IMG/VR virus record: IMGVR_UViG_3300005077_000007
Coordinates: 15,249 to 79,248 of that record
DNA: 64,000 nucleotides
Direction: 5' to 3' (one strand)
From: a virus
Made by a program: the position numbers and the translations under genes. The notes beneath the pieces were generated by a model. That model worked only from the letters and a program-made list of their open reading frames with translations, was not told the DNA's origin and made no database searches. Positions within the stretch are counted from its first letter, which is position 1, and every line of letters starts with the position of its first letter. Of the stretch, positions 1 through 64,000 are shown in pieces.

Positions 1-3000
1 TACGCCATACGTCGTTAGGCCACCGATCGCAAGGTTAATTATACTATTCGACGCACTAAGCTGCATTACGTAGTCCTCATATAACTGCGCCCACCCATTC
101 GACGTTGGACTAGCGCCAGTACCGGTAGCCGTCGAAGAACCAAGAACGACTATTTTCTTCGGCCAACACCCGGCTGTATCCTGATTTGATACCGTCACCG
201 TCAAGTCATCCGTTGCGGTTCCGCCACGATCATCGGTAACCGTTAACCTAAAAGTCCATACCCCAGGACCAAGGTCGGTAATATCAGTCGCGGCTAACGC
301 TGGTGATACAATCGTTGCCTGACCGGAAGTTGTCTCTACCCATGAATACGAAACGATCGTTCCGTCAGTGTCTACACCAGAACCAACCACCGAAATGGTA
401 TTCGTAGGTAATGTAATTGATTGGTCGCTTCCCGCGATTGCGGTTGGTAGAACATTCGTTGGAGTGCTTGTGGGTGTAAATGTTGGCGTTGGTGTAATGG
501 TCGGTGTGTCGGTAATAGTCGGTGTCTGCGTTGGCGTAAAGGTGAGAAATGGCGTATTCGTTATCGTCGGAGTTTGCGTTATCGTTGGCGTCTGCGTCGG
601 TGTGGGGGTTGGAATCTCCTCCTGAATGTCGATGATTGATAGGTAGTAGAACGTCGCGGTATTTCCGACGCCTTCCGTAATGTCTACGCGCAGCTTATTG
701 CTGGACGGCGCGAGTCCGGTCAGGGTCGCCACCCCGTCCACGTTGTCGGTGCAATTCAGCGACACACTTGTCGAATTGACCGTAAATTTCGTATTCCGGT
801 TCACCCCAGCCCCCATGCGGGAGCAATAAAACCTGACTGTATAGTTTCGGCTACCATTCAGCCCCTCAATATCAATGGTCGATGTAGTACCGTTACTGCG
901 ATACGAATTATACTGCGTAGCTGACGATGGGTAGAGCGTACTGCTCGTGGTCCCCGCGCTCGTAATAGACGAAAATGCGGAGATATTAATAGCTCGAACA
1001 GTAGTGACAGATCCAGTTGAGTCCTTCACGACGAATCGAGTGGTCGTATCATTATAAGTGATGTCAGTCCAGCCAGTAATTCCCACGCTATTCGACGCGA
1101 TGTGTAGTTTATATTTCCCGTCTCCGTAATTTGAAGTAGGAGTAGGCGTAGCCGTCACTAATATGGTCGGGGTATTCGTTGGCGTATTCGTCGGTGTCTC
1201 GGTCGGGGTAGGGGTAGCCGTCGCGCAAATACATACCGATTGCCCCGTGCATGTTGCTGTCAGTTCTGGATCACAATAATCCTCTAACACAACATATAAA
1301 TCACAAGCGCACCACCCTCCAATGGGGGTTGGGGTTTCTGTCGGCGTATCGGTGTGCGTTGGGGTGACAGTTGGCGTGCTCGTTGGTGCTGGCGTTGGGG
1401 TATCTGATGCAGAAGAAGTTGGGGTAAATGTCGGTGTCGGGGTTGTCCAATCATCCATGGTCAATTCGATGTAGCCCGAAAGATCCCCGGTATCACCGGC
1501 AGCTAGGGGCGTGGGTGTTCTTCCGCCATAAAAGACATAACCTCCAGTATAGGAAGTTGATGAAGTATTGTTAGCTTGATATCCAACCTCTATGACGAGA
1601 AAATCCTCGTCCTTGATAGCGACTGGAGTAACCGGGACTGGCGTTGGGTTATATCCAGCCGGGGTAACTGGAAATTCGTCTGTTGCGACATAATTTGAAA
1701 CTAGCGTACCGCGACTAACTCGCGTATTACCACTTCCCGCCCCAATTCTTACCCTACCGCGAGTTAACCCATACGCATGAGCTTTTAATGTAAAATCAGC
1801 GGAAGCGTTACTTTCGGATGTTTTAATCATGAAATTGATTGGACCAGAAATGGTTTGTGCCGGTAAAGCAGACGACGCCATTCTGCCCAATAAATACGAA
1901 TAAGTAGATGAAGTAGAAGTTTCCGCTCCACTACCCGTAGCTGCGGCAACTTGTGGCGGAATTGAAACTAATTGACCAACACCTGATGCGTAATTATCCC
2001 ATGTTCCCTTGTAGAAGCTATCCAATGAATTATCTGGACCATTTGAAAGATAAAATCTCCTAGTTATCGGAACCCGGACCTTCCCGGTAGCAACAGCGTA
2101 ATGCGCCATGACTCGCGCCATCGGCAGGGCGTAATTGTACCACGCTACTTCATCCAATGATCCTGTATAATAATACGTCGTTACGCTATCCCGCGTTCCG
2201 GACCCAAGAACAATATCGCTATTGTTTATGCAAGCATACCCGGCGTTAGAAACCGCAAAATCTTTACTTGTCCAAACCTCCCCATCAACATAAACTCGTC
2301 CCGATTGGTTCCAGTTTATATGGGTTGAGAGTGGAGTAACGGCTACTACAATATGGTGCCACTGATCGTCATTAAAAGCCTTTGGAATTGTTACCCCTTG
2401 GTAACTACCGGATTGACAGCTACTTCCGTTAATAATATATACGCTGAGATATCCGCTGCTATTGAGGAAGGCTTCTATTTGATGATTATTGCCACCAGAT
2501 CTTTTTCGTGCCCCAAGAATCGAAGTATCCGCCGTCGATGTTTTGAACCAAAATTCAAGAGAATACGATGGGATATCAAAGGCCGTACTCGTCGGAATAG
2601 TGGTTGTCTCGGATGAGGCACCAGCATACGTATACGCGGTACCAACGATCCCGGCAACCCCCATTGTGGGGCTATTGGCATTTGTAGCAGTATGGGAATT
2701 ACCACTTGAATCTATTGCGTCCCCACTGAGATCATCAAGTTTATAATACGCTTCCGGAAGATCGCTCAAAACAGAATTACTGTACGTACTATCATCATAA
2801 GTAAATGGGATAATTTCAAAACTTGTTTGCGTAAGCGGAGTGAGATTCGTTAGATAATTCTGCATATCGAAATAAGTCCCAGCACCACTCCTCGCCCCCG
2901 CCGTAGTTGTATTTGCACATTGCGTACTTCCGGATGGAATAGTGCATGAGAGCCATGGACCGAATTGGGATAAAAAGTAACTATTAGATCCGGCGTTGTT

Positions 3001-4188
3001 GTTTTTTTGGAAAAAGACCTTCGCAGTAAGATCTCCAGCGCCACTAACTGCTGAAATATTCATATGAATATTTCTTGCGGTTACGGTTGATGGCACAGCC
3101 ATGACGGCAGCAAGGACCCCGGGCTGAAACCGCGCCCGTCCAGTAGTTGATGAAAATGCCTGAACGCTATTAGGAACAATTCGAGAAAAAACTGGCTGCC
3201 CGGTAGCCCCGGCGCATTCAATAGTAATGCGTCTTGCTTTTGTTTCAGCAGAGCCAGTGCGATTGAAGCGCACAACAAGCGAATCACCCTGAGCTACCCC
3301 GCAATTACTGGTGCAGGTTGCATCGGTTCCGCTTGTCGATCCCGGGCTGATCGTTACGACAAGATCGCTATCTACATTAGCGGTAGTATTGCGAATAGTA
3401 AATGTCTCCGTGCGTGCAGTTCCCGGGGTAGTGTCAAGCGCAACCCCGAGGCCGCTCAACGTACAACTCGCCGGAATAATGAATGTGGCTTCCGATTCAG
3501 TAGATTCCGTACATCCATTTGATTCGGTATTATCGGCCTGAGGTCCGCAAAACCTTGCATCCGCTGGGGCGGTCTTGGTTTCCGTAGAACCAAAAACGTA
3601 AATCCATGGATGCCCACCACCATCCGTGTTGGTGACCTTGAGTGATCCGTTGCAATTGACGTTATTAGCAAGCGAACTCGAAACCGTTGCAATTGAAAGT
3701 AAATCATTTTGTGCGTAATCAAATGAGTTAGTCAAATCTTCACAAGTGTCATCAAGTCCAGATATCAAGCATGTGACCGATGTATCGACCCCATTTTTAC
3801 GAACAGTGAATGTTGCCGACTCAGCGGCGCTACTGTTCATGGAGTTATCGCACTGAACTCGCATCCCGGCAACCTTTCCGGCTGATGGCATAATGAAGTT
3901 AGCATCCGCTTCGGTTGTTGATTTTTGAATCATATGAAAGGTTTTTGTTGTACTTCGATATGGAAGATTTGCATTGAAGAATATCAACGAAAATCCGCCG
4001 CCGGTTGCTATAGTCGGAGTAGGCTGCCTTGTAAATGTCGGGGCCTGCGTCGGGGTTGGCGTCCTAGTCGGAGTAATAGTATAAGTAAGTGTAGGAGTCC
4101 GAGTAGGAGTATCCTGTGCGTATGCCGTATGAGCGCATAAAAAGAAAAAAACAATAAGGAAAGTCAGAAATCTTCTAATTAAATTCAT
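1..4188 (-). CDS. Giant multidomain surface/tail-tip-like protein (at least 1396 aa, 3'-truncated at window edge): signal peptide, Thr-Pro linkers, three beta-sandwich repeats, LamG, PKD-like, start of SGNH/GDSL hydrolase
   Basis: Manual translation from ATG at 4188 is open to base 1. N-terminus MNLIRRFLTFLIVFFFLCAHTAYA|QD. LamG motifs YYKLDD..SLEFWFKT..DDQWHHIV..GSLDEVAWYN. PKD-like PTAIAGSDQSITLP..SYSW..FRLTVTDD. SGNH block I KIVVLGSST and INLAIGG. Confidence 0.85.
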   Translation of the reverse strand, partial: MNLIRRFLTFLIVFFFLCAHTAYAQDTPTRTPTLTYTITPTRTPTPTQAPTFTRQPTPTIATGGGFSLIFFNANLPYRSTTKTFHMIQKSTTEADANFIMPSAGKVAGMRVQCDNSMNSSAAESATFTVRKNGVDTSVTCLISGLDDTCEDLTNSFDYAQNDLLSIATVSSSLANNVNCNGSLKVTNTDGGGHPWIYVFGSTETKTAPADARFCGPQADNTESNGCTESTESEATFIIPASCTLSGLGVALDTTPGTARTETFTIRNTTANVDSDLVVTISPGSTSGTDATCTSNCGVAQGDSLVVRFNRTGSAETKARRITIECAGATGQPVFSRIVPNSVQAFSSTTGRARFQPGVLAAVMAVPSTVTARNIHMNISAVSGAGDLTAKVFFQKNNNAGSNSYFLSQFGPWLSCTIPSGSTQCANTTTAGARSGAGTYFDMQNYLTNLTPLTQTSFEIIPFTYDDSTYSNSVLSDLPEAYYKLDDLSGDAIDSSGNSHTATNANSPTMGVAGIVGTAYTYAGASSETTTIPTSTAFDIPSYSLEFWFKTSTADTSILGARKRSGGNNHQIEAFLNSSGYLSVYIINGSSCQSGSYQGVTIPKAFNDDQWHHIVVAVTPLSTHINWNQSGRVYVDGEVWTSKDFAVSNAGYACINNSDIVLGSGTRDSVTTYYYTGSLDEVAWYNYALPMARVMAHYAVATGKVRVPITRRFYLSNGPDNSLDSFYKGTWDNYASGVGQLVSIPPQVAAATGSGAETSTSSTYSYLLGRMASSALPAQTISGPINFMIKTSESNASADFTLKAHAYGLTRGRVRIGAGSGNTRVSRGTLVSNYVATDEFPVTPAGYNPTPVPVTPVAIKDEDFLVIEVGYQANNTSSTSYTGGYVFYGGRTPTPLAAGDTGDLSGYIELTMDDWTTPTPTFTPTSSASDTPTPAPTSTPTVTPTHTDTPTETPTPIGGWCACDLYVVLEDYCDPELTATCTGQSVCICATATPTPTETPTNTPTNTPTILVTATPTPTSNYGDGKYKLHIASNSVGITGWTDITYNDTTTRFVVKDSTGSVTTVRAINISAFSSITSAGTTSSTLYPSSATQYNSYRSNGTTSTIDIEGLNGSRNYTVRFYCSRMGAGVNRNTKFTVNSTSVSLNCTDNVDGVATLTGLAPSSNKLRVDITEGVGNTATFYYLSIIDIQEEIPTPTPTQTPTITQTPTITNTPFLTFTPTQTPTITDTPTITPTPTFTPTSTPTNVLPTAIAGSDQSITLPTNTISVVGSGVDTDGTIVSYSWVETTSGQATIVSPALAATDITDLGPGVWTFRLTVTDDRGGTATDDLTVTVSNQDTAGCWPKKIVVLGSSTATGTGASPTSNGWAQLYEDYVMQLSASNSIINLAIGGLTTYGV

Positions 4189-5794
4189 CAATTAACTCGA
4201 GAGTAATAATATTTTTCTCATACATTTTACGAACAACTCGCATTCTTTTATTTTCTACTTTAATTAGATCATCCGTAACATAAATAATAGCATTTTCTTG
4301 AATAGTAATGCCAGGCCAATATGGAACTTTATACTTATATGGACGATGTTGTAGCGCCGAAACCCTTAAGGTAGATTCGGCAAGCTCCAAAACGATACGG
4401 GGAACAAACTTTGTCGTGGCAACGACGTCTGGACAGTCGATCTTTCTGTATCGTTGACCATAAAATGCCACGCTTGACTGTAGTAAGTTTGCAAGTGGTT
4501 GTCCTGCGTTTTCAGCGGAAAGGAAATAACTCTGCCTTGTTGTATCAATTTCGCTTTGGGAATATATATTTCGTTGATATCCAACTTCGACTGAATTGAT
4601 GATTTTTTCTGGATTTCCACCAGTATCTATATAGTCATTTTCGTCAGAAATAATTCCATGACTACGCGAAATATGAATATTTGTCTCATTTCCACTGATA
4701 TTGAATAATTTTATTTCTCCAAGTCGAAAACCCATCATGTATTTTGTTTGCATAAAGATACGATCTCGCATAATTTCGATCAATGGGCTTCCGCCATCAC
4801 TAATAAAAATAGACATTTCCTCATCGAGGCGCTTAATGATTTCGGTACTAGACTGTTCGACGATGAATCCACCGTATTGAGTTAATATATTTAACATTGG
4901 CGATTCGCCAGGTCCAATGCCGTAAAATCCTTCTGCTGTAACGAATGCTGAATCTGTAGTAATCCTATTCTTAAATTGAATGAGCGTCATCGGAGATTGC
5001 GTATTAATAATGCTGCGATAATTAGAAGATGGTGTATAACGAACAATGTCCCATCCGAACTTTGGATCGGATGAGGCGTAGCTAACCCCTTGAATAGTAA
5101 CGCGAAATGGAATACCTAATGCGCCCGTCCCTGGCAAGATTTCATTATCTAGCACATAAAATAATCTTCCATTATCTACCTGTGGGCACATGATTGGATA
5201 GGACACTGCACCAAAGGCAATCTGCCTATTATATCGACCATCGACATTAAATGGTATATTTGGGAAAATTGCTCGACTAAGCTTAATATCTGAGGGCGGA
5301 AATCTTGCCTCGTTTAATACTTCACCATCCTGAGCCTCAATCGACATTCCGCCATATTCCGGATGGTATTGGCTTGCAGTAATTTGACCGCTAAAAATTG
5401 GATATACCTCTTCGAGCATAGCCCCAGGTGACCATACATCAATGTGTAACCAACCTCCGAATGAATTATATAAATTAAATAATTTAAGCGGCTCGGCCGA
5501 GCTAATTTTCATAGTAACTTGCGACTGCGCCACTTGCCTCGAAACTGGATCGAGTGAGGTTTCAACGATTGGAAAATCCAGCAACGACGGTCGAAAGAAA
5601 TAGCTCTTCCCCGATGCATCCTCAACTATTGTGTTAGCACCAGTCGAAAGCCTAATAGCCCCAGGAAGCTTCGCTGGATGAATATTGTCCTTTCTCGCCT
5701 GTCGTGAATTAAGATATCCCCAATTAATTGTAATCAAAAATTCAACATTATCGCTTTCCTTAATAAGGGAGAGTAACGCACTCGATGGATTCAT
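4175..5794 (-). CDS. Putative tail tip/hub structural protein (539 aa)
   Basis: Long ORF translationally coupled within the tail module downstream of the tape measure; function from synteny only. Confidence 0.55.
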   Translation of the reverse strand: MNPSSALLSLIKESDNVEFLITINWGYLNSRQARKDNIHPAKLPGAIRLSTGANTIVEDASGKSYFFRPSLLDFPIVETSLDPVSRQVAQSQVTMKISSAEPLKLFNLYNSFGGWLHIDVWSPGAMLEEVYPIFSGQITASQYHPEYGGMSIEAQDGEVLNEARFPPSDIKLSRAIFPNIPFNVDGRYNRQIAFGAVSYPIMCPQVDNGRLFYVLDNEILPGTGALGIPFRVTIQGVSYASSDPKFGWDIVRYTPSSNYRSIINTQSPMTLIQFKNRITTDSAFVTAEGFYGIGPGESPMLNILTQYGGFIVEQSSTEIIKRLDEEMSIFISDGGSPLIEIMRDRIFMQTKYMMGFRLGEIKLFNISGNETNIHISRSHGIISDENDYIDTGGNPEKIINSVEVGYQRNIYSQSEIDTTRQSYFLSAENAGQPLANLLQSSVAFYGQRYRKIDCPDVVATTKFVPRIVLELAESTLRVSALQHRPYKYKVPYWPGITIQENAIIYVTDDLIKVENKRMRVVRKMYEKNIITLELIDEFN

Positions 5795-8700
5795 TATTTG
5801 ACCTCCGCGATGCGTACCCCATGTGAAAAAATCTCTCCGCCAACGTGGTTTCCTTCAATCTGACTACTTAGACGAACAAGCTTTGCGGAGGTCGGCGTCT
5901 GTGAATCAAAGACAAGCACGAAGGCTTGATAAATTTTGGGAAACAATAGATTATAAAAAACATCAACTTGCCATGACTCTATGTTCTCATATTGTAACTC
6001 GTATGATTTAACAATTTGCCCAATATGCTTAACCCTGCTAAGGCCAGTTTGCGAACGTTCAATATTTGTCTCCGCATTAATAGAGAATTTCCATCCAGAA
6101 TTAAATCTGTCTCGTGGAAGTTCCCCATTTTCAGTGACGACGTAAAATGGAATATGCCTTCCGATGATAATTTTTCCTATTTTATGATATCCCTCTGCGG
6201 TATTATAAATATTAGGAATCGTCAGACGAATCCATTGACAGAATTCCTTCTCTGTTCCGGCAAGTTCTGGTTGTGGATATCCATAGTCGTCACGATTTTC
6301 GCCATTACTGCCATTATTGAACATAACGTCGGCGAAAATTGCATACTCAACTGTTTGTCCAGCCACCGCTGTTAGATCAACTGGATCTCCATCGTAATAA
6401 ATCATATTCTTAGTATTGCTGATAATTTTACGGATTTCACAATTGGCTGGAGAGGAGATGCCATTCATCGACTTAGCAATAAGAACGTAATATGCGTTTC
6501 CGCTATCCCCATACTGATTTGGAATAAGCGTTAATGATGGATCATGGACAACGTTATTCCATGTCCCACTAGATGCAGCAGCGGCATTTGTATAGAAAAT
6601 TCCTTGATGGATAATTGCGCTCATCTCGAATTCTATGTATTGACTTTTATCCAATGGAAACGTTGTGCCACGATACTCTGGTACACTCACGGCCCATCGG
6701 GCATATGGAAAGTTTGTTCCAATGAGTGAAATTGCGTTGACGTTATATACCGACCCTTCTCCATCAGCACGCTTATTCCATAAGAACTCTATATTTGCAG
6801 AATTGGTTATAAATTTTGTATCGCTATCGTTACGCCAAAAATACTGAGGGCTCTCCTCCAGAACGGCTTGCCTAGCGGAATATTGACTCTCTGTGCCAAT
6901 ATCGTACGAATCGCCTATAACTGACATACCAGACCAAATTACAGCCAGACTACCGATACCGATTGATTGCATTTTCTCGGGAATAATTGGCATATCGATA
7001 AATACTGATCCATCCGCTGGTACATCAACTAGTATCCTGCTTACCGCTACTCCTGGTGTACCGGCTGTGGAAACAAAAAAAGCATAGATTGGGCAATTGC
7101 CATACTGAGACATGGTTAATGTTCTTCGCATTTGTGTATCCGTCCAATCTGGCGCATTGCTGGTAAACCGATACATAGGAATTGGTATGTTTGGCGAAGT
7201 AGAAAGATACCACGACTGAAGAGCTAATGTCGTAGCCAGTATTCGATCATACGTTGCAAGAAATACCGTCCCCTCTTGAGCTTCGACGAGTGACGAACGC
7301 GGAACGGCATCTGAAATTGAGTTATCCGTTGGTATGTCGGCGTTGAACGCAATTGACTCGAATGTTCCTGTTGTTTCGTCAGCCTCTTTTCCACCAATCT
7401 GAATAAATGGAGGAAAGACTCGATAAAAATCTTTTACGATATCATTGCTAAAATTTCTATTATTTTCTATCTTCCATACCTCGACTCTCCCGAACGTCAG
7501 ATTTGATACTGATAACCAAATGCTTCCGTCGCTCATTGATGATAAGTATGGATAAGCGCGTAGGATTGGATTATATTGCACAATTTTATCATCCGCCATG
7601 ATAACCGTTTCTTCATTGAGAATCACAAGTGAGGAGATCATATTGAGTTCGGTTTTTGTTTCTTTCCACGTCACCCCAAGATCATCTGAGACATAAAGGG
7701 TGCTTCCATGCCCGGCGTATATTTGAGCAATGGCATTGTCCTGAGTACCGGACCACGCGATAGCAACCGAAGCATACCGATGCGCAGAAATAGTTCCCTC
7801 TATTCGTCTAGGCAGCTTGGTGATAATTTTAGCTATATCACGAACGCTCGGTGGGGTCGGTCGTCCCGTGGCGGATATAAGATGCGTGACGCTACTGTTT
7901 GGAGTCCATTCGATGAAATTCCCTAACTCATCTATTGCATAAACAAGCGTGCTGCTAGCCCGATCGCAATCTGTTATCATTAGTCCAGTTCCGACCGGAT
8001 GAACTGAGAAATAAAATCCATTTTCAAGGTTATATTTTTGATTATTGCCACGACGCGCGAATGTCGCATTCTTGATTCGACAAAATCTTGGTACATTCTC
8101 CCATCCACTCTCTGCGGCATATTGCGCCCTGTCGCGGCCTGAATTTGATGGGAATTCAGTATTGAGTGCGATGTGTCCAGCAACTAACAGTTCCGCTTGC
8201 TCGATGCCCTGTGTCAAAAAACATCCTGTCATGAGGTTTGAATCTTGGAATCTAAATCCATAGACAATTTCTGGCGAATTAGGGTTCGTATTGATATTTG
8301 TGCTTTTCTGCGCATTGTCTACCCAGCAAATTTTATCTTTTCCAATGAGATACAACATGATGCGTTCGCCAAAGATCTGGTATGTATCTCCCGATGAATG
8401 ATTAACGAGTATTTTTCTTATTTCACCCATTGACGCAATGAGGGCGTTCGTAAGGCTATACGGAAAGGCATTATCGCTATTGCGCTGAAAATCTTCAGTA
8501 GATACATAAAAACCATCAACGGTACCATTAGGGGCATTGATGCTTTGAGTAGCGCCTTCCTTTTGAATATAATTTTGAATTGACATATTTGCTGGAGCAT
8601 TCACGAGATACCAGGATTCTCCCATATCTATAGATCGCAATAGAATTGCCCCGCCCTTAGGTACCCATCCGGCTGCATACATAATATATTCTTCGGCATC

Positions 8701-9921
8701 CTCTCCCCTAAGAATAGCGCAGGCCGTTAGATCAATATTGTTTCTGCTCGCAAAGCTCGCCATTGAGGACCAAGTTGCCCCATAATCCTTACTTACCAAT
8801 ATTAATCCGTTACTACCAACGGCAAGGAGTAGGGTCGTATCTTCATCAACAACCTTTGCCATGCTACGCACCGTGTTAGTACCATCAAGGTCATAAATAC
8901 TTGTTGTGTTTCCGATTGCCGCCGGGGTAGCACCATCTGAATTGATCGTTGTCCAATTCGCAAAATCGCGGCTAAATACAACCTGAACGTCACGACTATC
9001 CCCCTGGTCGCTTGATCGAGATGCATCTCTTGTTCCAGCCGCAATGAATAATCCACCAAGACCATAAGAAATTGAAATTCCACCGTCAATTCTGATGTTC
9101 TCGTTACCCCTAGTAATTGTCATATCTTTTGTTACAAGAGTTACGGATGGATTTGTAATTGTTTCTACAATTGGAAAAACGAATAAGTGCATTCGTCCTT
9201 CCTTTGGTGCGGTTGAATCATCGCCGTAATGAGAAATAAGAATGTAAATGTTTTTATCTACTGAACATGCCGCAATTGATGGAGTATTGATCTTCGTAAT
9301 GCCAATCTCTGAAATGAGTTTTTGTGAATATCCCCATGCGACAAAATTGCTTAAGGCATTTGATGAATCCTTTTGGTGCCATCTCCATATAAGAATACGA
9401 TAATCAGATGTAGTATTAATATTCGCTATAACGAACACATAATACGCCCCATCTGACCCAACGGCATGAGCTACTACTCCATCCGTATGTACGGTGAATG
9501 TTTCGCCGGGCAGGAGTGATGAAAAATCTGATGTATCGAGGTCCTGTGGAATGACCCACTCGAGATAAACGCTCGAATCTAGAGCGGCGTTAGTCTTTTT
9601 AATCTTAAACCGGTTTGTCGCGCTTTTGATATCCTGACTTTTGCTAAAAATCGCACTAGCGCCAGTTGTCGTAATGCGTAACTTCGTAGATCCATTTTGT
9701 ATCGCCTTATACGCACTGGTTGGTGCTTCGCCAGAAAGAAAAAGTTCCGAAGAGGTAAGGCGGTTCGAATCGCTCACTTCCGGCTGCGTTGGGAGCATTC
9801 CACCCTCTAGGTCGCTATTTAATATATCGGGATGATTCGAAACGATACTGCTTGGTTCGTCATCGACCGTTTGTACTAAATATAACTCTACCGTATTGCT
9901 CGGTTTCGGCAATGTGCTCAT
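5794..9921 (-). CDS. Tail-associated protein with BNR/Asp-box (beta-propeller-like) repeats (1375 aa)
   Basis: SxDxGxTW-like motifs (VSKDYGATW, RSIDMGESW, VSDDLGVTW, FSRDFANW); immediately follows the TMP. Confidence 0.65.
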   Translation of the reverse strand: MSTLPKPSNTVELYLVQTVDDEPSSIVSNHPDILNSDLEGGMLPTQPEVSDSNRLTSSELFLSGEAPTSAYKAIQNGSTKLRITTTGASAIFSKSQDIKSATNRFKIKKTNAALDSSVYLEWVIPQDLDTSDFSSLLPGETFTVHTDGVVAHAVGSDGAYYVFVIANINTTSDYRILIWRWHQKDSSNALSNFVAWGYSQKLISEIGITKINTPSIAACSVDKNIYILISHYGDDSTAPKEGRMHLFVFPIVETITNPSVTLVTKDMTITRGNENIRIDGGISISYGLGGLFIAAGTRDASRSSDQGDSRDVQVVFSRDFANWTTINSDGATPAAIGNTTSIYDLDGTNTVRSMAKVVDEDTTLLLAVGSNGLILVSKDYGATWSSMASFASRNNIDLTACAILRGEDAEEYIMYAAGWVPKGGAILLRSIDMGESWYLVNAPANMSIQNYIQKEGATQSINAPNGTVDGFYVSTEDFQRNSDNAFPYSLTNALIASMGEIRKILVNHSSGDTYQIFGERIMLYLIGKDKICWVDNAQKSTNINTNPNSPEIVYGFRFQDSNLMTGCFLTQGIEQAELLVAGHIALNTEFPSNSGRDRAQYAAESGWENVPRFCRIKNATFARRGNNQKYNLENGFYFSVHPVGTGLMITDCDRASSTLVYAIDELGNFIEWTPNSSVTHLISATGRPTPPSVRDIAKIITKLPRRIEGTISAHRYASVAIAWSGTQDNAIAQIYAGHGSTLYVSDDLGVTWKETKTELNMISSLVILNEETVIMADDKIVQYNPILRAYPYLSSMSDGSIWLSVSNLTFGRVEVWKIENNRNFSNDIVKDFYRVFPPFIQIGGKEADETTGTFESIAFNADIPTDNSISDAVPRSSLVEAQEGTVFLATYDRILATTLALQSWYLSTSPNIPIPMYRFTSNAPDWTDTQMRRTLTMSQYGNCPIYAFFVSTAGTPGVAVSRILVDVPADGSVFIDMPIIPEKMQSIGIGSLAVIWSGMSVIGDSYDIGTESQYSARQAVLEESPQYFWRNDSDTKFITNSANIEFLWNKRADGEGSVYNVNAISLIGTNFPYARWAVSVPEYRGTTFPLDKSQYIEFEMSAIIHQGIFYTNAAAASSGTWNNVVHDPSLTLIPNQYGDSGNAYYVLIAKSMNGISSPANCEIRKIISNTKNMIYYDGDPVDLTAVAGQTVEYAIFADVMFNNGSNGENRDDYGYPQPELAGTEKEFCQWIRLTIPNIYNTAEGYHKIGKIIIGRHIPFYVVTENGELPRDRFNSGWKFSINAETNIERSQTGLSRVKHIGQIVKSYELQYENIESWQVDVFYNLLFPKIYQAFVLVFDSQTPTSAKLVRLSSQIEGNHVGGEIFSHGVRIAEVK

Positions 9922-12900
9922 TATTGAACCCCCGCTCTCGTTCTTACCCTCGGCATCCCACTACGCTCTACTTTTGATACCTTTGCAGGAATATTTTTAC
10001 CATCAATATTCACATATACATTGATATTACTACCATTCCCAATTGATGTATTCAAGTCATCGATTGCTTTTAATAACTTATCCTCCTGCTCTGGCGCACG
10101 AACCGTTTCCTGACCGTCCATGACCATTACCCGAGGGGCGTTCCTTGGGCCAGATATCCTTACATATGACGGCGTCTGCGCACGCTCCTGGAATTTCACA
10201 TTCCCTTGGTCGATAAATCCAGTCCCAACTCCGAACATGGAACCAAGCGAAGAAATTGCTGGATAAATAGGGGCGGCAATTCTATTAAGATCCCGTTGCG
10301 CCTCGACCGCTATATTGGAAGCTTGAATGAGCATTTTTGTGGCCTGCTGACTCTTTCCAGCCGCAAAAAGTTCTGCTACATCCGCAAACATAACTCCAAC
10401 TTCGGTAATTCGTTTTCCAAAAACGCTATCCTTACTCATTAAGCGTTCGTTAATGCTTTTCGTGATTCCATCAACGAATGTTTCGCCAAGCCTCTGTCCA
10501 GCAGTAGACATATCGCCAGTCTTTATAACTGTCTGAAAATATTCCCCAAAAGACTGGAAAGTTTCGTTCACTTTCTCAATGGCTCTTTCTAATTTCTGAA
10601 AATGTATCATACCATCGTTCGCAACAGCCACCAATGATAGCTGTGCCTCATCAGCGGCTTTTGGCACCTTATTGAGCGCCATAATAGCCTGGGTTGCTAT
10701 TCCGCGCATATAATCAAGCGACCCTGATGTCGAAAAAATCGCCGGATCGACCTGACGCCGACCTCCCATTGACTGATTTTTCCTAGCTCCCAAAAGTGCG
10801 CTTTCTATAGTAAATTCACCACCCTTTTTCTTTCCAAAATATGGCAGAAATTGTGGAGCCATTTTATTTAAATATTCTACTGAATCTTCAGCAGAAAGAC
10901 CAAGGGCAGTAAAGTTATTCACCAACGCATTCACAGCCTGATTCGGAGAATACGCACCAAGCCCAGGCGATCTACCAGCGGGGAAAGTTCTCCCAAAAAT
11001 AGCCCCCAACTCCCTAGCGCGTGGAGTAATTGCTGATTGAATTGCTGGATTTACTGGATACCACGGACCACCCTCCATCCCAAATAGGCGAGTATTAATA
11101 CGACCCTTTCCCCCGGATGTCATCGTCGGAAGTCCTACGTTACCAAAGAAATCCCCAAACCATTTTCCAAGAAAATGCTCAGTCATCTTTGGTTTAAACA
11201 TCCCAGCAAGCTTCATGATAAATTGATTCGGGTCGAGTAATGCAACCAATGGTTCAGGTAGTCTACCAATTGGTTCGTTTAGGAACCCCATTGGTCCAGC
11301 CTTCATGGCTGCTCTTCTGATACTTTCCTCAGTCTGGAACGGAGCATTTCTCATCTTTTTTAATACTTTACTAGCCTCTATGGCCTGGTAAATACTCATA
11401 AGTGCCGCCACGACCCATCCAACAACCGGAACAGCGCCACTCACTGTAGAAACCCCAGCGGCGGCAGATGTCGTTGCTGCCGTAGTTGCGCCAGCAGTTC
11501 CCGCCGTTCCTGCGGCAACACCAGCCGGAATAGCGGATGTCACCGCTCCGCCAGCAACCGACATCCCGTATGAAGCCGCCTGAGTTGCTGGGATAGCCCC
11601 AGCGGCTACCGCACTGCCACTACCAGTTAGGCTTCCTAATATTCCACCTAGCCCAACCTTTCCGGCAATAGCCGATATCCCAGCGCCAATCTTATCCGTA
11701 AGGCCAAATCCCTGCAATAATCCACTCGTATTTCCAGCGCCAATACCAAGTAACTTAAATATTCCACCACCAATTTTTGTTCCAGCAATAGCCTTACCAA
11801 TTCCAGTACCAGTAAATTTCCCTAATAATCCGGTAATACCTCCGGAGATTTTTCCACCAAATCCACCAAATTTATCACCCAATATATTGCCTAAAAATCC
11901 TCCACTATCTTGCCCACCAACAAACTGATTAATAAGATTACTAGCTGGTTGCGATTCACCAAGAGATGGCATACGGATAAGATCAGAAATATCCATGTTG
12001 GTATTGACCGGAGCCATGACGGTACCAATGCCCTGCTGCGGTGATGAAGGGGTTGGCGTAGCCGCTCCCGCGCCGGAAGATGATCCACCAAAAATTTGAT
12101 CGAATAATCCGCCAAATCCACCAGAAAAATCTCCCTTAAAAATCTTTCCAATATTCTCTCCAGCCTTATCGGCACCCTGCTTTGTTATACCAGGAAGCCA
12201 CTCAAGGAAGTTTTTCTCAATTTTCTTATCCCATCCAATCTTTTCTTTTAATGTGTAATCTAGGGATTGTCTAAAAATATCCAACGCAGTTGATTTAAAA
12301 GCGCTCTGAAAGACATCACCAAGATTTTGCGTTCCAGATGCTAGTCCCTCAATGGCTGTTCCAACCTGATTGTTCAAAACATCGCCAAGGGAAATAAATT
12401 CACCACGAAGCTCTCGTATCTTGAGTATCTGACGTTCAAGCTCATCTATTCTTTGCCATTCTGCTGCTTTCTTTTCTTCGCTAGCTTGAGCAATTCCAAC
12501 TTCTTTTTTCGCTAAATCAAGCTCTGATCGCTTCTGCGCCAACTCCGCTTCGAGCTTGTCCGTATTATCCGATGCTGTCTCAAGGCTTAATCTTCCCTTA
12601 CTTGTTTCTAGTGCCGCCAGAAGAGCCGCCCTCCTAGCCCGAGCTTGCAATACCTCCCCTTCCTTATCCAGCATTACGCCCTCAGCCCTTTTTTGTTCAA
12701 TCACGAACGGCAGTGTTGCCGATTTGATTGCTTTTTGAACCTCTGATGATGGTAGTCCTTTATCTACGGCAATCTTTGCTTCGATACCTTTTTTTTCGGT
12801 AACAGCCTGAGTAGTATAGTCAAATGCTTCCTTAGCTATCCTTGCCGCATCCTCACGAACGGCAATCTCTTTATCTGCAATTTCGATTTGCTTTGCTAGG

Positions 12901-15900
12901 CTGTTCGCCTCTAGCGCGTAAATCTGCCGTGTGATATCCAGCCGCTGCTGAACAAGGCTTACGGTCGTCTTTGCTCCATCAACCGCCACCTGCGCGGCGT
13001 CTCTTTCTTTTGTAGCTATTTCTATTTTCCTATCATCATTTCTTCTCTCAAGAATATGACGATGACCAATGATATCTGAGATTTCCTCTTCTACGGCCCT
13101 TTTTTCAACTAATCTTGGTGTTCGCGGAAGTGAATCAATCCTCAATGCCTCTAGTTCGCGCTCCTTCTTTTGCTGAAGTGCGCGAAGGTCTGTCGTTGCC
13201 CCCTGGTCTCCAATTATGGCACGCTCAATTGGGACAATCTGCGACTGAATACCGATAATCTTTATCTGCGTAAGAAGTTGAAGCCTCTTATCTTCTACCG
13301 CTTTTAATTCCTTTTGTATGCGTAACCGTGCTATTAGTATTTCATTCTGGGCTGCGAGAAGATCGCCCTCTGCTCGGAGACGGTTAGCTCTCTGTTGGTC
13401 AAGATAGTTATCTGCCGATCTCATCTCAAATCTTTTCTTCAACTCGCCATGTAGTATTTCTAATGAATATGGGACTAGTCCAGTAGCCCCCAGCATGGAT
13501 CTTTCGAATATCTTGGCAATTCTTAGCGACATTTTTTTCAAAGTTAGATTATTCAACGCAACGGCCTGATCCCTTGTATCGTCTAATATGCTTTTCAGTT
13601 CAGCTTGCTCAACGATCAACTGCCTCTTGGCCTCTCTGCTGTTTTGAGCCGCCGCCTCGGCCTGTTCGCTGGATAAAAAGCGTCCACCAAAGGTCCGACC
13701 TTTCGCCGCCTCGGCCTCTTGCTTTTCTGGTAAGAATTGCGCAGAAAGGAACCTTATTCGTTGAAATGCATATAGAGCTTTCTGGTAGGTTGCCCCCTGC
13801 TTTATGTCATCGTTACCAAAAAATGGATTTGTTAATTCTGGCGTAACGTCGCCATATGGTGTAATGGTAAAACCGGGACGAGTGGCTTTTCCGCGTAGTT
13901 TCTCATCCGCCTCTAGCTTAACCTGCTTTTCTGGTAAAATATCCGGTTCTCTAAAGATTCGCTCATTCGCTCTTGACTTTTCAGAAAGACGCCTTTGTAT
14001 ATCTTTTGATACCCCATACCCAGTTCCACCGCCTATTATTGATCCTATTGCTCCCCCTATCCCGATGCTTATGCCACCAGTAAATGGAGCTAGTATTCCT
14101 CCAATGATACTTCCGATTGTACCGCCAAGCACAAGGCCGGTTCCACTGGCAACCATATTTGGAAGGCCACCTATCCCCGGTATATCCATTTCGGCAATCT
14201 TTTGTATAACGATGAGCAAGCCGGTAGCAGCGCGCCAGGCGCCTTTGATTATTTCCGCAAGCGTGAGAAAGGTATTCTCGAGATTTAACATTCTTTCTGG
14301 ACTTTTTGTGATTGCCGCCAATTCGCCACGTATTGATTTTATTCCTGATTTTAACGATTCCATTGCCGATTCGGTCGTTAAATAAATTATCGATTGATAG
14401 GTGCTTAATAGTGAATTTAATAAACCTTGATATGTATGAACGTTATCTTCTAAGGTAATATAAATACCTTTCAGGAGTTCGTTAAGATATGGACCAAGAT
14501 TTCCCTTACGGGTCTGCTCTCTAATTGATGATTCTGTCAATCCAAGGACGTTACCAAGGATCGTTCTTCCAACGTTTAATCCAGTAAAAATATCTCGCAC
14601 GTCCCTGGCGAGTACGTTAAATGGAACTTGTAAGCGTTGCGCAAGTACGGTTAAATTTTCGATAATTGGTATTGAATCTTTTAACGAAATACCAGCGGAT
14701 CGCGCTGATCCGGCCGTTACCGCAAAGGCTTGCGTCACATGGGAAACCGGTAACCCTAAAGCAATCGAATCTTTTACGAGGGTTTTCATGGCTACGGTCG
14801 ATTGTGTATACGCAGACCGAACCTGATCGTAAATTTTTAACCCTATTCCGGTTTCCTTAACCGTCCGTGGGGCCGTTCTTCCACCAGCGGTAATATTTCC
14901 CGCAACGGTTAGAGTTTCGGCAACGGCTAGACGTTTTTGTTCAAAATCGGATGCAATTTTCGTGATCGAAGCAAATGCTCTAACAATTCCGCGTATGGAA
15001 CGCCAAATAACAAAGAGATTGATTAATTGATGACGAACCTGAGAGAGAGAGTCGGCGATCCCACCTCTTACCGTATCGGCATCCCGAACCGCTTTATCAA
15101 GACCATCGATTGGTGACCTTGTATCCCGTGCTCTACGAGCGCGGCGGTCTGATCGATCGCGCCTGCGCTGTTCCCGCTCCGTCCCTCGACCCCTCTCCCA
15201 CGGATGTTCCCATTCGCCCTCATGATCCCATGTGCCCTCCGCTCGTCTATATCCGCTTGCTCCATATTCTAATAATAGTGGCCTACGGCGCCTTGGGGGT
15301 TCTTCGTAGGGAGTAAAACCAGAACCTCCCCCACTACCGTCCCTAGCCATGCGCTGCCTTTCTATTTCCTCTCTCCGTTCTCGTCTCCTTCTGTGAATTC
15401 CACGAATCCACCCCAATGGTCCAACCACCTGACCTGGCGATGTCCCAGCTAATTCAAAGTTTTGACCGTATATATCAGGAAGCATAATCGGATCATTAGG
15501 GTTTTGCATATTGCCCCTAAGTATTCCACGAAATCTCTCACCCCACCCCCTAAGCATACTCGAGGGTCTCCACGTTCCGGTTATTGGTGCTTGAGATAAA
15601 GTAGGACCAGTACCGGCCATTGCGAAGTTTTGACCGTATAGAGCGGGGATCCTCGCCTCTGCTTCGCCATGCAGTAATCCACGATATCTTTGCACCCAAT
15701 TCCTTATGAAGTCCTTGGGTTTCCATGATCCAGTCATCGGAACTTGCGATAACGTTGGGCCAGCCGCGCCAGTTACAAAGCCTTGACCCAATAGGGCTGG
15801 CAAAAGCATGGGGTCATATGCACTACCAACCCCTCGCCGTGGAATTTGTGGAATAATGGTTGGGCCAGTTCCAGCCATTATGAAATTTTGACCGTATAGG

Positions 15901-18413
15901 GCCGGTAGATTCCTACGCGCCCTTTCTTCTTCATATTCCCGCTCACGAGCTTCCTTATAAGCTTTATATCGTTTTGTTTTTATTCTAAGAAACGATATAG
16001 CGGGAGTTTTATTGGATTGAGGTTCCCATACACCAAATATTCGACTTAACGTCTCTGAGGACTTACCTAATGTGAAGTTCACATCACTCTGGATTGGTTG
16101 AGCCATTAGTCTAGGAATAGGTACTAAGGCCCTGCTTGGGTCTAATGGTGGTACAACACGCCTTCTCTCTCTTTCTTTTTGGGCATAGCCTAGTTCAAAA
16201 AAGGGCTTTAATTCACCAGCCCCGCGCATCGAGAACGCACTCTTCTGATCCTCACCAAATGGACCGAATATATATTCCTTGAGGAAATTTTCCCTTTTCC
16301 CCCTTCTTGATCTTGGATCTATCCAACCTAATGGATGTGCGTTCTTTTTTCCTAAGAAATTCTTAGCGTACTCTTGTTTTTTATTAAATTTATCTATCTG
16401 TGCTTGACTCATTAATCCTTCCCTATAGGCCCAATACGCTAAGTGTGAATAATCTTTTTCCCAGGGATATTCTGTTAATCCCGATGCCTTTATGGCGGAT
16501 AGTAAATTATCAAAAAAATCTAAACGATGAGTGTTTCTATTTATTTCATCCCTTCTTTCCGCAGTAGAGGTACGAGGAGGCCCCCCTATCATTTTTGCAT
16601 CTGGCCCAAATAAACCCCATTCTGCTGCTTTTTTTTGCATATATATATGCCCTGGATCTTTATTTAGGGCCTGTAGATGGTGCGCAAACTCATGAACTAG
16701 TAATGATTTTTCTATGTGGGTTCTACCTTTTGTAGCTTTAGCACCAAGGTATGGTTTTACGTGTATACGTCCACCCCCATAACTAGCGCGACTACCGGTT
16801 GGTGAGGAATTCCATGTTAATATTGGCTCATCTATTCTGCTCCAGCCGGTCGCTTTAGTCATTTTTTCTATCAACTCTTCCGCTCCTTGTCTATTAAGCC
16901 GTTCACCAGAATATTCCTCTGGTATCCGTAAAGTATAACGAGCATCTGTTAGTTGATTAGAACCGGTCACCGGAATTCTCTGCGCTCTTTCCGCGAGGAT
17001 TCTTTGCCCTCGCCTTGATCCCGCAGCTACACCTCCAAGCGGAGGGGATTTTCTAGATCCCCTCTCTGTTTCTAATCTTTGAGCTGTGTTGAAATATTCA
17101 ATTTGATCGCCAGTAAGCAATTTATCTCTATGTGCCCAATACGTCAGTTGTGGATATTCCATAGCCCACGCATACGGAGCCTTCACGGCATTAGTTTTAC
17201 GCGCAGCATGAATTACCCAACGTAAAATTTGATAAAAATCGCTGCGATGCCCAACGACATTAGGGTCCGTATCCGCAGGAACCCCCTTTCGTCTCTGATA
17301 AGCACCATATGTATTTAAAATCCATTGAAGTTCGTGTGCGTACTCATGAAGTACGGTTGATGAATTCGCACGAAGCCTTCTTCTCCCTAAGGCTCTACCT
17401 AATCTCCCTGCGGTACTGATCGTTGGAGCTACGTGAATATTTCCTGGCTCATGCCATGCGTCCGTTAGTCCATAAAGTAATCGGTTTTCCCATGTTAACT
17501 TCGGTGGAGGAGAAGTAATATTGAATTTATTTGCTAAGAATCGATGCACTTTATCAATGATTGCCCGAGCCTGTCTTTCGCTAACCCTATCGCCAGTTAC
17601 ATATTTCTGCGTGTATGGCGTATCTATTAAAGTCTCCTCCTTCATGATTGCCCCTAACCTACCAAACCCACCTCGATTCATACGCACTGCCGGAAGTGAA
17701 ACTTCACGGCGATGCGGGATCATGAGACGTGGGGCAACTGGAGGCATCCCGGAGAACCCTATCATTAACGGCGTCTGCCGTGACGGGGAAGGGCGGTGCT
17801 GCGGCCGTCCTATCGACACGCCAGTTCTATTATAAAATGCTATCTCATCAGAGAGTTTTTTTGCCTCCTGAGGACTAATCCCCATACCTATTGCGGCATT
17901 TATGTATTCGGCTCTTGAGTATTGCCTATTTGGTGTAGTATGACTGATTAATGGACGGCTTGGGGTAATGTTACGCGCAGTATGAAAACCACCGCCAGCA
18001 CTAACGCCCTGTCGTATTGCGTTGCTCAATCGGAGCATCGAGCGCATGATGCGTTCGACACCGGCAAGCGCCTTTTCCATTGCTTGGAATTGTGCTGGAT
18101 TAGTAAAAGAGCGTATAGAACGTTCTAGCCGTGACGAAACCGAAGAGATTCGCGTCAATCTTTCAAGAAGCGGGTTCGTTGATGATATGGACGGAAGGGT
18201 ATTTCGTGGGGATAAAAGCGAAGATGGGCCACCAAGGCGGGCCTGGATACGATCGAGCGTTCCAGCCAGCGATGCGCGACCCATCCTGCGAGAAACTTCA
18301 TTAAGAACTTCTGGAAGTTTGCGAAATCGTGCCTCAAGTTTCTCGAGTTTACCCTCGGTTTGCCTTATATCTGTCTCGAGAATTATCTTGATTTTACGAG
18401 TATCTTCGCTCAC
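9921..18413 (-). CDS. Tail tape measure protein (2830 aa) with two N-terminal HEXXH metallopeptidase-like domains
   Basis: Very long ORF right after the tail chaperones. Helical Ala/Lys/Glu coiled-coil and Gly/Ile-rich hydrophobic segments. HEYAH at 17334-17348 and HEFAH at about 16680-16694. Confidence 0.9.
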   Translation of the reverse strand: MSEDTRKIKIILETDIRQTEGKLEKLEARFRKLPEVLNEVSRRMGRASLAGTLDRIQARLGGPSSLLSPRNTLPSISSTNPLLERLTRISSVSSRLERSIRSFTNPAQFQAMEKALAGVERIMRSMLRLSNAIRQGVSAGGGFHTARNITPSRPLISHTTPNRQYSRAEYINAAIGMGISPQEAKKLSDEIAFYNRTGVSIGRPQHRPSPSRQTPLMIGFSGMPPVAPRLMIPHRREVSLPAVRMNRGGFGRLGAIMKEETLIDTPYTQKYVTGDRVSERQARAIIDKVHRFLANKFNITSPPPKLTWENRLLYGLTDAWHEPGNIHVAPTISTAGRLGRALGRRRLRANSSTVLHEYAHELQWILNTYGAYQRRKGVPADTDPNVVGHRSDFYQILRWVIHAARKTNAVKAPYAWAMEYPQLTYWAHRDKLLTGDQIEYFNTAQRLETERGSRKSPPLGGVAAGSRRGQRILAERAQRIPVTGSNQLTDARYTLRIPEEYSGERLNRQGAEELIEKMTKATGWSRIDEPILTWNSSPTGSRASYGGGRIHVKPYLGAKATKGRTHIEKSLLVHEFAHHLQALNKDPGHIYMQKKAAEWGLFGPDAKMIGGPPRTSTAERRDEINRNTHRLDFFDNLLSAIKASGLTEYPWEKDYSHLAYWAYREGLMSQAQIDKFNKKQEYAKNFLGKKNAHPLGWIDPRSRRGKRENFLKEYIFGPFGEDQKSAFSMRGAGELKPFFELGYAQKERERRRVVPPLDPSRALVPIPRLMAQPIQSDVNFTLGKSSETLSRIFGVWEPQSNKTPAISFLRIKTKRYKAYKEAREREYEEERARRNLPALYGQNFIMAGTGPTIIPQIPRRGVGSAYDPMLLPALLGQGFVTGAAGPTLSQVPMTGSWKPKDFIRNWVQRYRGLLHGEAEARIPALYGQNFAMAGTGPTLSQAPITGTWRPSSMLRGWGERFRGILRGNMQNPNDPIMLPDIYGQNFELAGTSPGQVVGPLGWIRGIHRRRRERREEIERQRMARDGSGGGSGFTPYEEPPRRRRPLLLEYGASGYRRAEGTWDHEGEWEHPWERGRGTEREQRRRDRSDRRARRARDTRSPIDGLDKAVRDADTVRGGIADSLSQVRHQLINLFVIWRSIRGIVRAFASITKIASDFEQKRLAVAETLTVAGNITAGGRTAPRTVKETGIGLKIYDQVRSAYTQSTVAMKTLVKDSIALGLPVSHVTQAFAVTAGSARSAGISLKDSIPIIENLTVLAQRLQVPFNVLARDVRDIFTGLNVGRTILGNVLGLTESSIREQTRKGNLGPYLNELLKGIYITLEDNVHTYQGLLNSLLSTYQSIIYLTTESAMESLKSGIKSIRGELAAITKSPERMLNLENTFLTLAEIIKGAWRAATGLLIVIQKIAEMDIPGIGGLPNMVASGTGLVLGGTIGSIIGGILAPFTGGISIGIGGAIGSIIGGGTGYGVSKDIQRRLSEKSRANERIFREPDILPEKQVKLEADEKLRGKATRPGFTITPYGDVTPELTNPFFGNDDIKQGATYQKALYAFQRIRFLSAQFLPEKQEAEAAKGRTFGGRFLSSEQAEAAAQNSREAKRQLIVEQAELKSILDDTRDQAVALNNLTLKKMSLRIAKIFERSMLGATGLVPYSLEILHGELKKRFEMRSADNYLDQQRANRLRAEGDLLAAQNEILIARLRIQKELKAVEDKRLQLLTQIKIIGIQSQIVPIERAIIGDQGATTDLRALQQKKERELEALRIDSLPRTPRLVEKRAVEEEISDIIGHRHILERRNDDRKIEIATKERDAAQVAVDGAKTTVSLVQQRLDITRQIYALEANSLAKQIEIADKEIAVREDAARIAKEAFDYTTQAVTEKKGIEAKIAVDKGLPSSEVQKAIKSATLPFVIEQKRAEGVMLDKEGEVLQARARRAALLAALETSKGRLSLETASDNTDKLEAELAQKRSELDLAKKEVGIAQASEEKKAAEWQRIDELERQILKIRELRGEFISLGDVLNNQVGTAIEGLASGTQNLGDVFQSAFKSTALDIFRQSLDYTLKEKIGWDKKIEKNFLEWLPGITKQGADKAGENIGKIFKGDFSGGFGGLFDQIFGGSSSGAGAATPTPSSPQQGIGTVMAPVNTNMDISDLIRMPSLGESQPASNLINQFVGGQDSGGFLGNILGDKFGGFGGKISGGITGLLGKFTGTGIGKAIAGTKIGGGIFKLLGIGAGNTSGLLQGFGLTDKIGAGISAIAGKVGLGGILGSLTGSGSAVAAGAIPATQAASYGMSVAGGAVTSAIPAGVAAGTAGTAGATTAATTSAAAGVSTVSGAVPVVGWVVAALMSIYQAIEASKVLKKMRNAPFQTEESIRRAAMKAGPMGFLNEPIGRLPEPLVALLDPNQFIMKLAGMFKPKMTEHFLGKWFGDFFGNVGLPTMTSGGKGRINTRLFGMEGGPWYPVNPAIQSAITPRARELGAIFGRTFPAGRSPGLGAYSPNQAVNALVNNFTALGLSAEDSVEYLNKMAPQFLPYFGKKKGGEFTIESALLGARKNQSMGGRRQVDPAIFSTSGSLDYMRGIATQAIMALNKVPKAADEAQLSLVAVANDGMIHFQKLERAIEKVNETFQSFGEYFQTVIKTGDMSTAGQRLGETFVDGITKSINERLMSKDSVFGKRITEVGVMFADVAELFAAGKSQQATKMLIQASNIAVEAQRDLNRIAAPIYPAISSLGSMFGVGTGFIDQGNVKFQERAQTPSYVRISGPRNAPRVMVMDGQETVRAPEQEDKLLKAIDDLNTSIGNGSNINVYVNIDGKNIPAKVSKVERSGMPRVRTRAGVQ

Positions 18414-18414
18414 T

Positions 18415-18741
18415 TCAATCCACTCCTAACTCGTAAATTTCCTCAAAAAGCTTAATATCTTTTTCGTCGATATTTGGTCTTTTCTCCTTCTCCCAAATGT
18501 AGAACATTTCCTCAACAAATGTTCTGACAAATAAGAAGTCCTCCTTATCCCCACCATCCTCCAAGAACGACTTTTCGAGCCTTGCGTAATCTACCTCGAA
18601 ATATGCCGCCATACCGGCCGAGACCGGACGAACCGATGATGATGTCCACATTAATTCCCATACATTTACGACCCATTCCGGTATTTTATCGAGTATACAT
18701 CCATCCTTACACCATTGATCCCTCGGCCATCCCTCGAACAT
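18415..18741 (-). CDS. Tail assembly chaperone C-terminal part (gpT-like), likely reached by -1 frameshift
   Basis: Lies in the -1 frame of the upstream chaperone ORF, and that frame is open from the slippery site to its stop. Confidence 0.75.
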   Translation of the reverse strand: MFEGWPRDQWCKDGCILDKIPEWVVNVWELMWTSSSVRPVSAGMAAYFEVDYARLEKSFLEDGGDKEDFLFVRTFVEEMFYIWEKEKRPNIDEKDIKLFEEIYELGVD

Positions 18742-18770
18742 TGCCTGATGCGCACAACACTTGCACTCCG

Positions 18771-19328
18771 TTAAATTCCTGTCAGAGGGGTCTGTGTCAT
18801 CTGGTCTGTCGCATTCGCAGAACTTTGGGGTGTACTCTGAGGATGAGAATCTAACGAATGCGTCAATGACTTTTTTGCCTTAAAAACTTCCTCCCTGGCA
18901 AACGCTTCAACATCAAGCGCGCCGCGAGTAATTTCATTGAAACTTTCACCAGACATATGTTCAGCAAAGAACACTAATGTATCAAAATCAAATGGCCAAT
19001 CCTTAGGGGCCGATTCGTCGATCAGTTCCGGATTTTCAAGCAGCACTAGGCATAGCCTCTTGGCATTCCCAACCGTACACCCACGCCAGCCCGTCACTAC
19101 TTCAACAATAAACTTCTTACGGAAACTTACCTCCTCTTCCCAGGTTGTTCCGCGCCGCTGCTTCGTGTCGATGCTCTTCGCAAGTGCCGATAGTTTTCGA
19201 TCCGAGACAACCTTTACTTCGAATTCCAATGCTGGTTCTTTCATTTCCTCATCGGCCGGTAGAACTACAACCCAACGACGTAAAACTTCCTTCTTGAGAT
19301 TTTGTGGTACAAACGGTTTAACAAACAT
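18771..19328 (-). CDS. Tail assembly chaperone (gpG-like)
   Basis: Strong SD (GGAGGTGA); position between tail tube and TMP; slippery heptamer near the 3' end. Confidence 0.8.
   Translation of the reverse strand: MFVKPFVPQNLKKEVLRRWVVVLPADEEMKEPALEFEVKVVSDRKLSALAKSIDTKQRRGTTWEEEVSFRKKFIVEVVTGWRGCTVGNAKRLCLVLLENPELIDESAPKDWPFDFDTLVFFAEHMSGESFNEITRGALDVEAFAREEVFKAKKSLTHSLDSHPQSTPQSSANATDQMTQTPLTGI
18870..18876 (-). other. Programmed -1 ribosomal frameshift site A AAA AAG
   Basis: In-frame GCA AAA AAG; the -1 frame reads VIDAFVRFSSSEYTPKFCEC...CKCCAHQA into MFEGW with no stop. Confidence 0.8.
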
Positions 19329-19374
19329 ACTTCACCTCCTGAAAGTCTAAATAGAGAATACACGCTTCTACGTC

Positions 19375-19403
19375 TTGATTCAAGTCTTTTTTTAGACTAT
19401 CAT
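19375..19403 (+). promoter_or_regulatory. Sigma-70-like promoter TTGATT-N17-TATCAT
   Basis: 17-nt spacer; predicted +1 falls at about the ATG at 19410; AGTCT-N6-AGACT inverted repeat in the spacer. Confidence 0.55.
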
Positions 19404-19409
19404 CACCAT

Positions 19410-19925
19410 ATGGACAGTAAAATGAACAAGGTGCTAATTGATGTTTTGCGTAATATGATCGATTACGCGAATGGCGCATCCAATGAGATACCGTATGGAG
19501 TCATCTATGATGAGAATTACCACCGTGTGCTTTTTATTCAACACGGACTTACAGGCCCAGAGCCAAGTGAACTTCGTCAGGCCTTATTCATCTTATCTCA
19601 AATGACAACTTACGAGCAGGTGCACACGATCAGGATAATGATGAACGCCCACGATATAGGTGTTCGTATATTTCCCGATGGATATTCGATCATGGCGGCA
19701 AATAGTTTTTATGGAATGCTGTGGTTGGTATGCTTTTTGCTTACCAAGCATAAATTTTACGACAAAGCAGATCCCAAAAGACTTCCAATTAAAATTTGCA
19801 AAAATAAGATATGTGCAAAAATTTTCGCACACTATCGTCGTGAATATTGTTCAATTGAATGTTTCTCTAGCATTCGAAATGCATACTTCCGTGACTATCA
19901 AAGAAAAAAGCGCGAAGGCCATTAA
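19410..19925 (+). CDS. Opposite-strand moron-like gene, CGNR-type zinc-finger-like protein
   Basis: C-terminal CKNKICAKIF..RREYCSIEC followed by a basic helix; inverted inside the tail operon. Confidence 0.6.
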   Translation: MDSKMNKVLIDVLRNMIDYANGASNEIPYGVIYDENYHRVLFIQHGLTGPEPSELRQALFILSQMTTYEQVHTIRIMMNAHDIGVRIFPDGYSIMAANSFYGMLWLVCFLLTKHKFYDKADPKRLPIKICKNKICAKIFAHYRREYCSIECFSSIRNAYFRDYQRKKREGH

Positions 19926-19957
19926 CCTCCGCGCTTTTTCTTGGACCCCCGCTTACC

Positions 19958-21397
19958 CTAGTATTGACGAATCTTAATAAATGTTCCAGTCGCGGTTGCT
20001 ACACCCGAATCTGCTTCGCCAGGCTCGAACTGAAGCCGGATTCCGCGAAGCCCGTCATCAACATCCTCGAAACTTGGATCTTCAATAAGTTGCGCCTGAT
20101 GCTCGTTACCGGTCGATGCTTCACCGGCGATAAATTCCAGTCGCGTTCCTGGGGTTGAGCTAGCAACCCCGTTTGGACTTACTGTGTATTTAATCTTAAA
20201 TTTTTCACCAGCCTGGAACAGCCCATGCCAATCGCGGTTTCTATCGAACTCCACAACGAGCGTTACTCGCGGGCTAAATTCACTCCAGATGCCATATTCG
20301 ATAAGACCGGTTGCAGCATTGGTATCACCACGGCGCGTAACTCGCGCGCCAAGGTCCATCTCAATCGACTTGACAATCGGCGTATAATCGGTGCCGCTAT
20401 CATCCGTAATGGTAAGTTCGGTTGCCATAAGGCGTGGAGGAAATCCAGGAGAAGAAAGAATCGCTGGATTAGCAACTTTAGTATTTGCGTTATAAATACC
20501 CATCATGGCTGAACGAACCTGCACTGGTTCACCATATGATCCTGTAAACGTGAGGTTACCACGCACACCCGTTGCCGGATATTTACGACCATCAAGATAC
20601 GAATGAATCGTCACTGAATCATGAAATTCGTTCGCAGGAACCCACAGGACTTCTTCCTTACTCACATCATCTGTTGGCGCTGGGTCAGCAAGGTTTTCGT
20701 CATTATAGGTATCAACATATTGATAGGGAGATGTATTTGCATCAACCTCCGCAACAAAGTACCGTACACCACTGGCGCCACCACCAGCAAGTGTTCGATA
20801 AATTCTTAGCTTTGCACCAGCAATCTTTAATGCCGCACATCCCGACCAATCGATTGTCACTGATCCGGTTGGACCAGTTACTGCAACATCCGCATCTGGA
20901 TTAAGAATTGTTGACAACTTAGACTCACCATTGGAGGCGGTTGCAGCTACCAAAGAAGCGCTGTACCTATAATTTCCAGTTGCCATGACTCCGCCGGATG
21001 CTGATGGAGTAGCCGTTACTTCTGAGGTAGCAATTGTTGGCGCAGTATCGCTTACATACCGTGTCTGCTTCCATCCACTCGCGCGAAGTAGGTACGCCCA
21101 CACCGGAGGAACGTTTGGCACGCCCTTACCGAATAGCCAGAACGTTCCGTTAAATTCATAGGTAGGAATCTTCACCATGACGCCATCTGGCGAAAGTGAA
21201 TTCTTTGCCCTATTGAATCTCTGCGTCTCGGTTCTAGCCTGAACAGGATTAAACTCTTCGTACAGGAGCATTTGCTCCATATTGTCCGTTCGTGTGCAAA
21301 TAGTTACGTTGCTACCATCGTTCGTCTGCCGTTCAAGGCCAACCAAAACGACGGTTCTTCGAGTACGGGAAGGAATTGAAGTAGTAGTACAAGCCAT
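19958..21397 (-). CDS. Major tail tube protein (Phage_tube_2-like) with an inserted Ig/FN3-like domain
   Basis: PPVWAYLLRASGW, GVRGNLTFTGSYGEPV, KSIEMDLG motifs; central beta-rich insert (YRYSASLV..LRIYRT..YVDT). Confidence 0.75.
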   Translation of the reverse strand: MACTTTSIPSRTRRTVVLVGLERQTNDGSNVTICTRTDNMEQMLLYEEFNPVQARTETQRFNRAKNSLSPDGVMVKIPTYEFNGTFWLFGKGVPNVPPVWAYLLRASGWKQTRYVSDTAPTIATSEVTATPSASGGVMATGNYRYSASLVAATASNGESKLSTILNPDADVAVTGPTGSVTIDWSGCAALKIAGAKLRIYRTLAGGGASGVRYFVAEVDANTSPYQYVDTYNDENLADPAPTDDVSKEEVLWVPANEFHDSVTIHSYLDGRKYPATGVRGNLTFTGSYGEPVQVRSAMMGIYNANTKVANPAILSSPGFPPRLMATELTITDDSGTDYTPIVKSIEMDLGARVTRRGDTNAATGLIEYGIWSEFSPRVTLVVEFDRNRDWHGLFQAGEKFKIKYTVSPNGVASSTPGTRLEFIAGEASTGNEHQAQLIEDPSFEDVDDGLRGIRLQFEPGEADSGVATATGTFIKIRQY

Positions 21398-21409
21398 AAT
21401 ACACCCCCA

Positions 21410-22354
21410 TTAACAAAAAGAAATATCCGGAACTGACGACCCTACGGGACTGAATCGCAGATTCTTCACACGTATTCCCTCAACGATTCCTTCCGCAACC
21501 CCAACGCAATGAGCATCCGAAAGAGACATTTTTACCATATTACCAGTTTCCTCTCCTACCGTGATGCTTAACTCGCATTTTTCTTCCAATCGGGCCATTG
21601 CAACCCAATCGAATCCTCTCTTTAGTTCTACGATAAAACCCCAGTCTATGTCAAGTGGTGGAATTGCCTTAATAATGGAAATTGAAGGCGTAGTCCCACC
21701 ATAAGCCTTCTGCACAATAGACATAGACATATTAAGCGAAAATGATTTAAACCCAAAAGATACAGTATCTCCATTCTTAAATCGAATGTATGCATTCGCG
21801 TTCTTTAACCGAGGGGGAATGATGCGCCAGTCGGCAGCTTCCATGTTGGATTCTGTATCCACGCTCGCCAGCAGGCCAGCTCCAGTAAAGGCAGCAACCA
21901 CCGGCTCTCCGTATGATCCATTGATGCTAAAATTGCTTATTCGAGCGCCCGGGATTACATATCGTGTTCCATGATGATTAACCTTAAAAGATAGTGATTG
22001 GAAAAGACCTATGTAATTATAATCATAAGAATCGCTCATGGATCTATCGGCACCATTGTAGCCAATAGAATTCAGTATGTACGCCCATACTGGCGGTGTA
22101 TCGACGCTACCAGAGCCTTGAATAAAACATTGACCATTAATTGAGGAATAATCAAAAAGCACTCTTTTGCTAATAGAATTAGCAGACTGTCGAGAGGTTG
22201 TTTTTTGATCCATTGAAGGAGAGTAGATATTTTCTTCTTCTATAAGTGGAAATCCATAATAAACTGATGGTGGTATTCCATATCTCCCCTCTGGCCCAAC
22301 GCTCATGGAACGGATGAGGCCACTGCTTGGAATGGGGGAGGTTTGACATGCCAT
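21410..22354 (-). CDS. Second tail-tube-family paralogue (314 aa)
   Basis: Shares MACxTxxIPS, PPVWAYxL and GSYGEPV with the neighbouring tube gene but lacks the insert. Confidence 0.7.
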   Translation of the reverse strand: MACQTSPIPSSGLIRSMSVGPEGRYGIPPSVYYGFPLIEEENIYSPSMDQKTTSRQSANSISKRVLFDYSSINGQCFIQGSGSVDTPPVWAYILNSIGYNGADRSMSDSYDYNYIGLFQSLSFKVNHHGTRYVIPGARISNFSINGSYGEPVVAAFTGAGLLASVDTESNMEAADWRIIPPRLKNANAYIRFKNGDTVSFGFKSFSLNMSMSIVQKAYGGTTPSISIIKAIPPLDIDWGFIVELKRGFDWVAMARLEEKCELSITVGEETGNMVKMSLSDAHCVGVAEGIVEGIRVKNLRFSPVGSSVPDISFC

Positions 22355-22863
22355 TATACAACCTCTTGTGGAACCTTCACGTCGTATTCATCGTCCCATA
22401 GGCATGGGTCATTGAACGAATAATGAATTTCCATCTGGTACGACATTGTACCAAAAATCACACCAACCGAATTTTCCTGAACATGATGCTCCGAGCTAAC
22501 CTCGCTCATCCAAATTCCAGTCATTGCTGGATTCGGATGCGACGAATCAGTAAATGGGCATCTAAAAAGCAACCTAATATCATGTATTATTGACGAAAAT
22601 GTTGCTACTTGCTTCTCCAGTTGTTGAACATAAATCCATAAATTAATATCAATAATCTCATATTCTCTAGCGTTGCACCTTGGCACAGTAAACGATTCCC
22701 CAACTTCAATTTTAATTGACCATGATTCGTTCGGAAAAAACTCTAATGTATCAGCTAATTCAACGCTAGCAATATTATTATTATATCCATTGGATGACTG
22801 AATTAATTTCAGTTGCTTTTTAAGCTCTTCAAGTGCTCGTTCTCTGACGGTTTTGTAATTCAT
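22354..22863 (-). CDS. Tail terminator/completion protein
   Basis: Size and position upstream of the tube genes; resembles lambda gpU-like neck proteins (from memory). Confidence 0.55.
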   Translation of the reverse strand: MNYKTVRERALEELKKQLKLIQSSNGYNNNIASVELADTLEFFPNESWSIKIEVGESFTVPRCNAREYEIIDINLWIYVQQLEKQVATFSSIIHDIRLLFRCPFTDSSHPNPAMTGIWMSEVSSEHHVQENSVGVIFGTMSYQMEIHYSFNDPCLWDDEYDVKVPQEVV

Positions 22864-22869
22864 GGTGTT

Positions 22870-23640
22870 TTACCTAAATCTATAAAATCCCTTCTTGCCG
22901 GTTACAATTTCCTCGAATCTTCTTGGGACTACTTCCGTCATCCTTCTATGGACATCTTCTTTTAATGGCAATAGGTATGGCTTTACATAAACCTCATCCG
23001 CTCGCGCGTACAGAAAAATCCACCGACCCTTCCATACTTTCGGTGGCCGACCACGATTGCGGGTTTTGCGTTTTTCTGGTTTTAATTTCTTATGATTTTT
23101 TGGTTTTTCTCCAGCATACTTTGGTCTAATTGCGTAGATAGCGTTTTTTAAGAAAATTATCTTAAACCCTCTCCTTCTGAACGAATTAATACCTTCCCTT
23201 GGGGTCTTGAATTTTCGTATGCCTTCGGTTGATATAATTGTCGTCGAAGATATACCGGGAATTGGAAAGGCTAATTTCTTTGCACCACCTGGGCGTGGTC
23301 TAATATATCCCCCGCCAATATTATCGCCGATAAGCGTAGAAATAGCTCCCTTTCTACCTCTCCTATGTAGGTCATCCTCAAGCCCAGCGTGCAGTGAGAG
23401 GGTAAATGGGGTTTCGTGTATTTTTACATACGATGATCTTTCAAGATTCCCGCTTCGCCTTTTAACGTACATTCTCCTATCTACAAGTGCGTGTTTGAAG
23501 GCAACGGCAATCTTTGCCCCCTCAAATACCAGCATCCTACGAATAGCCTCTTTAAGTTGAGCCGTATTTTTCCATTGATAGAGGCTCGCTGGCCTTCGTA
23601 AGTCGCCTGGCCGAAATCGAAAATTAAATGTACTTGCCAT
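22870..23640 (-). CDS. Neck/tail-completion protein (HK97 gp10-like position), very basic
   Basis: RRSGNLERS motif, GGYIRP..KKLAFP segment, synteny. Confidence 0.5.
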   Translation of the reverse strand: MASTFNFRFRPGDLRRPASLYQWKNTAQLKEAIRRMLVFEGAKIAVAFKHALVDRRMYVKRRSGNLERSSYVKIHETPFTLSLHAGLEDDLHRRGRKGAISTLIGDNIGGGYIRPRPGGAKKLAFPIPGISSTTIISTEGIRKFKTPREGINSFRRRGFKIIFLKNAIYAIRPKYAGEKPKNHKKLKPEKRKTRNRGRPPKVWKGRWIFLYARADEVYVKPYLLPLKEDVHRRMTEVVPRRFEEIVTGKKGFYRFR

Positions 23641-24288
23641 TTAATGATGATTCCTATAGCTCAGTAGGGTTTCTTTTACGATTGGCAAGAGACTTGATGG
23701 CTGAAATATGGTCGTATTCACCCCTCCGCCAACGGAGAGGGCTTTTACGTTCAACGTGTCTCGTTGCTTAAAATATGCAGCTACCTGCAAGGCTGCCTTA
23801 TAACGAAGCTCGTCCGGGCAGATAAAGATATCATTGTCCTCATCGTGCAGGACAAGACCACCAGAATATGTTGCCTTTATTGAATGTGCATACGGTTGCC
23901 ATGTGCTATTTATTTTCTTAATTCCACCATATTCGTTATGATTAACGGTGATTAACGAATAATCGTCCCACAGCTCAAGCTTGGTTGCGTCATCGAATAC
24001 GCGGAGTGGATCTTCCCAAACCTGTATTGTAGTTTCGTCTATTGGCGGAGCCTGGACGAAGAACACGCAACGATGAGAAGATCCATCCCGGTACTCGGTG
24101 TATTCCTTCTTTTCTAGTTTCCTATTTAATTGCCACGGCCCTGAGCCTTCGCAATATTTACTGAACGCATTGATAAGAATCGTGATTAAATTGTTCGCAT
24201 CAGCAGATCCCAACGATGGCGAAATGATTGCTTTAACATCCTGAATCTTACATAAAGCAATCTTTGATAACTTCAGATCGTCTGCCAT
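23641..24288 (-). CDS. Head-tail connector (gp6/gp15-like)
   Basis: Follows the capsid gene; YTEYRDG, IKATYSGG, PDELRYKAALQVAAYF pattern. Confidence 0.7.
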   Translation of the reverse strand: MADDLKLSKIALCKIQDVKAIISPSLGSADANNLITILINAFSKYCEGSGPWQLNRKLEKKEYTEYRDGSSHRCVFFVQAPPIDETTIQVWEDPLRVFDDATKLELWDDYSLITVNHNEYGGIKKINSTWQPYAHSIKATYSGGLVLHDEDNDIFICPDELRYKAALQVAAYFKQRDTLNVKALSVGGGVNTTIFQPSSLLPIVKETLLSYRNHH

Positions 24289-24302
24289 GACGAACTCTGC
24301 TT

Positions 24303-24587
24303 TTACTTTTCTATATCAACTACAAGCTCAAGTTGCTTCGCGCGAGCGCGTGTCGTTTCAAATTTTGATCCAGCCGGAAATACGATCGAGTTTTCACTAA
24401 TGACGCGACCTTGCTTAACGATTACAACGACAATATCCGTATCTAACTCCGGTTTTACCTGTGGCTTCGGCTGTGCCTGCGCCTGTGGCTTTGGTGCAAC
24501 AGGGGTCTGTGGCTTTACTTCCACCTTGACCTCTGGCTTTTTCTCCACTGCATCTTTTGTGACTAAATCCTGTGTAGTCTGTGCCAT
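24303..24587 (-). CDS. Small capsid-adjacent protein with a Pro/Gln/Lys linker
   Basis: SD GGGGGT before MAQTTQ; directly downstream of the MCP. Confidence 0.55.
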   Translation of the reverse strand: MAQTTQDLVTKDAVEKKPEVKVEVKPQTPVAPKPQAQAQPKPQVKPELDTDIVVVIVKQGRVISENSIVFPAGSKFETTRARAKQLELVVDIEK

Positions 24588-24605
24588 AAATACCCCCATA
24601 GAATA

Positions 24606-24628
24606 GGGTGGGGGGTAATCCCCCACCC
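24606..24628 (-). terminator. GC-rich hairpin after the major capsid gene
   Basis: GGGTGGGGG/CCCCCACCC inverted repeat with no clear U tract, so it may be a stabiliser or attenuator. Confidence 0.4.
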
Positions 24629-24639
24629 ATTCATATTGC

Positions 24640-25917
24640 TTATGAACTTGTTACGAGTCGAGAGAATGGGGTTGTCAGATAAGTCTCGAACCCAATTCGC
24701 TCAATCACTCGCAACACGATTCCGGCTTCCTTGAATGCTGCATGTGGTGAAGTATCTAGGCTCATTGCCATACGATCGCCCATCAGGTGGTATCGGAAAT
24801 CACCAAAAAGAATAAATGGCTTACTGGCCTGTGAACCAGAGTCCTTCATTTTTGGCATGACGCGAGAACGATAGTATGGACGACCAAACAACATCCCCTC
24901 TTCCATGGTGGCAAAAAGCGGCATTTCGTTTAGATCCTTAACCTGACGGATGCCATTAAGAATAGAATTGCTGAATACCCATACGCCAGTATCAGCGGTA
25001 ATTTCATCAGCCGCATCCATCACATCGATAAGCTTATTGTAGCCACCCGTATCACCAGTTGCGCGGAGGCAACCAGCATAGGTGTTTGCGGCGCCGGTTA
25101 CATCGGTAATGCCTAACTTATAGAGTAGGCCTGTAAACGGCTCGGTACCAGTACCAGGTGAAGTAAGGAACTGATAATCCTCTTCCTTTGCGACAGCGAT
25201 TGCGAATAGATCAAACACGAAGTTGGCAATATCTGGAATTGCGTCCTCGTCGAGTTCGATCGATAGCGTATCAATTGCGATAAGCTTATGCGCGGTAATC
25301 TTTGGCTTCAGGAAGGTTACCTTTGATTCACTTGGCGCAGATAGTTCTACGGTTGACAGCTCTGTATCCCAGTATACGGCTGGTAGATCCGAGTTTGTTG
25401 GAGCTTCCCATTCTTTATGCCGCATTGGAACGACACGACAAAGGCGACGAGCAAGACCGTACTGCTCGACGATACGAATAATCTCAGCCCGATACTCAAC
25501 TGGCATCAGGTGACCACCATCACCAGTCTGAGATTCGATCTGAGCACGCTTAAAAAATTCTGAATTAAATCGAGTTCCAGTATGGCGATAAATTGAAGCT
25601 TGGTCGAGAACCATGCGTGCGAACTCCTCACGAATAGTCTTTTGCGCTTCATTTTCGGCTTTTACGATCGGAACATAACGCTTGTCGCCACCCTCAAGGA
25701 TACTATCCAGGTTATGCAAACGCTCGTTCATCTGCTCAAGCGTTTCACCCTGTGACTTTAGCGAATCACAAACTTCCTTATACTGAGAAATTGTGACCTG
25801 ATCCGCCTTTGACTCTTCGAGTGTCTTAACGCGAGTTTCGAATGTTTCGAGCTTGGACTTCGTGTCATCCATGCCCTTCCCAACAAGATCAATTAGTTGA
25901 TTAAGCTGCTTTTCCAT
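24640..25917 (-). CDS. Major capsid protein, HK97 fold, with N-terminal coiled-coil delta domain
   Basis: GGHLMPVEY, FGDF..GDR motifs; SD GGGGAGG before MEKQL. Confidence 0.92.
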   Translation of the reverse strand: MEKQLNQLIDLVGKGMDDTKSKLETFETRVKTLEESKADQVTISQYKEVCDSLKSQGETLEQMNERLHNLDSILEGGDKRYVPIVKAENEAQKTIREEFARMVLDQASIYRHTGTRFNSEFFKRAQIESQTGDGGHLMPVEYRAEIIRIVEQYGLARRLCRVVPMRHKEWEAPTNSDLPAVYWDTELSTVELSAPSESKVTFLKPKITAHKLIAIDTLSIELDEDAIPDIANFVFDLFAIAVAKEEDYQFLTSPGTGTEPFTGLLYKLGITDVTGAANTYAGCLRATGDTGGYNKLIDVMDAADEITADTGVWVFSNSILNGIRQVKDLNEMPLFATMEEGMLFGRPYYRSRVMPKMKDSGSQASKPFILFGDFRYHLMGDRMAMSLDTSPHAAFKEAGIVLRVIERIGFETYLTTPFSRLVTSS

Positions 25918-26016
25918 GTATGCCTCCCCGTTACGGTTCTTTTCTTTCTCGTGCACCCGCAACGGGCGCAAACGTTACTTTATTTATACGCAATTTACAA
26001 TATAATGTCAATGGGG

Positions 26017-27678
26017 TTATGCATTCCTTACTATAGGTGGCGAATCTCTTAGTATTTGCTGGAATAACCCCTTTATTTTTATTTCAAGCGGCTCATCTTC
26101 TGAAAAAACACGCTGAAGCTTTTGCGTAGCTAATTCTAAGACCCTGGCCTCTTCTTCCTTCTGGTATTCAACTTCGTATAAATTCCAAATAAGCATACGG
26201 ACTTTCGCGCACATTTCTTCAACATTCTCTGATCTTGTTGTTTCAATAAGGTCATTTAATTTTTCGCCCGCGACAAGGCCCTGCTTTACCTGGTCAATAG
26301 AAATATCTTTTCCAATCTCGAGAATCTCATGCACTTTCTCCTGCTGCGTTACTGATCGAATTTGCGAAATAGTATCATAAATATCCTCACCATGAACACC
26401 ATGATTACAAAGAATCGAAGAAAGAATGCGATCGATAGATCCTCGCTCCCACGCTTCAGGAATACGTTTATCTCCATAAAGAATGGTTGCGACATTTATT
26501 GCAGTATTCATAAGTCCAGAGAGCGTTTCCCCTGTGAATTTTCCAGACCCAATAAGTCGTAAAGTTTCGTCGTATATCTTTCCTTCAGCGCGATCCCACG
26601 GTGCAATAATTCCAAACTCTCGAAAATGTTCAGCAATGTGCTGACGAACTGCTTCGTGATATTTCTGTGGGACACTAAGAGCGCCCTGCTGGAGCATTTG
26701 CGCAACACGATAAATACCAGCTTTTGATGTAGTGAGCTTATCGTCTATAATCCTGTGATGAAGTCCAATGCACGAAGAGATACTCCTAATATCACCACAG
26801 TAAAGAAATGCACCTGCGTACTTTGCCATATTTAGATTACCATCCTGATCTGTTGCGTATTCGGCAACTAATTGTTTCTCATCGGCAAAGTCAATACCAT
26901 CGCCTTCATCCTCCGCAAGGGCATCGCTTATTGTGAATAATACAATCCCGGATTGCTCGGAATCTTCTATCCTATCTGCGTCCTTTTCTTGCTTGCTATT
27001 TAATCCAACGACTGCCCCCTCGCTTGGAATTGAATACATAACTGGGGAGTATTTCTCTAGCGTATCACCGAACATAAATGTCGATTCCTTGTCGGCAATG
27101 GTCGAGCCTGCAATATTAAGCTCACGGGCAATTTTCGCTAATGCACTTGGGTCTGCTGGTAATGGGCAACACGAATACTCCCATAGCGTTTGAGACTTGA
27201 AGAATACCCCAACGATTTCATCTTCCTTTTCGATGAATTCCCAATCCGTACTCGTCCAACCAACGCTAACTCCACGCAAAAATCCCTCACGATACATCTT
27301 ATAGACTGTATCGGCAAATGGATGAATCTCTGCGGTTGGAAACTCCGCTACGCCAACAAGCGATTGTCCGTACTCATCGACTTCCTCTATCTTTTCGTAC
27401 ACAGACCTAGCCACCGGAAGAACCGAAGCGTTATGCACCCATAATACAGTTGGATTCTTACGGAAATATGACAGATCCCAACCAGCTTGATTAATGGCAA
27501 ATCCATCTTCCTTGAACCCTGGGGTGCTCAAGATAAACGGAATACGTCGCGCCGAAACGTCATCTTCTCGCAGAATAGCGGCACGTACATTCTCATGGGC
27601 TACGACAGATCCGATGAAAATCGGTGAACGTCCTAATTTTTGATATTTTTCTAAAAAAACACGATGGTCAAAATTCAT
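26017..27678 (-). CDS. HK97-family prohead protease with a long C-terminal extension
   Basis: GWDLSYFRKNPTVLWVHN, FLRGVSVG, LWEYSCCPLPADPSAL. Confidence 0.88.
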   Translation of the reverse strand: MNFDHRVFLEKYQKLGRSPIFIGSVVAHENVRAAILREDDVSARRIPFILSTPGFKEDGFAINQAGWDLSYFRKNPTVLWVHNASVLPVARSVYEKIEEVDEYGQSLVGVAEFPTAEIHPFADTVYKMYREGFLRGVSVGWTSTDWEFIEKEDEIVGVFFKSQTLWEYSCCPLPADPSALAKIARELNIAGSTIADKESTFMFGDTLEKYSPVMYSIPSEGAVVGLNSKQEKDADRIEDSEQSGIVLFTISDALAEDEGDGIDFADEKQLVAEYATDQDGNLNMAKYAGAFLYCGDIRSISSCIGLHHRIIDDKLTTSKAGIYRVAQMLQQGALSVPQKYHEAVRQHIAEHFREFGIIAPWDRAEGKIYDETLRLIGSGKFTGETLSGLMNTAINVATILYGDKRIPEAWERGSIDRILSSILCNHGVHGEDIYDTISQIRSVTQQEKVHEILEIGKDISIDQVKQGLVAGEKLNDLIETTRSENVEEMCAKVRMLIWNLYEVEYQKEEEARVLELATQKLQRVFSEDEPLEIKIKGLFQQILRDSPPIVRNA

Positions 27679-27688
27679 ATCGCACCCC

Positions 27689-29578
27689 CTAGACCAAAAT
27701 GCACCAACACTGGCCAATACTACCTGCTGCCGAAGTGTCATGGTCTATCTGACATTCTTCGCGTAACCTAAATATCATAAATGCTTTTCCACTGTCAAGG
27801 ACACCCTGATTCATCGCCCAAATGACTTGCTGAACCGCAAGCGAATGGGCGACGTGATTAATGTCCTCAAATGATGTCTTAATTGCGTTTTCGATATCGA
27901 CACCATCATTAATCCACTTAGTGATTTCTTCGTGCAATTGATCGATAATTGATGTCGATTGCAAAATTTGCGCATCGATAGATGATGGAATGTTTTTACA
28001 AAATTCACCACTTCTGAATTCAAACGAAATTTCATCTCCACTTAATTTACCTTTTGAGACTAAATATGCATAATAAAGTGGTTTAAAAAGATTAAATCTC
28101 CATGTTTCGTAATGTTTGCTTTTGTCGAAGTTTGTATTATCAAGATTTTTATAATATTGAGATCGAAGATCATATAACGATCTTTTTATTTTCCTTGATA
28201 CATAATCCGTCACATCACTCACGCTATCGAGCTTTTCTTTAGCTTTTGATTCTATCTCTTTTATCCGTAATTGGTCGATAAAGCTTCCTTTACTTATGCG
28301 CCCATTGCTTTTATTGCTATCATTATTATCCTCAGCATCCTGCGGCGAACGTGGAGTATTTTTGGGAGAATTCTCCTTACGTGGCGAGTCTCCACCATCG
28401 ATTGGTTCAATGCCAAGATCAATTTTTGCAATTCCAGCATTAACAGGAACGCCAGCTTCAACTAATACTTTGAGCGTTTGCGCCTTATCGAGCATATCAT
28501 CCGTGCTAATTGGTAATCCATCGTAATCAAAAAAAGCAGATACCTTTTTTCTAGATGGAACTACCATACGCACGACCTTTCTTGTGAATTCAGATTCAAG
28601 CATTGTGCCAAGCGGGATTACGGCATTTTCGTATTTTATTTTCCGTGCTACACTCAACATATCTCTCCCAAGATTGCTTCCATCAGTTTGGTTTAACATT
28701 TGAACAGGATAATGATATACTGAAGCAATTTCCTCTCTCGTGAATTTTCTACTATCTATGTATTGCGCAGCGGAATGCGGTACCCCAAGCACCTTTAGAT
28801 CAAAATCACCACCAAGAACAGCGATACTCCCTGCGGATTCCGGTCCACCATATATATCGTTCCATTCTTCCATAATGCTACGCTTTGTTGATTCATTAAG
28901 TGGACCATGCTTGTAAGTCAATACTGAATCCGGCGTTGCGTTGTTGCGAAAGAAATATTTATCATATATAACGCGAGCATTATCCGCATCCATCTGTAGC
29001 GCAACGGCCAACCATGGTGGAATACCGATATATTGATCGTAATCATTTGGCATCATACAGTGCACGACGTCCTCAAGCGGAACCCTCACGCGATTCTCTG
29101 TGCTATTGAATGTTATTTCCCATGCTTCGGGTGGATCGTTCGAGGCCCTGCGAACTGGAGCAACCGAAAATTGACCATACACTTCCATGGAAGATGGAAT
29201 GTTGAAAGAATTTTTTCCACGTAAATAAATAAATGCATTTCCCGTCATGAGCATATACGTTGCCCATTGCATAATAAAACGTTGAATGCTTTGATGTTGG
29301 TTTGGATTTTCTAAAAGAACTTTTAATGGATGATTTGGAACTTCAACCCACAATGATTTAAAATATCTTTTTTCTATACCACTTTTTGGGGCATATAGCG
29401 AGAAGGGGACCTGCGAAAGGCTTGTTGCTATATCCGATACAACAGCATATAACCACGAAGTCCTGGATAAATTAGTACCATACTGGTACGTACCTTGTTT
29501 TTTAAATATCCTAGCTACTTCACGAGCGTCAGTATCCCGCTCGTATAAATTTCCGCGATGGTCATATATAGTAACCAT
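27689..29578 (-). CDS. Portal protein (HK97 family) with a C-terminal extension
   Basis: LLENPNQHQS, TGNAF, FFRNNATP, SRKFTREEIASVYHYP. Confidence 0.92.
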   Translation of the reverse strand: MVTIYDHRGNLYERDTDAREVARIFKKQGTYQYGTNLSRTSWLYAVVSDIATSLSQVPFSLYAPKSGIEKRYFKSLWVEVPNHPLKVLLENPNQHQSIQRFIMQWATYMLMTGNAFIYLRGKNSFNIPSSMEVYGQFSVAPVRRASNDPPEAWEITFNSTENRVRVPLEDVVHCMMPNDYDQYIGIPPWLAVALQMDADNARVIYDKYFFRNNATPDSVLTYKHGPLNESTKRSIMEEWNDIYGGPESAGSIAVLGGDFDLKVLGVPHSAAQYIDSRKFTREEIASVYHYPVQMLNQTDGSNLGRDMLSVARKIKYENAVIPLGTMLESEFTRKVVRMVVPSRKKVSAFFDYDGLPISTDDMLDKAQTLKVLVEAGVPVNAGIAKIDLGIEPIDGGDSPRKENSPKNTPRSPQDAEDNNDSNKSNGRISKGSFIDQLRIKEIESKAKEKLDSVSDVTDYVSRKIKRSLYDLRSQYYKNLDNTNFDKSKHYETWRFNLFKPLYYAYLVSKGKLSGDEISFEFRSGEFCKNIPSSIDAQILQSTSIIDQLHEEITKWINDGVDIENAIKTSFEDINHVAHSLAVQQVIWAMNQGVLDSGKAFMIFRLREECQIDHDTSAAGSIGQCWCILV

Positions 29579-29581
29579 CGA

Positions 29582-30892
29582 TTACCTCATGAACGCTGAA
29601 TATGTACATGCATTGCACGCAGAAGTCTCAATATAAATCTCCTCGCAATATTCCGTAAAAACTTTATAATCATCGTCCGTAAATGTATCGATCAGTATTT
29701 TTGGTTCTCTACCCTGAATTGGGTTACAGTATAGCTTAAATGAACCAGTGCCAGCCGTTTTATCGAACGCGATAAGCTTACTGCTGTGACCCGCACCGTC
29801 CAACATAATACGACTTGTGCAAGTTGATGCAGTTGGGCACGGGGTTGCCTCAACGGCAAGTGCCGCCCGCATAGTAAACGTTGGCGTTGGAGTGAACGTT
29901 TGGGTTATGGTTGGAGTATTCGCTGGCGTATTGGTTGGTGTTACAGTTGGCGTATTGAACGTAGCTGTCAGCGTTGGCGTAGAGGTTGGCGTAGAGGTTG
30001 GCGTAATCGTGGGGGTAAACGTCGGAGTAGCCGATGGCACATTCGTTCTTGTCGGAATTGGGGTCTTTGTCGGTGTTCTTGTTTTCGTAACCGTTGACGT
30101 TGGCGTTCTTGTTCGCGTATTCGTTGCCGTCATTGTTGGCGTAATAGTCGGGGTGTTCGGAATGACCGCCGTGTCGGTTGGGGTTGGCGTTGGGCCGGAA
30201 ACGTAATGGACATTAACCTGTACATAGCCAACATAGGCATTTTTATTTGTCAGGCTTCCGGCGTATTGTACAGCAATCCCGGCGCCAAACGTGGATGCCT
30301 CCACTTCTGCCTCAGAAATTGCGACAACGCCCCATTTATCAACGGAACTTCCGTAAGTAGCCGTTCCCGTCGAGGTCGGCCATGCGGTATCGGTTTGCTT
30401 ATCGCTTCCATATGGCGCATTATCAACGATAAGACGCACATTTTTATCATCAAAATCTGACTCTACCGAAGCGTATCTTTGCACTTTTACTTGAATTCCG
30501 GTTACAACCGATCCGGCCGGAATATCTACTCCATATCCAGTACACTTCAGTAACGCAGAGTTAGTATTACCCGTTTGTGGCCCCAGGGGCACGTTTGCAT
30601 AACTCGCGTCCGCGCCTGTCGCATTTTGTGGATTGCTCCACACCTTTCCGGAAACAACCAGATCGGACGAACACGTCGATGGAGAAAGAAAGCCGGTTGA
30701 AGTATCTGGAGCTGGCGTACTTGTTGGGGTGCTGGTTGGCGTATTCGTTATCGTAGGCGTATTGGTGGGCGTAGTCGTTGGAGTATCGGTTGCCGTTCCC
30801 GTTGGCGTGCTGGTCTGTGCAAATAAGACATCCGGCCTCAATGATATGAGACAAAAAAATAGGATAGGTATAAAGGTTCGCATGATCTTCAT
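29582..30892 (-). CDS. Signal-peptide, Thr-Pro-rich protein between TerL and portal
   Basis: SD GGAGG; hydrophobic N-terminus ending LFA|QT; two (TP)n linkers flanking a WSNPQNA..IP.G..GI.V..YG....KWG domain; Cys-containing C-terminal domain. Confidence 0.75.
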
Positions 30893-30958
30893 AGTGACAC
30901 CTCCGCCGGGTATGCCCCTACAACAGGGTAGCAAAAAGTTCAACGATAATCAAGTGGC

Positions 30959-33493
30959 TTACGTTCGTCTACGCGCTAGCCTTATTATTTGTCCTCCTAT
31001 CTCATCGTAATCAGGTATGCAACTCGTTGCCCCAAGAACGGCCATCGAAAATGCGATCAATGTATCAATTTTTTTATTCTTATTATCTTTAATGAAACGC
31101 CTTCCACGACCTGGGACTTCTTTAATGGACACCATCATGGCCTCATTCCTTAAATCATCATCTGGAATAATGATAATATTCCCCTCTGATAACTTATCAA
31201 GAAAATTTTCCGTCATCTTAATGGTATTCGGTTGCGTCTGTGGATAAGGAACCATTGGCAACCCCCTTTCTCGTAGCCTCTGAGCCGATGACTCCATTTG
31301 CCACGGATCATAATATACAATTGCCAAAAAGAATTGCTTATTGAGTTCGAGTAGATATTTCTCTATTGTACGCTCGAAGTTGAGTGGATCTTCTTTTGTA
31401 GGTTGCCAGACTTGATATGGACCTTGCCAAATTTTGCCATGACGGCGGAAAGCTGAGACGACTGCGGCTCGGTCTTTCACTAGCGAAGCGTCGATACCAA
31501 CAGCTAATGAAAGATCTCGTGAGGGCGAAATCGGCGCAAAGTATTGATTTTCTTTTGCGAAATCCACACATCGATCCCAAAAGCGCATATCCATCCCTTC
31601 TTCTGCTTCCACCCACTCATTTCGATGAATTCTACGAAATGCGCTTAGTCGAAAACCGGGTTGATTAATCTGTTCATGGTAATATTTTGCATCTTGCCAG
31701 GGCATCCTAGGCTCGTGATCCCAATAGCAATTTCGCACTAAAACATTTCCAGAGAAAAAATTATGAGCTTCTTCGACATCAACACAATACGCCCACCTTG
31801 CGGGGCCGTCATGCGGTGGTGCCCCATGTTCGATTATGGCCCTCGCGGCGTCCTGGGTAGATTTTCCGAGGTTCCAGCTATTTTCATCAAATTCGGGAGC
31901 TTTGTCGGCAAGCTTATATCTCATTGATTGTGGCACAAGGTGACCAATTTTTTGTGATAAATAAGTTAAGCCAATTGGTGATATATGAATTATACACCCA
32001 CTCCCGCCGTAACGTTTATATTCTCTTACGTGACACTTTATCCCATATTCAACTAATTTTTGACATAAGTATTCACAATCAATTCTACTAAAAGACTGCG
32101 TATAAATCACCGCAGCCCCGTGGTTTGACCTTGATCCATCATCTAAATACCAGGCCGCAAGAAGCTCCGGGGACATATATCGAGATACGAGATCGTATGG
32201 AACTATTTTCTTTTTATTCGAATAAAACATTTCTCTTAAATTCAACAACGCCTGGCTCGATCGAGATTCAAAATTTATCGCACCATCCATGCTCCTAATC
32301 CACCTTGATCCGTTCTGCCCAATACGGTCCAGGGCGATGGTTTTTAAAAATATCCACTCGATTTGCCCCTTGTGGTGTATCATCCTCAATTCGGTACGAT
32401 AAGCTGACTCACTTGTCAAGTGAGCATCCCCCAATAGTGTTCCAACAATAAGTGCCATTTGTTTCTCATTTGGAGCATCTTTTTTCGTTAAGATTAAGTC
32501 ACCGTTACGTAAATTATCCGCACGAACTTTTCCGTTTGGAGTAAAAATTTCGTGATCGTTCGTAACCCATGTTCCAGTTCGTCTATATCGACCATTCTCG
32601 TAACCAACTCTCATGTAATATCGATTACCCAACTTAGTCCTATACCACCCCACTATGGGTCTTTCCTCGAATTTTCCATCAATCATGCATATGACCTTTT
32701 TATCTATTTTCTCATTTACGACCTTGCTTATGCGCATGCGTGTACCATCAGCAAATTGCACTGATGATCTTGGGTGTAGGCAAATCGAGTCACCACTGGC
32801 ATAAACTGGCAATTGCGTCAATTCTCCAGTTTCCGTGTTTTTATATTTTCCTAGATCAATGAGATTTTCTGGACGAACTATTCGCTTATATATATCTTCC
32901 AATAGCTCCGACTCCCCAACGAAGCCAGCGTACGTTGTAATAACCCGCATTGCGTTTTCCCTGGTAGGTGGTGGAGTCATTTCATCAAATAATCGTCTCG
33001 CCCCCTCACTCGTGAAGCCCCACAACTCATCAAACAACGAGAGGTTTGGATTTGACCCTGCCGCTCCGGCGTAGTCGCTACTAATCGCCTGAACCATCGT
33101 ACCATCTTTCAATATAATATGCTTGATATGAACATCGCTACAAGCTTCCAATAAAACCGGATTACTCTCTATGCATCTCTTGAGATCACGATACCCGCGC
33201 GATTGCGATTGCTCCAGATCGTTCGCAAGGTAATAAATCTCCCCGTTTCTTCCACAAATTCCAGAAAACGCAAACCAGGCTGCGATCATTGCCCCTATTG
33301 ATGTTTTTCCACTTTTTTTCCCACACGACCATACAAACTGCCGATAGGGGAGAATTCCATTTTTGTTCGGGGTAAGTGCGTGCTCCAGGATGGCCTTCTG
33401 GTGTGGCATTAGCTGGACTAATTTGCCATTTGGTAATATGAATATTCTTTCTAAGAATGGGACGATGGGGACTATCTTCTTCTCTTGACTCAT
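30959..33493 (-). CDS. terL: Terminase large subunit containing an intein
   Basis: Walker A GKKSGKT, Walker B SLFDE, nuclease IGIDAS and KKIDTLIA; position at the head of the morphogenesis operon. Confidence 0.92.
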   Translation of the reverse strand: MSQEKKIVPIVPFLERIFILPNGKLVQLMPHQKAILEHALTPNKNGILPYRQFVWSCGKKSGKTSIGAMIAAWFAFSGICGRNGEIYYLANDLEQSQSRGYRDLKRCIESNPVLLEACSDVHIKHIILKDGTMVQAISSDYAGAAGSNPNLSLFDELWGFTSEGARRLFDEMTPPPTRENAMRVITTYAGFVGESELLEDIYKRIVRPENLIDLGKYKNTETGELTQLPVYASGDSICLHPRSSVQFADGTRMRISKVVNEKIDKKVICMIDGKFEERPIVGWYRTKLGNRYYMRVGYENGRYRRTGTWVTNDHEIFTPNGKVRADNLRNGDLILTKKDAPNEKQMALIVGTLLGDAHLTSESAYRTELRMIHHKGQIEWIFLKTIALDRIGQNGSRWIRSMDGAINFESRSSQALLNLREMFYSNKKKIVPYDLVSRYMSPELLAAWYLDDGSRSNHGAAVIYTQSFSRIDCEYLCQKLVEYGIKCHVREYKRYGGSGCIIHISPIGLTYLSQKIGHLVPQSMRYKLADKAPEFDENSWNLGKSTQDAARAIIEHGAPPHDGPARWAYCVDVEEAHNFFSGNVLVRNCYWDHEPRMPWQDAKYYHEQINQPGFRLSAFRRIHRNEWVEAEEGMDMRFWDRCVDFAKENQYFAPISPSRDLSLAVGIDASLVKDRAAVVSAFRRHGKIWQGPYQVWQPTKEDPLNFERTIEKYLLELNKQFFLAIVYYDPWQMESSAQRLRERGLPMVPYPQTQPNTIKMTENFLDKLSEGNIIIIPDDDLRNEAMMVSIKEVPGRGRRFIKDNKNKKIDTLIAFSMAVLGATSCIPDYDEIGGQIIRLARRRT
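31730..32782 (-). mobile_element. Intein (351 aa) with LAGLIDADG homing endonuclease in TerL
   Basis: Starts CLHPRSSV, ends HNFFSGNVLVRN followed by Cys(+1); GTLLGDAH and LAAWYLDDG motifs. Confidence 0.9.
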
Positions 33494-33520
33494 AACACGT
33501 TCCCTGCTATAATAGCCTTG

Positions 33521-33703
33521 ATGCAAATAAATCTCGACGTATCCTGCCCCGAGTGCCGTACCGGAAAAGTCGAAGCAATTGGACGAGCATTCATTAAGGA
33601 TGAATTATCACTTATCCTTTGGAGATGTCAAGTATGTCAGCACGAGTTTTCTCTCGGAATAAACTACTCTTCAGTGATAGTGAAGGAGGAGATCGTTCAT
33701 TAA
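33521..33703 (+). CDS. Small Cys4 zinc-ribbon protein
   Basis: CPEC-x23-CQVC; overlaps the 5' end of the primase. Confidence 0.5.
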   Translation: MQINLDVSCPECRTGKVEAIGRAFIKDELSLILWRCQVCQHEFSLGINYSSVIVKEEIVH

Positions 33704-34419
33704 GTGACATACTGAACACGATCGTTGCTCATTCGAATCATCGAATACTGTTTCAAGAAACACGAGAGGGCGAATATCTCCAATCCCGATCCATCTCGCG
33801 GTACGCAATTGAAAAATTCCAACTTGGCGCCATCGGGCAATTAGCATACTCCGATGAGTTGCATAAACTAGGGCTTTTTAATAAAAGCCGCAAACAGGTT
33901 TTTAATTCCGGTATTACAATTCCAATCTTTACCCATGACGATATTCTCATTTCGCTTGCCCTTCGCCTACTCGATGATCCAGAAAAGAAATACTTTACAA
34001 CACGATCGATAGATGGATATTCAAAGAGTAATACATTCTATGGATTTAATATCGCTAAACCGTACATATTAAAACGAAAATTCCTCCTATTAGTAGAAGG
34101 TTACTTCGATGTCGTCGCCGCGCATATGCACGGATACGAAAATACAATAGCGATATGCGGAACCGACATGAGCGATCGGCAACTCTTACTCCTTGAAGCC
34201 ATCGCCAGAAACAATGTGGAAGTTTTATGCCTCATGGATGGCGATACCGCTGGGAATGCCGCAAGTGGTAAAATTATCAACCAATTGCGTAGCATGAATA
34301 TTCATGCATCAAGCCTTCGGCTCCATGATGGCGTTGATCCATGCGAGGCGTTCTTTCTTCATCCATGGGAAACAATACGGATGATTCATAAACATCTATG
34401 GGAGGTTTGTCGTGCATAA
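33634..34419 (+). CDS. DnaG-type primase catalytic core (TOPRIM) lacking a zinc-binding domain
   Basis: FYGFNIAK, LVEGYFDV, ICGT, MDGDTAG motifs. Confidence 0.85.
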   Translation: MSARVFSRNKLLFSDSEGGDRSLSDILNTIVAHSNHRILFQETREGEYLQSRSISRYAIEKFQLGAIGQLAYSDELHKLGLFNKSRKQVFNSGITIPIFTHDDILISLALRLLDDPEKKYFTTRSIDGYSKSNTFYGFNIAKPYILKRKFLLLVEGYFDVVAAHMHGYENTIAICGTDMSDRQLLLLEAIARNNVEVLCLMDGDTAGNAASGKIINQLRSMNIHASSLRLHDGVDPCEAFFLHPWETIRMIHKHLWEVCRA

Positions 34420-34804
34420 AAGCTTTGCTCAATTTCTAAAAACTGGAATAATTACCATTGGCGTTACGGCTGATCGAGAGACTCCCGAATCGCTTATTCG
34501 TGAATCTCTCGATAATATGCACCGCCATTTTCTTAATAGCTATCCGCCAGAAAAGCTCATTTTTTATTACCCATCAGAGCTAAAAAACGTTCATGCTGTT
34601 TTGAGCGACATACCAAAAACCAAAAAAGAACCACTTGTAGCAAACTTTATGCGACATGGTAGCTCTGGTTACTATAAGCGAAATTATCGCTTGACATGCT
34701 CTGTTGATTTTTGTATTATTATTGGGTATGAACGAAGCGATATTCAGAAGTTTTGTCAAAAAATGGGGCGGAGTTGCCTAGTGGTTCCATATGCCGACTA
34801 CTGA
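34412..34804 (+). CDS. Hypothetical protein, weakly SLOG/YspA-like
   Basis: TIGVTADR and GYYKRN..VDFCIII loosely match SLOG-family motifs. Confidence 0.3.
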   Translation: MHKSFAQFLKTGIITIGVTADRETPESLIRESLDNMHRHFLNSYPPEKLIFYYPSELKNVHAVLSDIPKTKKEPLVANFMRHGSSGYYKRNYRLTCSVDFCIIIGYERSDIQKFCQKMGRSCLVVPYADY

Positions 34805-35540
34805 TTATACCGTTAAGGATGGAACACGAGTACCTGGCGTCACTACCGTCTTGGGCAATCTTGGCTGGAATAAGCGGGCCTTAATGCTATGGGCCTTCAA
34901 ATGCGGCAAAGAGGGGAAAAACATCGATTCTGTCCGCGATGAAGCCGCAAGCGCAGGAAGCATCGCGCACTACTTTTGTGAATGCTTCTTAAGGAACCAG
35001 CCAGTCGATCGAAGCACCTTCAAGGATGCCTCCGATCGAGAATGGGAACTCGGTGAGGGTGCTTTTAATAGCTTTATGGAATGGTACAATGATGACCATT
35101 GGGAAACCATCCTCATAGAGCCACATCTAATATCCGAAACGCACCGATTTGGTGGAACTCCAGATTGGGTAGCCAGGCGTGCGAGTAATCAAAAGGTATA
35201 TCTTTTTGATTTTAAAACGAGTCGCGCGGTATATGACGATCACAAGATCCAGCTTTCCGCATACGTCAATCTTCTTAAAGAGAATAATCACGATATTACC
35301 GGTGGGGCGTGCGTCATTCAGCTTGGTCGCTTCTCTGACGAATTAGCTTACCATTGGTTCTCCCTCGAAAAACTCGAGCCGTATTGGCAGGTATTTCAAC
35401 ACTTGCTTGGTATCCATAAGCTCAGATCGCTCATGAGTCAAGCCCCTCATACAAAAAAGGCTTCTCAAAAGAAAAAAGTGGAGGAAAACGGCATGGTGAG
35501 CACTGCTCAGGTTTCGCTTTTTCCGGGGAAGGATGCGTGA
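34791..35540 (+). CDS. PD-(D/E)XK exonuclease (phage recombination type)
   Basis: PGVTTVL, GSIAH, GGTPD, DFKT, QLSAY. Confidence 0.85.
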   Translation: MPTTDYTVKDGTRVPGVTTVLGNLGWNKRALMLWAFKCGKEGKNIDSVRDEAASAGSIAHYFCECFLRNQPVDRSTFKDASDREWELGEGAFNSFMEWYNDDHWETILIEPHLISETHRFGGTPDWVARRASNQKVYLFDFKTSRAVYDDHKIQLSAYVNLLKENNHDITGGACVIQLGRFSDELAYHWFSLEKLEPYWQVFQHLLGIHKLRSLMSQAPHTKKASQKKKVEENGMVSTAQVSLFPGKDA

Positions 35541-37321
35541 ATATTCATCAAGGCGAACAGGCGTCCCTTCCAGAAAATTTCGGAAAGTACCTCCCGCTCA
35601 GAAAATGGGAGAAAGCCCTTCTGTATCAGGGCGCAACCTGCACATCGAAAATGTGTTCCCACAAGAACCATTTTCATCCAGTATCGAACTTTTCTGAATT
35701 AGTTGGTCTAGATATATCGGGGTATGGCGTTTGCCCAAATCCTGGATACGTCATCGTCGATATTGATTCTCGTGAAAATTGTCAATGTCTCGGACTGACC
35801 GAGAAGTATATTCAATCGTGCTATCGCGTCAAAACTCCAAGCGGTGGTCTCCATCTTTATTGTCGAACGAACCAAAAGATTACTAGCCACATTAAGCTTG
35901 TTGATGGAATCGACATTATTGGAAATAGCGGCGGAGCGCCGGTCATGGCCGTTGGCCCAGGATCGGTACTATGGGACGTCGATCTATCAGCAGAAGAAAA
36001 AACCTATCAACACGAAGATGGAGTCGTGCAATATCTCCCCATTCCACTCTTGCAAAAAATTCTCGAACGACAACAGAAAGATCCTGTAACCGTTTCTCCT
36101 GTTTATAAATCCGACCCACACACAGAGCAAGGACGAAAGGAAAGAAAAGAGTGGCCCGATCTTTTACCACAACTCGAAGCCCATGTCCTTTCGCATCATA
36201 AAGGTCCTACCCCAAAGGGAAGATTCATTCCTGTTCGGTGCTTTTTTCATTCTCCAGACAAGAATCCGTCTGCATGGTACGATAGAAATACTGGATTCTA
36301 TGGATGTTATACCTGCGGCGTTCGCCTAACGGCTCTCGAGTTCACCAAGTCTCTTAATCTCCCATTACCGGAAATTGTTCCAAAGTCCATTAAGGAATGG
36401 GAACTTTCCGCTACTCAGTGGGCTTTATCAGAGAATGACCCAGCAGCTCTTTTAACCATTCACGCCATCTCCACCGTTGCTGCGGGAATCAAGAAAACGT
36501 CCTTTGCCTGCTCGGTAAGAACGCTCGCTACCCATATTGGCAATGTCCTCTCTGCACAAGCCGTCCTAGCGTGCGTCCGGCGCTTGGAAGAGGGAGGATT
36601 ACTCGGAATCACGAAAGAGGACTTACCCATCGAGGTAGACTACCGTGGTGTAACGATAGCCCAGAGGGGTGCTCTGGTCTACTCACTCACCCCTTCCAGT
36701 GAGTGGAGCGTCAAAAAAATGACGGTAAATTTTGCTATAAAAGAAGAGAAGATAGCTAGCACCCTCCCCTCCCCCCCCCTTCCTCAATATACGTTGAGTA
36801 AAGTTTTGTGTAAGTGCAAAGAAGTGCTTGAATTCTGTGGGTTAGCGGGCCGTGGTGGGGTGGGCCTACGGGGCCTAGAGGCCATCCTTCTAATGATGCC
36901 GGGGGACTTGAAGGGGGCTGGTAGGGGGGCGCTACGGCGGGCTGTAGCTCGGATGGAACAACTTGGGGTCGTAGAGCAGAGAGGACGAGGTATGTGGGGT
37001 TTACGAGGGGGAGTTTTATTAGCCTTTAAGCGAATAGAGATGTACGTTAAGGCCAATGTGAGCACGGAAAAATACGAAGAAAGGCAGAAAAAAGATAGAT
37101 TAAGCTTGATTTCTTACAGGAAGTGGTTATTCTGTAGGAAATATAAAATTCTTGAAGAAGCGCTAGATCAGTATGATAGGGAACATGGAGATTCAACCCC
37201 GCTTGGGCAAGGAAAGAAAATGGTAGCAAAAATACATAAAAGATTAGCAAGCCTGAGCGATATGGTGATGGATAAGATGTACCATGAGTTTTCAGATGAT
37301 ATCGCTTGGGAGGAAGTGTGA
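35537..37321 (+). CDS. Prim-pol (AEP-like) N-terminal domain with CHC2 zinc finger and probable winged helix; replication protein
   Basis: VIVDIDS, VKTPSGGLHLY, IDII; CFFHSPDKNPS..YGCYTCG. Confidence 0.7.
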   Translation: MNIHQGEQASLPENFGKYLPLRKWEKALLYQGATCTSKMCSHKNHFHPVSNFSELVGLDISGYGVCPNPGYVIVDIDSRENCQCLGLTEKYIQSCYRVKTPSGGLHLYCRTNQKITSHIKLVDGIDIIGNSGGAPVMAVGPGSVLWDVDLSAEEKTYQHEDGVVQYLPIPLLQKILERQQKDPVTVSPVYKSDPHTEQGRKERKEWPDLLPQLEAHVLSHHKGPTPKGRFIPVRCFFHSPDKNPSAWYDRNTGFYGCYTCGVRLTALEFTKSLNLPLPEIVPKSIKEWELSATQWALSENDPAALLTIHAISTVAAGIKKTSFACSVRTLATHIGNVLSAQAVLACVRRLEEGGLLGITKEDLPIEVDYRGVTIAQRGALVYSLTPSSEWSVKKMTVNFAIKEEKIASTLPSPPLPQYTLSKVLCKCKEVLEFCGLAGRGGVGLRGLEAILLMMPGDLKGAGRGALRRAVARMEQLGVVEQRGRGMWGLRGGVLLAFKRIEMYVKANVSTEKYEERQKKDRLSLISYRKWLFCRKYKILEEALDQYDREHGDSTPLGQGKKMVAKIHKRLASLSDMVMDKMYHEFSDDIAWEEV

Positions 37322-37785
37322 TGTATACGGCTCCAAATGGGAAAATTCCAGGACACCTAGTTATGATGAACGTAACAGATGAGTATTTTGGCGTTGCGGC
37401 AATTAAAGAAGCATTAGACCAAATCACGAAAGAGCCAATATTAGTTTTCGACTTTGGTCTCCGTGGGTTACATGCGCACGTACAAAGGCACGTTACGAAT
37501 CAAGGCGGATGTTGGGTATCCTTTAATGTTTCTTCCCCATTATACGGAAGCAGTGGGCATATGCATAAGTGCATTATGGCAATGGGAATTGCGCAAGGTG
37601 TTCCTACACAAAAGCATTTACTATTGTTTTCTTATATCAAGCCGGACGCCTTTCAAACTGCAATTGCGCAGGAGGGTAAGATTCGCTCATACGATGTTCG
37701 CTTCATGTGTGAACGAACCCTTAATATCGTGGATAACGTCCCGCGAGGCGGGGCGATTATTGGGGTCAACCCACGGACGATATAG
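37321..37785 (+). CDS. Hypothetical protein
   Basis: Coupled ORF with SD GGAGG. Confidence 0.5.
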   Translation: MYTAPNGKIPGHLVMMNVTDEYFGVAAIKEALDQITKEPILVFDFGLRGLHAHVQRHVTNQGGCWVSFNVSSPLYGSSGHMHKCIMAMGIAQGVPTQKHLLLFSYIKPDAFQTAIAQEGKIRSYDVRFMCERTLNIVDNVPRGGAIIGVNPRTI

Positions 37786-37917
37786 CGGATAGAACGGCGT
37801 TTTATGGTCGATAATGAAGTTAGTAAAAAAGATGCTTGCTATCGCCATGCATACATGGCAAGCTATTAGAGAGAGATGGGGACTACCCCTAAACGGGCGA
37901 ACAACAAGGAGAATGAC

Positions 37918-38199
37918 ATGGGAATTCAATACGTTCAGGCACGAATCGTTCCGGTGCTTCACCTGCAAGTGAAGCGCGACAATCACCCTGGATACAAGCC
38001 TACCGAAGGTTTGGTTTCCAGTGAAGTGCTCGAAGAAATTTATGAACAGCTTGCAGGAGGAAAGTTTTGCGCTACTTCGCTGGCCGGTTCTTCGACTCAG
38101 TATGCCGTTCTTTGTGTTAATGACGAAATGGTCACGACCCAGAACGGCACCCCGGTTGTTTCCGTCGAAGCATTGAGCGCCGATTTGGATAAGAGCTAA
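37918..38199 (+). CDS. Hypothetical protein
   Basis: SD AAGGAG; co-oriented. Confidence 0.5.
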   Translation: MGIQYVQARIVPVLHLQVKRDNHPGYKPTEGLVSSEVLEEIYEQLAGGKFCATSLAGSSTQYAVLCVNDEMVTTQNGTPVVSVEALSADLDKS

Positions 38200-38211
38200 C
38201 GAAGAGTTGCG

Positions 38212-38799
38212 TTGGCCCCGGTTATGCTCGCCAAGCGAATCGATGAACCTCCTTCCTTTCGTAAGGTTCGTAAGGCGCGCAAATCGGGGCCGCGCAAGCG
38301 AAAACGTGCCATACGCAAGGTAAACACAAACACCACTGCGCCTAAGTTACTTGCAGCAAAATGGCAAAGTCGCATGGAAGCCAGAATTTTAGAAGTTCGC
38401 CCGAGGCTCAAAAAGCGCGCTGCGTCATTAGCAAAACAAATGGTGCATAAATCTCTTCGCGTGTTGTATGGCATGAAAATTCGCGCAAAAAAGCGTGGCA
38501 GCGAATGGGATTTGTCGTTCGATGATCTTATGGAAATGTATATCCAGTCGTATTATTCGCAATGTCGATATTGCCAAAGAGCGCTAATGGGATCAAATAT
38601 GGTCGTTGACCATATTGTACCGATATCGAGCGGGGGTGCGACGACAAAAGGAAACTTACAAATTATTTGTAAGACGTGTAATAATGTTAAGGGATCATTA
38701 TCCGAAGATCAGCTTGCTCAATTACTTTCTTGGCTTAATAATCTACCAGAAGCCTTTGCGAAAAACATCAAAACCCGCCTTGCGGGCGGTATAGCCTGA
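38212..38799 (+). CDS. HNH endonuclease
   Basis: CRYC..VDHIVPISSGG..NLQIICKTCNNVKG; the true start may be downstream of 38212. Confidence 0.88.
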   Translation: MAPVMLAKRIDEPPSFRKVRKARKSGPRKRKRAIRKVNTNTTAPKLLAAKWQSRMEARILEVRPRLKKRAASLAKQMVHKSLRVLYGMKIRAKKRGSEWDLSFDDLMEMYIQSYYSQCRYCQRALMGSNMVVDHIVPISSGGATTKGNLQIICKTCNNVKGSLSEDQLAQLLSWLNNLPEAFAKNIKTRLAGGIA

Positions 38800-38808
38800 G
38801 GAAACAAT

Positions 38809-39042
38809 ATGCTATATTTCGTTACGCAAACCATTGAAAAAAAGCCAATCATAGACGGACAGGATACGCTCCTCATTCGACAATATTTCGTTGCCGCAAA
38901 CAGCGAGGCAGATGCTATAGGTATTCTCAGTAACGGAAATCCACGGCTTGAGGATGGGACGAAGGTTGATATAACTCCATTCGAGCATTCATATGCCCAC
39001 ATAGGGTCATTTACTACAACAAAAGTTCATTCAGTAAATTAA
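38809..39042 (+). CDS. Small hypothetical protein
   Basis: SD GAGG; co-oriented. Confidence 0.5.
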   Translation: MLYFVTQTIEKKPIIDGQDTLLIRQYFVAANSEADAIGILSNGNPRLEDGTKVDITPFEHSYAHIGSFTTTKVHSVN

Positions 39043-39058
39043 AAAAAATGGCTATAGA

Positions 39059-39478
39059 ATGAGTCGAATTAAAAATGGCCTTCTGGCGGCTACCCTTGCT
39101 TCGGCGTTTTCAAACGCAACGTCGCCGGGGAGAAAAATGGGCGCTGCCTTGCTCAGTGGAAATCGCGTCCTATCGATAGGTTGGAATCTTTTTGATAAGA
39201 CCCATCCGTTATCGAAGTGGACAATCCACGCCGAGCAAATGGCTATGATTCGTCGCCGCCACCATGAAGATTCGAACCTTTGGCTAGCTATCGCTAGGCA
39301 GCGATACGGAAAGAACGGCGAAACCACGCCTGGGGTATCTCGTCCATGCCCAATGTGTATGGAGCTAATTCGTATAGCTCGAATTCAGAAGATTGCTTTT
39401 TATGACGAAAATGGGCAGATTACCGTCGAAAAGGTCGCACCGTTCTTTCCGAGAATTTCGTTAACAGGAGGGTATTAA
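39059..39478 (+). CDS. Cytidine/dCMP deaminase-family protein
   Basis: KMGAAL..IGWN..HAEQ..RPCPMC zinc motif. Confidence 0.85.
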   Translation: MSRIKNGLLAATLASAFSNATSPGRKMGAALLSGNRVLSIGWNLFDKTHPLSKWTIHAEQMAMIRRRHHEDSNLWLAIARQRYGKNGETTPGVSRPCPMCMELIRIARIQKIAFYDENGQITVEKVAPFFPRISLTGGY

Positions 39479-39885
39479 TGAGGAGTGCGCTAACCATATT
39501 ATCTATGCTCATCCCTTTGTCTGCGGTAGCACAGCCGCGCATACTGGTTTGTCAGGGAGATTATAAATCGATTAACAACATTGTCGTGTATAACTTTACT
39601 ACAGCTAGTATTCCAGCAATTCCGCCAATTCCGGTACCAACCTCTATACCATATCAAGTTATTCCGGTTAGCCCAACAAGAACGCCAGTGCCGACTCAAT
39701 ATCAGAGCAACTGCGTTGATAACGAAACGACAACGTTTCTGGATGTGCCATCAGATATTGATCCACCGGGTGCGCCGCGAAACCTTGCGGCTTGGTCATA
39801 TTCGCATTGGGGGGTTCGTAGCGGACGGAGTAACATTCTCACTGGCAACGTATTGCCAATGGCGAAGCCGGTACTTCTCAGGTAA
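39478..39885 (+). CDS. Signal-peptide, Pro/Thr-rich protein
   Basis: MRSALTILSMLIPLSAVA|QP; PTSIP/PTRTPVPT segment. Confidence 0.6.
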   Translation: MRSALTILSMLIPLSAVAQPRILVCQGDYKSINNIVVYNFTTASIPAIPPIPVPTSIPYQVIPVSPTRTPVPTQYQSNCVDNETTTFLDVPSDIDPPGAPRNLAAWSYSHWGVRSGRSNILTGNVLPMAKPVLLR

Positions 39886-39896
39886 GGAAATTATGT

Positions 39897-40352
39897 ATGG
39901 ACATTGACACTTATCAATCGCTTGCTCTACGAACAAGTAAGTTTCCCGGTGGGAATGGAGATTTCCCTTACGTCGTTTTTGGCGTTCTCGGTGAAATTGG
40001 CGAAGCAATAAGTTGCGTGCTAGATGCCGTACATAAGGATTTAATAAAAATGCGTGGCACGCATACTCCCGAATATCTATCCGAAATAAGGTTCGTTCAA
40101 CAAATTCTCTGGAAAATTGAGCTGAGAAAGAAAGAAATGCGCACTAAGGCAGTGCAGTGTTCATCGGTTCTTAACGGGGATGGCGTAGAGCGTAGTCACG
40201 AAATAGAAAAATTCAAAAAAGATCTCATGCTTGAAATAGGTGATATATTCTGGTATCTTGCTGCTTTATCTAGTTCATTTGGGATTAACCTTTCGGACGC
40301 TCTTGAGGAAAACATTAATAAGCTAGCCAAAAGACATAATGTGCTTGTTTAA
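39897..40352 (+). CDS. MazG-like nucleotide pyrophosphohydrolase
   Basis: YQSLALRT, GEIGE, EIGDIFWYLA, NINKLAKR. Confidence 0.85.
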   Translation: MDIDTYQSLALRTSKFPGGNGDFPYVVFGVLGEIGEAISCVLDAVHKDLIKMRGTHTPEYLSEIRFVQQILWKIELRKKEMRTKAVQCSSVLNGDGVERSHEIEKFKKDLMLEIGDIFWYLAALSSSFGINLSDALEENINKLAKRHNVLV

Positions 40353-40370
40353 GTTGAAGGTAGATATAAG

Positions 40371-40592
40371 ATGGTCATTAAGATTCCAAGAAAACACACG
40401 GTTGCCGCCCCGATCGGAAAAAGAGGCATGAAGCCAAGGCCAACAACCGAAAAACGTACCCTTATTGCAAGAGTAAAGGAAGTTGGTGTACCACCTGATG
40501 GGTGGCAACCTGGTATGCCACTTGACGTACCGACAAAAATCATAAAAAAAACATGCAATAGGGTGAACATGGTCGGAAAACTATCATTTTAG
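40371..40592 (+). CDS. Small basic hypothetical protein
   Basis: Co-oriented ORF in the operon. Confidence 0.45.
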   Translation: MVIKIPRKHTVAAPIGKRGMKPRPTTEKRTLIARVKEVGVPPDGWQPGMPLDVPTKIIKKTCNRVNMVGKLSF

Positions 40593-40603
40593 GATGAATA
40601 GGT

Positions 40604-40864
40604 ATGTTGATTCAAAAGGCGCAGGAAGATCAAGCCCCAACCGGATTGAGGGTAAGGTTTCCGAACTCAAATTTTTCAATTCAGTTCGATTCTATTCTTG
40701 AGTATGCAATTTTTGCTGCTACCCAGGACGTGAATCGGTGCATTCAAGAACAATTGGGAAATGCAGACGAATTGACCGAAAAAATATCAAATGTTCTGAG
40801 AGAATCCTTTTGGGCATCGATTAGTATGTTCATAGGACCATATTCGCAAAAAGGAGACGAGTGA
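40604..40864 (+). CDS. Hypothetical protein
   Basis: Co-oriented ORF in the operon. Confidence 0.5.
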   Translation: MLIQKAQEDQAPTGLRVRFPNSNFSIQFDSILEYAIFAATQDVNRCIQEQLGNADELTEKISNVLRESFWASISMFIGPYSQKGDE

Positions 40865-41064
40865 TGATGACTCTAGGGGAAAAGCTACCAGCATGGTTCA
40901 AAACAGTGCCGTACGAAATCAATGAGGTTGGTTCTAGTGATGCCGATGAGTATGATGGCTTAGATGATGATGAGTTTTGCCATTGCGATGATGACGACCA
41001 TAAGAGCGCGGGTTCAATTGTCGTAATAAAGGCATTGAACGATTGGTCAGAAACCGGCAATTAA
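40861..41064 (+). CDS. Small acidic hypothetical protein
   Basis: SD AAGGAG, overlapping start. Confidence 0.45.
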   Translation: MMMTLGEKLPAWFKTVPYEINEVGSSDADEYDGLDDDEFCHCDDDDHKSAGSIVVIKALNDWSETGN

Positions 41065-41133
41065 TATATTCATGCCATAAGCGATAACCGTGGCGTACTG
41101 AGTGCGCCACGGTTATTTCTTCAAAGAAACATC

Positions 41134-41901
41134 ATGGAAAAATCGCCCCAAAACATTCTTATTGTTGGTGATATACATGGAGACATCGGCTTGCTTTCGG
41201 CAATTGGCGATTGGGCCATCGAGCGCGAGTTGCATATTGTATTGCTTGGTGATCTTGTAGATAGTTTTCGTTTTAACATCATGGATCAGCTCGATTGCGT
41301 ACAGACCGCATTGACATGGGTTGATGATGGGCGCGCTACCCTCATTGCCGGAAATCATGAAATGAGTTATATTTACGATAGCCAGCAATGCTCAGGATAC
41401 AATACGGCCCTTGCCGCGCACCTTTTCCCGCTTCGTAATAAACTTCTTCGTGCTATGAAACCGTGCGTGTGGTTGCCTAACATCGCACTCTTAATTACGC
41501 ACGCCGGGGTGGATAGTCGCCTGTGGTTAAAGCATATTAATACGTTAGGAATGTATACTCCGGTATACGAAATCCTCGACGAAGCAATGAGGAAAGAGGG
41601 GTCATGGTTTTATCAAGTAGGGCGCTCCCGTTGTGGTACGGGAGCGTATGGGGGGCCGCTTTGGTGCGACTGGAGTAATGAATTTACCCCCATTGATGGT
41701 ATCCGTCAGGTCGTTGGTCATACTGCAACGGTGGCGGGAAGTTACCGTCCGGTCAAGGGATTCAGCGAACAATGGCATGGATCGTTACGGCATGATGCGT
41801 TCAAGCATAATTGGAATATTGACGGGCTTCAAACGGATACATACGTTTTGCGTTGCTGCATCAGTAGCGGTGAGCTCATTCCGGTAAAAATAGATACATG
41901 A
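41134..41901 (+). CDS. Calcineurin-like metallophosphoesterase
   Basis: GDIHG, GDLVD, GNHE, THAG, VGHT motifs. Confidence 0.9.
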   Translation: MEKSPQNILIVGDIHGDIGLLSAIGDWAIERELHIVLLGDLVDSFRFNIMDQLDCVQTALTWVDDGRATLIAGNHEMSYIYDSQQCSGYNTALAAHLFPLRNKLLRAMKPCVWLPNIALLITHAGVDSRLWLKHINTLGMYTPVYEILDEAMRKEGSWFYQVGRSRCGTGAYGGPLWCDWSNEFTPIDGIRQVVGHTATVAGSYRPVKGFSEQWHGSLRHDAFKHNWNIDGLQTDTYVLRCCISSGELIPVKIDT

Positions 41902-41919
41902 TTACTTAAGGATTATAAT

Positions 41920-42162
41920 ATGAAAAGCCCCCTTCTGAGAAATACCGTTCTCGAGCGATTCAAGCGCATACAGGAAGAAAGAAAAAAGTTATTCCATTTC
42001 GTCAATACGAAAGACGAGGAGGCAATTATACATTTTATCGAAGATTCCATACGATTAGCGAATGCGTACAACAATAATTTGGGAAATGTACTTAAAACAG
42101 ATCAGATAGGTAAGGGGTGGGTAGAATCATTGCGGGCGGTTGTCGGACGAAGGATTTGGTAA
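41920..42162 (+). CDS. Hypothetical protein
   Basis: Co-oriented ORF with an SD. Confidence 0.45.
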   Translation: MKSPLLRNTVLERFKRIQEERKKLFHFVNTKDEEAIIHFIEDSIRLANAYNNNLGNVLKTDQIGKGWVESLRAVVGRRIW

Positions 42163-42211
42163 GGGATTTCCAACAGCAAACAAACACCTCATGAATTAAG
42201 GATAACGTGAG

Positions 42212-42673
42212 ATGATTAATTTCGAACACCTCAAGCACGTATATATGGTAACCGTGACGATTCCAGACGAACCATCTCCGTGCTTTGCGGAAATGGAAAT
42301 TGCCGTATATGCCGAAGAGAGCATGGCACGCTTGCATGTCAATCGCGTGAAGGAATTTCACGAAATGCTCATCGGTAATTATGCACAAAAATGGCTTGAG
42401 TGCGAATCGCCTAATATACATGATCCGATTCGTCAAGAAATCCTTAGTCTTATTGTCGATAACCCACTTGACCCATTTATTCTGACTAATTTTACTAAGG
42501 ATTCTATCGTAGAGCATTCGGAGGTAGAAGGGAAACTTTCGGCATGGGTAATTGCTGGGATTGATGATTTTTTTACCCTCCCTCGGGCATATGGGTACCG
42601 GGAGGTACAGATTAATCATATTGTTCCAGATATTCCAAGCAATATGTGTCGAACTAGGCTTAAGAATAATTAA
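42212..42673 (+). CDS. Hypothetical protein
   Basis: Co-oriented ORF. Confidence 0.5.
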   Translation: MINFEHLKHVYMVTVTIPDEPSPCFAEMEIAVYAEESMARLHVNRVKEFHEMLIGNYAQKWLECESPNIHDPIRQEILSLIVDNPLDPFILTNFTKDSIVEHSEVEGKLSAWVIAGIDDFFTLPRAYGYREVQINHIVPDIPSNMCRTRLKNN

Positions 42674-42708
42674 ACTTTCCCCTAACGATTATTTCATAAA
42701 CTGGAGGA

Positions 42709-43020
42709 ATGAATATGCCAATTGTAACAATGAAGAGTAACGAAAAAGTGCTTCTTACAATGGTGACAAAGGACTCAAAGGGAAACGTTGTCCCAAAAGT
42801 TGATCCGATTACTTGGTCAACCGCACACCCATCTATTCTTAGATTATCCGCAAACGGTGTGCTGAGTGATACGCAGTGGGTCTATGCTCAGGGGCCAGTT
42901 GGTATTGGTGATGTAACAGTAACGGATGGAAATGGCCTCGTCAAAACTGTTCAGGTGGAGGTCGTCGCTGGGGTAGCATCGGTCATTGACGTGACCGCTG
43001 GCGCCCCATCGCAAGGGTAA
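42709..43020 (+). CDS. Stand-alone Ig-like (Big_2-like) domain protein
   Basis: KDSKGN..ITWSTAHPSI..VTVT..VEVVAG beta pattern; SD GGAGG. Confidence 0.6.
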   Translation: MNMPIVTMKSNEKVLLTMVTKDSKGNVVPKVDPITWSTAHPSILRLSANGVLSDTQWVYAQGPVGIGDVTVTDGNGLVKTVQVEVVAGVASVIDVTAGAPSQG

Positions 43021-43045
43021 TAAAAAAAAATCGTTAGGGGGTTAC

Positions 43046-43089
43046 GGGCGTGACATCGATTTGCTATCATAGGAATGGGTGTCACGCCC
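43046..43089. repeat. 12-bp inverted repeat upstream of/overlapping a membrane-protein gene
   Basis: GGGCGTGACATC ... GGTGTCACGCCC. Confidence 0.6.
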
Positions 43090-43350
43090 ATGAACTTTTA
43101 TTGGATGCTTATCATGCAGGATATATTTGTTATTGCATTAGGTATATGCATGTTCCTGTATGCATGGAAGAGAAGATTTGATGGAAAGCATTATCGGAAA
43201 CACGCTATTATTCACGGCGCCGGTATAACTATTACGTTTATCTGGCTTATTACTTTAATTTCCCTTCGACCTACTACCGAGATGGAAATTCCTAAAAAAG
43301 AAAAAATCATCAATCAAAGCATAGATAATACCGCATCCTCGATACGATAA
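43075..43350 (+). CDS. Small two-TM membrane protein
   Basis: Two hydrophobic segments separated by a basic loop. Confidence 0.5.
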   Translation: MGVTPMNFYWMLIMQDIFVIALGICMFLYAWKRRFDGKHYRKHAIIHGAGITITFIWLITLISLRPTTEMEIPKKEKIINQSIDNTASSIR

Positions 43351-43357
43351 CTACATC

Positions 43358-45322
43358 ATGCAGTTACCAACGGTCGTATCGTTATTTTCTGGTATTGGGG
43401 CCTTTGACCTTGCGGCACAAAGGGCTGGGTTCAAAACGGTTGCGTTTTCGGAGATATGCCCATTTGCAATTCGAGTATTCAAGCGTCATTGGCCCAATGC
43501 TATTGGGTTAGGCGATATTCGGCTCCTGCACGGCCAAGCGATTTGTGAAATAGCGGGTCGTGTCGATGTGATGACGGCGGGATTTCCGTGCTTTACCGCT
43601 GGGCATCTCGTCCTGACGGAACGAGGATACGCACCGATAGAATCGCTCTCGGTCGGGGACCGAGTTGTCACGCATCGTGGTCGATTACGACCAATTGTCC
43701 GTGTTGGTTCGGCGATTAAGCCTGTTGGGCTGCTGAAAGGTAGTGGAATCCGGGTCGGGCATACGGTCACGCTTGACCATCCATATCTGGCTGTCGATTG
43801 GCGTATGCAGAGCACGCGGAGACAAAACAAGGCTATACGCATCGAACACGTCGGAAATGAGCAGTGGGTAGCGGCGTCCGAAATGGTGGGAAAGCAGTGG
43901 TGCGCCCTTACCGAGTATCAACCCGTCGAAGCAGGTAGCCCAACGCCACGGCTTACGCCTCGGCAGGCAATGTTACTTGCGGGGATGTACTTGGGCGATG
44001 GCTGGGTGGGTGGGTATCGAACGAAACGGAAAAAGGTCGTCCTTCTGGCCCTCAATGACCGCAAGTATGAATTCTTTCTCGCACACTTCCCCGGAGTGCC
44101 GCACTTCCGAACGAACGACCGTACCTGTCGAAAAACTATTCTTTGCGATACCAACCTGGCGGAATGGTTGATCGACCAGTTTGGTAAGGGGGCGGCAAAT
44201 AAGCGCATTCCCGCATGGGTGCTCGGGCACCCTGACCGCGATGCCCTGATGCAGGGATACGTCGCTACGGATGGATGCTTCAAGGGCAAGGGCGCGGGTG
44301 TGTCGATTACGACGATTTCTTCGGCGCTTGCTTTTGGGTTCTGTGATCTCTCGGTATCGCTCGGTTTCGTCGCGTCATGTAACGTGCATAACGTAGGGCC
44401 GATGAAGGTGATCGAGGGCCGAACGGTGAACCAACGTCCATTTTGGACGGCACTTGCCATTCCACGCTGGAAGTCGATCAGATCGCGCGTGTATCACGGG
44501 AAACTCTTGCGGGGCATTAGGTCATTCACGCCGTGCGGCGAACGCACGGTTTATAACATCGAGGTCGCCGACGATCATAGCTATGTTGTCCAGGGCGCTA
44601 TTGTTCATAACTGTCAAGATATATCTGTGGCCGGAAAACGATTAGGGTTGGATGGTGGGAATCGTAGTGTATTATTCTACGAGATTATGCGTCTCGTAAG
44701 GGAGATGACAACATATGGGCAGCCGCCAAGGTTCCTTGTTCTCGAAAATGTCCCAGCCCTTCTCTTCAGCGGAGGGGGGAAAGACTTCAGTAGCATTATC
44801 AACTCGATACGAAAATGCGGGGCGCTTGACATTGCGTGGAGAGTTCTGGACGGTCGATATGCCGGAGTACCTCAACAAAGACGACGACTGTTCATTGTCG
44901 CAGATTTTAGAAAAGAATGTGCCGGAAAAGTTCTTTTTGACCAAAATCAGGTGTTTGGGGATCATGAAAGCCATACAAATAAGAAAAAAATCTCCACCGA
45001 AGATCGTATGGAGCGCCTTGTTGAACAAGACGGAACAGTGACGACTTTATGGCCGCGAATAGCAAAAACCTGCACGCGCCGCGACTATAAAGGCCCTCGC
45101 AACGAGGAAATGCAGTGTACGATTGTCATGCACCACGTCAATGACGACAAAGAATGGTATACGATTCGTCGTTTAACGCCAACAGAATTCGCTCGACTCA
45201 TGGGATTTCCGGATGATTGGATCACGGAAGAGAGTGATACAAAAATGTATCAATTATATGGAAACTCTGCCGTTGTTCCATTATTAGAGCAAATCTTTAC
45301 CAGAATTCATATGGAATTATAA
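43358..45322 (+). CDS. C5 cytosine DNA methyltransferase containing an intein
   Basis: Motif I LFSGIG, IV GFP|CQD, VI LENV, VIII QQRRR, X LYGNS. Confidence 0.92.
   Translation: MQLPTVVSLFSGIGAFDLAAQRAGFKTVAFSEICPFAIRVFKRHWPNAIGLGDIRLLHGQAICEIAGRVDVMTAGFPCFTAGHLVLTERGYAPIESLSVGDRVVTHRGRLRPIVRVGSAIKPVGLLKGSGIRVGHTVTLDHPYLAVDWRMQSTRRQNKAIRIEHVGNEQWVAASEMVGKQWCALTEYQPVEAGSPTPRLTPRQAMLLAGMYLGDGWVGGYRTKRKKVVLLALNDRKYEFFLAHFPGVPHFRTNDRTCRKTILCDTNLAEWLIDQFGKGAANKRIPAWVLGHPDRDALMQGYVATDGCFKGKGAGVSITTISSALAFGFCDLSVSLGFVASCNVHNVGPMKVIEGRTVNQRPFWTALAIPRWKSIRSRVYHGKLLRGIRSFTPCGERTVYNIEVADDHSYVVQGAIVHNCQDISVAGKRLGLDGGNRSVLFYEIMRLVREMTTYGQPPRFLVLENVPALLFSGGGKDFSSIINSIRKCGALDIAWRVLDGRYAGVPQQRRRLFIVADFRKECAGKVLFDQNQVFGDHESHTNKKKISTEDRMERLVEQDGTVTTLWPRIAKTCTRRDYKGPRNEEMQCTIVMHHVNDDKEWYTIRRLTPTEFARLMGFPDDWITEESDTKMYQLYGNSAVVPLLEQIFTRIHMEL
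43589..44611 (+). mobile_element. Intein (341 aa) with LAGLIDADG homing endonuclease at the MTase catalytic PC motif
   Basis: Starts CFTAGHLV, ends YNIEVADDHSYVVQGAIVHN then CQD; GMYLGDG and GYVATDG motifs; visibly GC-richer than its flanks. Confidence 0.92.
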
Positions 45323-45642
45323 TGTTCAATCTCGCGGAATACATTTGGGCATTAGCGGCAGCCTTTTCGGTTGTCAGTAATGAAATGCTCTTCGTCGTTT
45401 TGGGCAATTGGATTCGACACTGGTATATTTTTTGCCCACTCGCTATTGTATCAAATTATTTGATCTTCAGGCTTGTCTCGACATCAGCCTCGCTCATAGA
45501 GGCATTAGTGACATTTTCACTCTGCGTGTCGTTGCTCAGACTTGCGGCAACGGCCTTGCTCAATCAACCAATAACGAGGGGAGCTTTGGTTGCATTTGCG
45601 CTGCTTATGGTTGCAAACGTCATCAAGGCCATCCGGCTTTAA
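45322..45642 (+). CDS. Small four-TM membrane protein (SMR/EamA-like size)
   Basis: 106 aa, almost entirely hydrophobic. Confidence 0.55.
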   Translation: MFNLAEYIWALAAAFSVVSNEMLFVVLGNWIRHWYIFCPLAIVSNYLIFRLVSTSASLIEALVTFSLCVSLLRLAATALLNQPITRGALVAFALLMVANVIKAIRL

Positions 45643-45777
45643 CGGACTAATTCGTCAGAAAAAGCATCGTTGGACATACCTAGCCCCGTGTGCTACCATG
45701 ACGTATAGTGGAGATTCAAAAAGGATCGAATTCATTCGAAAGCAGCTAATAAAAAGGGGGTGATACCTACGCCATGC

Positions 45778-45828
45778 AAAGGGAAAGACAAGGAAAAGGG
45801 GAAAGGAAAGGGAAAGGGAAAAGGAAAG
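45778..45828 (+). repeat. Purine-rich GGAAAG-type tandem tract
   Basis: About 51 nt with a single pyrimidine. Confidence 0.8.
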
Positions 45829-45841
45829 TAAGGTCAATATA

Positions 45842-46387
45842 ATGAAAAAAAACAGCATACTCCCATATCAGCAAATCTCCGTTGATTTCATGATTGTCAA
45901 TTCAGAAACACTGGATGGTTTCTGGTTTGTAACGTGGATCGAAAAGGATAGTAATGAAAAAATATCTCTTCAAAGCCGAAGCTTCGACAAGGGGTATCTT
46001 GCGGCAGTGTTCGTTGGTGAATTAACCGAACGATTTTCATCTGTTTGTAATAAGCAACTTGAAAATAAAAACGAGCTAAATTCGACAAAAACAGTTTCAT
46101 TTCCATCGTTGATGAACGATGAGCCCAAACCCGATACAAACATTACCTCAACAGGGCGGCATCTTATCAGAAAATTCGCCTTTGACCAGTATGTTGAGCA
46201 TGGCGGGCCTGTGCATATTGAAACAATATGCCGAAAATTAAACCTGCCAGAAAACACCCTATTACTCGAACTGCCATCAGCCTGGAGATACGGGAAATTT
46301 ATCGTACCAGATCATGCTGCAATTACGCGAGAAATTGCAATTTTACACCGTGAGGTTGAAGTAATGCGTGATGGGGTAGTGTCGTGA
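45842..46387 (+). CDS. Hypothetical protein
   Basis: Co-oriented ORF. Confidence 0.5.
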   Translation: MKKNSILPYQQISVDFMIVNSETLDGFWFVTWIEKDSNEKISLQSRSFDKGYLAAVFVGELTERFSSVCNKQLENKNELNSTKTVSFPSLMNDEPKPDTNITSTGRHLIRKFAFDQYVEHGGPVHIETICRKLNLPENTLLLELPSAWRYGKFIVPDHAAITREIAILHREVEVMRDGVVS

Positions 46388-46440
46388 GGTTGTTTTTTAG
46401 TCAATTATGGTTAAGGCTATTATATGGAAGGGGATAATGT

Positions 46441-46992
46441 ATGAAAATTAAATATATCATTGTTGGCTTTACGTTGTTTTGTGCAAATCAGGCTATCGCG
46501 CAATATTGCCGTATTGACGCGCAATGTGTTCCACCGCAAGTTTGTCGGTATGGTCGGTGTTCGTTGAGGCCAGTCCCCACATATACCGCCACACGAACTG
46601 CTACGGTTGGCGGTGGCGGAACAAATCCGTGTATTGGCTTTGGGTGTCCACCATATTATCCGCCGACCAAAACCCCAACAATGGTATCCGGCGGTGGTGG
46701 TGGCGGTGGCGGTGGTACGGTTCCAACCGTTGCTATTGGGACACGTACCCCAACTAAAACAAAGGCCCCGACCGGAACCCCGACACCAACGTCAACAAGG
46801 GGAAAGACTTCAACACCGACTCCGACCTCACCCACAAAGCAACTTGGTGATCGATGCGTTTCTGACCGTGAGTGCGAGCCGTTTGGGTATTGCACTGGCG
46901 TATGTACCCAAAAAGGTCGGGCTGGTTTTTATTGTAATCGTAATGCTATGTGCGCTTCACCGCTAACTTGCATAAGTAATGTTTGTCGATAG
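46441..46992 (+). CDS. Secreted Cys-rich protein with a Gly/Thr-Pro linker
   Basis: Signal ending AIA|QY; CxxDxxC-type modules at both ends. Confidence 0.75.
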   Translation: MKIKYIIVGFTLFCANQAIAQYCRIDAQCVPPQVCRYGRCSLRPVPTYTATRTATVGGGGTNPCIGFGCPPYYPPTKTPTMVSGGGGGGGGGTVPTVAIGTRTPTKTKAPTGTPTPTSTRGKTSTPTPTSPTKQLGDRCVSDRECEPFGYCTGVCTQKGRAGFYCNRNAMCASPLTCISNVCR

Positions 46993-47008
46993 TTGGAGTG
47001 TATCTATA

Positions 47009-47419
47009 ATGAAAACATTGCTCTTTCTTGTGAATATATTGTGCGCATCCATAGCATACGGGCAGGGTGTTTTAAAAGTTGACGAAGCGTTTATTTACTA
47101 TGCTGTCCTTCCAGACCGAAATAACGATCTTCCGGTAAATGCCGTAATGCTTCGTGTTCGTGTTGATCCGCCATTTGCTGTTCGCCAGACCGGTATTAGA
47201 CCGCCAAGCCGTTGCTACGGAACATATGGCGCTATGGGATTAGATGGAAGATATACTATTATTCTCATATGTCCAGACAGGAAAGTTATTGGTCCAATTG
47301 CGGAATTTGTTTTCACCGGTACGCGACCGGTTGATCTTGCAACTGTGACGTTTGAGAGTTGTTCTTCGGAAGAAACCAGCATAAAGTGTCCTAATCCAAT
47401 TACGCTAACTGTGAAATAA
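47009..47419 (+). CDS. Secreted beta-sandwich protein, possibly cohesin-like
   Basis: Signal ending AYG|QG; about 115-aa beta-rich mature domain with Cys pairs. Confidence 0.45.
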   Translation: MKTLLFLVNILCASIAYGQGVLKVDEAFIYYAVLPDRNNDLPVNAVMLRVRVDPPFAVRQTGIRPPSRCYGTYGAMGLDGRYTIILICPDRKVIGPIAEFVFTGTRPVDLATVTFESCSSEETSIKCPNPITLTVK

Positions 47420-47429
47420 GGCGATAAAC

Positions 47430-47714
47430 ATGATTTTCGTCGAAATTTTCGTTGTTTTATTTTGCGTTTCTGTATATGTATATGCCATTGGTGGTATGCA
47501 TCTTGCAGAAAAGAAAATGCTCGATGGGATAAAAATAGCTAATCAAGCATACATAGCATTTTCAAAAATCAAGGCGCTTTCATCAGAGGATATTACGCGC
47601 GATAGGCAATCGATAAATCGTGAAATATGGCTTATTTCTGACGATATGGCCCAAATATGCCAAAAACACTGCTTAAATGACGATAATTCATCGAAATTGA
47701 CCGAAAATGTATGA
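47430..47714 (+). CDS. N-terminally anchored small protein
   Basis: Hydrophobic N-terminus. Confidence 0.45.
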   Translation: MIFVEIFVVLFCVSVYVYAIGGMHLAEKKMLDGIKIANQAYIAFSKIKALSSEDITRDRQSINREIWLISDDMAQICQKHCLNDDNSSKLTENV

Positions 47715-47762
47715 AATTTGCCCTAAAAACGGCAAATATATCAAAAAAAAGGACTTGCGAGT

Positions 47763-48317
47763 ATGACAAATTCGCCAATCATTAACGTATTTCAACTGCC
47801 CGTAATAAAGGAAATCATTCAACCAGTTCTCGATAAATATAAATCAAGGAAGCTGATTGGACTGCCAAATCAAGATATTATTACCCTTATCCGTGAACAA
47901 GGATTGCGCGTAAGAATCGATCATTTTCGAGTGTTCTATCCGTGCATTCTTCCGCAAGCAGCCGAGGCTGTCGTGGCGAAGAAAACGGAAATTCTCACGT
48001 CACAGAGCCTCGACTTTCGATACGAATTGTCTCCACAGGGAGGGGCAACGCAGATTCGTATTTATCCGTGGCCGCAACCCGACATCGAATTCGGTAAGGA
48101 AGTTGGAATTTGGACGGCATCGTTTTGCCGACCAAACGAACAGTATTGTAAAAAGCTAGGCGTCCGTCTATGCCTAACAAGAGCATTGCATTATTTAACT
48201 ACCGGTGAAAGCACTAACATTCCTATTTCTGTCAAGAGCGAAGTTTCTTACTTCGAGCCAGGGGGGTCGAGTGAAGAATATACTTACATGGTTCAAGAAA
48301 GTCCTAACGCAGATTAG
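47763..48317 (+). CDS. Hypothetical protein
   Basis: Co-oriented ORF; C-terminal ASFCRPNEQYCKKLGVRLCLTRAL motif. Confidence 0.5.
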   Translation: MTNSPIINVFQLPVIKEIIQPVLDKYKSRKLIGLPNQDIITLIREQGLRVRIDHFRVFYPCILPQAAEAVVAKKTEILTSQSLDFRYELSPQGGATQIRIYPWPQPDIEFGKEVGIWTASFCRPNEQYCKKLGVRLCLTRALHYLTTGESTNIPISVKSEVSYFEPGGSSEEYTYMVQESPNAD

Positions 48318-48556
48318 TTCTTTACGGAAAGCCGTTAGGGAGAAAAAAGAAATGCTCCGTGTTGTTATTGAATACGCAGACGGCATAGCCGGTCGAAAGT
48401 ACCGATGGCTATTGTACGAAGGGGATATATTAATTCATACCAAGGGTAATTTCCAATCATACGAAGAAGCGTTGAGTAATTTTCGTCAAGAAACGGAATA
48501 TGTTATCGACTTTCATTCGCGTGAAGCATGATCTTCTGAGTAAAGGGGAGGTATGT

Positions 48557-49000
48557 ATGAAAACATTATTATCAATACTGCTTTTACTGTGTAGCACGAG
48601 TGCTTCTGCACAATGGGGAACGCCCCCAACGTGGGGAACGGTCCCGGTATGGGGTGGTGGAACGACGGCAAATTCCACGGTACTATATCCGCGTGTACTT
48701 CCCGATGGGCGGGTGCAAACGTGTGTCGCAAATGATGGGGCGTGCGGATTAAAATGCGCTGGGGATTGCAACCGCGATTGTATCGTAACGGTCGATGAGC
48801 TTATGCTCTGCGTAAACGTCAATAAGAATCCCAAGGCATACCCATATTCTCGGACGTGTGGATACTACAAGGATCGTTACAATAAGCAGTGGGTTAGTCT
48901 CTGTGACCCGAATTCTGATGGACAAATCTCCACGTCTGATGTATCATGTATTTCAAGCAACGTATCGGAAGGGTGCCATCTCGATGCTCGGTACTGGTAG
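48557..49000 (+). CDS. Secreted protein with a dockerin-like duplicated EF-hand domain
   Basis: Signal ending ASA|QW; CAGDCNRDCIVTVDEL ... CDPNSDGQISTSDV ... EGC. Confidence 0.75.
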   Translation: MKTLLSILLLLCSTSASAQWGTPPTWGTVPVWGGGTTANSTVLYPRVLPDGRVQTCVANDGACGLKCAGDCNRDCIVTVDELMLCVNVNKNPKAYPYSRTCGYYKDRYNKQWVSLCDPNSDGQISTSDVSCISSNVSEGCHLDARYW

Positions 49001-49021
49001 AAGAATAAAGAAAACTGAGGC

Positions 49022-49213
49022 ATGAAAAGAACCTGTTATTGTGAACGCTGCGAGCGCGTTCAGAGTATTTTATCCAAATTACGGGAAGAACTCGAGATTC
49101 TTCGGTTGTATCTCAATACTCCATATCCAGAATCTCAAAGAAATTTGCGACTTCAGGGGTGCTCGGCGCTTGACCGCGCCGAGTGCCTTATCCAGGAAGG
49201 GTTATTATTATGA
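49022..49213 (+). CDS. Small hypothetical protein (CxCxxC)
   Basis: SD GAGG. Confidence 0.45.
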   Translation: MKRTCYCERCERVQSILSKLREELEILRLYLNTPYPESQRNLRLQGCSALDRAECLIQEGLLL

Positions 49214-49479
49214 AAAAATATATCCCGATAGAAAAACCAACTGAACCAGCGCCAACCATTGCAACGCCAATTAGTGTCGAAGCCGTGGTAACGGTCAAGG
49301 TGTATCCGCTCATTATGGATAAACTTGATGGTGCGATTGCGTATGGTGTCCATCATGCATATAAGCACTGCGAAAATCCTTCAAGAGAAGATATTATTCA
49401 TTCGGTAGAATTATCCGTGAGTAATGCCATGTGCGAACTCTTTAATTTTCACGATGGCTTTGATGAGGCAGCAGTGTAG
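49210..49479 (+). CDS. Hypothetical protein
   Basis: Overlapping start; co-oriented. Confidence 0.5.
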   Translation: MKKYIPIEKPTEPAPTIATPISVEAVVTVKVYPLIMDKLDGAIAYGVHHAYKHCENPSREDIIHSVELSVSNAMCELFNFHDGFDEAAV

Positions 49480-49488
49480 AGGAAATCT

Positions 49489-50121
49489 ATGTCATTCGTA
49501 TTAAATGGCAACTATGAGTTTGTTGACGCCGGGGAATGCGCGGATGAATTAATCACGCTTCGTAAGGAAAATCGTGAATTGCGCGAAGAAAATGCTCGAT
49601 TACGCTATGCCGGTGAGCGGCTTTCCGCTGCGTTGTCTCGCATTGATTACGTAATGGGACCGGAAAACGACCAGCATGTTTCAATGTACGACGTAGACTG
49701 CCACGAAGAGCGTGTTGCGGAATCAGTAAAAACATTATATTTAAATCTCCAAACTTGCCACTCGGCATTCCGGTATATTCTCGGAAACTCCTTGAGTCAT
49801 TATGCCACAATGGAAAAAGCAACAAAAACGCTCGACTGGAATAAATGGGCCGAACATATGATTGCTTATGCAACCTTATGCGGCACTGGTGGGTCAATAA
49901 ATGGCAATTATCAACGCATGATGTTCGTGACGGCCATGCATGACATTTTGGAAGAGTCACGCATGAAGCTGCTTGCATTACACGCAACTCACGAAGGTAG
50001 CCACCATTCTCTCGACATGAAAGATGGCATTGACCAGTGCATAGTCGATCTTTCGTCCTTTCTCGTTAATCAGTGTTGCAAGCTCAAAACATTAATTACC
50101 GAATTACAAAATCTCAACTAA
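49489..50121 (+). CDS. Coiled-coil mosaic hypothetical protein (LQTCHSA module)
   Basis: Shares modules with the genes at 51098 and 51403. Confidence 0.55.
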   Translation: MSFVLNGNYEFVDAGECADELITLRKENRELREENARLRYAGERLSAALSRIDYVMGPENDQHVSMYDVDCHEERVAESVKTLYLNLQTCHSAFRYILGNSLSHYATMEKATKTLDWNKWAEHMIAYATLCGTGGSINGNYQRMMFVTAMHDILEESRMKLLALHATHEGSHHSLDMKDGIDQCIVDLSSFLVNQCCKLKTLITELQNLN

Positions 50122-50133
50122 TGGAGAAAAATC

Positions 50134-50472
50134 ATGGCCGAATCTCTGCGTAACAGAGAAGGAAAGCCTAAATTCCAATCCAAAAAATCCATAACCTTCC
50201 AAAATGATTGGTGTGGTGGGCGCTATCTATTGGATGGAGAAGAATTCCTTGACATTGAAAGGCGTCCATTTGGGTTCGTAGTCATTGATGATAAGATATA
50301 CCCAGCGCAATATGAAACATATACTGGAATCGATTATGACCATGGACACGAATATCCCTGGACAAGAATGGATATTGGCATTGAGGTACCACATGAATAT
50401 GGTAGGGTATTCCTGCCAGTCAGGAAATTCGATAAAAAATACAAAATTCAGTTCATTAAGGATAATCAATAG
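50134..50472 (+). CDS. Hypothetical protein
   Basis: SD GGAG. Confidence 0.5.
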   Translation: MAESLRNREGKPKFQSKKSITFQNDWCGGRYLLDGEEFLDIERRPFGFVVIDDKIYPAQYETYTGIDYDHGHEYPWTRMDIGIEVPHEYGRVFLPVRKFDKKYKIQFIKDNQ

Positions 50473-50496
50473 GGGAACACTATTGTAGGTATTGTT

Positions 50497-50817
50497 ATGC
50501 TCGAAATATCAGCAATCATTGTTGGATCAATTATTGGATTAGTCATTGCGTATCGGTGGGTGTTGCCGATGGCGTCCTTACCGGGTGCTCAATGGAATGG
50601 TCCACCACCACATGCAGCTATGAATTTACGTCATGAAAATATGGAACTACGAAAACAACTCATTGTTGCTTTTGTGCAAGGCGCGCAGTGGTGGGAGTTT
50701 CGTCAGACCCGCGGAACGATGTGGGCAAGCGACCGGAATCTCGCCGAAGCGGAAGCAATGCTGCGACAACGCAACGGGACGCTCGGCGTGGTGCGCGCCA
50801 CGGAAGGGGGACAGTGA
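50497..50817 (+). CDS. Mosaic array gene A (TM + AFVQGxxWWE module, ends RATEGGQ)
   Basis: Stop overlaps the next start (TGATG). Confidence 0.6.
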   Translation: MLEISAIIVGSIIGLVIAYRWVLPMASLPGAQWNGPPPHAAMNLRHENMELRKQLIVAFVQGAQWWEFRQTRGTMWASDRNLAEAEAMLRQRNGTLGVVRATEGGQ

Positions 50818-51101
50818 TGGGGTTCTGTCCAGAATGCGGTCCGTGCCGCATTGATGAAGATGGCTGTTGCGTAACGTGCGGCGCGACGGCAACTGGAAGG
50901 GCGCTCCAACAAATGCTCACCGAAAACGCCGCGCTGCTCGAGCAGCGGCTCGTTGCCTTCGTGCAGGGAGTAGAGTGGTGGGAGGGCGACACGCACGGCG
51001 CCATCATTGGCTATTGGGATCGTGTCCGCGCTCGCCGAGAAGCGCAGCGCCGAGAGCGATGGGGCACGCTGGGTAAGCCTCGCGCCACGGGAGGGGTATG
51101 A
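50817..51101 (+). CDS. Mosaic array gene B (zinc ribbon + AFVQGxxWWE module, ends RATGGV)
   Basis: CPEC..CVTC; coupled start and stop. Confidence 0.6.
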   Translation: MGFCPECGPCRIDEDGCCVTCGATATGRALQQMLTENAALLEQRLVAFVQGVEWWEGDTHGAIIGYWDRVRARREAQRRERWGTLGKPRATGGV

Positions 51102-51403
51102 TGGCAACATCATTGAAACACGTATTGGATTCATTGCGCGACGAGATTGCCACCCTGCGCGGCGAGAACGAGCGGCTGCGGGCGGAGTTGAAAGACCGTG
51201 ACGAACTGATCGACGCCAAAATCATGGAAACTCGTGAACTCCTCGCCGGATTGCGGCGGGAGTTGGAAACCTGCCACGCGGCGATGAGGCACGCGATCCG
51301 GTACGACAGGGTGTGGGTCGCGGAAGTGGAGTGGTGCGACATGAGCCGGTGGTCGTGGTACGCACTGCTGGGCGCGACGCTGCGCGCCACTGGAGGGGAG
51401 TGA
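51098..51403 (+). CDS. Mosaic array gene C (coiled coil + LETCHAA module, ends RATGGE)
   Basis: Coupled start and stop. Confidence 0.6.
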   Translation: MMATSLKHVLDSLRDEIATLRGENERLRAELKDRDELIDAKIMETRELLAGLRRELETCHAAMRHAIRYDRVWVAEVEWCDMSRWSWYALLGATLRATGGE

Positions 51404-51924
51404 TGCGCGAAACCGTACTTGAGCGACTGGAGTTGGCAGCGGCGCATCCCGGCATGAGCACGCCGAGCGTCGTGATTTCGCGCGCCGATGCCTGCGCCCT
51501 GTTGCGGCTGGTGCAGGCGGCCGAGGAGCATAACCGCGAGTGCGACTATGCCTACGAGTGCGACCAGGAGTTTCGCACCGCCCTGCGCGCCGTGACGGAG
51601 GAAGCGGTGATGGCGGCACGCGAATGCTACTGCGGCCAATGCGAACGTCTCGCCGCCGAGAAGGAGTTGCTGCGGAGCGAAGTGAACGATCTAGGTTCCA
51701 ACATCCGGCGGCTTCGTGCGGTGGTTTCCGTGTTGTCGGATGCGCTCAACCGGAATACGGTGGCAAATCAACTGCGTCTCGACTTGGAGACGTGCCACGC
51801 GGCGCTGAGGCTGATTGCAAATGATGAACCAGTGTTCGTCCACAATTGGTATGCACCGTGGGCGTTGTGGTGCCGACCGCGTGGCATTGCTCGCGCCACT
51901 TTGCGCGCCACGCATGGTGAATAG
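51403..51924 (+). CDS. Mosaic array gene D (coiled coil + LETCHAA module, ends RATHGE)
   Basis: Coupled start and stop. Confidence 0.6.
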   Translation: MRETVLERLELAAAHPGMSTPSVVISRADACALLRLVQAAEEHNRECDYAYECDQEFRTALRAVTEEAVMAARECYCGQCERLAAEKELLRSEVNDLGSNIRRLRAVVSVLSDALNRNTVANQLRLDLETCHAALRLIANDEPVFVHNWYAPWALWCRPRGIARATLRATHGE

Positions 51925-51973
51925 ATGAGACAATCATTAAAGCGCCACGGGAGGGGAGAAATAGGGATATATT

Positions 51974-52141
51974 ATGGTATATCGAGTAACAGTAAAATGC
52001 GTTGTTTATAAGGTTCTTACCTGTGAGGACTGCACAGAAGAGCAGGCGCGAACTGATCCGTGGGATCATGCCGTACACGAGGTTGAACAAGACCAACTCG
52101 ATTGGGAGGTTCTTTATGTTAAAGCGGATGAGGAAGAATAA
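51974..52141 (+). CDS. Small acidic hypothetical protein (55 aa, not in the ORF track)
   Basis: Manual translation MVYRVTVKC...KADEEE. Confidence 0.45.
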   Translation: MVYRVTVKCVVYKVLTCEDCTEEQARTDPWDHAVHEVEQDQLDWEVLYVKADEEE

Positions 52142-52151
52142 GGAGAAGAAA

Positions 52152-52511
52152 ATGATAAAATTTGTCTTAAAAGTGGGGTTCGTTCTGGCGCTCTATGCGT
52201 CAGCGGCAGCGGCAACGTGTTGCCAATGTGGGGCTGGTGGTGTAGAGGTAGGCGGAATCATCCAAATTGTTCCAACCTGCGGTCCACCAAACGGGGCTGG
52301 GCAATGCGGAACCGGCTCTGACGGTCTGCCGTGCGAGTTGATCCAACTCGAAACTGTCAAGTGCAGTGGTGGTACGGGAGTTTGCACCGCCATTGATGGG
52401 GCATTTGCGCCACTGTATACCGGAACATCAAATCTGTACAGAATAGAAGGGGAGCGTGGAATTTTCAAGCGTGCGCGTTGGAGATTTACCAGGTTTGCCC
52501 CACGTCGGTAA
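52152..52511 (+). CDS. Secreted Cys-rich protein (CCQC...CGPP...C)
   Basis: SD AGGAG; signal MIKFVLKVGFVLALYASAAAA. Confidence 0.65.
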   Translation: MIKFVLKVGFVLALYASAAAATCCQCGAGGVEVGGIIQIVPTCGPPNGAGQCGTGSDGLPCELIQLETVKCSGGTGVCTAIDGAFAPLYTGTSNLYRIEGERGIFKRARWRFTRFAPRR

Positions 52512-52518
52512 TCAGTGC

Positions 52519-52555
52519 TTATCCGTGGCGTCGGGTAATCCGGCGCCCCGGATAA
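52519..52555. other. Long intergenic hairpin
   Basis: TTATCCG-T-GGCGTCGGG / TCCGGCGCC-C-CGGATAA; no U tract. Confidence 0.6.
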
Positions 52556-52597
52556 CGAGGAAAATATGGAAATGTTTTGTTTACGGGAGAAAACGCT

Positions 52598-52939
52598 ATG
52601 AAATCATGCCAACATGGGAAATGTATTGGTCATGAATTTGACCCAACCGGGAAGCGTGTTTCCCATAGGGTGGTTGATGTCACCCTGTGGGAACGGTTCT
52701 GTCGCTGGGGATCGAGTACCCCTGTTCTTCGATGTTGCGAAAAGCCTACCAGCACTCTTTATGAAACCATTACCACACATTGCGCGCAATGCGGTCGTAG
52801 CCAATCGCATATCCTTGTGTTCGATTATTGTCGATGCTGTCAGGCGTGGGGATGGAACTGTTGGGATGCATTCTCCGTCAGGGGTTGGTTCGATGGTACA
52901 ACAAGAACTCATCGATACTGCGTCAGTGATATTTTGTAA
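52598..52939 (+). CDS. Cys-rich hypothetical protein
   Basis: SD GGGAG; many CxxC and CC pairs. Confidence 0.45.
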   Translation: MKSCQHGKCIGHEFDPTGKRVSHRVVDVTLWERFCRWGSSTPVLRCCEKPTSTLYETITTHCAQCGRSQSHILVFDYCRCCQAWGWNCWDAFSVRGWFDGTTRTHRYCVSDIL

Positions 52940-52964
52940 TTATTCTGCGTGAAGTGGGGGCATA

Positions 52965-53273
52965 ATGCACGATCTAATTCCAGACTTATGCGCAGAGCGC
53001 ATAGTACGTAATGAAATACGTAGCTTACAGCAAGCAAACGAAAGGCTCAAAGTTAAAATAGATAAACTCAATACCGATCTTCTTCGAATGGTATTTGAAG
53101 AGAAGCAAGAATTAGCAGCGTTACGTGAAACGCTTGGGAAGGCGTTGATTATCACAAGAGAGGCGCGTGCCGCAAGCGCATTGGGAAAGATTTCCAAGCT
53201 CAGAGGTAGCGTTGGTCGTCTCTGGCGCTTATTACGTGATGCACGTTATGGAGTTCCTAATGTCGAGATTTAG
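52965..53273 (+). CDS. Coiled-coil hypothetical protein
   Basis: SD GGGGG. Confidence 0.5.
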   Translation: MHDLIPDLCAERIVRNEIRSLQQANERLKVKIDKLNTDLLRMVFEEKQELAALRETLGKALIITREARAASALGKISKLRGSVGRLWRLLRDARYGVPNVEI

Positions 53274-53525
53274 TATAAGAATGTTTGGTTTTGTATGGTG
53301 GGTTTTTGGGATTTGCCTTGGTATCAGCGGGTTAATATATTTTCCGCCCCCTTGGGCTAGACTCATTGTCTTGATGGGTGGATTATGTATGGCCCTTGGC
53401 GCAATATTCTTTTGCGATAAAAAGGAAGAATAAAGCGACTGGAATTATATTCCAAGAACTGGAAAAAGCCTTGTGTTTTTATTCATTTTCACAAATTTTC
53501 ATTATCGTATTTACAGGAGAACACT

Positions 53526-53825
53526 ATGACCCGTCAGGAAATATATAACAAGATCAACTCATTCAGGAATCTCAAGTATGATTGGGATTCATACAAAGGG
53601 GAACCTATACCAGAGGCTTGTATTGATCTGAGTCTCAACATTCTTAAATTCCTTGAAAACGAAAATCTTCCAGATGAAGTCTCCCCTATGAGTGGAGAAA
53701 TCTTCATGGCATGGGGCAATGAGGAAACGACTATTATCATTAACAAGGATGGCTTTGAGTTTGGGGCCACAGGGAGTGAAGCAGCCCACGCCGCTTCACT
53801 TATCATACGAGCTACCTACGACTGA
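53526..53825 (+). CDS. Hypothetical protein (YDWDSY.GEP motif)
   Basis: SD AGGAG. Confidence 0.55.
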   Translation: MTRQEIYNKINSFRNLKYDWDSYKGEPIPEACIDLSLNILKFLENENLPDEVSPMSGEIFMAWGNEETTIIINKDGFEFGATGSEAAHAASLIIRATYD

Positions 53826-53862
53826 CGTTCTCGTCTCGGCGGCTTGAGTCATAGGAGAAATT

Positions 53863-54063
53863 ATGCCAACCTTCCATGTACACGTATACGAAACATCATC
53901 TATGTGGGAATTAAATATCGACGCACAGACCAGCGAAGAAGCTCGTGCGATAGCACTTGATACGATTAGCAACGACGACAACAGGGCAGCCGGGTCTACT
54001 CCGCATATGCAGTTTATTTCCCTGACGTTTCTGGAGGAAAATCCAGAAATAGAAAAAGTATAG
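53863..54063 (+). CDS. Small protein, DpnD/PcfM-like pattern
   Basis: FHVHVYE..IDAQTSEEAR; SD AGGAG. Confidence 0.45.
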   Translation: MPTFHVHVYETSSMWELNIDAQTSEEARAIALDTISNDDNRAAGSTPHMQFISLTFLEENPEIEKV

Positions 54064-54071
54064 GTAATAAA

Positions 54072-54278
54072 GTGCTACCAACAATCTGCTTCATTGTAAG
54101 TATTATCTTCATAATCATAGCCGTTCTACTCACGTTGCTTTTTCCTGAGTCTATGAAGTATAAGCAAGGATCGTTTCTTATCGTTAACATTCTCTACAGA
54201 ACAAGTCAGATGTTTTTTTTCATCGGTTTCGGGTATTTATTAGGGGAGATTTTGAAGGGGGTACTCTTCGTACCATAG
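54072..54278 (+). CDS. Small membrane protein
   Basis: Two hydrophobic segments. Confidence 0.45.
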   Translation: MLPTICFIVSIIFIIIAVLLTLLFPESMKYKQGSFLIVNILYRTSQMFFFIGFGYLLGEILKGVLFVP

Positions 54279-54282
54279 GTGA

Positions 54283-54483
54283 ATGATGAATATTACAATA
54301 TATCCCAAAACCCACGGAGAAGATCGAGGATTCTCCGAGGAAGAAGTCCGTCGTGGAATTCACTGGCTTTATGCAGACGTACAGTGTCCGCACTGTGGCA
54401 AGGAGCAACCAGTTGCAGCAACTCGATATATTGGTGGACCATGTTGTCGGTGCGGAGAGCTAACCTCTATCCTCAGTGCTTGA
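54283..54483 (+). CDS. Small zinc-ribbon protein
   Basis: CPHC..CCRC. Confidence 0.55.
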   Translation: MMNITIYPKTHGEDRGFSEEEVRRGIHWLYADVQCPHCGKEQPVAATRYIGGPCCRCGELTSILSA

Positions 54484-54491
54484 GTCATAGG

Positions 54492-54710
54492 ATGAACGAA
54501 CCCACAATAGATCATACACGAAACTCAGTAGATAATACGGATGGCTATTCTATAGTCATTATCGTATTGATCTACGCAATCATATTACTTTCCGTGACCA
54601 CATACCATATTGGATTTCATAGAGGAGAACAGGGAGTCAGCGAAAAGATTTGTCATTCGCCAGAATGGCATTGTTATGATACCCTCTGTAGGAAAAATGT
54701 TCACCACTAA
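54492..54710 (+). CDS. Small membrane-anchored protein
   Basis: One TM segment. Confidence 0.4.
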   Translation: MNEPTIDHTRNSVDNTDGYSIVIIVLIYAIILLSVTTYHIGFHRGEQGVSEKICHSPEWHCYDTLCRKNVHH

Positions 54711-55017
54711 GGCTGTAGAATACGGAGGGGGGTTTCTAGGGATTGGAAAAGCCCTCCCCAATGCTTTAGTCATAGGAGAGTTCATGTCCCGCCAAAGACT
54801 CAGTATACAAAAAGTCCTCAAATACCGACAGCAATACCCCACCCTTGATATCGTAGGCATCCTTGTCAGAGGAAACACAGGAGGACGAAAACATCTCTGT
54901 CTCCGTGATGGACGTATCGTCTATCTCTATCCAGATGGCACCTTTGAACATACCCCCTATACATGGGCAGAGGGATTATTCGATACAGACATACGGGAGA
55001 TGTTTCCATGGGGATAA
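54697..55017 (+). CDS. Hypothetical protein
   Basis: Last ORF before the non-coding control region. Confidence 0.45.
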   Translation: MFTTKAVEYGGGFLGIGKALPNALVIGEFMSRQRLSIQKVLKYRQQYPTLDIVGILVRGNTGGRKHLCLRDGRIVYLYPDGTFEHTPYTWAEGLFDTDIREMFPWG

Positions 55018-55149
55018 ATATACGATATTCCTGCCCATAGATATACAATATTGCTGGATTGTCCATTCGTATCGTACCGCATATTGTTGTTTTCTAGGAA
55101 TTGGAAAAGAGCTTGTGATTTTATGATTTACTCGTAAATGGGTGGGGTG

Positions 55150-55260
55150 CCCCCCTACAGGGGGGTAGCCCAGCAGGTCGCATAGCACTTCGCATATCAG
55201 GTGCCAGGTCCAGGGCACCGCAGATCGCACATCAGGTCGCAGAGCAGATCGCAGATCACT
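55150..55260. repeat. C6-TACA-G6 hairpin followed by CAGRTCGCA direct repeats
   Basis: Perfect copies at 55174, 55221, 55233, 55245 plus degenerate ones; GTGCC/GGCAC hairpin at 55201-55218. Confidence 0.8.
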
Positions 55261-55276
55261 AGCAAGTAGCGTGCCA
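55261..55276 (-). promoter_or_regulatory. Sigma-54 (-24/-12) promoter, leftward
   Basis: TGGCACG-CTAC-TTGCT, full consensus. Confidence 0.7.
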
Positions 55277-55343
55277 AAGCCTTACGCCACGGAAACATTA
55301 GGTGGCAAAACTGTAACGCTTCGTCAATTCCATGACACCGGCG

Positions 55344-55369
55344 TAAGTTACTGGAATCATTGGGGAAAT
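55344..55369 (+). promoter_or_regulatory. IHF-like box shared with 59834
   Basis: TAAGTTACTGGAATCATTGGGGAAAT. Confidence 0.45.
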
Positions 55370-55457
55370 GCCCAAATCGTCAATCGAATGACGCGCCGGC
55401 GCGGTATTTTTTTGTCGGTACCCTTGGAATCGTGGGGAAACGTCCGTCCTCCGAGTA

Positions 55458-55473
55458 TGGCACGCCGCTTGCA
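55458..55473 (+). promoter_or_regulatory. Sigma-54 (-24/-12) promoter, rightward
   Basis: TGGCACG-CCGC-TTGCA, about 80 nt before the ATG at 55556. Confidence 0.8.
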
Positions 55474-55555
55474 CCTAAGACTGGTATGCACCCACTTCAG
55501 AGCGAAATTCCTAATTTTGGGAATTCGAAACGTGGGTAGGAAGGGAATCGAAACG

Positions 55556-55960
55556 ATGGCACGTCCCAAGGGTAAGGATATGGGTATCACTAAGACTGTC
55601 AGTCTTGGTGGCAACCGTACAGTACAATTGCCCGTTATCCTAGTAACGGATAACGGCAATATGACGTTCAAATTGACGCATGAAGACGTTACGGTGGCAA
55701 GCGGCAATCCGGAGGTTTTGCGTGCGCTATTCGAAGATGCGTGGAGGGAACGTGGAAACCGTACCTATCGTGAGCGAATTGCGGTTATCCGTTCCTCGAA
55801 ACTCGAAGATTCCGCAATCAGCCTGAACGTTCGCTATGTCGTGGTCAACGCGGCCGAAACGGCAAACGGGATTTTCGTGAAGTATGCCGATGGCAAGGTG
55901 GCGCTGTACTCCGGTGAACTGCTTCCGGTGGGATTCGAGAATCTTCCGGTGTTGGCGTAG
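55556..55960 (+). CDS. Hypothetical protein, first gene of the early-like region
   Basis: SD AGGAAGGG before MARPKGK; followed by a terminator. Confidence 0.6.
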   Translation: MARPKGKDMGITKTVSLGGNRTVQLPVILVTDNGNMTFKLTHEDVTVASGNPEVLRALFEDAWRERGNRTYRERIAVIRSSKLEDSAISLNVRYVVVNAAETANGIFVKYADGKVALYSGELLPVGFENLPVLA

Positions 55961-55965
55961 CAACG

Positions 55966-55996
55966 AAAAGGGATCTAGTGCGATTAGATCCCTTTT
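55966..55996 (+). terminator. Rho-independent terminator (bidirectional form)
   Basis: AAAAGGGATCTA / TAGATCCCTTTT. Confidence 0.85.
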
Positions 55997-56115
55997 CCCA
56001 TGCGCCAAATGATTCAATACGCCAATACTAAGGCTGGAATCCGAAATGGATTCCGGCCTTTTGGCGTTTCTGCGGCCTGGTATCCTGGCAATCGGCCGTT
56101 TGCCACGGATGATTC

Positions 56116-56153
56116 GAACGGAACGGAACGGACGGAACGGACGGACGGAACGG
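56116..56153 (+). repeat. Tandem GAACG/GACG microsatellite (about 8 units)
   Basis: gaacg gaacg gaacg gacg gaacg gacg gacg gaacg. Confidence 0.8.
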
Positions 56154-56233
56154 AAAGCGTAGAGTTTGCGGCGGAATCCGCAGATTGTATGGTTTCCGCA
56201 ATGTCGCGGAACCGAAACGGAGAAAGGGTCGAT

Positions 56234-56440
56234 ATGGAAACTTCGCAGGTTTTGGCCCAACGTCTTGCTGAGAAGTATTTCAAGGACCGCGCCCGGAAGC
56301 TGATTGCTTCCGTGCACAAGACGTCAATCGAGTTGTTCCCCGATTCGAATGATTGGAAGCTTCGAAACGAATTCATGGACGGGGTATTCAATACCCTGAG
56401 CCATGAATTCGGGTTCCCGCGCCAGAATCCGCAAATCTAG
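56234..56440 (+). CDS. Small hypothetical protein
   Basis: SD AAGGG; followed by a terminator. Confidence 0.5.
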   Translation: METSQVLAQRLAEKYFKDRARKLIASVHKTSIELFPDSNDWKLRNEFMDGVFNTLSHEFGFPRQNPQI

Positions 56441-56450
56441 CTAGGGAATA

Positions 56451-56480
56451 GGGGAATCCGGCGGTTCGGGTTCCTCTTTC
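56451..56480 (+). terminator. Rho-independent terminator
   Basis: GGGGAATCCG / CGGGTTCCTC then TTTC. Confidence 0.6.
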
Positions 56481-56958
56481 CTTCGTTTCCAATGGCTAGA
56501 ATGTTCCATAGCACGGCAATCAAGGCTGGGTTCCTTTTGGAATCTGGCCTTTTGCCGTTTAACCTAGAAGGAATCGATGCTTCCAATAGTAACGATTGTC
56601 GCCAGTGTGACGTTTGTTTCGATTCTGAGTTGGCTAACGTGGCCGAAAGCCACGCGAACGGAACGGCTACGGAAGGCCGTTCAAAAGGGAATGAAGAATG
56701 TGTAAGGAACGGAACACGGTTCGATGGTCATTCGTTGCGAATGATGGTTCCCACGATGGTAAGGGAACACTTGCCCAAGCTATCTTCGCTTATCTTGAAT
56801 ACCTCTCAAAAGATTTGCAACAATTTCAGGTGTGGTGCGGCAAATGCGGCGAATCCCTCGTCTAACTGGATTTGCCGTGGTTTTGGTGACCGCAATCATC
56901 GTGATTGTTTGCGGCCTAGTTGTTGTAACATTCCCACAAGTGAAGGGACAAAGATAAA

Positions 56959-57120
56959 ATGACAGTCAGTGAACGCTTGGATTGTCTGTCCGCTTACGAA
57001 AAGAGAATCAAAGGCCGCCTGAAAAAGGCCAAGCGGCCTTTTGAGCGCCGCCTTTTGAGGGAAAAGATCGAAACGCTTCGTCAGGAGCGTTTCTTCATTT
57101 CCAAGGGCCTGATTTTCTAG
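56959..57120 (+). CDS. Small basic protein (53 aa, not in the ORF track)
   Basis: MTVSERLDCL...; SD AAGGG. Confidence 0.4.
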   Translation: MTVSERLDCLSAYEKRIKGRLKKAKRPFERRLLREKIETLRQERFFISKGLIF

Positions 57121-57204
57121 ATTGGTGATGGCTCCGGTATAGTGCGATTATACCGGAGTAAACCGCAATCGTGGTCCAAAGCCCACGGGAAAGGAAAGAA
57201 TCGA

Positions 57205-57438
57205 ATGGCCGAATCGAAAGATCGTTGGAAGGAATGGATGGATTACTCTCAGGGGTTCTCCGTCATTTACCCGGCGACGGCCGAATTGTTGGATACGTTC
57301 TGCGAATTGTATCCAAACGATTCACAGGCAGATCGTTACTCGAAAATGACGGATCTGCTCAGTCAGGCTGAAAACGACGGATTGATTTCGCGGAATGAAA
57401 AGAACATCATCCGCGAGCAAATCGCCGAATACCTCTAG
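57205..57438 (+). CDS. Small hypothetical protein
   Basis: SD AAGGA before MAESK. Confidence 0.55.
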   Translation: MAESKDRWKEWMDYSQGFSVIYPATAELLDTFCELYPNDSQADRYSKMTDLLSQAENDGLISRNEKNIIREQIAEYL

Positions 57439-57446
57439 GAGGAAAA

Positions 57447-57617
57447 ATGTTCGAGGGTTTAAGTGGTTATTGGGTTCCACCGGCGAAACCCGTAAATGGG
57501 GTTTGCACGGCGGGAATCCTAATCCTTCCGTTCGTCCATGCCAATCGGGCAGAAGCAATGCGGGTTTTCGTGATCGAAGATCGAAACGGAAACTGGCAGA
57601 AAGTAGCAGTGAATTGA
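57447..57617 (+). CDS. Small hypothetical protein (56 aa, not in the ORF track)
   Basis: SD AGGAGG; TGATG coupling to the next gene. Confidence 0.55.
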   Translation: MFEGLSGYWVPPAKPVNGVCTAGILILPFVHANRAEAMRVFVIEDRNGNWQKVAVN

Positions 57618-57820
57618 TGGAAAACGACGGATTCGTTTTGTCGTTTGCTTCATTTGGATATTCCAAATGGGGTTTCGAAAGCTTCGAGGAAGCGAAAGCC
57701 TACGGAGTAAAGGCCGGGTTTTCGTTTTCCTTATGGTCCGCAGACCACGCGGACAACGCGGACGTTTCGTTGAAATTGGTTGGGACGTGGCATCCAATCA
57801 ATGGTTGGAGCCATGAGTAA
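57617..57820 (+). CDS. Small hypothetical protein
   Basis: Coupled start. Confidence 0.5.
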   Translation: MENDGFVLSFASFGYSKWGFESFEEAKAYGVKAGFSFSLWSADHADNADVSLKLVGTWHPINGWSHE

Positions 57821-58418
57821 TCATCCATTCGTAACCACGAAGTTTACGGTTGACCAAATCTGCGATATTCTCGCAGACAAGGTTTCTACAATCAAAAATT
57901 CGCGGCTCGAACATTCTTATTACGGCCGAATGGAATACGTCAAGGAATTCGGTTGGGCGATCCCCGATGTTGATTCAATTTTTGGCATCGCGGAGTTTGC
58001 AACGAATGGTTTTGTGGAAGATACCACAATTCTTGAAATCAATGCCGGTAAGGGATTGTGGGCGTATCTTCTACAACTTGCGCTTGTTCCAGTCATTCCA
58101 ACGGATTCCAATCCGTGGAAAGACTCGTTTACTCGCATCGAAAAGATGGACGCGGCAAGCGCCGTTCATCGTTTCAAGCCAAAGATCCTCATGACGATTT
58201 GGCCGTCGTATGACGAAAGTTATGCGACGGTCGCGCTGTATGATTTTCTTCGTTTCGGCGGGGAAAAGCTAATTTATGTCGGCGAATCAGAAGGTGGATG
58301 CACCGCTGATCGTCGATTCCACGAAATCCTCGATAAGGATTTTACCGTAGAGCGGGTTATTTATAATCCCTGCTTCAGCGGGATCTACGATTCCGTTACG
58401 CTCTACGAAAGGAAATGA
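57813..58418 (+). CDS. Class I SAM-dependent methyltransferase-like protein
   Basis: LEINAGKGLWA motif I, TD, IWP, LIYVGESEGGCT. Confidence 0.65.
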   Translation: MSNHPFVTTKFTVDQICDILADKVSTIKNSRLEHSYYGRMEYVKEFGWAIPDVDSIFGIAEFATNGFVEDTTILEINAGKGLWAYLLQLALVPVIPTDSNPWKDSFTRIEKMDAASAVHRFKPKILMTIWPSYDESYATVALYDFLRFGGEKLIYVGESEGGCTADRRFHEILDKDFTVERVIYNPCFSGIYDSVTLYERK

Positions 58419-58424
58419 GGAAAA

Positions 58425-58694
58425 ATGCTAAGGTATAAATTCAAACCTCGCCCAAGAGATACCTGGTTTATCCGGTATCTTTTCGTGCCTTTCATGAATA
58501 CCCTGCCAATTCGATACTGGCAGGGGTTCTTCTATCGTGGGAATTGGGCTGGTAGATTGCAACAGAAACTCTTTCGACGCGGAATGTATTTCATTCTTGC
58601 AGCGGAAGAGGCTCGTTTCATTCGGAAGGAAACCAGGCCGTCGAATACCGTGATTCGGATGGTCTATTACATCACAATGCCTTACGGAAGTTAG
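58425..58694 (+). CDS. Hypothetical protein
   Basis: SD GAGG. Confidence 0.45.
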   Translation: MLRYKFKPRPRDTWFIRYLFVPFMNTLPIRYWQGFFYRGNWAGRLQQKLFRRGMYFILAAEEARFIRKETRPSNTVIRMVYYITMPYGS

Positions 58695-58704
58695 GGGAAA
58701 ATTC

Positions 58705-58935
58705 ATGAAGATTTGCGGCTGTTACCCTGATGAAATTTGCGATTGCGTCGAACGGCGCGATTGCGAAAAGGCCGGAACGATGGGGCATAAATTCTGTGGC
58801 CCATGCGTCCATAATCCGCAATTGCCCAAATTCATGTGTGGCGATTGCTGCAAAACGGATAACCTTATGGAAGTGTTATTCCATGAGGAGGTTATGGCCG
58901 AACTTAGGGAAAAGTTTCCCGAGGATTTGGAATAA
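58705..58935 (+). CDS. Cys-rich small protein
   Basis: Ten Cys residues; coupled stop and start. Confidence 0.5.
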   Translation: MKICGCYPDEICDCVERRDCEKAGTMGHKFCGPCVHNPQLPKFMCGDCCKTDNLMEVLFHEEVMAELREKFPEDLE

Positions 58936-59381
58936 TGCAATTCCAAGATTGGAAAACTGCGAGAAATTATATTCTCGCTGGACATGGAACGATAACCGTT
59001 TGTTCCAAAAAGACTGGACAGCGGTTTACGTTCAAATGCGGGATGCCGAAAGAAAAAACGACATTCTCGCCTATCTTTGTTAAGGTTTTGACCGGAACGG
59101 ATAATGAATCCGATTATTCGTTCCTTGGAACCTTGTTTCCCGAAACGCCAACCTATCCAGAATCAACATTTCGGCTTTCCCCTAAGTCTCGAATCTCGAA
59201 AGATTCCCCTTCAGCCGTCGCGGCGGTTTGGTTTTTTACCGCTGTGGCGAAAGATAAAGATATTCTCGAATCCGCCACCGTATATCATTCCGGTCAGTGC
59301 GGCCGTTGCGGCCGTAAACTTACTGTACCGGAATCAATCGAATCCGGAATTGGGCCGGAGTGTGCGAAAAAGCAAAACTAA
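58935..59381 (+). CDS. DUF6011-like zinc-finger protein
   Basis: CGRCGRKLTVPESIESGIGPEC. Confidence 0.7.
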   Translation: MQFQDWKTARNYILAGHGTITVCSKKTGQRFTFKCGMPKEKTTFSPIFVKVLTGTDNESDYSFLGTLFPETPTYPESTFRLSPKSRISKDSPSAVAAVWFFTAVAKDKDILESATVYHSGQCGRCGRKLTVPESIESGIGPECAKKQN

Positions 59382-59391
59382 GGAGCATACT

Positions 59392-59613
59392 ATGCACGCA
59401 ACTGATTTTGAAGCTGTAATTTATAACGGAAATATATACTGTACGGAATGTTTGCCAATTGGCATTTACGTTGACGATGACGATGTAATTCCCATTTTCT
59501 CTTGTATGGAATGGAGCCAGCCCGGCGTTATCTGCGATACGTGCGGATATTTGCACGATTATATGATGCTGCTAGATTCGGAATCTCATTCGGTAGAAAT
59601 GGAGGATGAATAA
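59392..59613 (+). CDS. Small Cys4 protein
   Basis: CTEC..CDTC; SD AAGGAG. Confidence 0.55.
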   Translation: MHATDFEAVIYNGNIYCTECLPIGIYVDDDDVIPIFSCMEWSQPGVICDTCGYLHDYMMLLDSESHSVEMEDE

Positions 59614-59676
59614 ACAACAACGATTGGAAGGCGTAATTGATTCTAGTCATGACTGACCTGGGTAAAAAACAATTTG

Positions 59677-59713
59677 GGGTGGCGCATGGGAAACCATGCG
59701 CTATCCCATTTGT
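59677..59713 (+). terminator. Terminator hairpin with GAAA tetraloop
   Basis: GGGTGGCGCATGG-GAAA-CCATGCGCTATCC then ATTTGTT. Confidence 0.7.
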
Positions 59714-59833
59714 TACGAAACATGATTTCGTAAACGCTAATTGCGAAAGCGACGGAAGGTGTTTCGGCGGAAACTGGACGTTGCGTCAAGATATTGCCGA
59801 TCGTCAATATACTGACAGAGCGCCCCGAATCCC

Positions 59834-59859
59834 TAAGTTATTGAAATTGTTAGGGAAAT
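59834..59859 (+). promoter_or_regulatory. IHF-like box shared with 55344
   Basis: TAAGTTATTGAAATTGTTAGGGAAAT; TAA-N4-TTGA is close to the reverse IHF consensus. Confidence 0.5.
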
Positions 59860-59956
59860 TCCGCAGACCGTGTGGCCGGCGGAAAATTGGCGTTAAAAAG
59901 TTGACGTTCGCAGACATTTCGGCGAGAAAACGGCCGATTTGCAAGCGGATATCATG

Positions 59957-59972
59957 TGGCACGCTACTTGCA
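59957..59972 (+). promoter_or_regulatory. Sigma-54 (-24/-12) promoter
   Basis: TGGCACG-CTAC-TTGCA, about 77 nt before the ATG at 60049. Confidence 0.8.
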
Positions 59973-60048
59973 TACTAGGATGGTTCGGCATTGTTGCGTC
60001 AAATGCTTGGGATTTGTTCCCAACGAAACGAAAGGTCAAAATAAGGGA

Positions 60049-61827
60049 ATGAAAACGCAAAAAGCCATCGGTACTAACCGGTTAAAGCAAAGTTTGCAGT
60101 ACGCCACTATGTGGGCGCCGTGCGCTGTCCCCGATTTCGTTACATTCGACTCGCCGAGCGACGAAATCGCGCAAACGTTTTTCGTCGATACCCAAAGTTC
60201 CGGGGATAAAGTTTTTGGGCGTCCATGCCCAAAGAACCCTAGGCATGGATTCGTCGAATCCCGTGTATTGAATACATGGGAAGAGGCAGTTTCGTTGCTG
60301 GAAGAAACTCTCGCCGCCGACCCAGACGGCGAGGTTATGTTAATTTCAGCAATAGAATCAAAGTTTTCAGCCGTAGTCTCTGATCGGATTACGGTTGGAA
60401 TAAACAATGACGGCGCGACAGCGGGTTATGGAAACCCGCTGGAAATTTATACAAATGGCGTAGCCCGTTCTCCGTGGTTTGATGACGTTGGCATCCCGGA
60501 AGGGAACGCCGCTTTTCTGGAATTTGTTTATGGCCGCAAGAATCGTTACGGTTCGCAAACGCGAACATATGCGGTGCAATGCCGAGCCGGTGAGCATCTG
60601 CCGCGCAAACCTGATGCTATCTTTGAGGATATGGTTATCACGCAAATCCTCGAACCATTGCCAAAGGAAAACCCTGAAGCAATGCCCGAGTGGGAACGGC
60701 GTATGCAATCGCTTCCAAGGGATAAAACGGGAATTGCCGTTTACGTCGAGGAAGGTTCCCTTTCATCCCATGCGGCCGTACAGGCAATTAAGCATGGGGT
60801 TCGAGCCGTTTTCACAACTCGTAAGCCAAAAATCGGCGAGGCGATTGTGAAAAATGAAGAAGAATCGGTAGACCTACACAACGATATTATGCGTGGAATG
60901 GGATATTCCACGATAACGTCGGAATCGGACGGGTATCTATTCGATATCCGTGCCGGATTGATTATAGCACTTATGGGTGCTCACAACGCGAATTATATTA
61001 CGAAAACCCCAGAGGGTGCTTTTCTTTTCGGGGTTGGCGTAATGACTACGATTCGGGCGGCGGCGACCGCCTGTTTCGGTGAATTTCGACATTGGAAACG
61101 AATCGCCCGTACCGATTTTGCCAATATGGCGGGTCGGTCCCGAGATTCGATTTTCGATAGGGTTAGGCCCTGGGAAATCACGCTTTTGGTTACCGCATTA
61201 CGGCAGGCTGGGAAGGCCTTTCATTCTAAAGGCTGGAATCAGTCGTATGGTGGCAAGGCATGGTATAATTGTTACCTTGCTACCGTTGATTTGGCGGCAG
61301 CAACGAGCGAGTATCAGGATTCGCCTACTACGGCAAATCTCGCAAAGGTTGTCGGAAAATTGCACATTCTGTTCAATACTTGCCACAATGGCGGGCCGGT
61401 ATTGACAAAGTTCCTTGACGTTACTCTTTTCGATTACTTCGCAAAGGGCAACGTGAAAGCTAACGCCAACGCCATTGCGGCGATTTTCGTTTTGCTTGAC
61501 AGGCTCGATTACTTTCGTCCCGAATCACACCTTCGATGCGAAGCGGTTCGGAAGTATTGGCGGGTTGAGCAATCGTTGAAGTATCGGGTTCGGTTGTCGT
61601 GGACGTATAATTCCGACAAGGATAAGTACGACTACGCCGCAGTTGTATACGCGAAATTCGGCGCTACGATTGTTAAGTCGTATATACTGTGGAATAACGC
61701 CGCCCTTATCGCGGCGTTACATAAGATGCCAAATCCGTCAAAAGGAAAGATCGTGAAGAATAAATATGGGGTTTTGATTTTTGGGAATGAAATCATCGGA
61801 ACAGTAAAAGGATTATTTGGAGAATGA
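60049..61827 (+). CDS. Dikinase-like protein: ATP-grasp-like N-terminus, phosphohistidine swivel domain, unknown C-terminal domain
   Basis: QKAIG..VPDF and FGRPCP..GFVESR resemble the PPDK/PEPS N-terminus; GSLSSHAA..AIKHGV is the PEP-utiliser mobile motif (His codon 60769). Confidence 0.65.
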   Translation: MKTQKAIGTNRLKQSLQYATMWAPCAVPDFVTFDSPSDEIAQTFFVDTQSSGDKVFGRPCPKNPRHGFVESRVLNTWEEAVSLLEETLAADPDGEVMLISAIESKFSAVVSDRITVGINNDGATAGYGNPLEIYTNGVARSPWFDDVGIPEGNAAFLEFVYGRKNRYGSQTRTYAVQCRAGEHLPRKPDAIFEDMVITQILEPLPKENPEAMPEWERRMQSLPRDKTGIAVYVEEGSLSSHAAVQAIKHGVRAVFTTRKPKIGEAIVKNEEESVDLHNDIMRGMGYSTITSESDGYLFDIRAGLIIALMGAHNANYITKTPEGAFLFGVGVMTTIRAAATACFGEFRHWKRIARTDFANMAGRSRDSIFDRVRPWEITLLVTALRQAGKAFHSKGWNQSYGGKAWYNCYLATVDLAAATSEYQDSPTTANLAKVVGKLHILFNTCHNGGPVLTKFLDVTLFDYFAKGNVKANANAIAAIFVLLDRLDYFRPESHLRCEAVRKYWRVEQSLKYRVRLSWTYNSDKDKYDYAAVVYAKFGATIVKSYILWNNAALIAALHKMPNPSKGKIVKNKYGVLIFGNEIIGTVKGLFGE

Positions 61828-62441
61828 CCTTGATTCCAGAAGTAGAGGCGAATGAAACGATAATACGGCAAATTATGAGAGAGAGATTTGATCCGAAGCC
61901 GTATATTCCGTTTTGCAACCATCTACCGAGGATGCTATTCACGGTAAACGGAACGGATTTGTATATCGGACACCGGACGGAATCGGTATTCGATAACTTT
62001 AACCTCAATCTCATTATTGATTGCAGTAATGAGAAGAGGTATGATCCTGACGATGGATTCTTTGGTGGAAACTTTGCGTTTCCAAGGATGGAAGAATACG
62101 TGATTCCACGTCCAAAGGTTTTGACAATGGCGTGGCACGATTTTCATGTGCCACCGATAGGTATAAAATTCTGGTATGCCCTGGTAAAAGAAATTAAAGG
62201 TCAATCCGTCGCAATTGTTTGCAGTGGCGGGCACGGGCGAAGCGGAACGGCTCTCGCCTGTGTTCTTGCGGCAATGGGAATTCGAAATCCAGTTCAACTT
62301 ATCCGTAACCACTACTGCAAAAAGGCGGTAGAAACGACGGCGCAAGAAAATTATGTAAACAACGTATTGAAATTTGCACCGAAAAAGGCAAGACCGACGC
62401 TCGTGATACATGAGATTCAAAACACGCAACGTCTACCATAA
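61824..62441 (+). CDS. Protein-tyrosine/dual-specificity phosphatase (CX5R)
   Basis: WHDFHVP acid loop, VCSGGHGRSGT, VETTAQ. Confidence 0.85.
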   Translation: MTLIPEVEANETIIRQIMRERFDPKPYIPFCNHLPRMLFTVNGTDLYIGHRTESVFDNFNLNLIIDCSNEKRYDPDDGFFGGNFAFPRMEEYVIPRPKVLTMAWHDFHVPPIGIKFWYALVKEIKGQSVAIVCSGGHGRSGTALACVLAAMGIRNPVQLIRNHYCKKAVETTAQENYVNNVLKFAPKKARPTLVIHEIQNTQRLP

Positions 62442-62601
62442 AAATGAGAAAGGGGATATCATGCGTTACGCATACCGTACTATATGATATGGGCGAAGGT
62501 GGCAATGAGGTTCGCCGCACAGCGGGATTGGGCTAATACCCCATAGTTGCTGATTGCGTAAGTCGCCCAATATTCTATATATCATCCGCCAAAAGCAGAT
62601 G

Positions 62602-62623
62602 GGGCTGGCCGAAAGGCCAGCTT
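62602..62623 (+). terminator. GNRA hairpin, possible terminator
   Basis: GGCTGGCC-GAAA-GGCCAGCT; weak U tract. Confidence 0.45.
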
Positions 62624-62674
62624 AATGCTCCAATCGAATATCCAAAGGATCGATTGGCGGGAAAGGGGAATAGA

Positions 62675-62890
62675 ATGGCGTATAAACGTTTTCTAGTGTT
62701 TGGGTACGATAATTATTATCCGGCTGGTGGCAGTAACGACGTTGTGGTATCAACAGATACGTTGGATGAAGCCGAGGATTTTATCCGTCAAATGACTCAT
62801 GGATTCGATTACTTCGATATCCTAGACATGGAAACCCGCAAATGGGTCTATGGATCAATGGGAAAGGACGCGATATGGAAAAAGTCGTAG
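62675..62890 (+). CDS. Small phage protein (YYPxGG motif)
   Basis: FLVFGYDNYYPAGG; SD AGGGG. Confidence 0.6.
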   Translation: MAYKRFLVFGYDNYYPAGGSNDVVVSTDTLDEAEDFIRQMTHGFDYFDILDMETRKWVYGSMGKDAIWKKS

Positions 62891-63291
62891 ACATCAATAC
62901 GAAACTCTCTCGTAGCCACAAAGAAGTGAAAGAAATCTTGGAAGATATGTTTTCGAGAGAGGTGAGATTCCCTCAAGCTATCGAATGTATTCGAAACCGG
63001 AAATGGCCGTTAGGTCAACCAATGTCCGATGATGAAGTTCTTGAGTTAACGAAAGATTTGGATTTAAACGGAGCATTCATTTGTTACCCAGGGGCATTTA
63101 AGGCCCTTTGGGCGGATCTCCGTAACCTTTTTGCCCGCCGATGTAATGCGTGCGAACGAAAACATCGCGGAAATCTTATTATTGAACACCCTGGAGGTGG
63201 TGGTTTGTATTGCTATTACGGATGGACAAGGAACCATCCGTTTCGCGCGTTCTGGTGTCGCTTTTGGCACGGCCCAATTATTAATAGGTGA
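62842..63291 (+). CDS. Hypothetical protein
   Basis: Co-oriented; the start may be 62872. Confidence 0.5.
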   Translation: MGLWINGKGRDMEKVVDINTKLSRSHKEVKEILEDMFSREVRFPQAIECIRNRKWPLGQPMSDDEVLELTKDLDLNGAFICYPGAFKALWADLRNLFARRCNACERKHRGNLIIEHPGGGGLYCYYGWTRNHPFRAFWCRFWHGPIINR

Positions 63292-63747
63292 TTGATGAAT
63301 AGAATTGAAAAGATCATCAGGAAACGTCTCCTCAAGTCTGGTTATAACCAGAAAGAGATTGATATTATTATGGGGGTGCCAATTCCCATTGAAAATATCG
63401 GCGTAACCCATATTACGAGTTTTGGGTTTCGGTATGGCAAGCCAGTGGAAAAGGGAGCGATGATTATCGACGTGCGGACGCATTTTAAGCGTAACCCGTA
63501 CCATGATCCAACGCTTCGCCATTTGCGCGGAACGGATGCTGCTGTCGCTACCGACATTTTGCAAACTCCAAACTTTGCAGAATCTTACTACCGGCTATTT
63601 CGAATGGTTGCAACATTCAATGGTCCAGTATATCTCGGATGTACTGGTGGTCATCACCGTTCTGTATATTTGGCGGAACGGATTGGTAGGGAATTGAATG
63701 TCCCAGTTTCGCATCGGGATATCGAAAGGACAAAAAATGGGATGTGA
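63292..63747 (+). CDS. Stand-alone RapZ/YhbJ C-terminal-domain protein
   Basis: SFGFRYGKP, IDVR, NPYHDPTLRHLRG, GCTGGHHRSV. Confidence 0.85.
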   Translation: MMNRIEKIIRKRLLKSGYNQKEIDIIMGVPIPIENIGVTHITSFGFRYGKPVEKGAMIIDVRTHFKRNPYHDPTLRHLRGTDAAVATDILQTPNFAESYYRLFRMVATFNGPVYLGCTGGHHRSVYLAERIGRELNVPVSHRDIERTKNGM

Positions 63748-64000
63748 TTTAAAAGTTCTTCCACTAGATGAGTGGATGAAACATCTCAAGGAAGATGATT
63801 TCCTGAATGAAGGTTTGCTTGAATATGAGAAGATGGAACCGGTTATTCGTAAGAATAACCAGTATTATTCCCGCATCTATGACAGATGGTGGTTTGAAGT
63901 AGACGGAAAAGCCTATGCCGATAATAACGGCAGAGGGAAAATGATGTTTTTGTATCAGCTAGATCTGCTTAATGCCGCAGCATTGACCACAGAAGAAAAA
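63737..64000 (+). CDS. Hypothetical protein, truncated at the window edge
   Basis: Open frame from ATG at 63737 to base 64000. Confidence 0.5.
   Translation, partial: MGCDLKVLPLDEWMKHLKEDDFLNEGLLEYEKMEPVIRKNNQYYSRIYDRWWFEVDGKAYADNNGRGKMMFLYQLDLLNAAALTTEEK

Follow-up and report, generated by a model that had tools for sequence, protein, structure and literature searches.

Tape measure proteins (TMPs) set the length of phage tails, form a conduit for DNA, and sometimes carry motifs that degrade the cell wall. The locus described here encodes a protein of this kind with two copies of a cytoplasmic-type zinc protease domain. It belongs to an uncultured, long-tailed phage of 108.6 kb with direct terminal repeats, of which a window of 64,000 nucleotides was analyzed (IMG/VR record IMGVR_UViG_3300005077_000007, positions 15,249 to 79,248); all features below lie on the minus strand and are numbered within this window.

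The gene (9921..18413) is a single uninterrupted frame encoding 2830 amino acids, with a GTG start and an AGGAG sequence 9 nt upstream. Its identification as the TMP, made in the original prediction, is supported by its position and by the features of its central part. The gene follows the tube genes and lies directly downstream of the tail assembly chaperone pair G/GT, in which G (185 aa, 18771..19328), recognized by its position and frameshift partner, is overlapped by 109 nt by a T frame that is open in the -1 frame (18415..18879), with a slippery heptamer, A_AAA_AAG, as the -1 frameshift site (18870-18876). Downstream are distal tail genes encoding 1375, 539, and at least 1397 aa with BNR, LamG, and PKD matches, and no second TMP candidate is present in the same tail module. 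In the Atlas, the language-model features of the stretch aa 1150-1650 are like those of TMP_3/PhageMin_Tail clusters, and phrog_30973, which has no assigned function, matches aa 1200-1361. None of the curated TMP models (PF10145, PF20155, PF06791, TIGR01760, and similar) matches the 2830-aa frame, which has no Pfam match at E≤1 and no NCBIfam match. No relative of this phage came up in IMG/VR when the domain profile, the major capsid protein, or the tape core served as the query, and the tape core had no tblastn match in 50,697 GenBank phage records.

A tandem duplication of HEXXH domains had been predicted within this protein at 16370-17580 (aa 278-682), with a repeat unit of about 170 aa. 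The duplication is borne out by BLASTP, which aligned aa 270-480 with aa 480-700 (216 columns, 27% identity, E 4e-14) at a level well above chance, and by the family HMM, which finds exactly two copies; the unit is larger than proposed, since the HMM envelopes, aa 268-484 for domain 1 (16962..17612, 123 bits) and aa 497-714 for domain 2 (16272..16925, 107 bits), give repeats of about 215 aa that reach slightly past the predicted span. All of the predicted motifs (P.LTW.N, IHV.P, HE.AH.LQ, H..DF...L, Y.W..[DE]Y..L.YWA.R, and QI..FN..Q) are found in both copies, and both units end in a shared tail, PLG....SRRG[QK]R. The putative active sites are HEYAH in domain 1 (aa 356-360, 17334..17348) and HEFAH in domain 2 (aa 574-578, 16680..16694), and their HExxH columns are kept in 44 of 44 distinct family members, as is the column of the third putative zinc ligand, His389 of domain 1 (17247..17249), which lies in G-H-R-S-D-F. 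The family alignment places the corresponding ligand of domain 2 at His629 (16527..16529), in T-H-R-L-D-F. The loop from HExxH to the third histidine has 28 residues in domain 1 and 50 in domain 2, compared with 11-14 in most family members. Although identity between the copies is only 27-34%, neither has lost any of the 13 columns that are invariant in an eight-sequence family alignment (A2), and this retention of catalytic and family-invariant residues is taken as a sign of selection. As each copy has an intact H-E-x-x-H and a third histidine, both domains are probably catalytic.

A zincin fold, set beforehand as a test of the prediction, is seen in the structural model. Single-sequence AlphaFold on aa 270-700 gave an unusable result (pLDDT 39.9), and the AF2 model of domain 1 reached a pLDDT of 80.8 and a pTM of 0.76. 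This model has the HExxH motif (His85-His89) on a helix spanning residues 80-95, preceded by a helix (8-26) and four strands (34-37, 48-51, 54-57, and 76-79), which is the element order of a zincin. In an exhaustive structural search, the closest solved structure was Wss1 (5xbn; Z 7.2, rmsd 2.9 Å over 93 residues), ranked first of 48,161 chains; Spartan (6mdx) scored Z 5.7 and 5ln5 Z 5.3, and nearly all of the remaining matches were zinc peptidases, with Z scores of 5-7 being modest in absolute terms. Foldseek against the PDB gave no match at E≤0.001, and its top matches were mostly zincins. The best viral structure model matching the domain is a phage protein labeled 'SprT-like', and Atlas matches for the domain include SprT-like clusters. 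The third histidine lies in an H-x-x-[DE]-F context, which we take to be the same form as the third-ligand motif of Spartan. That both TMP domains are zincins is well supported.

The sequence profiles narrow this assignment. The TMP copies score 12.2-12.8 bits on the SprT-like family PF10263, below the Pfam gathering cut-off of 25.6, whereas the family member P0021 scores 30.1 bits, above it, and the two TMP domains align with the sub-alignment holding P0021 at an hhalign probability of 98.4% (E 5e-15). PF10263 is touched by 11 of 23 family members. The original prediction named a SprT/YgjP/MPTase type, of which the SprT part holds through the fold, the third histidine, and the hhalign link; on the YgjP-like family PF01863, the TMP copies have no match and P0021 alone reaches 23.5 bits (cut-off 26). 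Membership in the MPTase/ArdC group of polyvalent proteins (PF18818) was rejected, with no Pfam match at E≤1, a third ligand that is His and not Glu, and a Z score for ArdC (6sna) of 4.6, which is lower than those of Wss1, BepA, thermolysin, and others and reflects general zincin similarity only. DUF4157 (an eCIS-associated HExxHxxQ zincin), peptidase M23, and M78/ImmA were set aside too, with no or stray Pfam matches for the TMP copies. Searching the sequences of the PDB with this region, or with profile A2 or A3, returned chance-level matches only, and PHROGs and NCBIfam hold no model for the domain. On these profiles and the predicted structure, the TMP domains are placed in a rare, unnamed, phage-borne branch of SprT-like zincins.

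The family behind these profiles comprises 44 distinct members, gathered by profile search and by word-indexed, genome, and metagenome scans. The H, E, and H of the motif and the third histidine are invariant in all of them, with F or Y four positions after the latter, such that both the conservation of HExxH and the third-ligand candidate agree with the prediction. When 1.84 billion representatives were searched exhaustively with a profile, six small proteins were the only matches besides the TMP itself, and every other member found (P0002-P0022 and loci L010-L036 minus L019 and L025) is a stand-alone open reading frame of 103-273 aa, leaving the TMP as the sole giant host found. A word-indexed search of longer or TMP-length proteins for a second TMP with a SprT-like domain returned the query alone, and a metagenome scan with TMP-type motifs gave no match. 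The scan of genome contigs yielded one locus, in a Terriglobia MAG, and tblastn of 50,697 GenBank phage records with the two TMP domains, P0003, and P0021 as queries gave no match. The giant frame of L025 was rejected as a second fused member, being a classical polyvalent protein (AAA_34, Helicase_C_4, LPD38) that shares the HEFAHHLD helix only, at 13.5 bits. On the phage contigs that encode them, the stand-alone relatives have small accessory or early genes as neighbors, lie outside tail modules, and lack an N-terminal hydrophobic signal; this setting, together with the lack of a signal, suggests that they act in the cytoplasm. A conserved partner gene beside the stand-alone relatives was considered and dropped, two 86-aa neighbors being unrelated.

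Comparison with known systems shows what is shared and what is particular to the TMP. Like the SprT-like/Spartan/Wss1 (WLM) DNA-dependent metalloproteases (PF10263; 5xbn, 5ln5, 6mdx), the domains have an HExxH helix after a small beta-sheet and a third histidine in an H-x-x-[DE]-F motif. They differ in their longer loops between HExxH and the third histidine, their weak PF10263 scores, a C-terminal helical pair of the family's own (Y-P-W..E-Y..W-A-R-D-G-L), and their being embedded twice in what is presumably a virion protein. The Cys4 zinc ribbon of bacterial SprT proper (Zn_ribbon_SprT, PF17283) is also absent, because the 2830-aa protein has no cysteine, and there is no other known DNA-binding module. 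Across their full length the stand-alone phage proteins are this domain, with no difference in the invariant residues, but the motif reads HEFAHHLD in most of them and ends in LQ in the TMP copies, and they are single-domain and free whereas only the TMP copies are fused into a large protein. Enzymes embedded in TMPs have precedents in the Rpf/M23 motifs of mycobacteriophage TM4 and the C-terminal metallopeptidase of T5 Pb2, which likewise are catalytic domains within a TMP that exit the tail at infection; those belong to other folds and are muralytic, with the wall as their place of action, whereas the domain here is of a cytoplasmic SprT type, duplicated, and located in the N-terminal third. 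Polyvalent proteins with MPTase/ArdC domains are similar in that zincins, sometimes multiple, are found in giant proteins delivered with mobile-element DNA, but in these (Iyer et al. 2017, PMC5512222) a Glu of the second C-terminal helix serves as the third ligand, and the survey that describes them has no mention of tape measure proteins. The roles proposed there are autoprocessing and/or attack on host proteins, and a similar working of the TMP domains is plausible.

The part of the TMP that holds the domains differs in composition from the rest. Net charge is +68 over aa 1-1130 compared with +29 over the remaining 1700 aa, and proline makes up 6.8% of aa 1-1130 compared with 2.4% of the remainder (2.4% also for aa 1131-2100). 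After the zincin domains, the N-terminal extension contains four repeats of about 35-55 aa with the pattern [LI]P[AD][LI][YL]GQ[NG]F..AGT[GS]P (aa 836-1010, 15384..15908), and an Arg/Glu-rich linker (aa 1011-1130, 15024..15383) joins it to the tape core; aa 1001-1100 alone contain 29 R+K and 19 D+E, with a mean hydropathy of -2.0. The tape core (aa 1131-2830, 9924..15023), defined by composition and features, consists of a low-proline helical part, Gly-rich stretches (21-27% Gly in three 100-aa windows), and two hydrophobic, transmembrane-like segments (aa 1424-1454 and 2317-2346). The lack of cysteine extends over the whole chain, compared with 94 Cys in 7858 aa (1.2%) for the neighboring virion genes. 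A basic, Pro-rich, and Cys-free composition fits the earlier proposal that injected cargo, and not tape, may make up the first ~1100 aa.

These properties suggest, tentatively and at a little short of an even balance in our estimation, that the basic, Pro-rich, Cys-free third of the TMP with its tandem SprT/Wss1-type domains is a protease delivered at infection. As a segment of the TMP, the SprT-like domains would be carried within the virion. At infection, the TMP would exit the tail C-terminus first, with the hydrophobic segments entering the envelope, and the N-terminal third would leave last, beside the leading end of the DNA, and then refold. The refolded third could then work as a protease, releasing itself from the membrane-embedded tape and/or cleaving those host proteins that the incoming DNA encounters. 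The phage thus probably brings proteases into its host on the TMP, which exits the tail just ahead of the DNA, although presence in the virion, delivery, catalytic activity, association with DNA, and the substrate are all inferred. The lumen of a tail tube is about 4 nm, and folded 200-aa domains in a trimeric TMP are too big for it, so the domains would need to be stored unfolded or have a place elsewhere. A more specific and rather doubtful version is that the N-terminal third is a pilot protease, a basic, DNA-end-associated pair of DNA-dependent proteases of the SprT type that would enter the cytoplasm on the tip of the genome and destroy DNA-binding or attacking host proteins (restriction, end-binding, or other defense proteins).

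Processing of TMPs is common, as in lambda gpH and T5 Pb2, and the responsible protease is often not known, which favors a different role in which the domains serve assembly or maturation only, cutting the TMP, the chaperones, or tail proteins during tail assembly, with the extension discarded and never entering the host. Among the roles that Iyer et al. (PMC5512222) propose for the zincin domains of giant phage proteins is autoproteolysis, and the PLG....SRRG[QK]R tails and the fourfold repeat could, speculatively, be cut sites. Yet the stand-alone relatives are unattached to tail proteins and lie outside tail modules, which argues for a trans-acting, non-assembly role of the family; two diverged copies with an active site exceed the need of a single self-cut, and a Cys-free chain of 2830 aa suggests export of the whole chain. 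We consider such an autoprotease unlikely, though the likeliest of the alternatives. To our knowledge, the TMP enzyme domains characterized previously are all muralytic and none is a cytoplasmic-type protease, which counts against delivery of a protease and in favor of an enzyme that lets the tail through by cleaving envelope proteins or the stem peptides of peptidoglycan, in the manner of the M23 or transglycosylase motifs of other TMPs. The fold and motif are of the SprT/Wss1 type and not of M23, M15, or lysozyme, no muralytic Pfam family matches even at E≤1, the stand-alone relatives have no signal peptides, and domains in the N-terminal third would exit the tail last, all of which make an envelope-degrading function improbable.

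The domains might instead be catalytically dead, lengthening the tape or serving as a docking module. Embedded motifs of mycobacteriophage TMPs do count towards tail length, and a tape of all 2830 aa would correspond to a tail about 425 nm long. TMP genes of about 9 kb with tails of about 500 nm are known in Gordonia phages (PMC4919401). Against mere filler, the catalytic and family-invariant residues survive in both copies at 27% identity, and the prediction for this Pro-rich region is a globular alpha/beta fold, unlike helical tape, leaving this explanation a slim chance. Slimmer still is the chance that the frame is a capsid-packaged polyvalent ejection protein and not a TMP. It is giant, Cys-free, and has several zincin copies, as polyvalent proteins do (PMC5512222), and the HEFAHHLD helix recurs in the metagenomic polyvalent protein of L025, but the gene is at the canonical TMP position, with the tube genes and the frameshifted G/GT pair ahead of it and the large distal tail proteins behind, in a module that offers no alternative TMP. 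The protein also has a TMP-like stretch at aa 1150-1650, Gly-zipper/transmembrane segments, and a long low-Pro helical core, and it lacks LPD, helicase, methylase, or other polyvalent-protein domains.

This work defines a rare, unnamed, phage-only SprT-like subfamily of 44 members, and the fusion to a TMP hints at when and where the subfamily acts. With a duplicated SprT/Wss1-type protease, the repertoire of TMPs would come to include a type of domain whose targets elsewhere are DNA-bound proteins of the cytoplasm, and TMPs could then bring effectors into the cytoplasm at the very start of infection, ahead of all phage gene expression. The finding bears on how phages survive host defenses in the first minutes of infection and on which protease processes TMPs. 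If the N-terminal third does act as a pilot protease, the TMP would be a previously unrecognized route for delivering anti-defense enzymes, and the stand-alone phage relatives would serve the same role after early expression.

The giant open reading frame (ORF) predicted to encode the tape measure protein (TMP) is a single open frame of 2830 codons (9921-18413, minus strand), and two related HEXXH domains are confirmed within it at 16370-17580, corresponding to aa 278-682. A BLASTP comparison of aa 270-480 with aa 480-700 gave 27% identity (E 4e-14), and every motif originally quoted as shared is common to both copies. The family HMM identifies exactly two copies in the TMP, with envelopes at aa 268-484 for copy 1 (window 16962-17612, minus strand) and aa 497-714 for copy 2 (window 16272-16925, minus strand). 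The duplication thus stands as first described, but the domain size of about 170 aa does not; by these envelopes the unit is about 215 aa and closes with a shared C-terminal tail, PLG....SRRG[QK]R. Copy 1 contains HEYAH at aa 356-360 with a downstream His at aa 389, and copy 2 contains HEFAH at aa 574-578 with a downstream His at aa 629. The third His follows HExxH after 28 residues in copy 1 and after 50 in copy 2, compared with 11-14 in most family members, which is the spacing of Spartan (His115 to His130, within H-G-P-E-F).

Curated TMP models in Pfam and NCBIfam do not match the giant ORF, and the case for its identity comes from its genetics, which, as read from the sequence, are canonical for a TMP. 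TMP genes are preceded by a signature pair of tail assembly chaperones, G and GT. Here, a 185-aa ORF (18771-19328, minus strand), the predicted G, shares an overlap of 109 nt with a -1 frame running on to 18415, and a slippery heptamer, A_AAA_AAG, lies at the start of the overlap (18870-18876, minus strand), where it is in register with the upstream frame as X_XXY_YYZ. This is a textbook arrangement for a predicted -1 programmed frameshift. The giant ORF begins one base past the stop of the -1 frame, with AGGAG 9 nt upstream. Within the protein, aa 1150-1650 have language-model features resembling those of TMP_3 and PhageMin_Tail clusters, and Pro is scarce in the C-terminal 1700 aa (2.4% in aa 1131-2100), where Gly-rich stretches also occur. 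Two hydrophobic segments lie in this part, at aa 1424-1454 and aa 2317-2346.

The surrounding virus record (IMG/VR) is 108,596 bp long and has direct terminal repeats. Its virion module, on the minus strand, includes genes for a terminase large subunit that carries a LAGLIDADG-type insert and for portal, protease, major capsid, and adaptor proteins, along with a weakly matched tail-tube candidate, two small ORFs, and the giant ORF. The giant ORF is followed, on the same strand, by genes whose products measure 1375, 539, and at least 1397 aa and show BNR, LamG, and PKD matches. Several other features of the window deserve mention. In the 855-aa terminase large subunit (30959-33526, minus strand), the terminase matches are split around aa 354-503, where a LAGLIDADG homing-endonuclease match marks a probable intein. 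A DNA methyltransferase (43358-45322, plus strand) is matched at aa 3-78 and 419-653, and the ∼350 aa interrupting it, which resemble part of a ribonucleotide-reductase PHROG, may be a second intein. Between the portal and major capsid genes, a 574-aa protein (26017-27741, minus strand) matches both head-maturation-protease and major-head-protein PHROGs within its N-terminal 200 aa, pointing to a protease-scaffold fusion. Searches of Pfam, PHROGs, and NCBIfam gave no hit for the 479-aa product of a gene located between the tube-like gene and the chaperones (19958-21397, minus strand).

Standard resources offered little on the zincin units. Pfam gave sub-threshold SprT-like matches of 12.2 and 12.8 bits, confined to the HExxH helix, and searches of PHROGs, NCBIfam, and PDB sequences returned nothing for the domain. 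Searched exhaustively with a profile, 1.84 billion cluster representatives yielded only six small proteins in addition to the TMP itself, and word-indexed, genome, and metagenome scans enlarged the family to 44 distinct sequences. The HEXXH motif is kept in all 44, with H, E, and H invariant along with the third His, the candidate third zinc ligand (His389 and His629 in the TMP copies), and the position four residues after it is F in 38 and Y in six. PF10263 was touched by 11 of 23 members, and one stand-alone protein, P0021, scored above its cut-off (30.1 vs 25.6 bits). By hhalign, the two TMP copies matched a nine-sequence sub-alignment that includes P0021 with a probability of 98.4% (E 5e-15).

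An AlphaFold model of copy 1, built from a 23-sequence alignment, is confident (pLDDT 80.8, pTM 0.76) and consists of an N-terminal helix, four strands, the HExxH helix, and a helix starting at the third His. The predicted structure is a zincin fold. In a Foldseek-independent search of 48,161 solved chains, the top match was yeast Wss1 (Z 7.2, rmsd 2.9 Å, 93 residues), followed by BepA, thermolysin, ZMPSTE24, abylysin, Spartan (Z 5.7), S. pombe Wss1 (Z 5.3), selecase, and ArdC (Z 4.6). In absolute terms these Z scores are modest; zinc peptidases make up almost the entire list. The best match among viral structure models was an uncultured-phage 'SprT-like' protein (E 1e-3, probability 1.00), and SprT-like clusters were among the Atlas rows. 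Taking the uniformity of the structural list together with the motif and the profile link, the predicted assignment of the TMP domains to the SprT/Wss1-type zincins can be regarded as secure. None of the three originally stated grounds for refutation applies: the predicted structure has a zincin fold, a candidate third zinc ligand is present, and HEXXH is conserved in the homologs.

Of the SprT/YgjP/MPTase-type layout in the original prediction, the SprT part is upheld and the polyvalent-protein MPTase part is not. PF18818 is unmatched, ArdC is a weaker structural neighbor, and the putative third ligand is a His, whereas polyvalent-protein MPTase and ArdC domains use Glu (PMC5512222). The domain also differs from bacterial SprT, which has a Cys4 ribbon; no such ribbon is present here, and the whole 2830-aa TMP is free of Cys, compared with 94 Cys in 7858 aa (1.2%) across 15 neighboring ORFs. 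A giant ORF of at least 2838 aa on metagenome contig Ga0268276_1003598 (L025:3-8519, plus strand) was rejected as a family member, as its HMM match is limited to the HEFAHHLD helix (13.5 bits). This is a classical polyvalent protein, with an N6-methylase-like N-terminus, an AAA_34/Helicase_C_4 helicase, and LPD38; its zincin shares the HEFAHHLD helix with the stand-alone family but has a Glu-type downstream motif.

All other members found are free-standing ORFs of 103-273 aa. Those with known context reside on phage contigs, outside tail modules; their surroundings are small accessory genes, with terminase, RecT, ligase, and the like nearby. No partner gene was found to be conserved beside them, and none has an N-terminal signal-like segment; these phage relatives look cytoplasmic. 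One of them, P0010 (L004:10001-10423, plus strand), is the sole plus-strand gene amid 20 kb of minus-strand phage genes, a moron-like layout. The family is rare: tblastn with four query sequences found it in none of 50,697 GenBank phage records, and it is present in just one of 185,579 species genomes scanned. Word-indexed, IMG/VR, and metagenome searches found neither relatives of the phage nor a second TMP fusion, and the TMP-zincin fusion is unique within the searched data.

The N-terminal third of the TMP is distinct in composition, with a net charge of +68 for aa 1-1130 vs +29 for the remaining 1700 aa, and with 6.8% Pro. In addition to the two protease units, it contains four tandem repeats of 35-55 aa at aa 836-1010 (window 15384-15908, minus strand), with the consensus [LI]P[AD][LI][YL]GQ[NG]F..AGT[GS]P...P.TG.W.P and perhaps a fifth one, degenerate, at aa 1046. 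These repeats could be docking or cleavage sites. An extremely charged, Arg/Glu-rich linker at aa 1011-1130 (window 15024-15383, minus strand), with RRRR runs and a mean hydropathy of -2.0, separates this extension from the tape core.

Siphophage TMPs are oriented with the C-terminus at the tip of the tail and the N-terminus towards the head, near the end of the DNA; the TMP exits the tail first and helps build a membrane conduit. The closest characterized relatives of the family, Wss1 and Spartan, are DNA-stimulated proteases that cut DNA-bound proteins. Because of this orientation, the function of these relatives, and the cytoplasmic appearance of the stand-alone proteins, the reading tentatively favored is that the proteases are delivered by the virion and work at the onset of infection. 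Contact with the envelope would fall to the hydrophobic C-terminal two thirds, and the basic N-terminal third that carries both proteases would be the last part to exit, adjoining the DNA. The substrates of the proteases would then be the TMP itself, host proteins that encounter the DNA, or both. Every family-invariant residue is kept in both copies despite only 27-34% identity between them, an indication that selection for catalysis acts on both. As originally proposed, this third may be cargo rather than tape, although mycobacteriophage precedents show that embedded TMP motifs can add to tail length.

An autoprotease serving assembly only is a somewhat unlikely alternative, and an enzyme aimed at the wall or envelope, as with other TMP motifs, is improbable. 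Similarly doubtful is an inert length filler, although TMP genes of ∼9 kb with 500-nm tails exist (PMC4919401). Least probable is that the giant ORF is a misassigned polyvalent ejection protein.

Enzyme-bearing TMPs are already known, as are zincins in giant injected phage proteins. A full-text literature search found no report of an SprT-type protease inside a TMP, and a survey of polyvalent proteins does not mention tape measure proteins (PMC5512222). What is new is a rare subfamily of SprT-like proteins, together with the first case of its members being fused, as a tandem pair, into a tape measure protein; the finding would become one of high interest should delivery and an anti-host target be demonstrated.

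Follow-up and report, generated by a model that had tools for sequence, protein, structure and literature searches.

Candidate host sigma-54 promoters with putative flagellar-type enhancer boxes in a phage genome from IMG/VR

Core sites and transcription units

The window (the whole 64,000-nt stretch of IMG/VR record IMGVR_UViG_3300005077_000007 analysed here, from the genome of an uncultured phage, 108,596 bp or 108.6 kb in length) contains two successive rightward gene clusters and a leftward non-coding stretch, each preceded by a sigma-54-like core element (P1, P2 and P3, Table 1). Almost all proteins of the P2 unit lack a family match (ORFans). The 592-aa protein of the P3 unit carries a conserved SH-A..GIPV swivel-His-like motif, a search of 5.8 billion proteins gave homologues with no more than 32% identity to it, and it has no match in Pfam or among PDB sequences; a “dikinase-like” assignment would be tentative, the family profile having found no match against PDB sequences. 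The genes for this protein and for the phosphatase adjoin in several unrelated phages, either just past the divergent junction or before the phage RNA polymerase gene. Clusters of sigma-54 sites occurred in only ~7 of 37 contigs with a 592-aa homologue and in none of the four bacterial-genome (possibly prophage) loci with one, and a specific tie between such sites and this gene family was therefore discarded. P1 faces a non-coding repeat region rather than a gene: no credible ORF was found downstream of it, and the region is a candidate non-coding RNA which would run antisense into a 77-aa gene (54784-55017). The predicted product had no Rfam match, and its fold was no better than that of shuffled sequences (z-score -0.46).

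Table 1. Features of the region, with positions in the window.
Feature	Position	Strand	Description
P1 downstream region	55143..55258	-	Five 12-nt repeats (YTGCGAYCTG-type), then a G/C hairpin (55143-55172)
P1b	55191..55206	-	Weaker sigma-54-like TGGCAC-N5-ATGC, in tandem, 70 nt downstream of P1; score 19/22
P1	55262..55276	-	Perfect -24/-12 element, would fire leftward; predicted TSS ~55250
Dyad	55281-88 and 55340-47		CTTACGCC/GGCGTAAG
Box A	55321..55336	+	TCGTCAAT-N4-TGAC, FleQ-box-like; ~-155 from P2 TSS, -78 from P1 TSS
26-nt box, copy 1	55344..55369	+	Between boxes A and B
Box B	55377..55392	+	TCGTCAAT-N4-TGAC; ~-99 from P2, -134 from P1
Hairpin before P2	55393..55414	+	GC palindrome then T7 tract, between enhancer and P2, as read from the sequence
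P2	55458..55472	+	Perfect -24/-12 element, would fire rightward; predicted TSS ~55484
P2 unit	55556..59613	+	About nine small genes: 134, 146, 156, 53, 98, 141, 212, 117 and 169 aa
Twister-P5 ribozyme	57124-57186		Inside P2 unit
Intrinsic terminator	59675..59708	+	Strong, 15-bp stem, T-rich tail; closes P2 unit and insulates P3
P3 box pair	59785..59816	.	Head-to-head, 32-bp imperfect palindrome (59785-59800 on -, one mismatch; 59801-59816 on +); ~-190 and -174 from P3 TSS
26-nt box, copy 2	59834..59859	+	Followed by GCCGGCGG and A-tracts
P3	59957..59971	+	Perfect -24/-12 element; predicted TSS ~59983
P3 unit	60049..62441	+	592-aa protein gene, overlapping the gene of a 205-aa PTP/DSP phosphatase (PF22784)

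Scanning for the core pattern TGGCACGNNNNTTGC (TGGCACG-N4-TTGC) yielded exactly three matches in the window (mean of 0.01 in 100 shuffles of the window, with three reached in 0/100), all intergenic, and no further copy in the rest of the genome. Each has GG at -24 and GC at -12 at the fixed spacing and fits the longer form TGGCACG-N4-TTGCW, W included. These three intergenic sites were already part of the original prediction, and the start of P1 moves by one base (55262 instead of 55261). The distance from the plus-strand sites to the next ATG, put there at about 80 nt, was measured at 84 nt for P2 (ATG 55556) and 78 nt for P3 (ATG 60049), and a weighted sigma-54 scan gave 22/22 for P1, P2 and P3 alike, the next best site scoring 19.5. 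With perfect cores that are exclusive to these sites and a fitting layout, P1, P2 and P3 are thus very probably sigma-54 promoters, as first suggested. The description of a sigma-54-driven “early region” was overstated, as what lies behind the sites is limited to the leftward non-coding stretch and two inner units of the ~50-kb rightward arm, one of ~4.1 kb and the other of at least 2.4 kb.

The 15 bases of P3 are identical to those of P1, and the upstream regions of P2 and P3 share blocks of homology, so that duplication could explain part of the repetition. These features would also fit an operator recognised by a DNA-binding protein of the phage, or a likeness to sigma-54 promoters that arose by chance or duplication. 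We regard such an origin as highly improbable, since a match to 11 positions of the universal sigma-54 consensus is found three times against 0.01 expected, and since the consensus recurs in unrelated phages (30-67% GC) without a shared neighbouring regulator gene, which fits a universal host factor rather than a phage-specific protein. The exact 15-mer TGGCACGCTACTTGC itself occurs in 57 IMG/VR contigs, about the chance level by rough expectation, and none of these is related to the phage.

Sigma-54 holoenzyme makes stable, silent closed complexes, and its sites form dense palindromic arrays in many uncultured phages, with no recognisable enhancers or activators. Sites such as P1-P3 might therefore bind the holoenzyme without being mainly promoters, and serve as a sink that draws sigma-54 off the stress or defence operons of the host, or as stable closed-complex roadblocks or insulators. 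This seems improbable for a phage with only three sites, arranged as in working promoters: an enhancer-like module lies at the classical distance from each, with a hairpin upstream, and two have a gene at leader distance. Terminator-like hairpins are present upstream of both P2 and P3, and the one before P2 would be a small terminator-like or bend element, shielding P2 from upstream read-through.

Upstream boxes in the phage and in bacterial loci

A second motif, TCGTCAAT-N4-TGAC (at most one mismatch), has four copies genome-wide against 0.35 expected, all of them upstream of the cores (~-78 to -190 from the predicted TSSs) and none elsewhere in the genome. Two of these copies, boxes A and B, lie on either side of a 26-nt box in the interval that separates the divergent P1 and P2, and the core of box B (CGTCA-N6-TGACG) is a perfect palindrome. 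Judged by its letters, the phage box resembles the FleQ box GTCaNTAAAtTGAC proposed by Baraquet and Harwood (2016, as quoted in PMC6120874), a consensus which the same source presents as disputed as a predictor. The GTCAAT and TGAC arms are common to three of the phage copies and the FleQ consensus, the fourth copy having its mismatch inside the GTCAAT arm, and the four central positions vary in the phage and do not match GTCaNTAAAtTGAC.

We then looked in bacterial metagenomes for the box, a spacer of 115-145 nt and a sigma-54 core, requiring all three features together. The scan matched 57 bacterial loci in 35 sequence families (GC 0.33-0.76), and tblastn placed flagellar genes in at least 32 of the 57, many of the remainder being fragments of 1-3 kb. 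Downstream genes identified with Pfam included MotA, FliM, FliL and FlgB/C/D, as well as a GGDEF protein beside flgBCD, and the operons behind the box included motA-fliM, fliL-fliM and flgBCD; among the flagellar loci are operons that are FleQ-dependent in Pseudomonas, and others that are FleR-dependent there, so that the flagellar activator which binds may be of either kind. Boxes of this type stand in front of sigma-54 operons for flagellar genes in metagenomic bacteria, although in some of the 57 loci the sigma-54 promoter may be real and the box there by chance. At the free positions of the box, A/T predominates in these loci and T is the preferred base before TGAC (compare the palindrome GTCAAT..ATTGAC), and the phage box-to-core spans of 151 and 170 nt fall within the two commonest spans of the bacterial loci. 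The phage region has no extended similarity to any of the 57 loci, so the resemblance is mimicry at the level of the motif and not a flagellar promoter recently taken over from a host. The strict box-plus-core pattern gave zero matches in 401 sampled Pseudomonadota genomes, hence it is rare in any single genome and is too strict to be useful in such a search.

As the boxes imitate a bacterial flagellar enhancer, a FleQ/FlrA-type activator is the protein most likely to bind them, and we lean, by a small margin of confidence, towards a flagellar activator on this sequence evidence. Real sigma-54 promoters could also be served by a non-flagellar activator, that is, another host protein or an unrecognised phage factor acting at the GTCAAT-N4-TGAC or the 26-nt boxes. 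The promoter evidence would fit this equally, the 26-nt box is conserved without an explanation, the box centre departs from the FleQ consensus, a few metagenome loci precede non-flagellar genes (pilin, RnfC, MraW), and nearly all neighbouring genes are ORFans which could hide a regulator. Most loci with the same box and spacing are nonetheless flagellar, and the AAA+ activator domain and the GAFTGA motif are absent from the phage, which makes a non-flagellar activator rather unlikely.

The shared 26-nt box, located upstream of P2 and P3 at 114 and 123 bp from their -24 elements, was a further element of the original prediction, and it is real: its two copies are identical at 21 of 26 bases, against 19 for the best of 200 shuffles. 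We found no third copy in the phage genome, and no match to the box plus the core pattern in IMG/VR. Its proposed likeness to an IHF site is not supported, as the IHF consensus WATCAANNNNTTR (at most one mismatch) had no match in the P2 copy and one in the P3 copy, at a background of 0.34 per 210 nt. The dyad noted between the divergent promoters exists as described, but by a rough estimate an 8-nt inverted repeat within ~180 bp is not beyond chance.

A proposed role for a host activator

The usual view of phage promoters is that they are of sigma-70 type or are served by phage polymerases or phage sigma factors. Sigma-54 promoters need an ATP-driven activator to fire, so that a phage relying on them leaves it to a signalling protein of the host whether they are used. 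Profile searches of the phage genome found no sigma-54 and, at E<=1, no PF00158 or Sigma54_DBD domain, and no GAFTGA-like motif was present in its six reading frames. The absence of an activator, first reported for the window, thus extends to the whole genome, and the gating of expression would probably rest with an enhancer-binding protein of the host. To this extent the idea of host gating stands; the signals suggested with it, envelope stress or nitrogen status, do not fit the boxes, which point instead to motility and c-di-GMP.

Taken together, we propose that P1, P2 and P3 would be read, in an enhancer-dependent manner, by the host sigma-54 RNA polymerase, with the four TCGTCAAT-N4-TGAC boxes serving as their enhancers and bound most likely by the host flagellar master activator (FleQ/FlrA type). 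Looping across the A/T-tract region once bound, it would open the closed complex, and the upstream terminator-like hairpins would keep read-through away from P2 and P3. Judged from sequence features, we assign a probability of about 50% to these being true enhancer-dependent promoters fired by host sigma-54 and a FleQ/FlrA-type flagellar activator. If the boxes need the flagellar activator, the nine-gene ORFan operon, the pair of 592-aa enzyme and phosphatase, and the leftward repeat RNA would be made only in cells where this activator is on, presumably motile cells with low c-di-GMP. It is tempting to speculate further that the phage reads host motility and c-di-GMP through the flagellar activator and sigma-54, and uses them as a conditional switch, so that a host-modifying enzyme-phosphatase pair, the ORFan operon and a regulatory RNA would be expressed in flagellated cells alone, a view that we hold only tentatively.

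The enhancer names a concrete candidate for the host protein, the flagellar master regulator. Should this be right, phage gene expression would hinge on cell motility, which matters for the dynamics between phage and host in biofilms as opposed to planktonic populations and for flagellotropic infection, and the phage could be a case of a flagellum-dependent virus tailoring its takeover to motile hosts. It would also be the first phage regulon shown to lie within the bacterial flagellar hierarchy, and would offer a compact, naturally insulated sigma-54 promoter cassette.

A megablast of 8 kb against isolated phages gave no match, the capsid protein and the 592-aa protein have no close relatives in IMG/VR, and the Atlas taxa of dockerin-like and GC-rich proteins were uninformative on the host. 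The phage uses Shine-Dalgarno motifs, which is a weak argument against a Bacteroidota host.

Comparison with known systems

The original prediction saw little precedent for sigma-54 control in phages, and this needs qualification: development of the Pseudomonas phage YuA is described as strictly dependent on host sigma-54 (PMC5053324; promoters in Ceyssens et al., 2008, J Bacteriol 190:1429; record NC_010116), with a sigma-54-like TSS reported again by ONT-cappable-seq, and clusters of sigma-54 sites are common in uncultured phages (IMG/VR contigs). What is specific to this phage is the flagellar-type enhancer. YuA, like the phage studied here, is tailed, has promoters of the -24/-12 type and lacks an activator gene. 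Its three annotated sites lie in the structural (late) region, whereas ours lie in a non-structural arm, and they are weak (none reaches 18.5/22 in promoter orientation), whereas ours are perfect and accompanied by a recognisable enhancer. The phage is not related to YuA or M6 (Yuavirus): we found no nucleotide match in the phage collection, and the portal protein matches only unrelated phages, at 24-29% identity.

In common with FleQ/FlrA-dependent flagellar promoters, those of the phage have a TGGCACG-N4-TTGC core preceded by a palindromic GTCAAT...TGAC box; they differ in that the genes behind them are non-flagellar and that the box centre departs from the consensus. PMC6120874 places several of the FleQ sites of P. 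aeruginosa near or downstream of the promoter, not at about -150.

The wiring of phage genes to a host physiological regulator by mimicry of its binding site has a parallel in cyanophages. Cyanophage promoters carry host NtcA or PhoB boxes, are sigma-70-type, and respond through a classical activator to a nutrient signal, whereas here the promoter would be an enhancer-dependent sigma-54 one and the proposed signal is motility.

The arrays of uncultured phages resemble the present region in having consensus -24/-12 elements in control regions without an activator gene. They are dense, often palindromic (back-to-back or face-to-face) and located at the main divergent junction, in contrast to the three isolated promoters found here, and palindromic double sites occur in at least 120 viral contigs. 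Its enhancer boxes set the phage apart from these commoner, enhancer-less and unexplained arrays, near which GTCA-N6-TGAC boxes are not enriched. No regulator gene is common to the neighbourhoods of the palindromic arrays, where the recurrent neighbours are terminase, M15 peptidase and GP88.

Probable sigma-54 promoter cores and the units behind them

Three exact copies of TGGCACGNNNNTTGC, the -24/-12 core of a sigma-54 promoter, were found in the window (P1, P2 and P3), all of them intergenic and against a mean of 0.01 in shuffled sequences, with no further copy across the whole 108,596-bp genome. All three reached the maximum of 22 in a weighted sigma-54 scan, in which the next candidate scored 19.5. 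For P2 and P3, an ATG follows the end of the core by 84 and 78 nt (at 55556 and 60049, respectively); the sequence that P1 faces, to its left, contains no credible ORF. These matches uphold the three-core observation of the original prediction, and its statement that no activator is encoded in the window can be extended to the complete genome: HMM searches of all its six reading frames yielded neither a sigma-54 activator ATPase domain (PF00158) nor a sigma-54 DNA-binding domain at E ≤ 1, and no GAFTGA-like loop is encoded in the phage. Judged from sequence, P1–P3 are thus very likely sigma-54 promoters needing a host activator. This core of the proposed host gating is supported, but not its extension to the early region as a whole, since the three promoters head no more than two internal units and a candidate non-coding RNA, nor its suggested signal or its IHF component (see below).

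The P2 unit comprises about nine small genes, nearly all ORFans, and carries a Twister-P5 ribozyme (48.9 bits vs. a gathering score of 37.6), which overlaps the called start of a 98-aa ORF. The P3 unit encodes a 592-aa protein and, in an overlapping gene, a PTP/DSP phosphatase (PF22784), directly after which comes a second, sub-threshold Twister-P5 match (31.5 bits). Self-cleaving ribozymes may process both of these putatively sigma-54-driven transcripts. Downstream of P1 come five 12-nt repeats (TCGCA every 12 nt on the plus strand), which could act as iterons that bind a protein or as motifs in the RNA, then a G/C hairpin lacking a T tail, beyond which a P1 transcript would run antisense to a 77-aa gene; the predicted P1 product matched no Rfam family, and its fold was no better than that of shuffles. 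A GGGAAT(T)CGAAACG-type motif common to the P2 leader (two copies) and the P3 leader (one degenerate copy) may serve to control both units at the level of translation or of the RNA.

The 592-aa protein had no Pfam or PDB sequence match, and its homologues share at most 32% identity with it; an SH-A..GIPV motif reminiscent of swivel-histidine domains is conserved in the family. On the homologue contigs looked at (L061, L065 and L067–L070), a PTP-SAK-type phosphatase adjoins the homologue in L061, L065 and L069. In unrelated phages these genes are among the first of the rightward arm, after the divergent junction, and in T7-like genomes they precede the gene for the phage RNA polymerase, a placement that recalls host-takeover kinases.

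More broadly, the phage record (an IMG/VR virus with direct terminal repeats, of which the window covers bases 15249–79248) has a leftward structural arm (major head, portal and terminase genes) meeting a rightward arm of ~50 kb whose first gene is a primase. No close relatives were found among isolated phages or IMG/VR records. Terminase matches in its large terminase (855 aa) are interrupted by a LAGLIDADG homing-endonuclease-like insert (residues 354–503), which suggests an intein. Matches of the DNA methyltransferase are likewise split (residues 3–78 and 419–653), and the middle part, which resembles an anaerobic ribonucleotide reductase segment, may be a second inserted element.

Features of the phage window (window numbering) and of sigma-54 site clusters on other contigs
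Feature	Position	Strand
Large terminase gene	30959-33526	-
Primase gene, start of rightward arm	33619	+
DNA methyltransferase gene	43358-45322	+
G/C hairpin after P1 repeats	55143-55172	
Five 12-nt repeats	55168-55258	
P1 core	55262-55276	-
Enhancer boxes between P1 and P2	55321; 55377	+
26-nt box, first copy	55344-55369	
GC palindrome and T7 tract	55393-55414	
P2 core	55458-55472	+
P2 leader motif	55518-55555	
P2 unit	55556-59613	+
Twister-P5 ribozyme	57124-57186	+
Terminator	59675-59708	
Enhancer box (one mismatch) upstream of P3	59785	-
Enhancer box upstream of P3	59801	+
26-nt box, second copy	59834-59859	
P3 core	59957-59971	+
P3 leader motif	60020-60040	
Twister-P5, sub-threshold	62594-62636	+
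L069, sigma-54-type site cluster	5938-6335	both
L121, palindromic double sites	375-501	
L152, palindromic double sites	1505-1630	
L163, palindromic double sites	231-676	
L186, palindromic double sites		

Structure of the control regions

When the three promoter regions were aligned, the sequences upstream of P2 and P3 proved homologous block by block, the most informative block being TCGTCAAT-N4-TGAC (hereafter “enhancer box”). Four copies occur, one of them with a mismatch, vs. 0.35 expected, and none is found elsewhere in the genome. For P1 and P2 alike, one enhancer box lies some 80–100 nt and the other some 135–155 nt upstream of the predicted start site; P3 is preceded by a head-to-head pair that forms an imperfect palindrome of 32 bp, some 175–190 nt upstream. 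The interval between enhancer and core holds a GC palindrome that leads into a T7 tract or, for P3, into A-tracts, and a strong terminator ends the P2 unit directly ahead of the P3 enhancer. Taken as a predicted control region, the arrangement is that of an insulated promoter dependent on an enhancer.

The shared 26-nt box of the original prediction was borne out, with two copies that are unique in the genome, one of which lies between the divergent P1 and P2 and is flanked by two enhancer boxes. However, its supposed likeness to an IHF site was not, as it matches the IHF consensus no better than background, and the 8-nt dyad reported in this region is present but unremarkable.

Likeness to flagellar enhancers

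The phage box has its arms in common with the two proposed forms of the FleQ consensus, GTCaNTAAAtTGAC for Pseudomonas aeruginosa and GTCAaAAAAtTGAC for P. putida, a consensus that is a poor genome-wide predictor (PMC6120874, which quotes both forms). As an independent test, metagenomes were scanned for CGTCAAT-N4-TGAC followed, after 115–145 nt, by TGGCACG-N4-TTGC, which gave 57 loci in 35 sequence families (GC 0.33 to 0.76), some of which may be chance boxes, sigma-54 promoters being abundant in metagenomes. The first genes behind these promoters (Pfam) included MotA, FliM, FliL, FlgB/C/D rod and hook proteins and a GGDEF protein adjoining flgBCD, with few non-flagellar ones (pilin, RnfC, MraW). 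Overall, 32 of the 57 loci had flagellar genes (tblastn), and many of the others are fragments of 1–3 kb. In bacteria whose flagella depend on sigma-54, perhaps one in five sigma-54 promoters belongs to a flagellar operon, so that, by this rough comparison, the flagellar majority represents an enrichment.

The free positions within the metagenome boxes are A/T-rich, with T preferred before TGAC (cf. the palindrome GTCAAT..ATTGAC), and the box-to-core spans of the phage (151 and 170 nt) fall within the two ranges best represented among the bacterial loci. At one locus with a fliL promoter, two activator ATPases are encoded upstream, as in FleQ/FleR or FlrA/FlrC systems. No extended similarity of the phage regions to the metagenome flagellar loci was found, which places the resemblance at the motif level only. 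None of 401 sampled Pseudomonadota genomes contained the strict box-plus-core pattern, a result that indicates no more than its rarity in any single genome. By its sequence, the enhancer points to a flagellar master regulator as the candidate host activator, rather than to the envelope-stress or nitrogen pathway originally suggested.

Sigma-54-type sites in other phages

Use of host sigma-54 by a phage is already known from Pseudomonas phage YuA, whose development is strictly dependent on it (PMC5053324) and for which a preprint reports a sigma-54-like TSS. Full-text literature searches turned up no description of sets of consensus sigma-54 promoters in phages beyond YuA. The YuA record has three annotated -24/-12 promoters, but these belong to the late region and score poorly against the sigma-54 consensus, whereas P1–P3 are at the scan maximum.

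The 37 IMG/VR loci that encode a homologue of the 592-aa protein contain 24 high-scoring sigma-54 sites (vs. 3.6 in shuffles), concentrated on about seven contigs, where they cluster at the divergent junction. One such cluster, on L069 (same contig as L083), packs eight sites in both orientations, three of them perfect, into 400 bp at the junction of the packaging and rightward arms of a 50.9-kb phage, next to a G-rich tandem repeat. No activator domain was found in five records with such clusters, of which two are complete genomes. Many of the sites are arranged as palindromes, back to back or face to face, which would place divergent start sites ~18 bp apart. The back-to-back form (GCAA-N4-CRTGCCA-N3-12-TGGCAYG-N4-TTGC) was found in at least 120 viral contigs of 30–67% GC (~0.2 matches expected, by our rough estimate made before the scan), often in tandem arrays with a period of ~45 nt and usually at divergent junctions (examples from IMG/VR loci L113–L191 in the table). 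No shared regulator gene lies beside these palindromic sites, and their surroundings show no enrichment of FleQ-like boxes. Sigma-54 sites thus recur among the phages scanned, and it is the flagellar-type enhancer that is specific to this phage. The box-plus-core pattern occurs in only two further viral contigs. Several GTCAAT-N2-4-(A)TTGAC boxes also lie upstream of a consensus sigma-54 core in a 46.4-kb viral contig (L288/L291) and in two short metagenome contigs (L271 and L258), which may be more flagellar-type enhancers outside flagellar operons.

Follow-up and report, generated by a model that had tools for sequence, protein, structure and literature searches.

The two genes at positions 60,049 to 62,441 of the window, the 64,000-nucleotide stretch of viral DNA analysed here (positions 15,249 to 79,248 of IMG/VR record IMGVR_UViG_3300005077_000007), raise the question of what a phage dikinase-like protein and the cysteine phosphatase encoded directly behind it would act upon. 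The genes, designated A and B, probably belong to a very large phage module in which a swivelling-histidine dikinase-type phosphotransferase and a cysteine phosphatase are predicted to work in one pathway. No published characterisation of a phage dikinase and phosphatase pair was found in the literature, and models for the dikinase were absent from Pfam, PHROG, NCBIfam and PADLOC, with NCBIfam and PADLOC searches returning nothing meaningful. The family is among the larger phage gene families that have a clear enzymatic signature yet no assigned function.

The predicted operon and the catalytic domains of its products

From the sequence, genes A and B of this tailed phage are predicted to be cotranscribed as a single operon from a sigma-54 promoter, with coupled translation. 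The upstream transcription unit is closed by a strong terminator-like hairpin with a 15-bp stem and a T-rich tail (59675..59708; all features described here lie on the plus strand). It is followed at 59957..59972 by a candidate sigma-54 -24/-12 site, TGGCACGCTACTTGCA, which matches TGGCAC-N5-TTGCW exactly (TGGCAC-N5-TTGCA), lies 77 nt upstream of the gene A ATG and agrees with the preliminary description, where such a site was placed ahead of a 592-aa protein. Three exact sites occur in the window against 0.03 expected, and none of 100 shuffles reached three. Promoters of this class require an activator. The gene A reading frame spans 59956-61827, and the ATG at 60049 is its true start because the family-wide N-terminal TQKAxG motif then starts at residue 3 of the 592-aa product and because the upstream GTG falls within the promoter element. 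Gene A (60049..61827) encodes the dikinase-X protein, and gene B (61824..62441), which encodes a 205-aa PTP/DSP phosphatase, starts within the gene A stop (GGAGAATGACC, an ATGA overlap with GGAG just upstream). All sequence features listed in the preliminary description were found in place.

The ATP-grasp nucleotide-binding domain of gene A occupies residues 1 to about 190 (60049..60618), and the swivel phosphohistidine domain, with the motif GSLSSHAAV, residues about 195-270 (60631..60858). Domain X (residues 277-490; 60877..61518), which is all-helical and basic, and a variable C-terminal tail (residues 491-592; 61519..61824), which is modelled at low confidence and is not conserved across the family, complete the protein. 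Residues 1-490 were modelled by AF2 at pLDDT >90. The PPDK/PEPS-like N-terminus and ATP-grasp fold proposed earlier were recovered: the Foldseek matches of the N-terminus were ATP-grasp enzymes, the best solved match to the gene A model was rifampin phosphotransferase (RPH; Foldseek E 3e-4), and VIA-align superimposed the ATP-grasp domain on the RPH ATP-binding domain with Z 11.8 (rmsd 3.0, 162 residues) and on maize PPDK with Z 7.2. In AlphaFold DB, residues 3-269 were aligned to PEP synthases, PPDKs and proteins with a PEP-utilising mobile domain. The invariant residues of the ATP-grasp domain are R58, P59, P61, G67, S71, E95, T124, E158, Q177 and R179, and its motifs are RPCP..PRHGFVESR, NDGATAG, LEFV and VQxR. 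The predicted catalytic histidine, H241 (codon 60769-60771), which is the swivel histidine first picked out in GSLSSHAA, is invariant across 118 aligned relatives, as are E158, Q177 and R179.

The only Pfam family matched repeatedly was PF00391, in seven of 35 members (best E 0.016) and at the swivel site; the gene A protein alone reached E 0.18 against it, which is below significance, and the gene A family profile had no match among PDB sequences. With hhalign, GGFTSHAAVVARG of a bona fide phage PPDK_N/PEP-utilizers protein was aligned to GSLSSHAAVQAIK of gene A. The motifs around E158, Q177 and R179, which are candidate Mg/phosphate ligands, are locally similar to IEFTVE...LQTR of the phage PPDK_N protein, and LEFV...VQxR resembles what we take to be the Mg/phosphate-binding E...Q-x-R of PPDK. 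Gene A has in common with PPDK and PEP synthase the order of ATP-grasp, swivel His and acceptor domain and the S-S-H-A-A swivel motif, whereas its TIM barrel is replaced by X, its sequence likeness to them is below HMMER significance and its phosphatase partner is obligate. The pyruvate-binding barrel, already reported as missing, was not detected: gene A had no Pfam match to a PEP/pyruvate TIM-barrel domain, and residues 277-490 are all-helical.

Gene B is, judged by its sequence, a PTP/DSP-type phosphatase with intact catalytic residues. It matches PF22784 at 34.7 bits (cut-off 27), and with its family profile solved archaeal-type PTPs were matched in the PDB (E 7e-12); a word-based homologue search with gene B found nothing. 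The overlap of a CX5R phosphatase with the stop of the 592-aa protein had been noted before, and the P-loop, C133-R139 in VCSGGHGRSGT (62220-62240), is intact. The predicted general acid is D106 (62139-62141), and E170 and Q174 lie in an AVET..Q motif. Across 39 partner phosphatases D106 (in a W-x-D motif), C133, G138, R139, G141, E170 and Q174 are invariant. Gene B resembles the archaeal-type and atypical PTPs (Tk-PTP 5Z59, ShufPTP 9E9L, SsoPTP, DUSP23/VHZ and PRL) in being small and single-domain and in having HC-x-G-G-x-G-R-S/T-G, an acid-loop Asp and AVET..Q, whereas the phage family is distinguished from them by an invariant P-loop His (GGHGR), by two further conserved cysteines (C31, C165) and by extensions, frequent in the family, that are basic or contain Zn ribbons. 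Many partner phosphatases carry lysine/arginine-rich tails or Zn-ribbon arrays, and ten long ones matched only PTP and Zn-ribbon families in Pfam; ten long dikinase relatives matched nothing. The Cys-rich extensions of dikinase and phosphatase co-vary (rho 0.53, a statistic that ignores phylogeny). Gene B of the window has neither a basic tail nor a Zn ribbon.

The partner has a WPD-like acid and a Q motif and so resembles PTPs of the phosphotyrosine type, which raises the possibility that the dikinase phosphorylates Tyr (or Ser/Thr) in a protein of the host or the phage docked at X and that the PTP reverses this. Related dikinases phosphorylate phenol, and PTS Enzyme I uses its helical subdomain to dock a protein substrate. 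However, we know of no dikinase that phosphorylates a protein side chain besides its own histidine, and loci in which X is fused to the dikinase, as it is here, contain no conserved third protein, so that we consider a protein target unlikely.

Domain X and a comparison with rifampin phosphotransferase

Domain X is a well-folded region of 210-220 residues with a median pI of 9.26. Its invariant motifs are GE-x-RH, GYGG-xx-W and HNNG...K, its invariant residues are E345, R347, G401, W405, H446 and K454, and H348, R365, G402, N447 and G449 are near-invariant; the conserved residues sit at helix ends. The motifs SYGGKAW, CHNGG and LTKF, by which a swapped domain had been recognised from the sequence, fall on G401, G402, W405, H446, N447 and K454 of this set. 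The X profile had no match among PDB sequences, and a word-based homologue search with it found nothing. With X alone, generic helical bundles were the only matches, both in PDB Foldseek (best E 0.12) and in VIA-align, where talin scored highest among 48,161 chains (Z 6.7); in the AlphaFold DB clusters X matched its own family only, ESM Atlas gave TM <=0.41, and an Atlas feature search gave no usable match. The domain is thus new in that it combines an invariant, catalytic-looking residue set with no structural relative found. Its position and conservation suggest that X provides the acceptor site, although a role in docking or regulation is an alternative.

Rifampin phosphotransferase (RPH-Lm; PDB 5HV1/5HV3; PMC4844700) likewise combines an ATP-grasp domain and a swivel phosphohistidine domain with a non-barrel acceptor domain of unique fold. 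The acceptor site of that enzyme contains an Arg-Glu pair and a Lys by which the phospho-His is positioned (PMC4844700), a set reminiscent of E345, R347 and K454 of gene A. The two proteins differ in that the His domain is C-terminal in RPH and central in gene A, as it is in PPDK, in that the gene A ATP-grasp domain, at about 190 aa, is much smaller, and in that RPH is without a partner phosphatase. X did not resemble the rifampin-binding domain: 5HV1 belonged to the chains searched, and no RPH chain was among the matches listed for X.

This comparison bears on a small-molecule dikinase, in which X would bind a metabolite, nucleotide signal or antibiotic-like compound, phosphorylation would inactivate or activate it, and the phosphatase would recycle or process the product. 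Rifampin phosphotransferase, the closest solved relative, and phenylphosphate synthase act in this way, RPH-like enzymes form a large unexplored group (PMC4844700), and the helix-end residues of X fit a compact pocket with an E/R/H/K/W constellation. Zn-ribbon and basic extensions on both partners would, however, be unusual for small-molecule enzymes, and no other metabolic genes are linked, which leaves a small-molecule substrate possible but doubtful.

Gene linkage and the split form in cultured phages

The dikinase-X family comprises at least 939 clusters at 50% identity, nearly all of them viral. A phosphatase gene lies directly downstream on the same strand in all 44 fetched loci, usually at a spacing of -4, -1 or 0, and stop and start codons mostly overlap. 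Both genes are present in each of 38 viral records (38 of 38), nearly always as single copies; the co-occurrence proposed as a check on the pairing is therefore strict. Among 185,579 bacterial species the strict pattern was found at four loci only, and the family is thus essentially viral. No fused-type protein from an isolated virus was found in BFVD. The dikinase-X and phosphatase genes are the only ones conserved across fused-type loci. Two candidates for a further component were rejected: a third gene cluster proved to be an antisense shadow ORF, and RapZ-C occurred in three of 38 records, with four loci within 6 kb.

So close a linkage would be consistent with a phosphatase that acts on the dikinase itself, either by resetting the phospho- or pyrophospho-histidine or by serving as a Cys-phosphate relay, like that from PTS EI to EIIB. 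Translational coupling and 1:1 stoichiometry argue for such a role, and the PTS passes phosphate from His to Cys. Against it, D106, Q174 and S/T140 are conserved among the partner phosphatases, which favours a hydrolase over a carrier, and phosphatase paralogues occur in excess, without extra dikinases; we regard this role as improbable. A predicted complex of A(1-495) and B scored 0.00, which counts neither for nor against an interaction.

Strict 1:1 linkage would also fit a cycle in which the pair phosphorylates and dephosphorylates host glycogen or an envelope polymer in order to mobilise or remodel it. To our knowledge, glucan water dikinase with SEX4, LSF2 or laforin is the only described case in which a swivel-His dikinase is functionally paired with a DSP-fold phosphatase, and the only such obligate pair on one substrate. 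The glucan enzymes have carbohydrate-binding modules, genes that lie apart and starch or glycogen as substrate, none of which was seen for A and B. No CBM45, CBM20 or other carbohydrate-binding domain was found by Pfam in gene A, the long dikinase relatives, gene B or the long phosphatase partners, X is helical and basic, in contrast to CBM20 and CBM45, and no amylase or phosphorylase is linked. A polysaccharide target is accordingly given little credence.

A split form of the module was found in the cultured siphoviruses Vibrio J26, Stenotrophomonas DLP5, Rhodobacter RcZahn and Rhizobium RHph_Y1_11. In it, separate genes encode a "PPDK" without the pyruvate barrel, a phosphatase and a stand-alone X; a gene for a second phosphatase often follows, and the cluster is located between the terminase and DNA polymerase genes. 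The X profile detected the stand-alone X beside the phosphatase in RcZahn, RHph_Y1_11, DLP5 and J26 (E 6e-11 to 2e-8), and none of the signature residues is missing there. Each isolated phage matched by gene B also has such a "PPDK" about 1-4 kb away. The split cluster (Vibrio vB_VneS_J26/SIO-2 group, DLP5, RcZahn and RHph_Y1_11) thus has three parts in common with the module: the phosphatase family is shared (hhalign 97.8%), and the protein encoded right after the phosphatase bears the X signature, as does gene A. It differs in that its dikinase is a classical PPDK_N + PEP-utilizers protein with a C-terminal region of its own and X is separate, whereas in gene A X is fused and the ATP-grasp domain is minimal and highly divergent.

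The split homologue is called PPDK in PMC12038007 and in GenBank annotations, which would speak for an ordinary auxiliary metabolic PPDK or PEP synthase converting pyruvate to PEP. This is contradicted by domain content, the TIM barrel being absent from gene A and from the phage "PPDK" proteins; the acceptor domain is replaced by X, and PEP synthesis offers no role for the obligate phosphatase, so that this function is hardly credible. The label "pyruvate phosphate dikinase" and the label "thymidylate synthase", under which one partner phosphatase was deposited, are wrong on domain content, and auxiliary-metabolic-gene claims that rest on the split-form labels need revision.

Predicted reaction and target

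If gene A works like PPDK, PEP synthase and rifampin phosphotransferase, its minimal ATP-grasp domain would bind ATP, and H241 would attack the beta-phosphate to give first pyrophosphoryl-His and then phospho-His. The phosphate would be carried by the swivel domain to helical domain X, where a pocket of helix ends (E345-x-R347-H348, R365, GG-x-x-W405, H446-N447 and K454) may hold the acceptor and catalyse transfer to one of the hydroxyls of the acceptor. Gene B, predicted to be active in the same pathway, would remove that phosphate, which would constitute a phosphorylation cycle, or trim a further phosphate from the product; alternatively, it could serve another step or have the dikinase as its substrate. 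The preliminary reading of the pair as a dikinase and a phosphatase is upheld; the reversibility, the host target and the early timing suggested with it are possibilities. Phosphorylation and dephosphorylation of one site would be a futile cycle unless kinase and phosphatase are separated in time, space or substrate state, and this was counted against the main explanation.

Our best guess is that the target carries negative charge and would be a nucleic acid or nucleotide-like compound, on the indirect evidence of the high median pI of X, the K/R-rich tails and Zn-ribbon arrays on many partners and the co-varying Cys-rich extensions. In the nucleic-acid version, the module would (pyro)phosphorylate and dephosphorylate a hydroxyl or terminus of DNA or RNA, for example the RNA 5' end, a 3' or 2' hydroxyl or a hydroxymethylated base, in the service of host takeover, genome protection or counter-defence. 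The basic X and the correlated extensions of both proteins are consistent with this version, the PTP fold includes RNA 5'-triphosphatases and polyphosphatases, and in siphoviruses the split module is flanked by the terminase and DNA polymerase genes. It is opposed by the failure to find a recognised nucleic-acid-binding domain, by the tail-less proteins of the window and by the lack of co-conserved ligase or modification genes, and we put it forward tentatively. Equally tentative is the wider proposal that the module is an unrecognised phage-wide system that writes and edits phosphate marks on nucleic acid or another polyanion of the infected cell by means of dikinase chemistry, the new catalytic domain X and a PTP-fold partner.

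If the proposal is true, the module would represent a class of phage machinery for host takeover or counter-defence that is new. Identification of the target would bring to light either a phosphorylated molecule not seen before in infected bacteria or a new form of phage control over the host, and since cultured phage-host pairs carry the split form, the target is accessible by ordinary genetics and biochemistry. The phage genome, 108.6 kb in size, carries a second dikinase-X gene and two more phosphatase genes, all outside the window, and no sigma-54 site was found near this second set; on the same proposal, the phage would have expanded the module to two dikinases and three phosphatases.

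Genomic setting and operon structure

The virus record that holds the window is 108,596 bp long with direct terminal repeats, and the window corresponds to its positions 15249-79248. The minus strand of the window carries the portal, terminase and head genes, and the plus strand carries replication and modification genes. The open reading frame of gene A, encoding the dikinase-like protein, spans 59956-61827 (+), and its real start was assigned to the ATG at 60049, giving 592 amino acids, because the family-wide motif TQKAxG begins at residue 3 and the GTG further upstream belongs to a promoter element. A sigma-54 site, TGGCACGCTACTTGCA (59957-59972, +), is an exact match to TGGCAC-N5-TTGCW and one of three such matches in the window, where 0.03 were expected; the others lie at 55261-55276 (-) and 55458-55473 (+). 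The phage may run part of its programme through the host sigma-54. A terminator-like hairpin (15-bp stem, 59675-59708) precedes the site, so that genes A and B appear to open a transcription unit of their own. Gene B (61824-62441, +) encodes a phosphatase of 205 amino acids, and its start lies inside the stop of gene A (ATGA) with GGAG just upstream. Every motif quoted for the two proteins in the preliminary description was found, each falling on an invariant column of its family. The unit just upstream of this operon includes a DUF6011 protein (58935-59381, +; PF19474, 1.8e-15).

Linkage of the two genes was sampled in 38 IMG/VR loci and 6 others, each with a gene A relative (25-34% identity). 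A gene B relative was directly downstream on the same strand in all 44 loci, usually at a spacing of -4, -1 or 0 bases, with a small inserted gene in 3 loci. All-against-all clustering of the flanks recovered A and B as the only conserved genes, and both were present in 38/38 viral records, almost always as one copy each. When the genomes of 185,579 bacterial and archaeal species were scanned for the pattern, only 4 loci were returned, a distribution by which the gene A family is essentially viral.

Domain architecture of the dikinase-like protein and its phosphatase

A HMMER search of 1.84 billion cluster representatives found at least 939 gene A relatives at E <= 0.001, of which 834 also passed E <= 1e-10, with a conserved core at residues 50-480. 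No model in Pfam, PHROG, NCBIfam or PADLOC covers the protein, and the sole Pfam signal was the PEP-utilising mobile domain (E 0.18), which 7 of 35 relatives also show at this site. An AlphaFold2 model built on 118 sequences was confident over residues 1-490 (pLDDT mostly >90, pTM 0.82) and contained three domains: a minimal ATP-grasp (residues 1 to ~190, also identified by fold searches), an alpha/beta domain bearing H241 (~195-270), and an all-helical domain, X (277-490). The best solved match of the ATP-grasp was rifampin phosphotransferase (Foldseek E 3e-4; VIA-align Z 11.8, rmsd 3.0 over 162 residues), followed in the VIA-align ranking by other ATP-grasp enzymes and then maize PPDK (Z 7.2). 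Among AlphaFold DB clusters, residues 3-269 aligned with PEP synthases, PPDKs and "PEP-utilising mobile domain" proteins. Residues invariant in the 118 sequences include R58, P59, P61, G67, S71, E95, T124, E158, Q177, R179 and H241, and, within X, E345, R347, G401, W405, H446 and K454. The LEFV...VQxR segment is similar to IEFTVE...LQTR in an authentic PPDK_N protein from a phage and presumably also to the Mg/phosphate ligands E323, Q335 and R337 of Clostridium PPDK. In the order of its domains (ATP-grasp, swivel, acceptor) the protein follows PPDK and PEP synthase rather than rifampin phosphotransferase (PMC4844700).

Folded alone, X reached a pLDDT of 92.7 with about 10 helices. No search gave X a convincing relative: Foldseek against the PDB reached a best E of 0.12, VIA-align against 48,161 chains a best Z of 6.7 (talin), which is under the noise level for helical proteins, the sole match among AlphaFold DB clusters was a member of its own family, fold matches in the ESM Atlas had a TM of 0.41 or below, and an X profile had no match among PDB sequences. 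Its invariant and near-invariant residues (E345, R347, H348, R365, G401, G402, W405, H446, N447, G449, K454) all lie at helix ends, an arrangement that in the model is consistent with one shared pocket at an end of the bundle. Family-wide, X is basic (median pI 9.26, median net charge +6). In rifampin phosphotransferase, the acceptor site uses an Arg-Glu pair and a Lys to position the phosphohistidine and phosphate (PMC4844700), and by analogy this role could fall to the E-x-R-H/K set of X.

The gene B product passes the threshold of PF22784 (DSP-PTPase domain) with 34.7 bits versus 27. A profile of the partner phosphatases matches the solved archaeal-type PTPs ShufPTP and Tk-PTP (E 7e-12 to 3e-11), and also receptor PTPs, PRL, DUSP23, Cdc14 and VSP. 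Among 39 partners of this type, the general acid D106 (W-x-D), W117, the nucleophile C133, G138, R139, G141, E170 and Q174 are invariant, and C31, H137, T142, C165 and Y177 nearly so; judged by these catalytic residues, gene B encodes a hydrolysis-competent cysteine phosphatase. Its PHROG label, "thymidylate synthase" (phrog_17568), probably stems from a misannotated RefSeq record of Stenotrophomonas phage DLP5.

Split form in cultured phages

Published phage papers take the split form to be a metabolic PPDK (e.g. PMC12038007). In Vibrio phage vB_VneS_J26, the "PPDK" (ORF98) is one gene from a "PTP" (ORF100) (PMC12038007). The former matches PPDK_N (1e-45) and PEP-utilizers (2e-19), and a domain search found no pyruvate-binding barrel in it; the latter belongs to the gene B phosphatase family (hhalign 97.8%, E 1e-12), ETxxQ motif included. 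A tblastn search of 50,697 phage records with gene B gave matches in 15, of which 4 were Manatee Spring podoviruses of the fused type and the remaining 11 each had a "PPDK" gene ~1-4 kb away. The non-fused matches comprised Stenotrophomonas DLP5, DLP3 and Summit, Rhizobium RHph_Y1_11 and TM16, Rhodobacter RcZahn, and Vibrio KarBoss, PG28, V-YDF132 and VH2_2019.

The X profile identified a stand-alone X in the "hypothetical protein" ("putative membrane protein" in J26) encoded immediately 3' of the phosphatase, namely RcZahn gp10 (E 5.8e-11), RHph_Y1_11 EVC30_142 (E 5.4e-10), DLP5 gp142 (E 5e-9) and J26 17627-18640 of locus L045 (E 1.9e-8), and these proteins keep all X signature residues. Because X stands here beside "PPDK" and phosphatase, the module has three parts: ATP-grasp plus swivel His, X, and phosphatase. 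That one lineage fuses these parts and another keeps them as separate genes is classical comparative evidence of working together. A second phosphatase lies 3' of X in 3 of 4 split-form lineages, including DLP5 gp143 (8208-8996 of locus L046), which was deposited as ThyX and has Pfam matches to PTP/DSP families only. Two public annotations thus look wrong: the DLP5 'thymidylate synthase ThyX' and, because the genes have no pyruvate-binding barrel, the phage 'pyruvate phosphate dikinase' (e.g. J26 ORF98, L045 14495-16570). The metabolic PPDK reading of the module is contradicted by its domain content.

Proposed mechanism, additional copies and other genes

In the reading with the most support, the ATP-grasp domain of gene A would bind ATP, H241 would be pyrophosphorylated and then left as phospho-His, and the swivel domain would carry the phosphate to X, where a bound acceptor hydroxyl would be phosphorylated. 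The phosphatase would act in the same pathway by erasing the same mark, trimming a second phosphate or resetting the enzyme; a complex prediction for the two products gave no verdict either way. Glucan dikinase is a mechanistically apt analogue, but the module has no carbohydrate-binding module. The target may be a protein, a small molecule or a nucleic acid. K/R-rich N-terminal tails or long Zn-ribbon arrays rich in Cys (as many as 35 Cys within 347 residues) are found on many of the partner phosphatases, and Cys-rich extensions also occur on dikinases and co-vary with those of the phosphatases (40 loci, Spearman 0.53, p 5e-4, uncorrected for phylogeny); the two proteins of this window have no such extensions. 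Together with the basic X, these extensions indirectly suggest an anionic ligand, perhaps polymeric, such as nucleic acid. This type of chemistry is already known; the acceptor domain X and the obligate phosphatase are not, and a literature search found no paper characterising a phage dikinase-phosphatase pair. The module is of high experimental interest.

Beyond the window, the same virus record (stretch L054) encodes a second dikinase-X (5103-7292, -; 32% identity, E 7e-64) with all motifs intact and, ~1.1 kb away and divergently transcribed, two further intact phosphatase paralogues (8412-9521 and 9521-10381, +) with the P-loops CVGGHGRT and CLGAHGRT, one of which has a lysine-rich N-terminal tail. 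Together they occupy about 84102-89380 of the virus record (G000:C1). Just one other among the 38 related viral records has two copies, and an expansion of this kind is rare among them. A stand-alone RapZ C-terminal-domain protein (63292-63747, +; PF22740, 2e-21; loop CTGGHHRS) is encoded 850 bp downstream of gene B. In a handful of other phages (loci L002, L013, L017 and L022) such genes lie no more than a few kb from the module; since just 3 of the 38 records have one, the protein is an accessory at most.

Elsewhere in the window, a 2830-aa ORF (9921-18413, -) in the structural gene block adjoins a 1375-aa ORF with no PHROG match. The large terminase (30959-33526, -; 855 aa) matches terminases at its two ends and a LAGLIDADG homing endonuclease at residues 354-503, a mid-protein position that suggests an intein. 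In a 654-aa DNA methyltransferase (43358-45322, +), the methyltransferase matches are split and residues 63-427 match a PHROG labelled anaerobic ribonucleotide reductase large subunit; this middle part may be another intein-type insertion.
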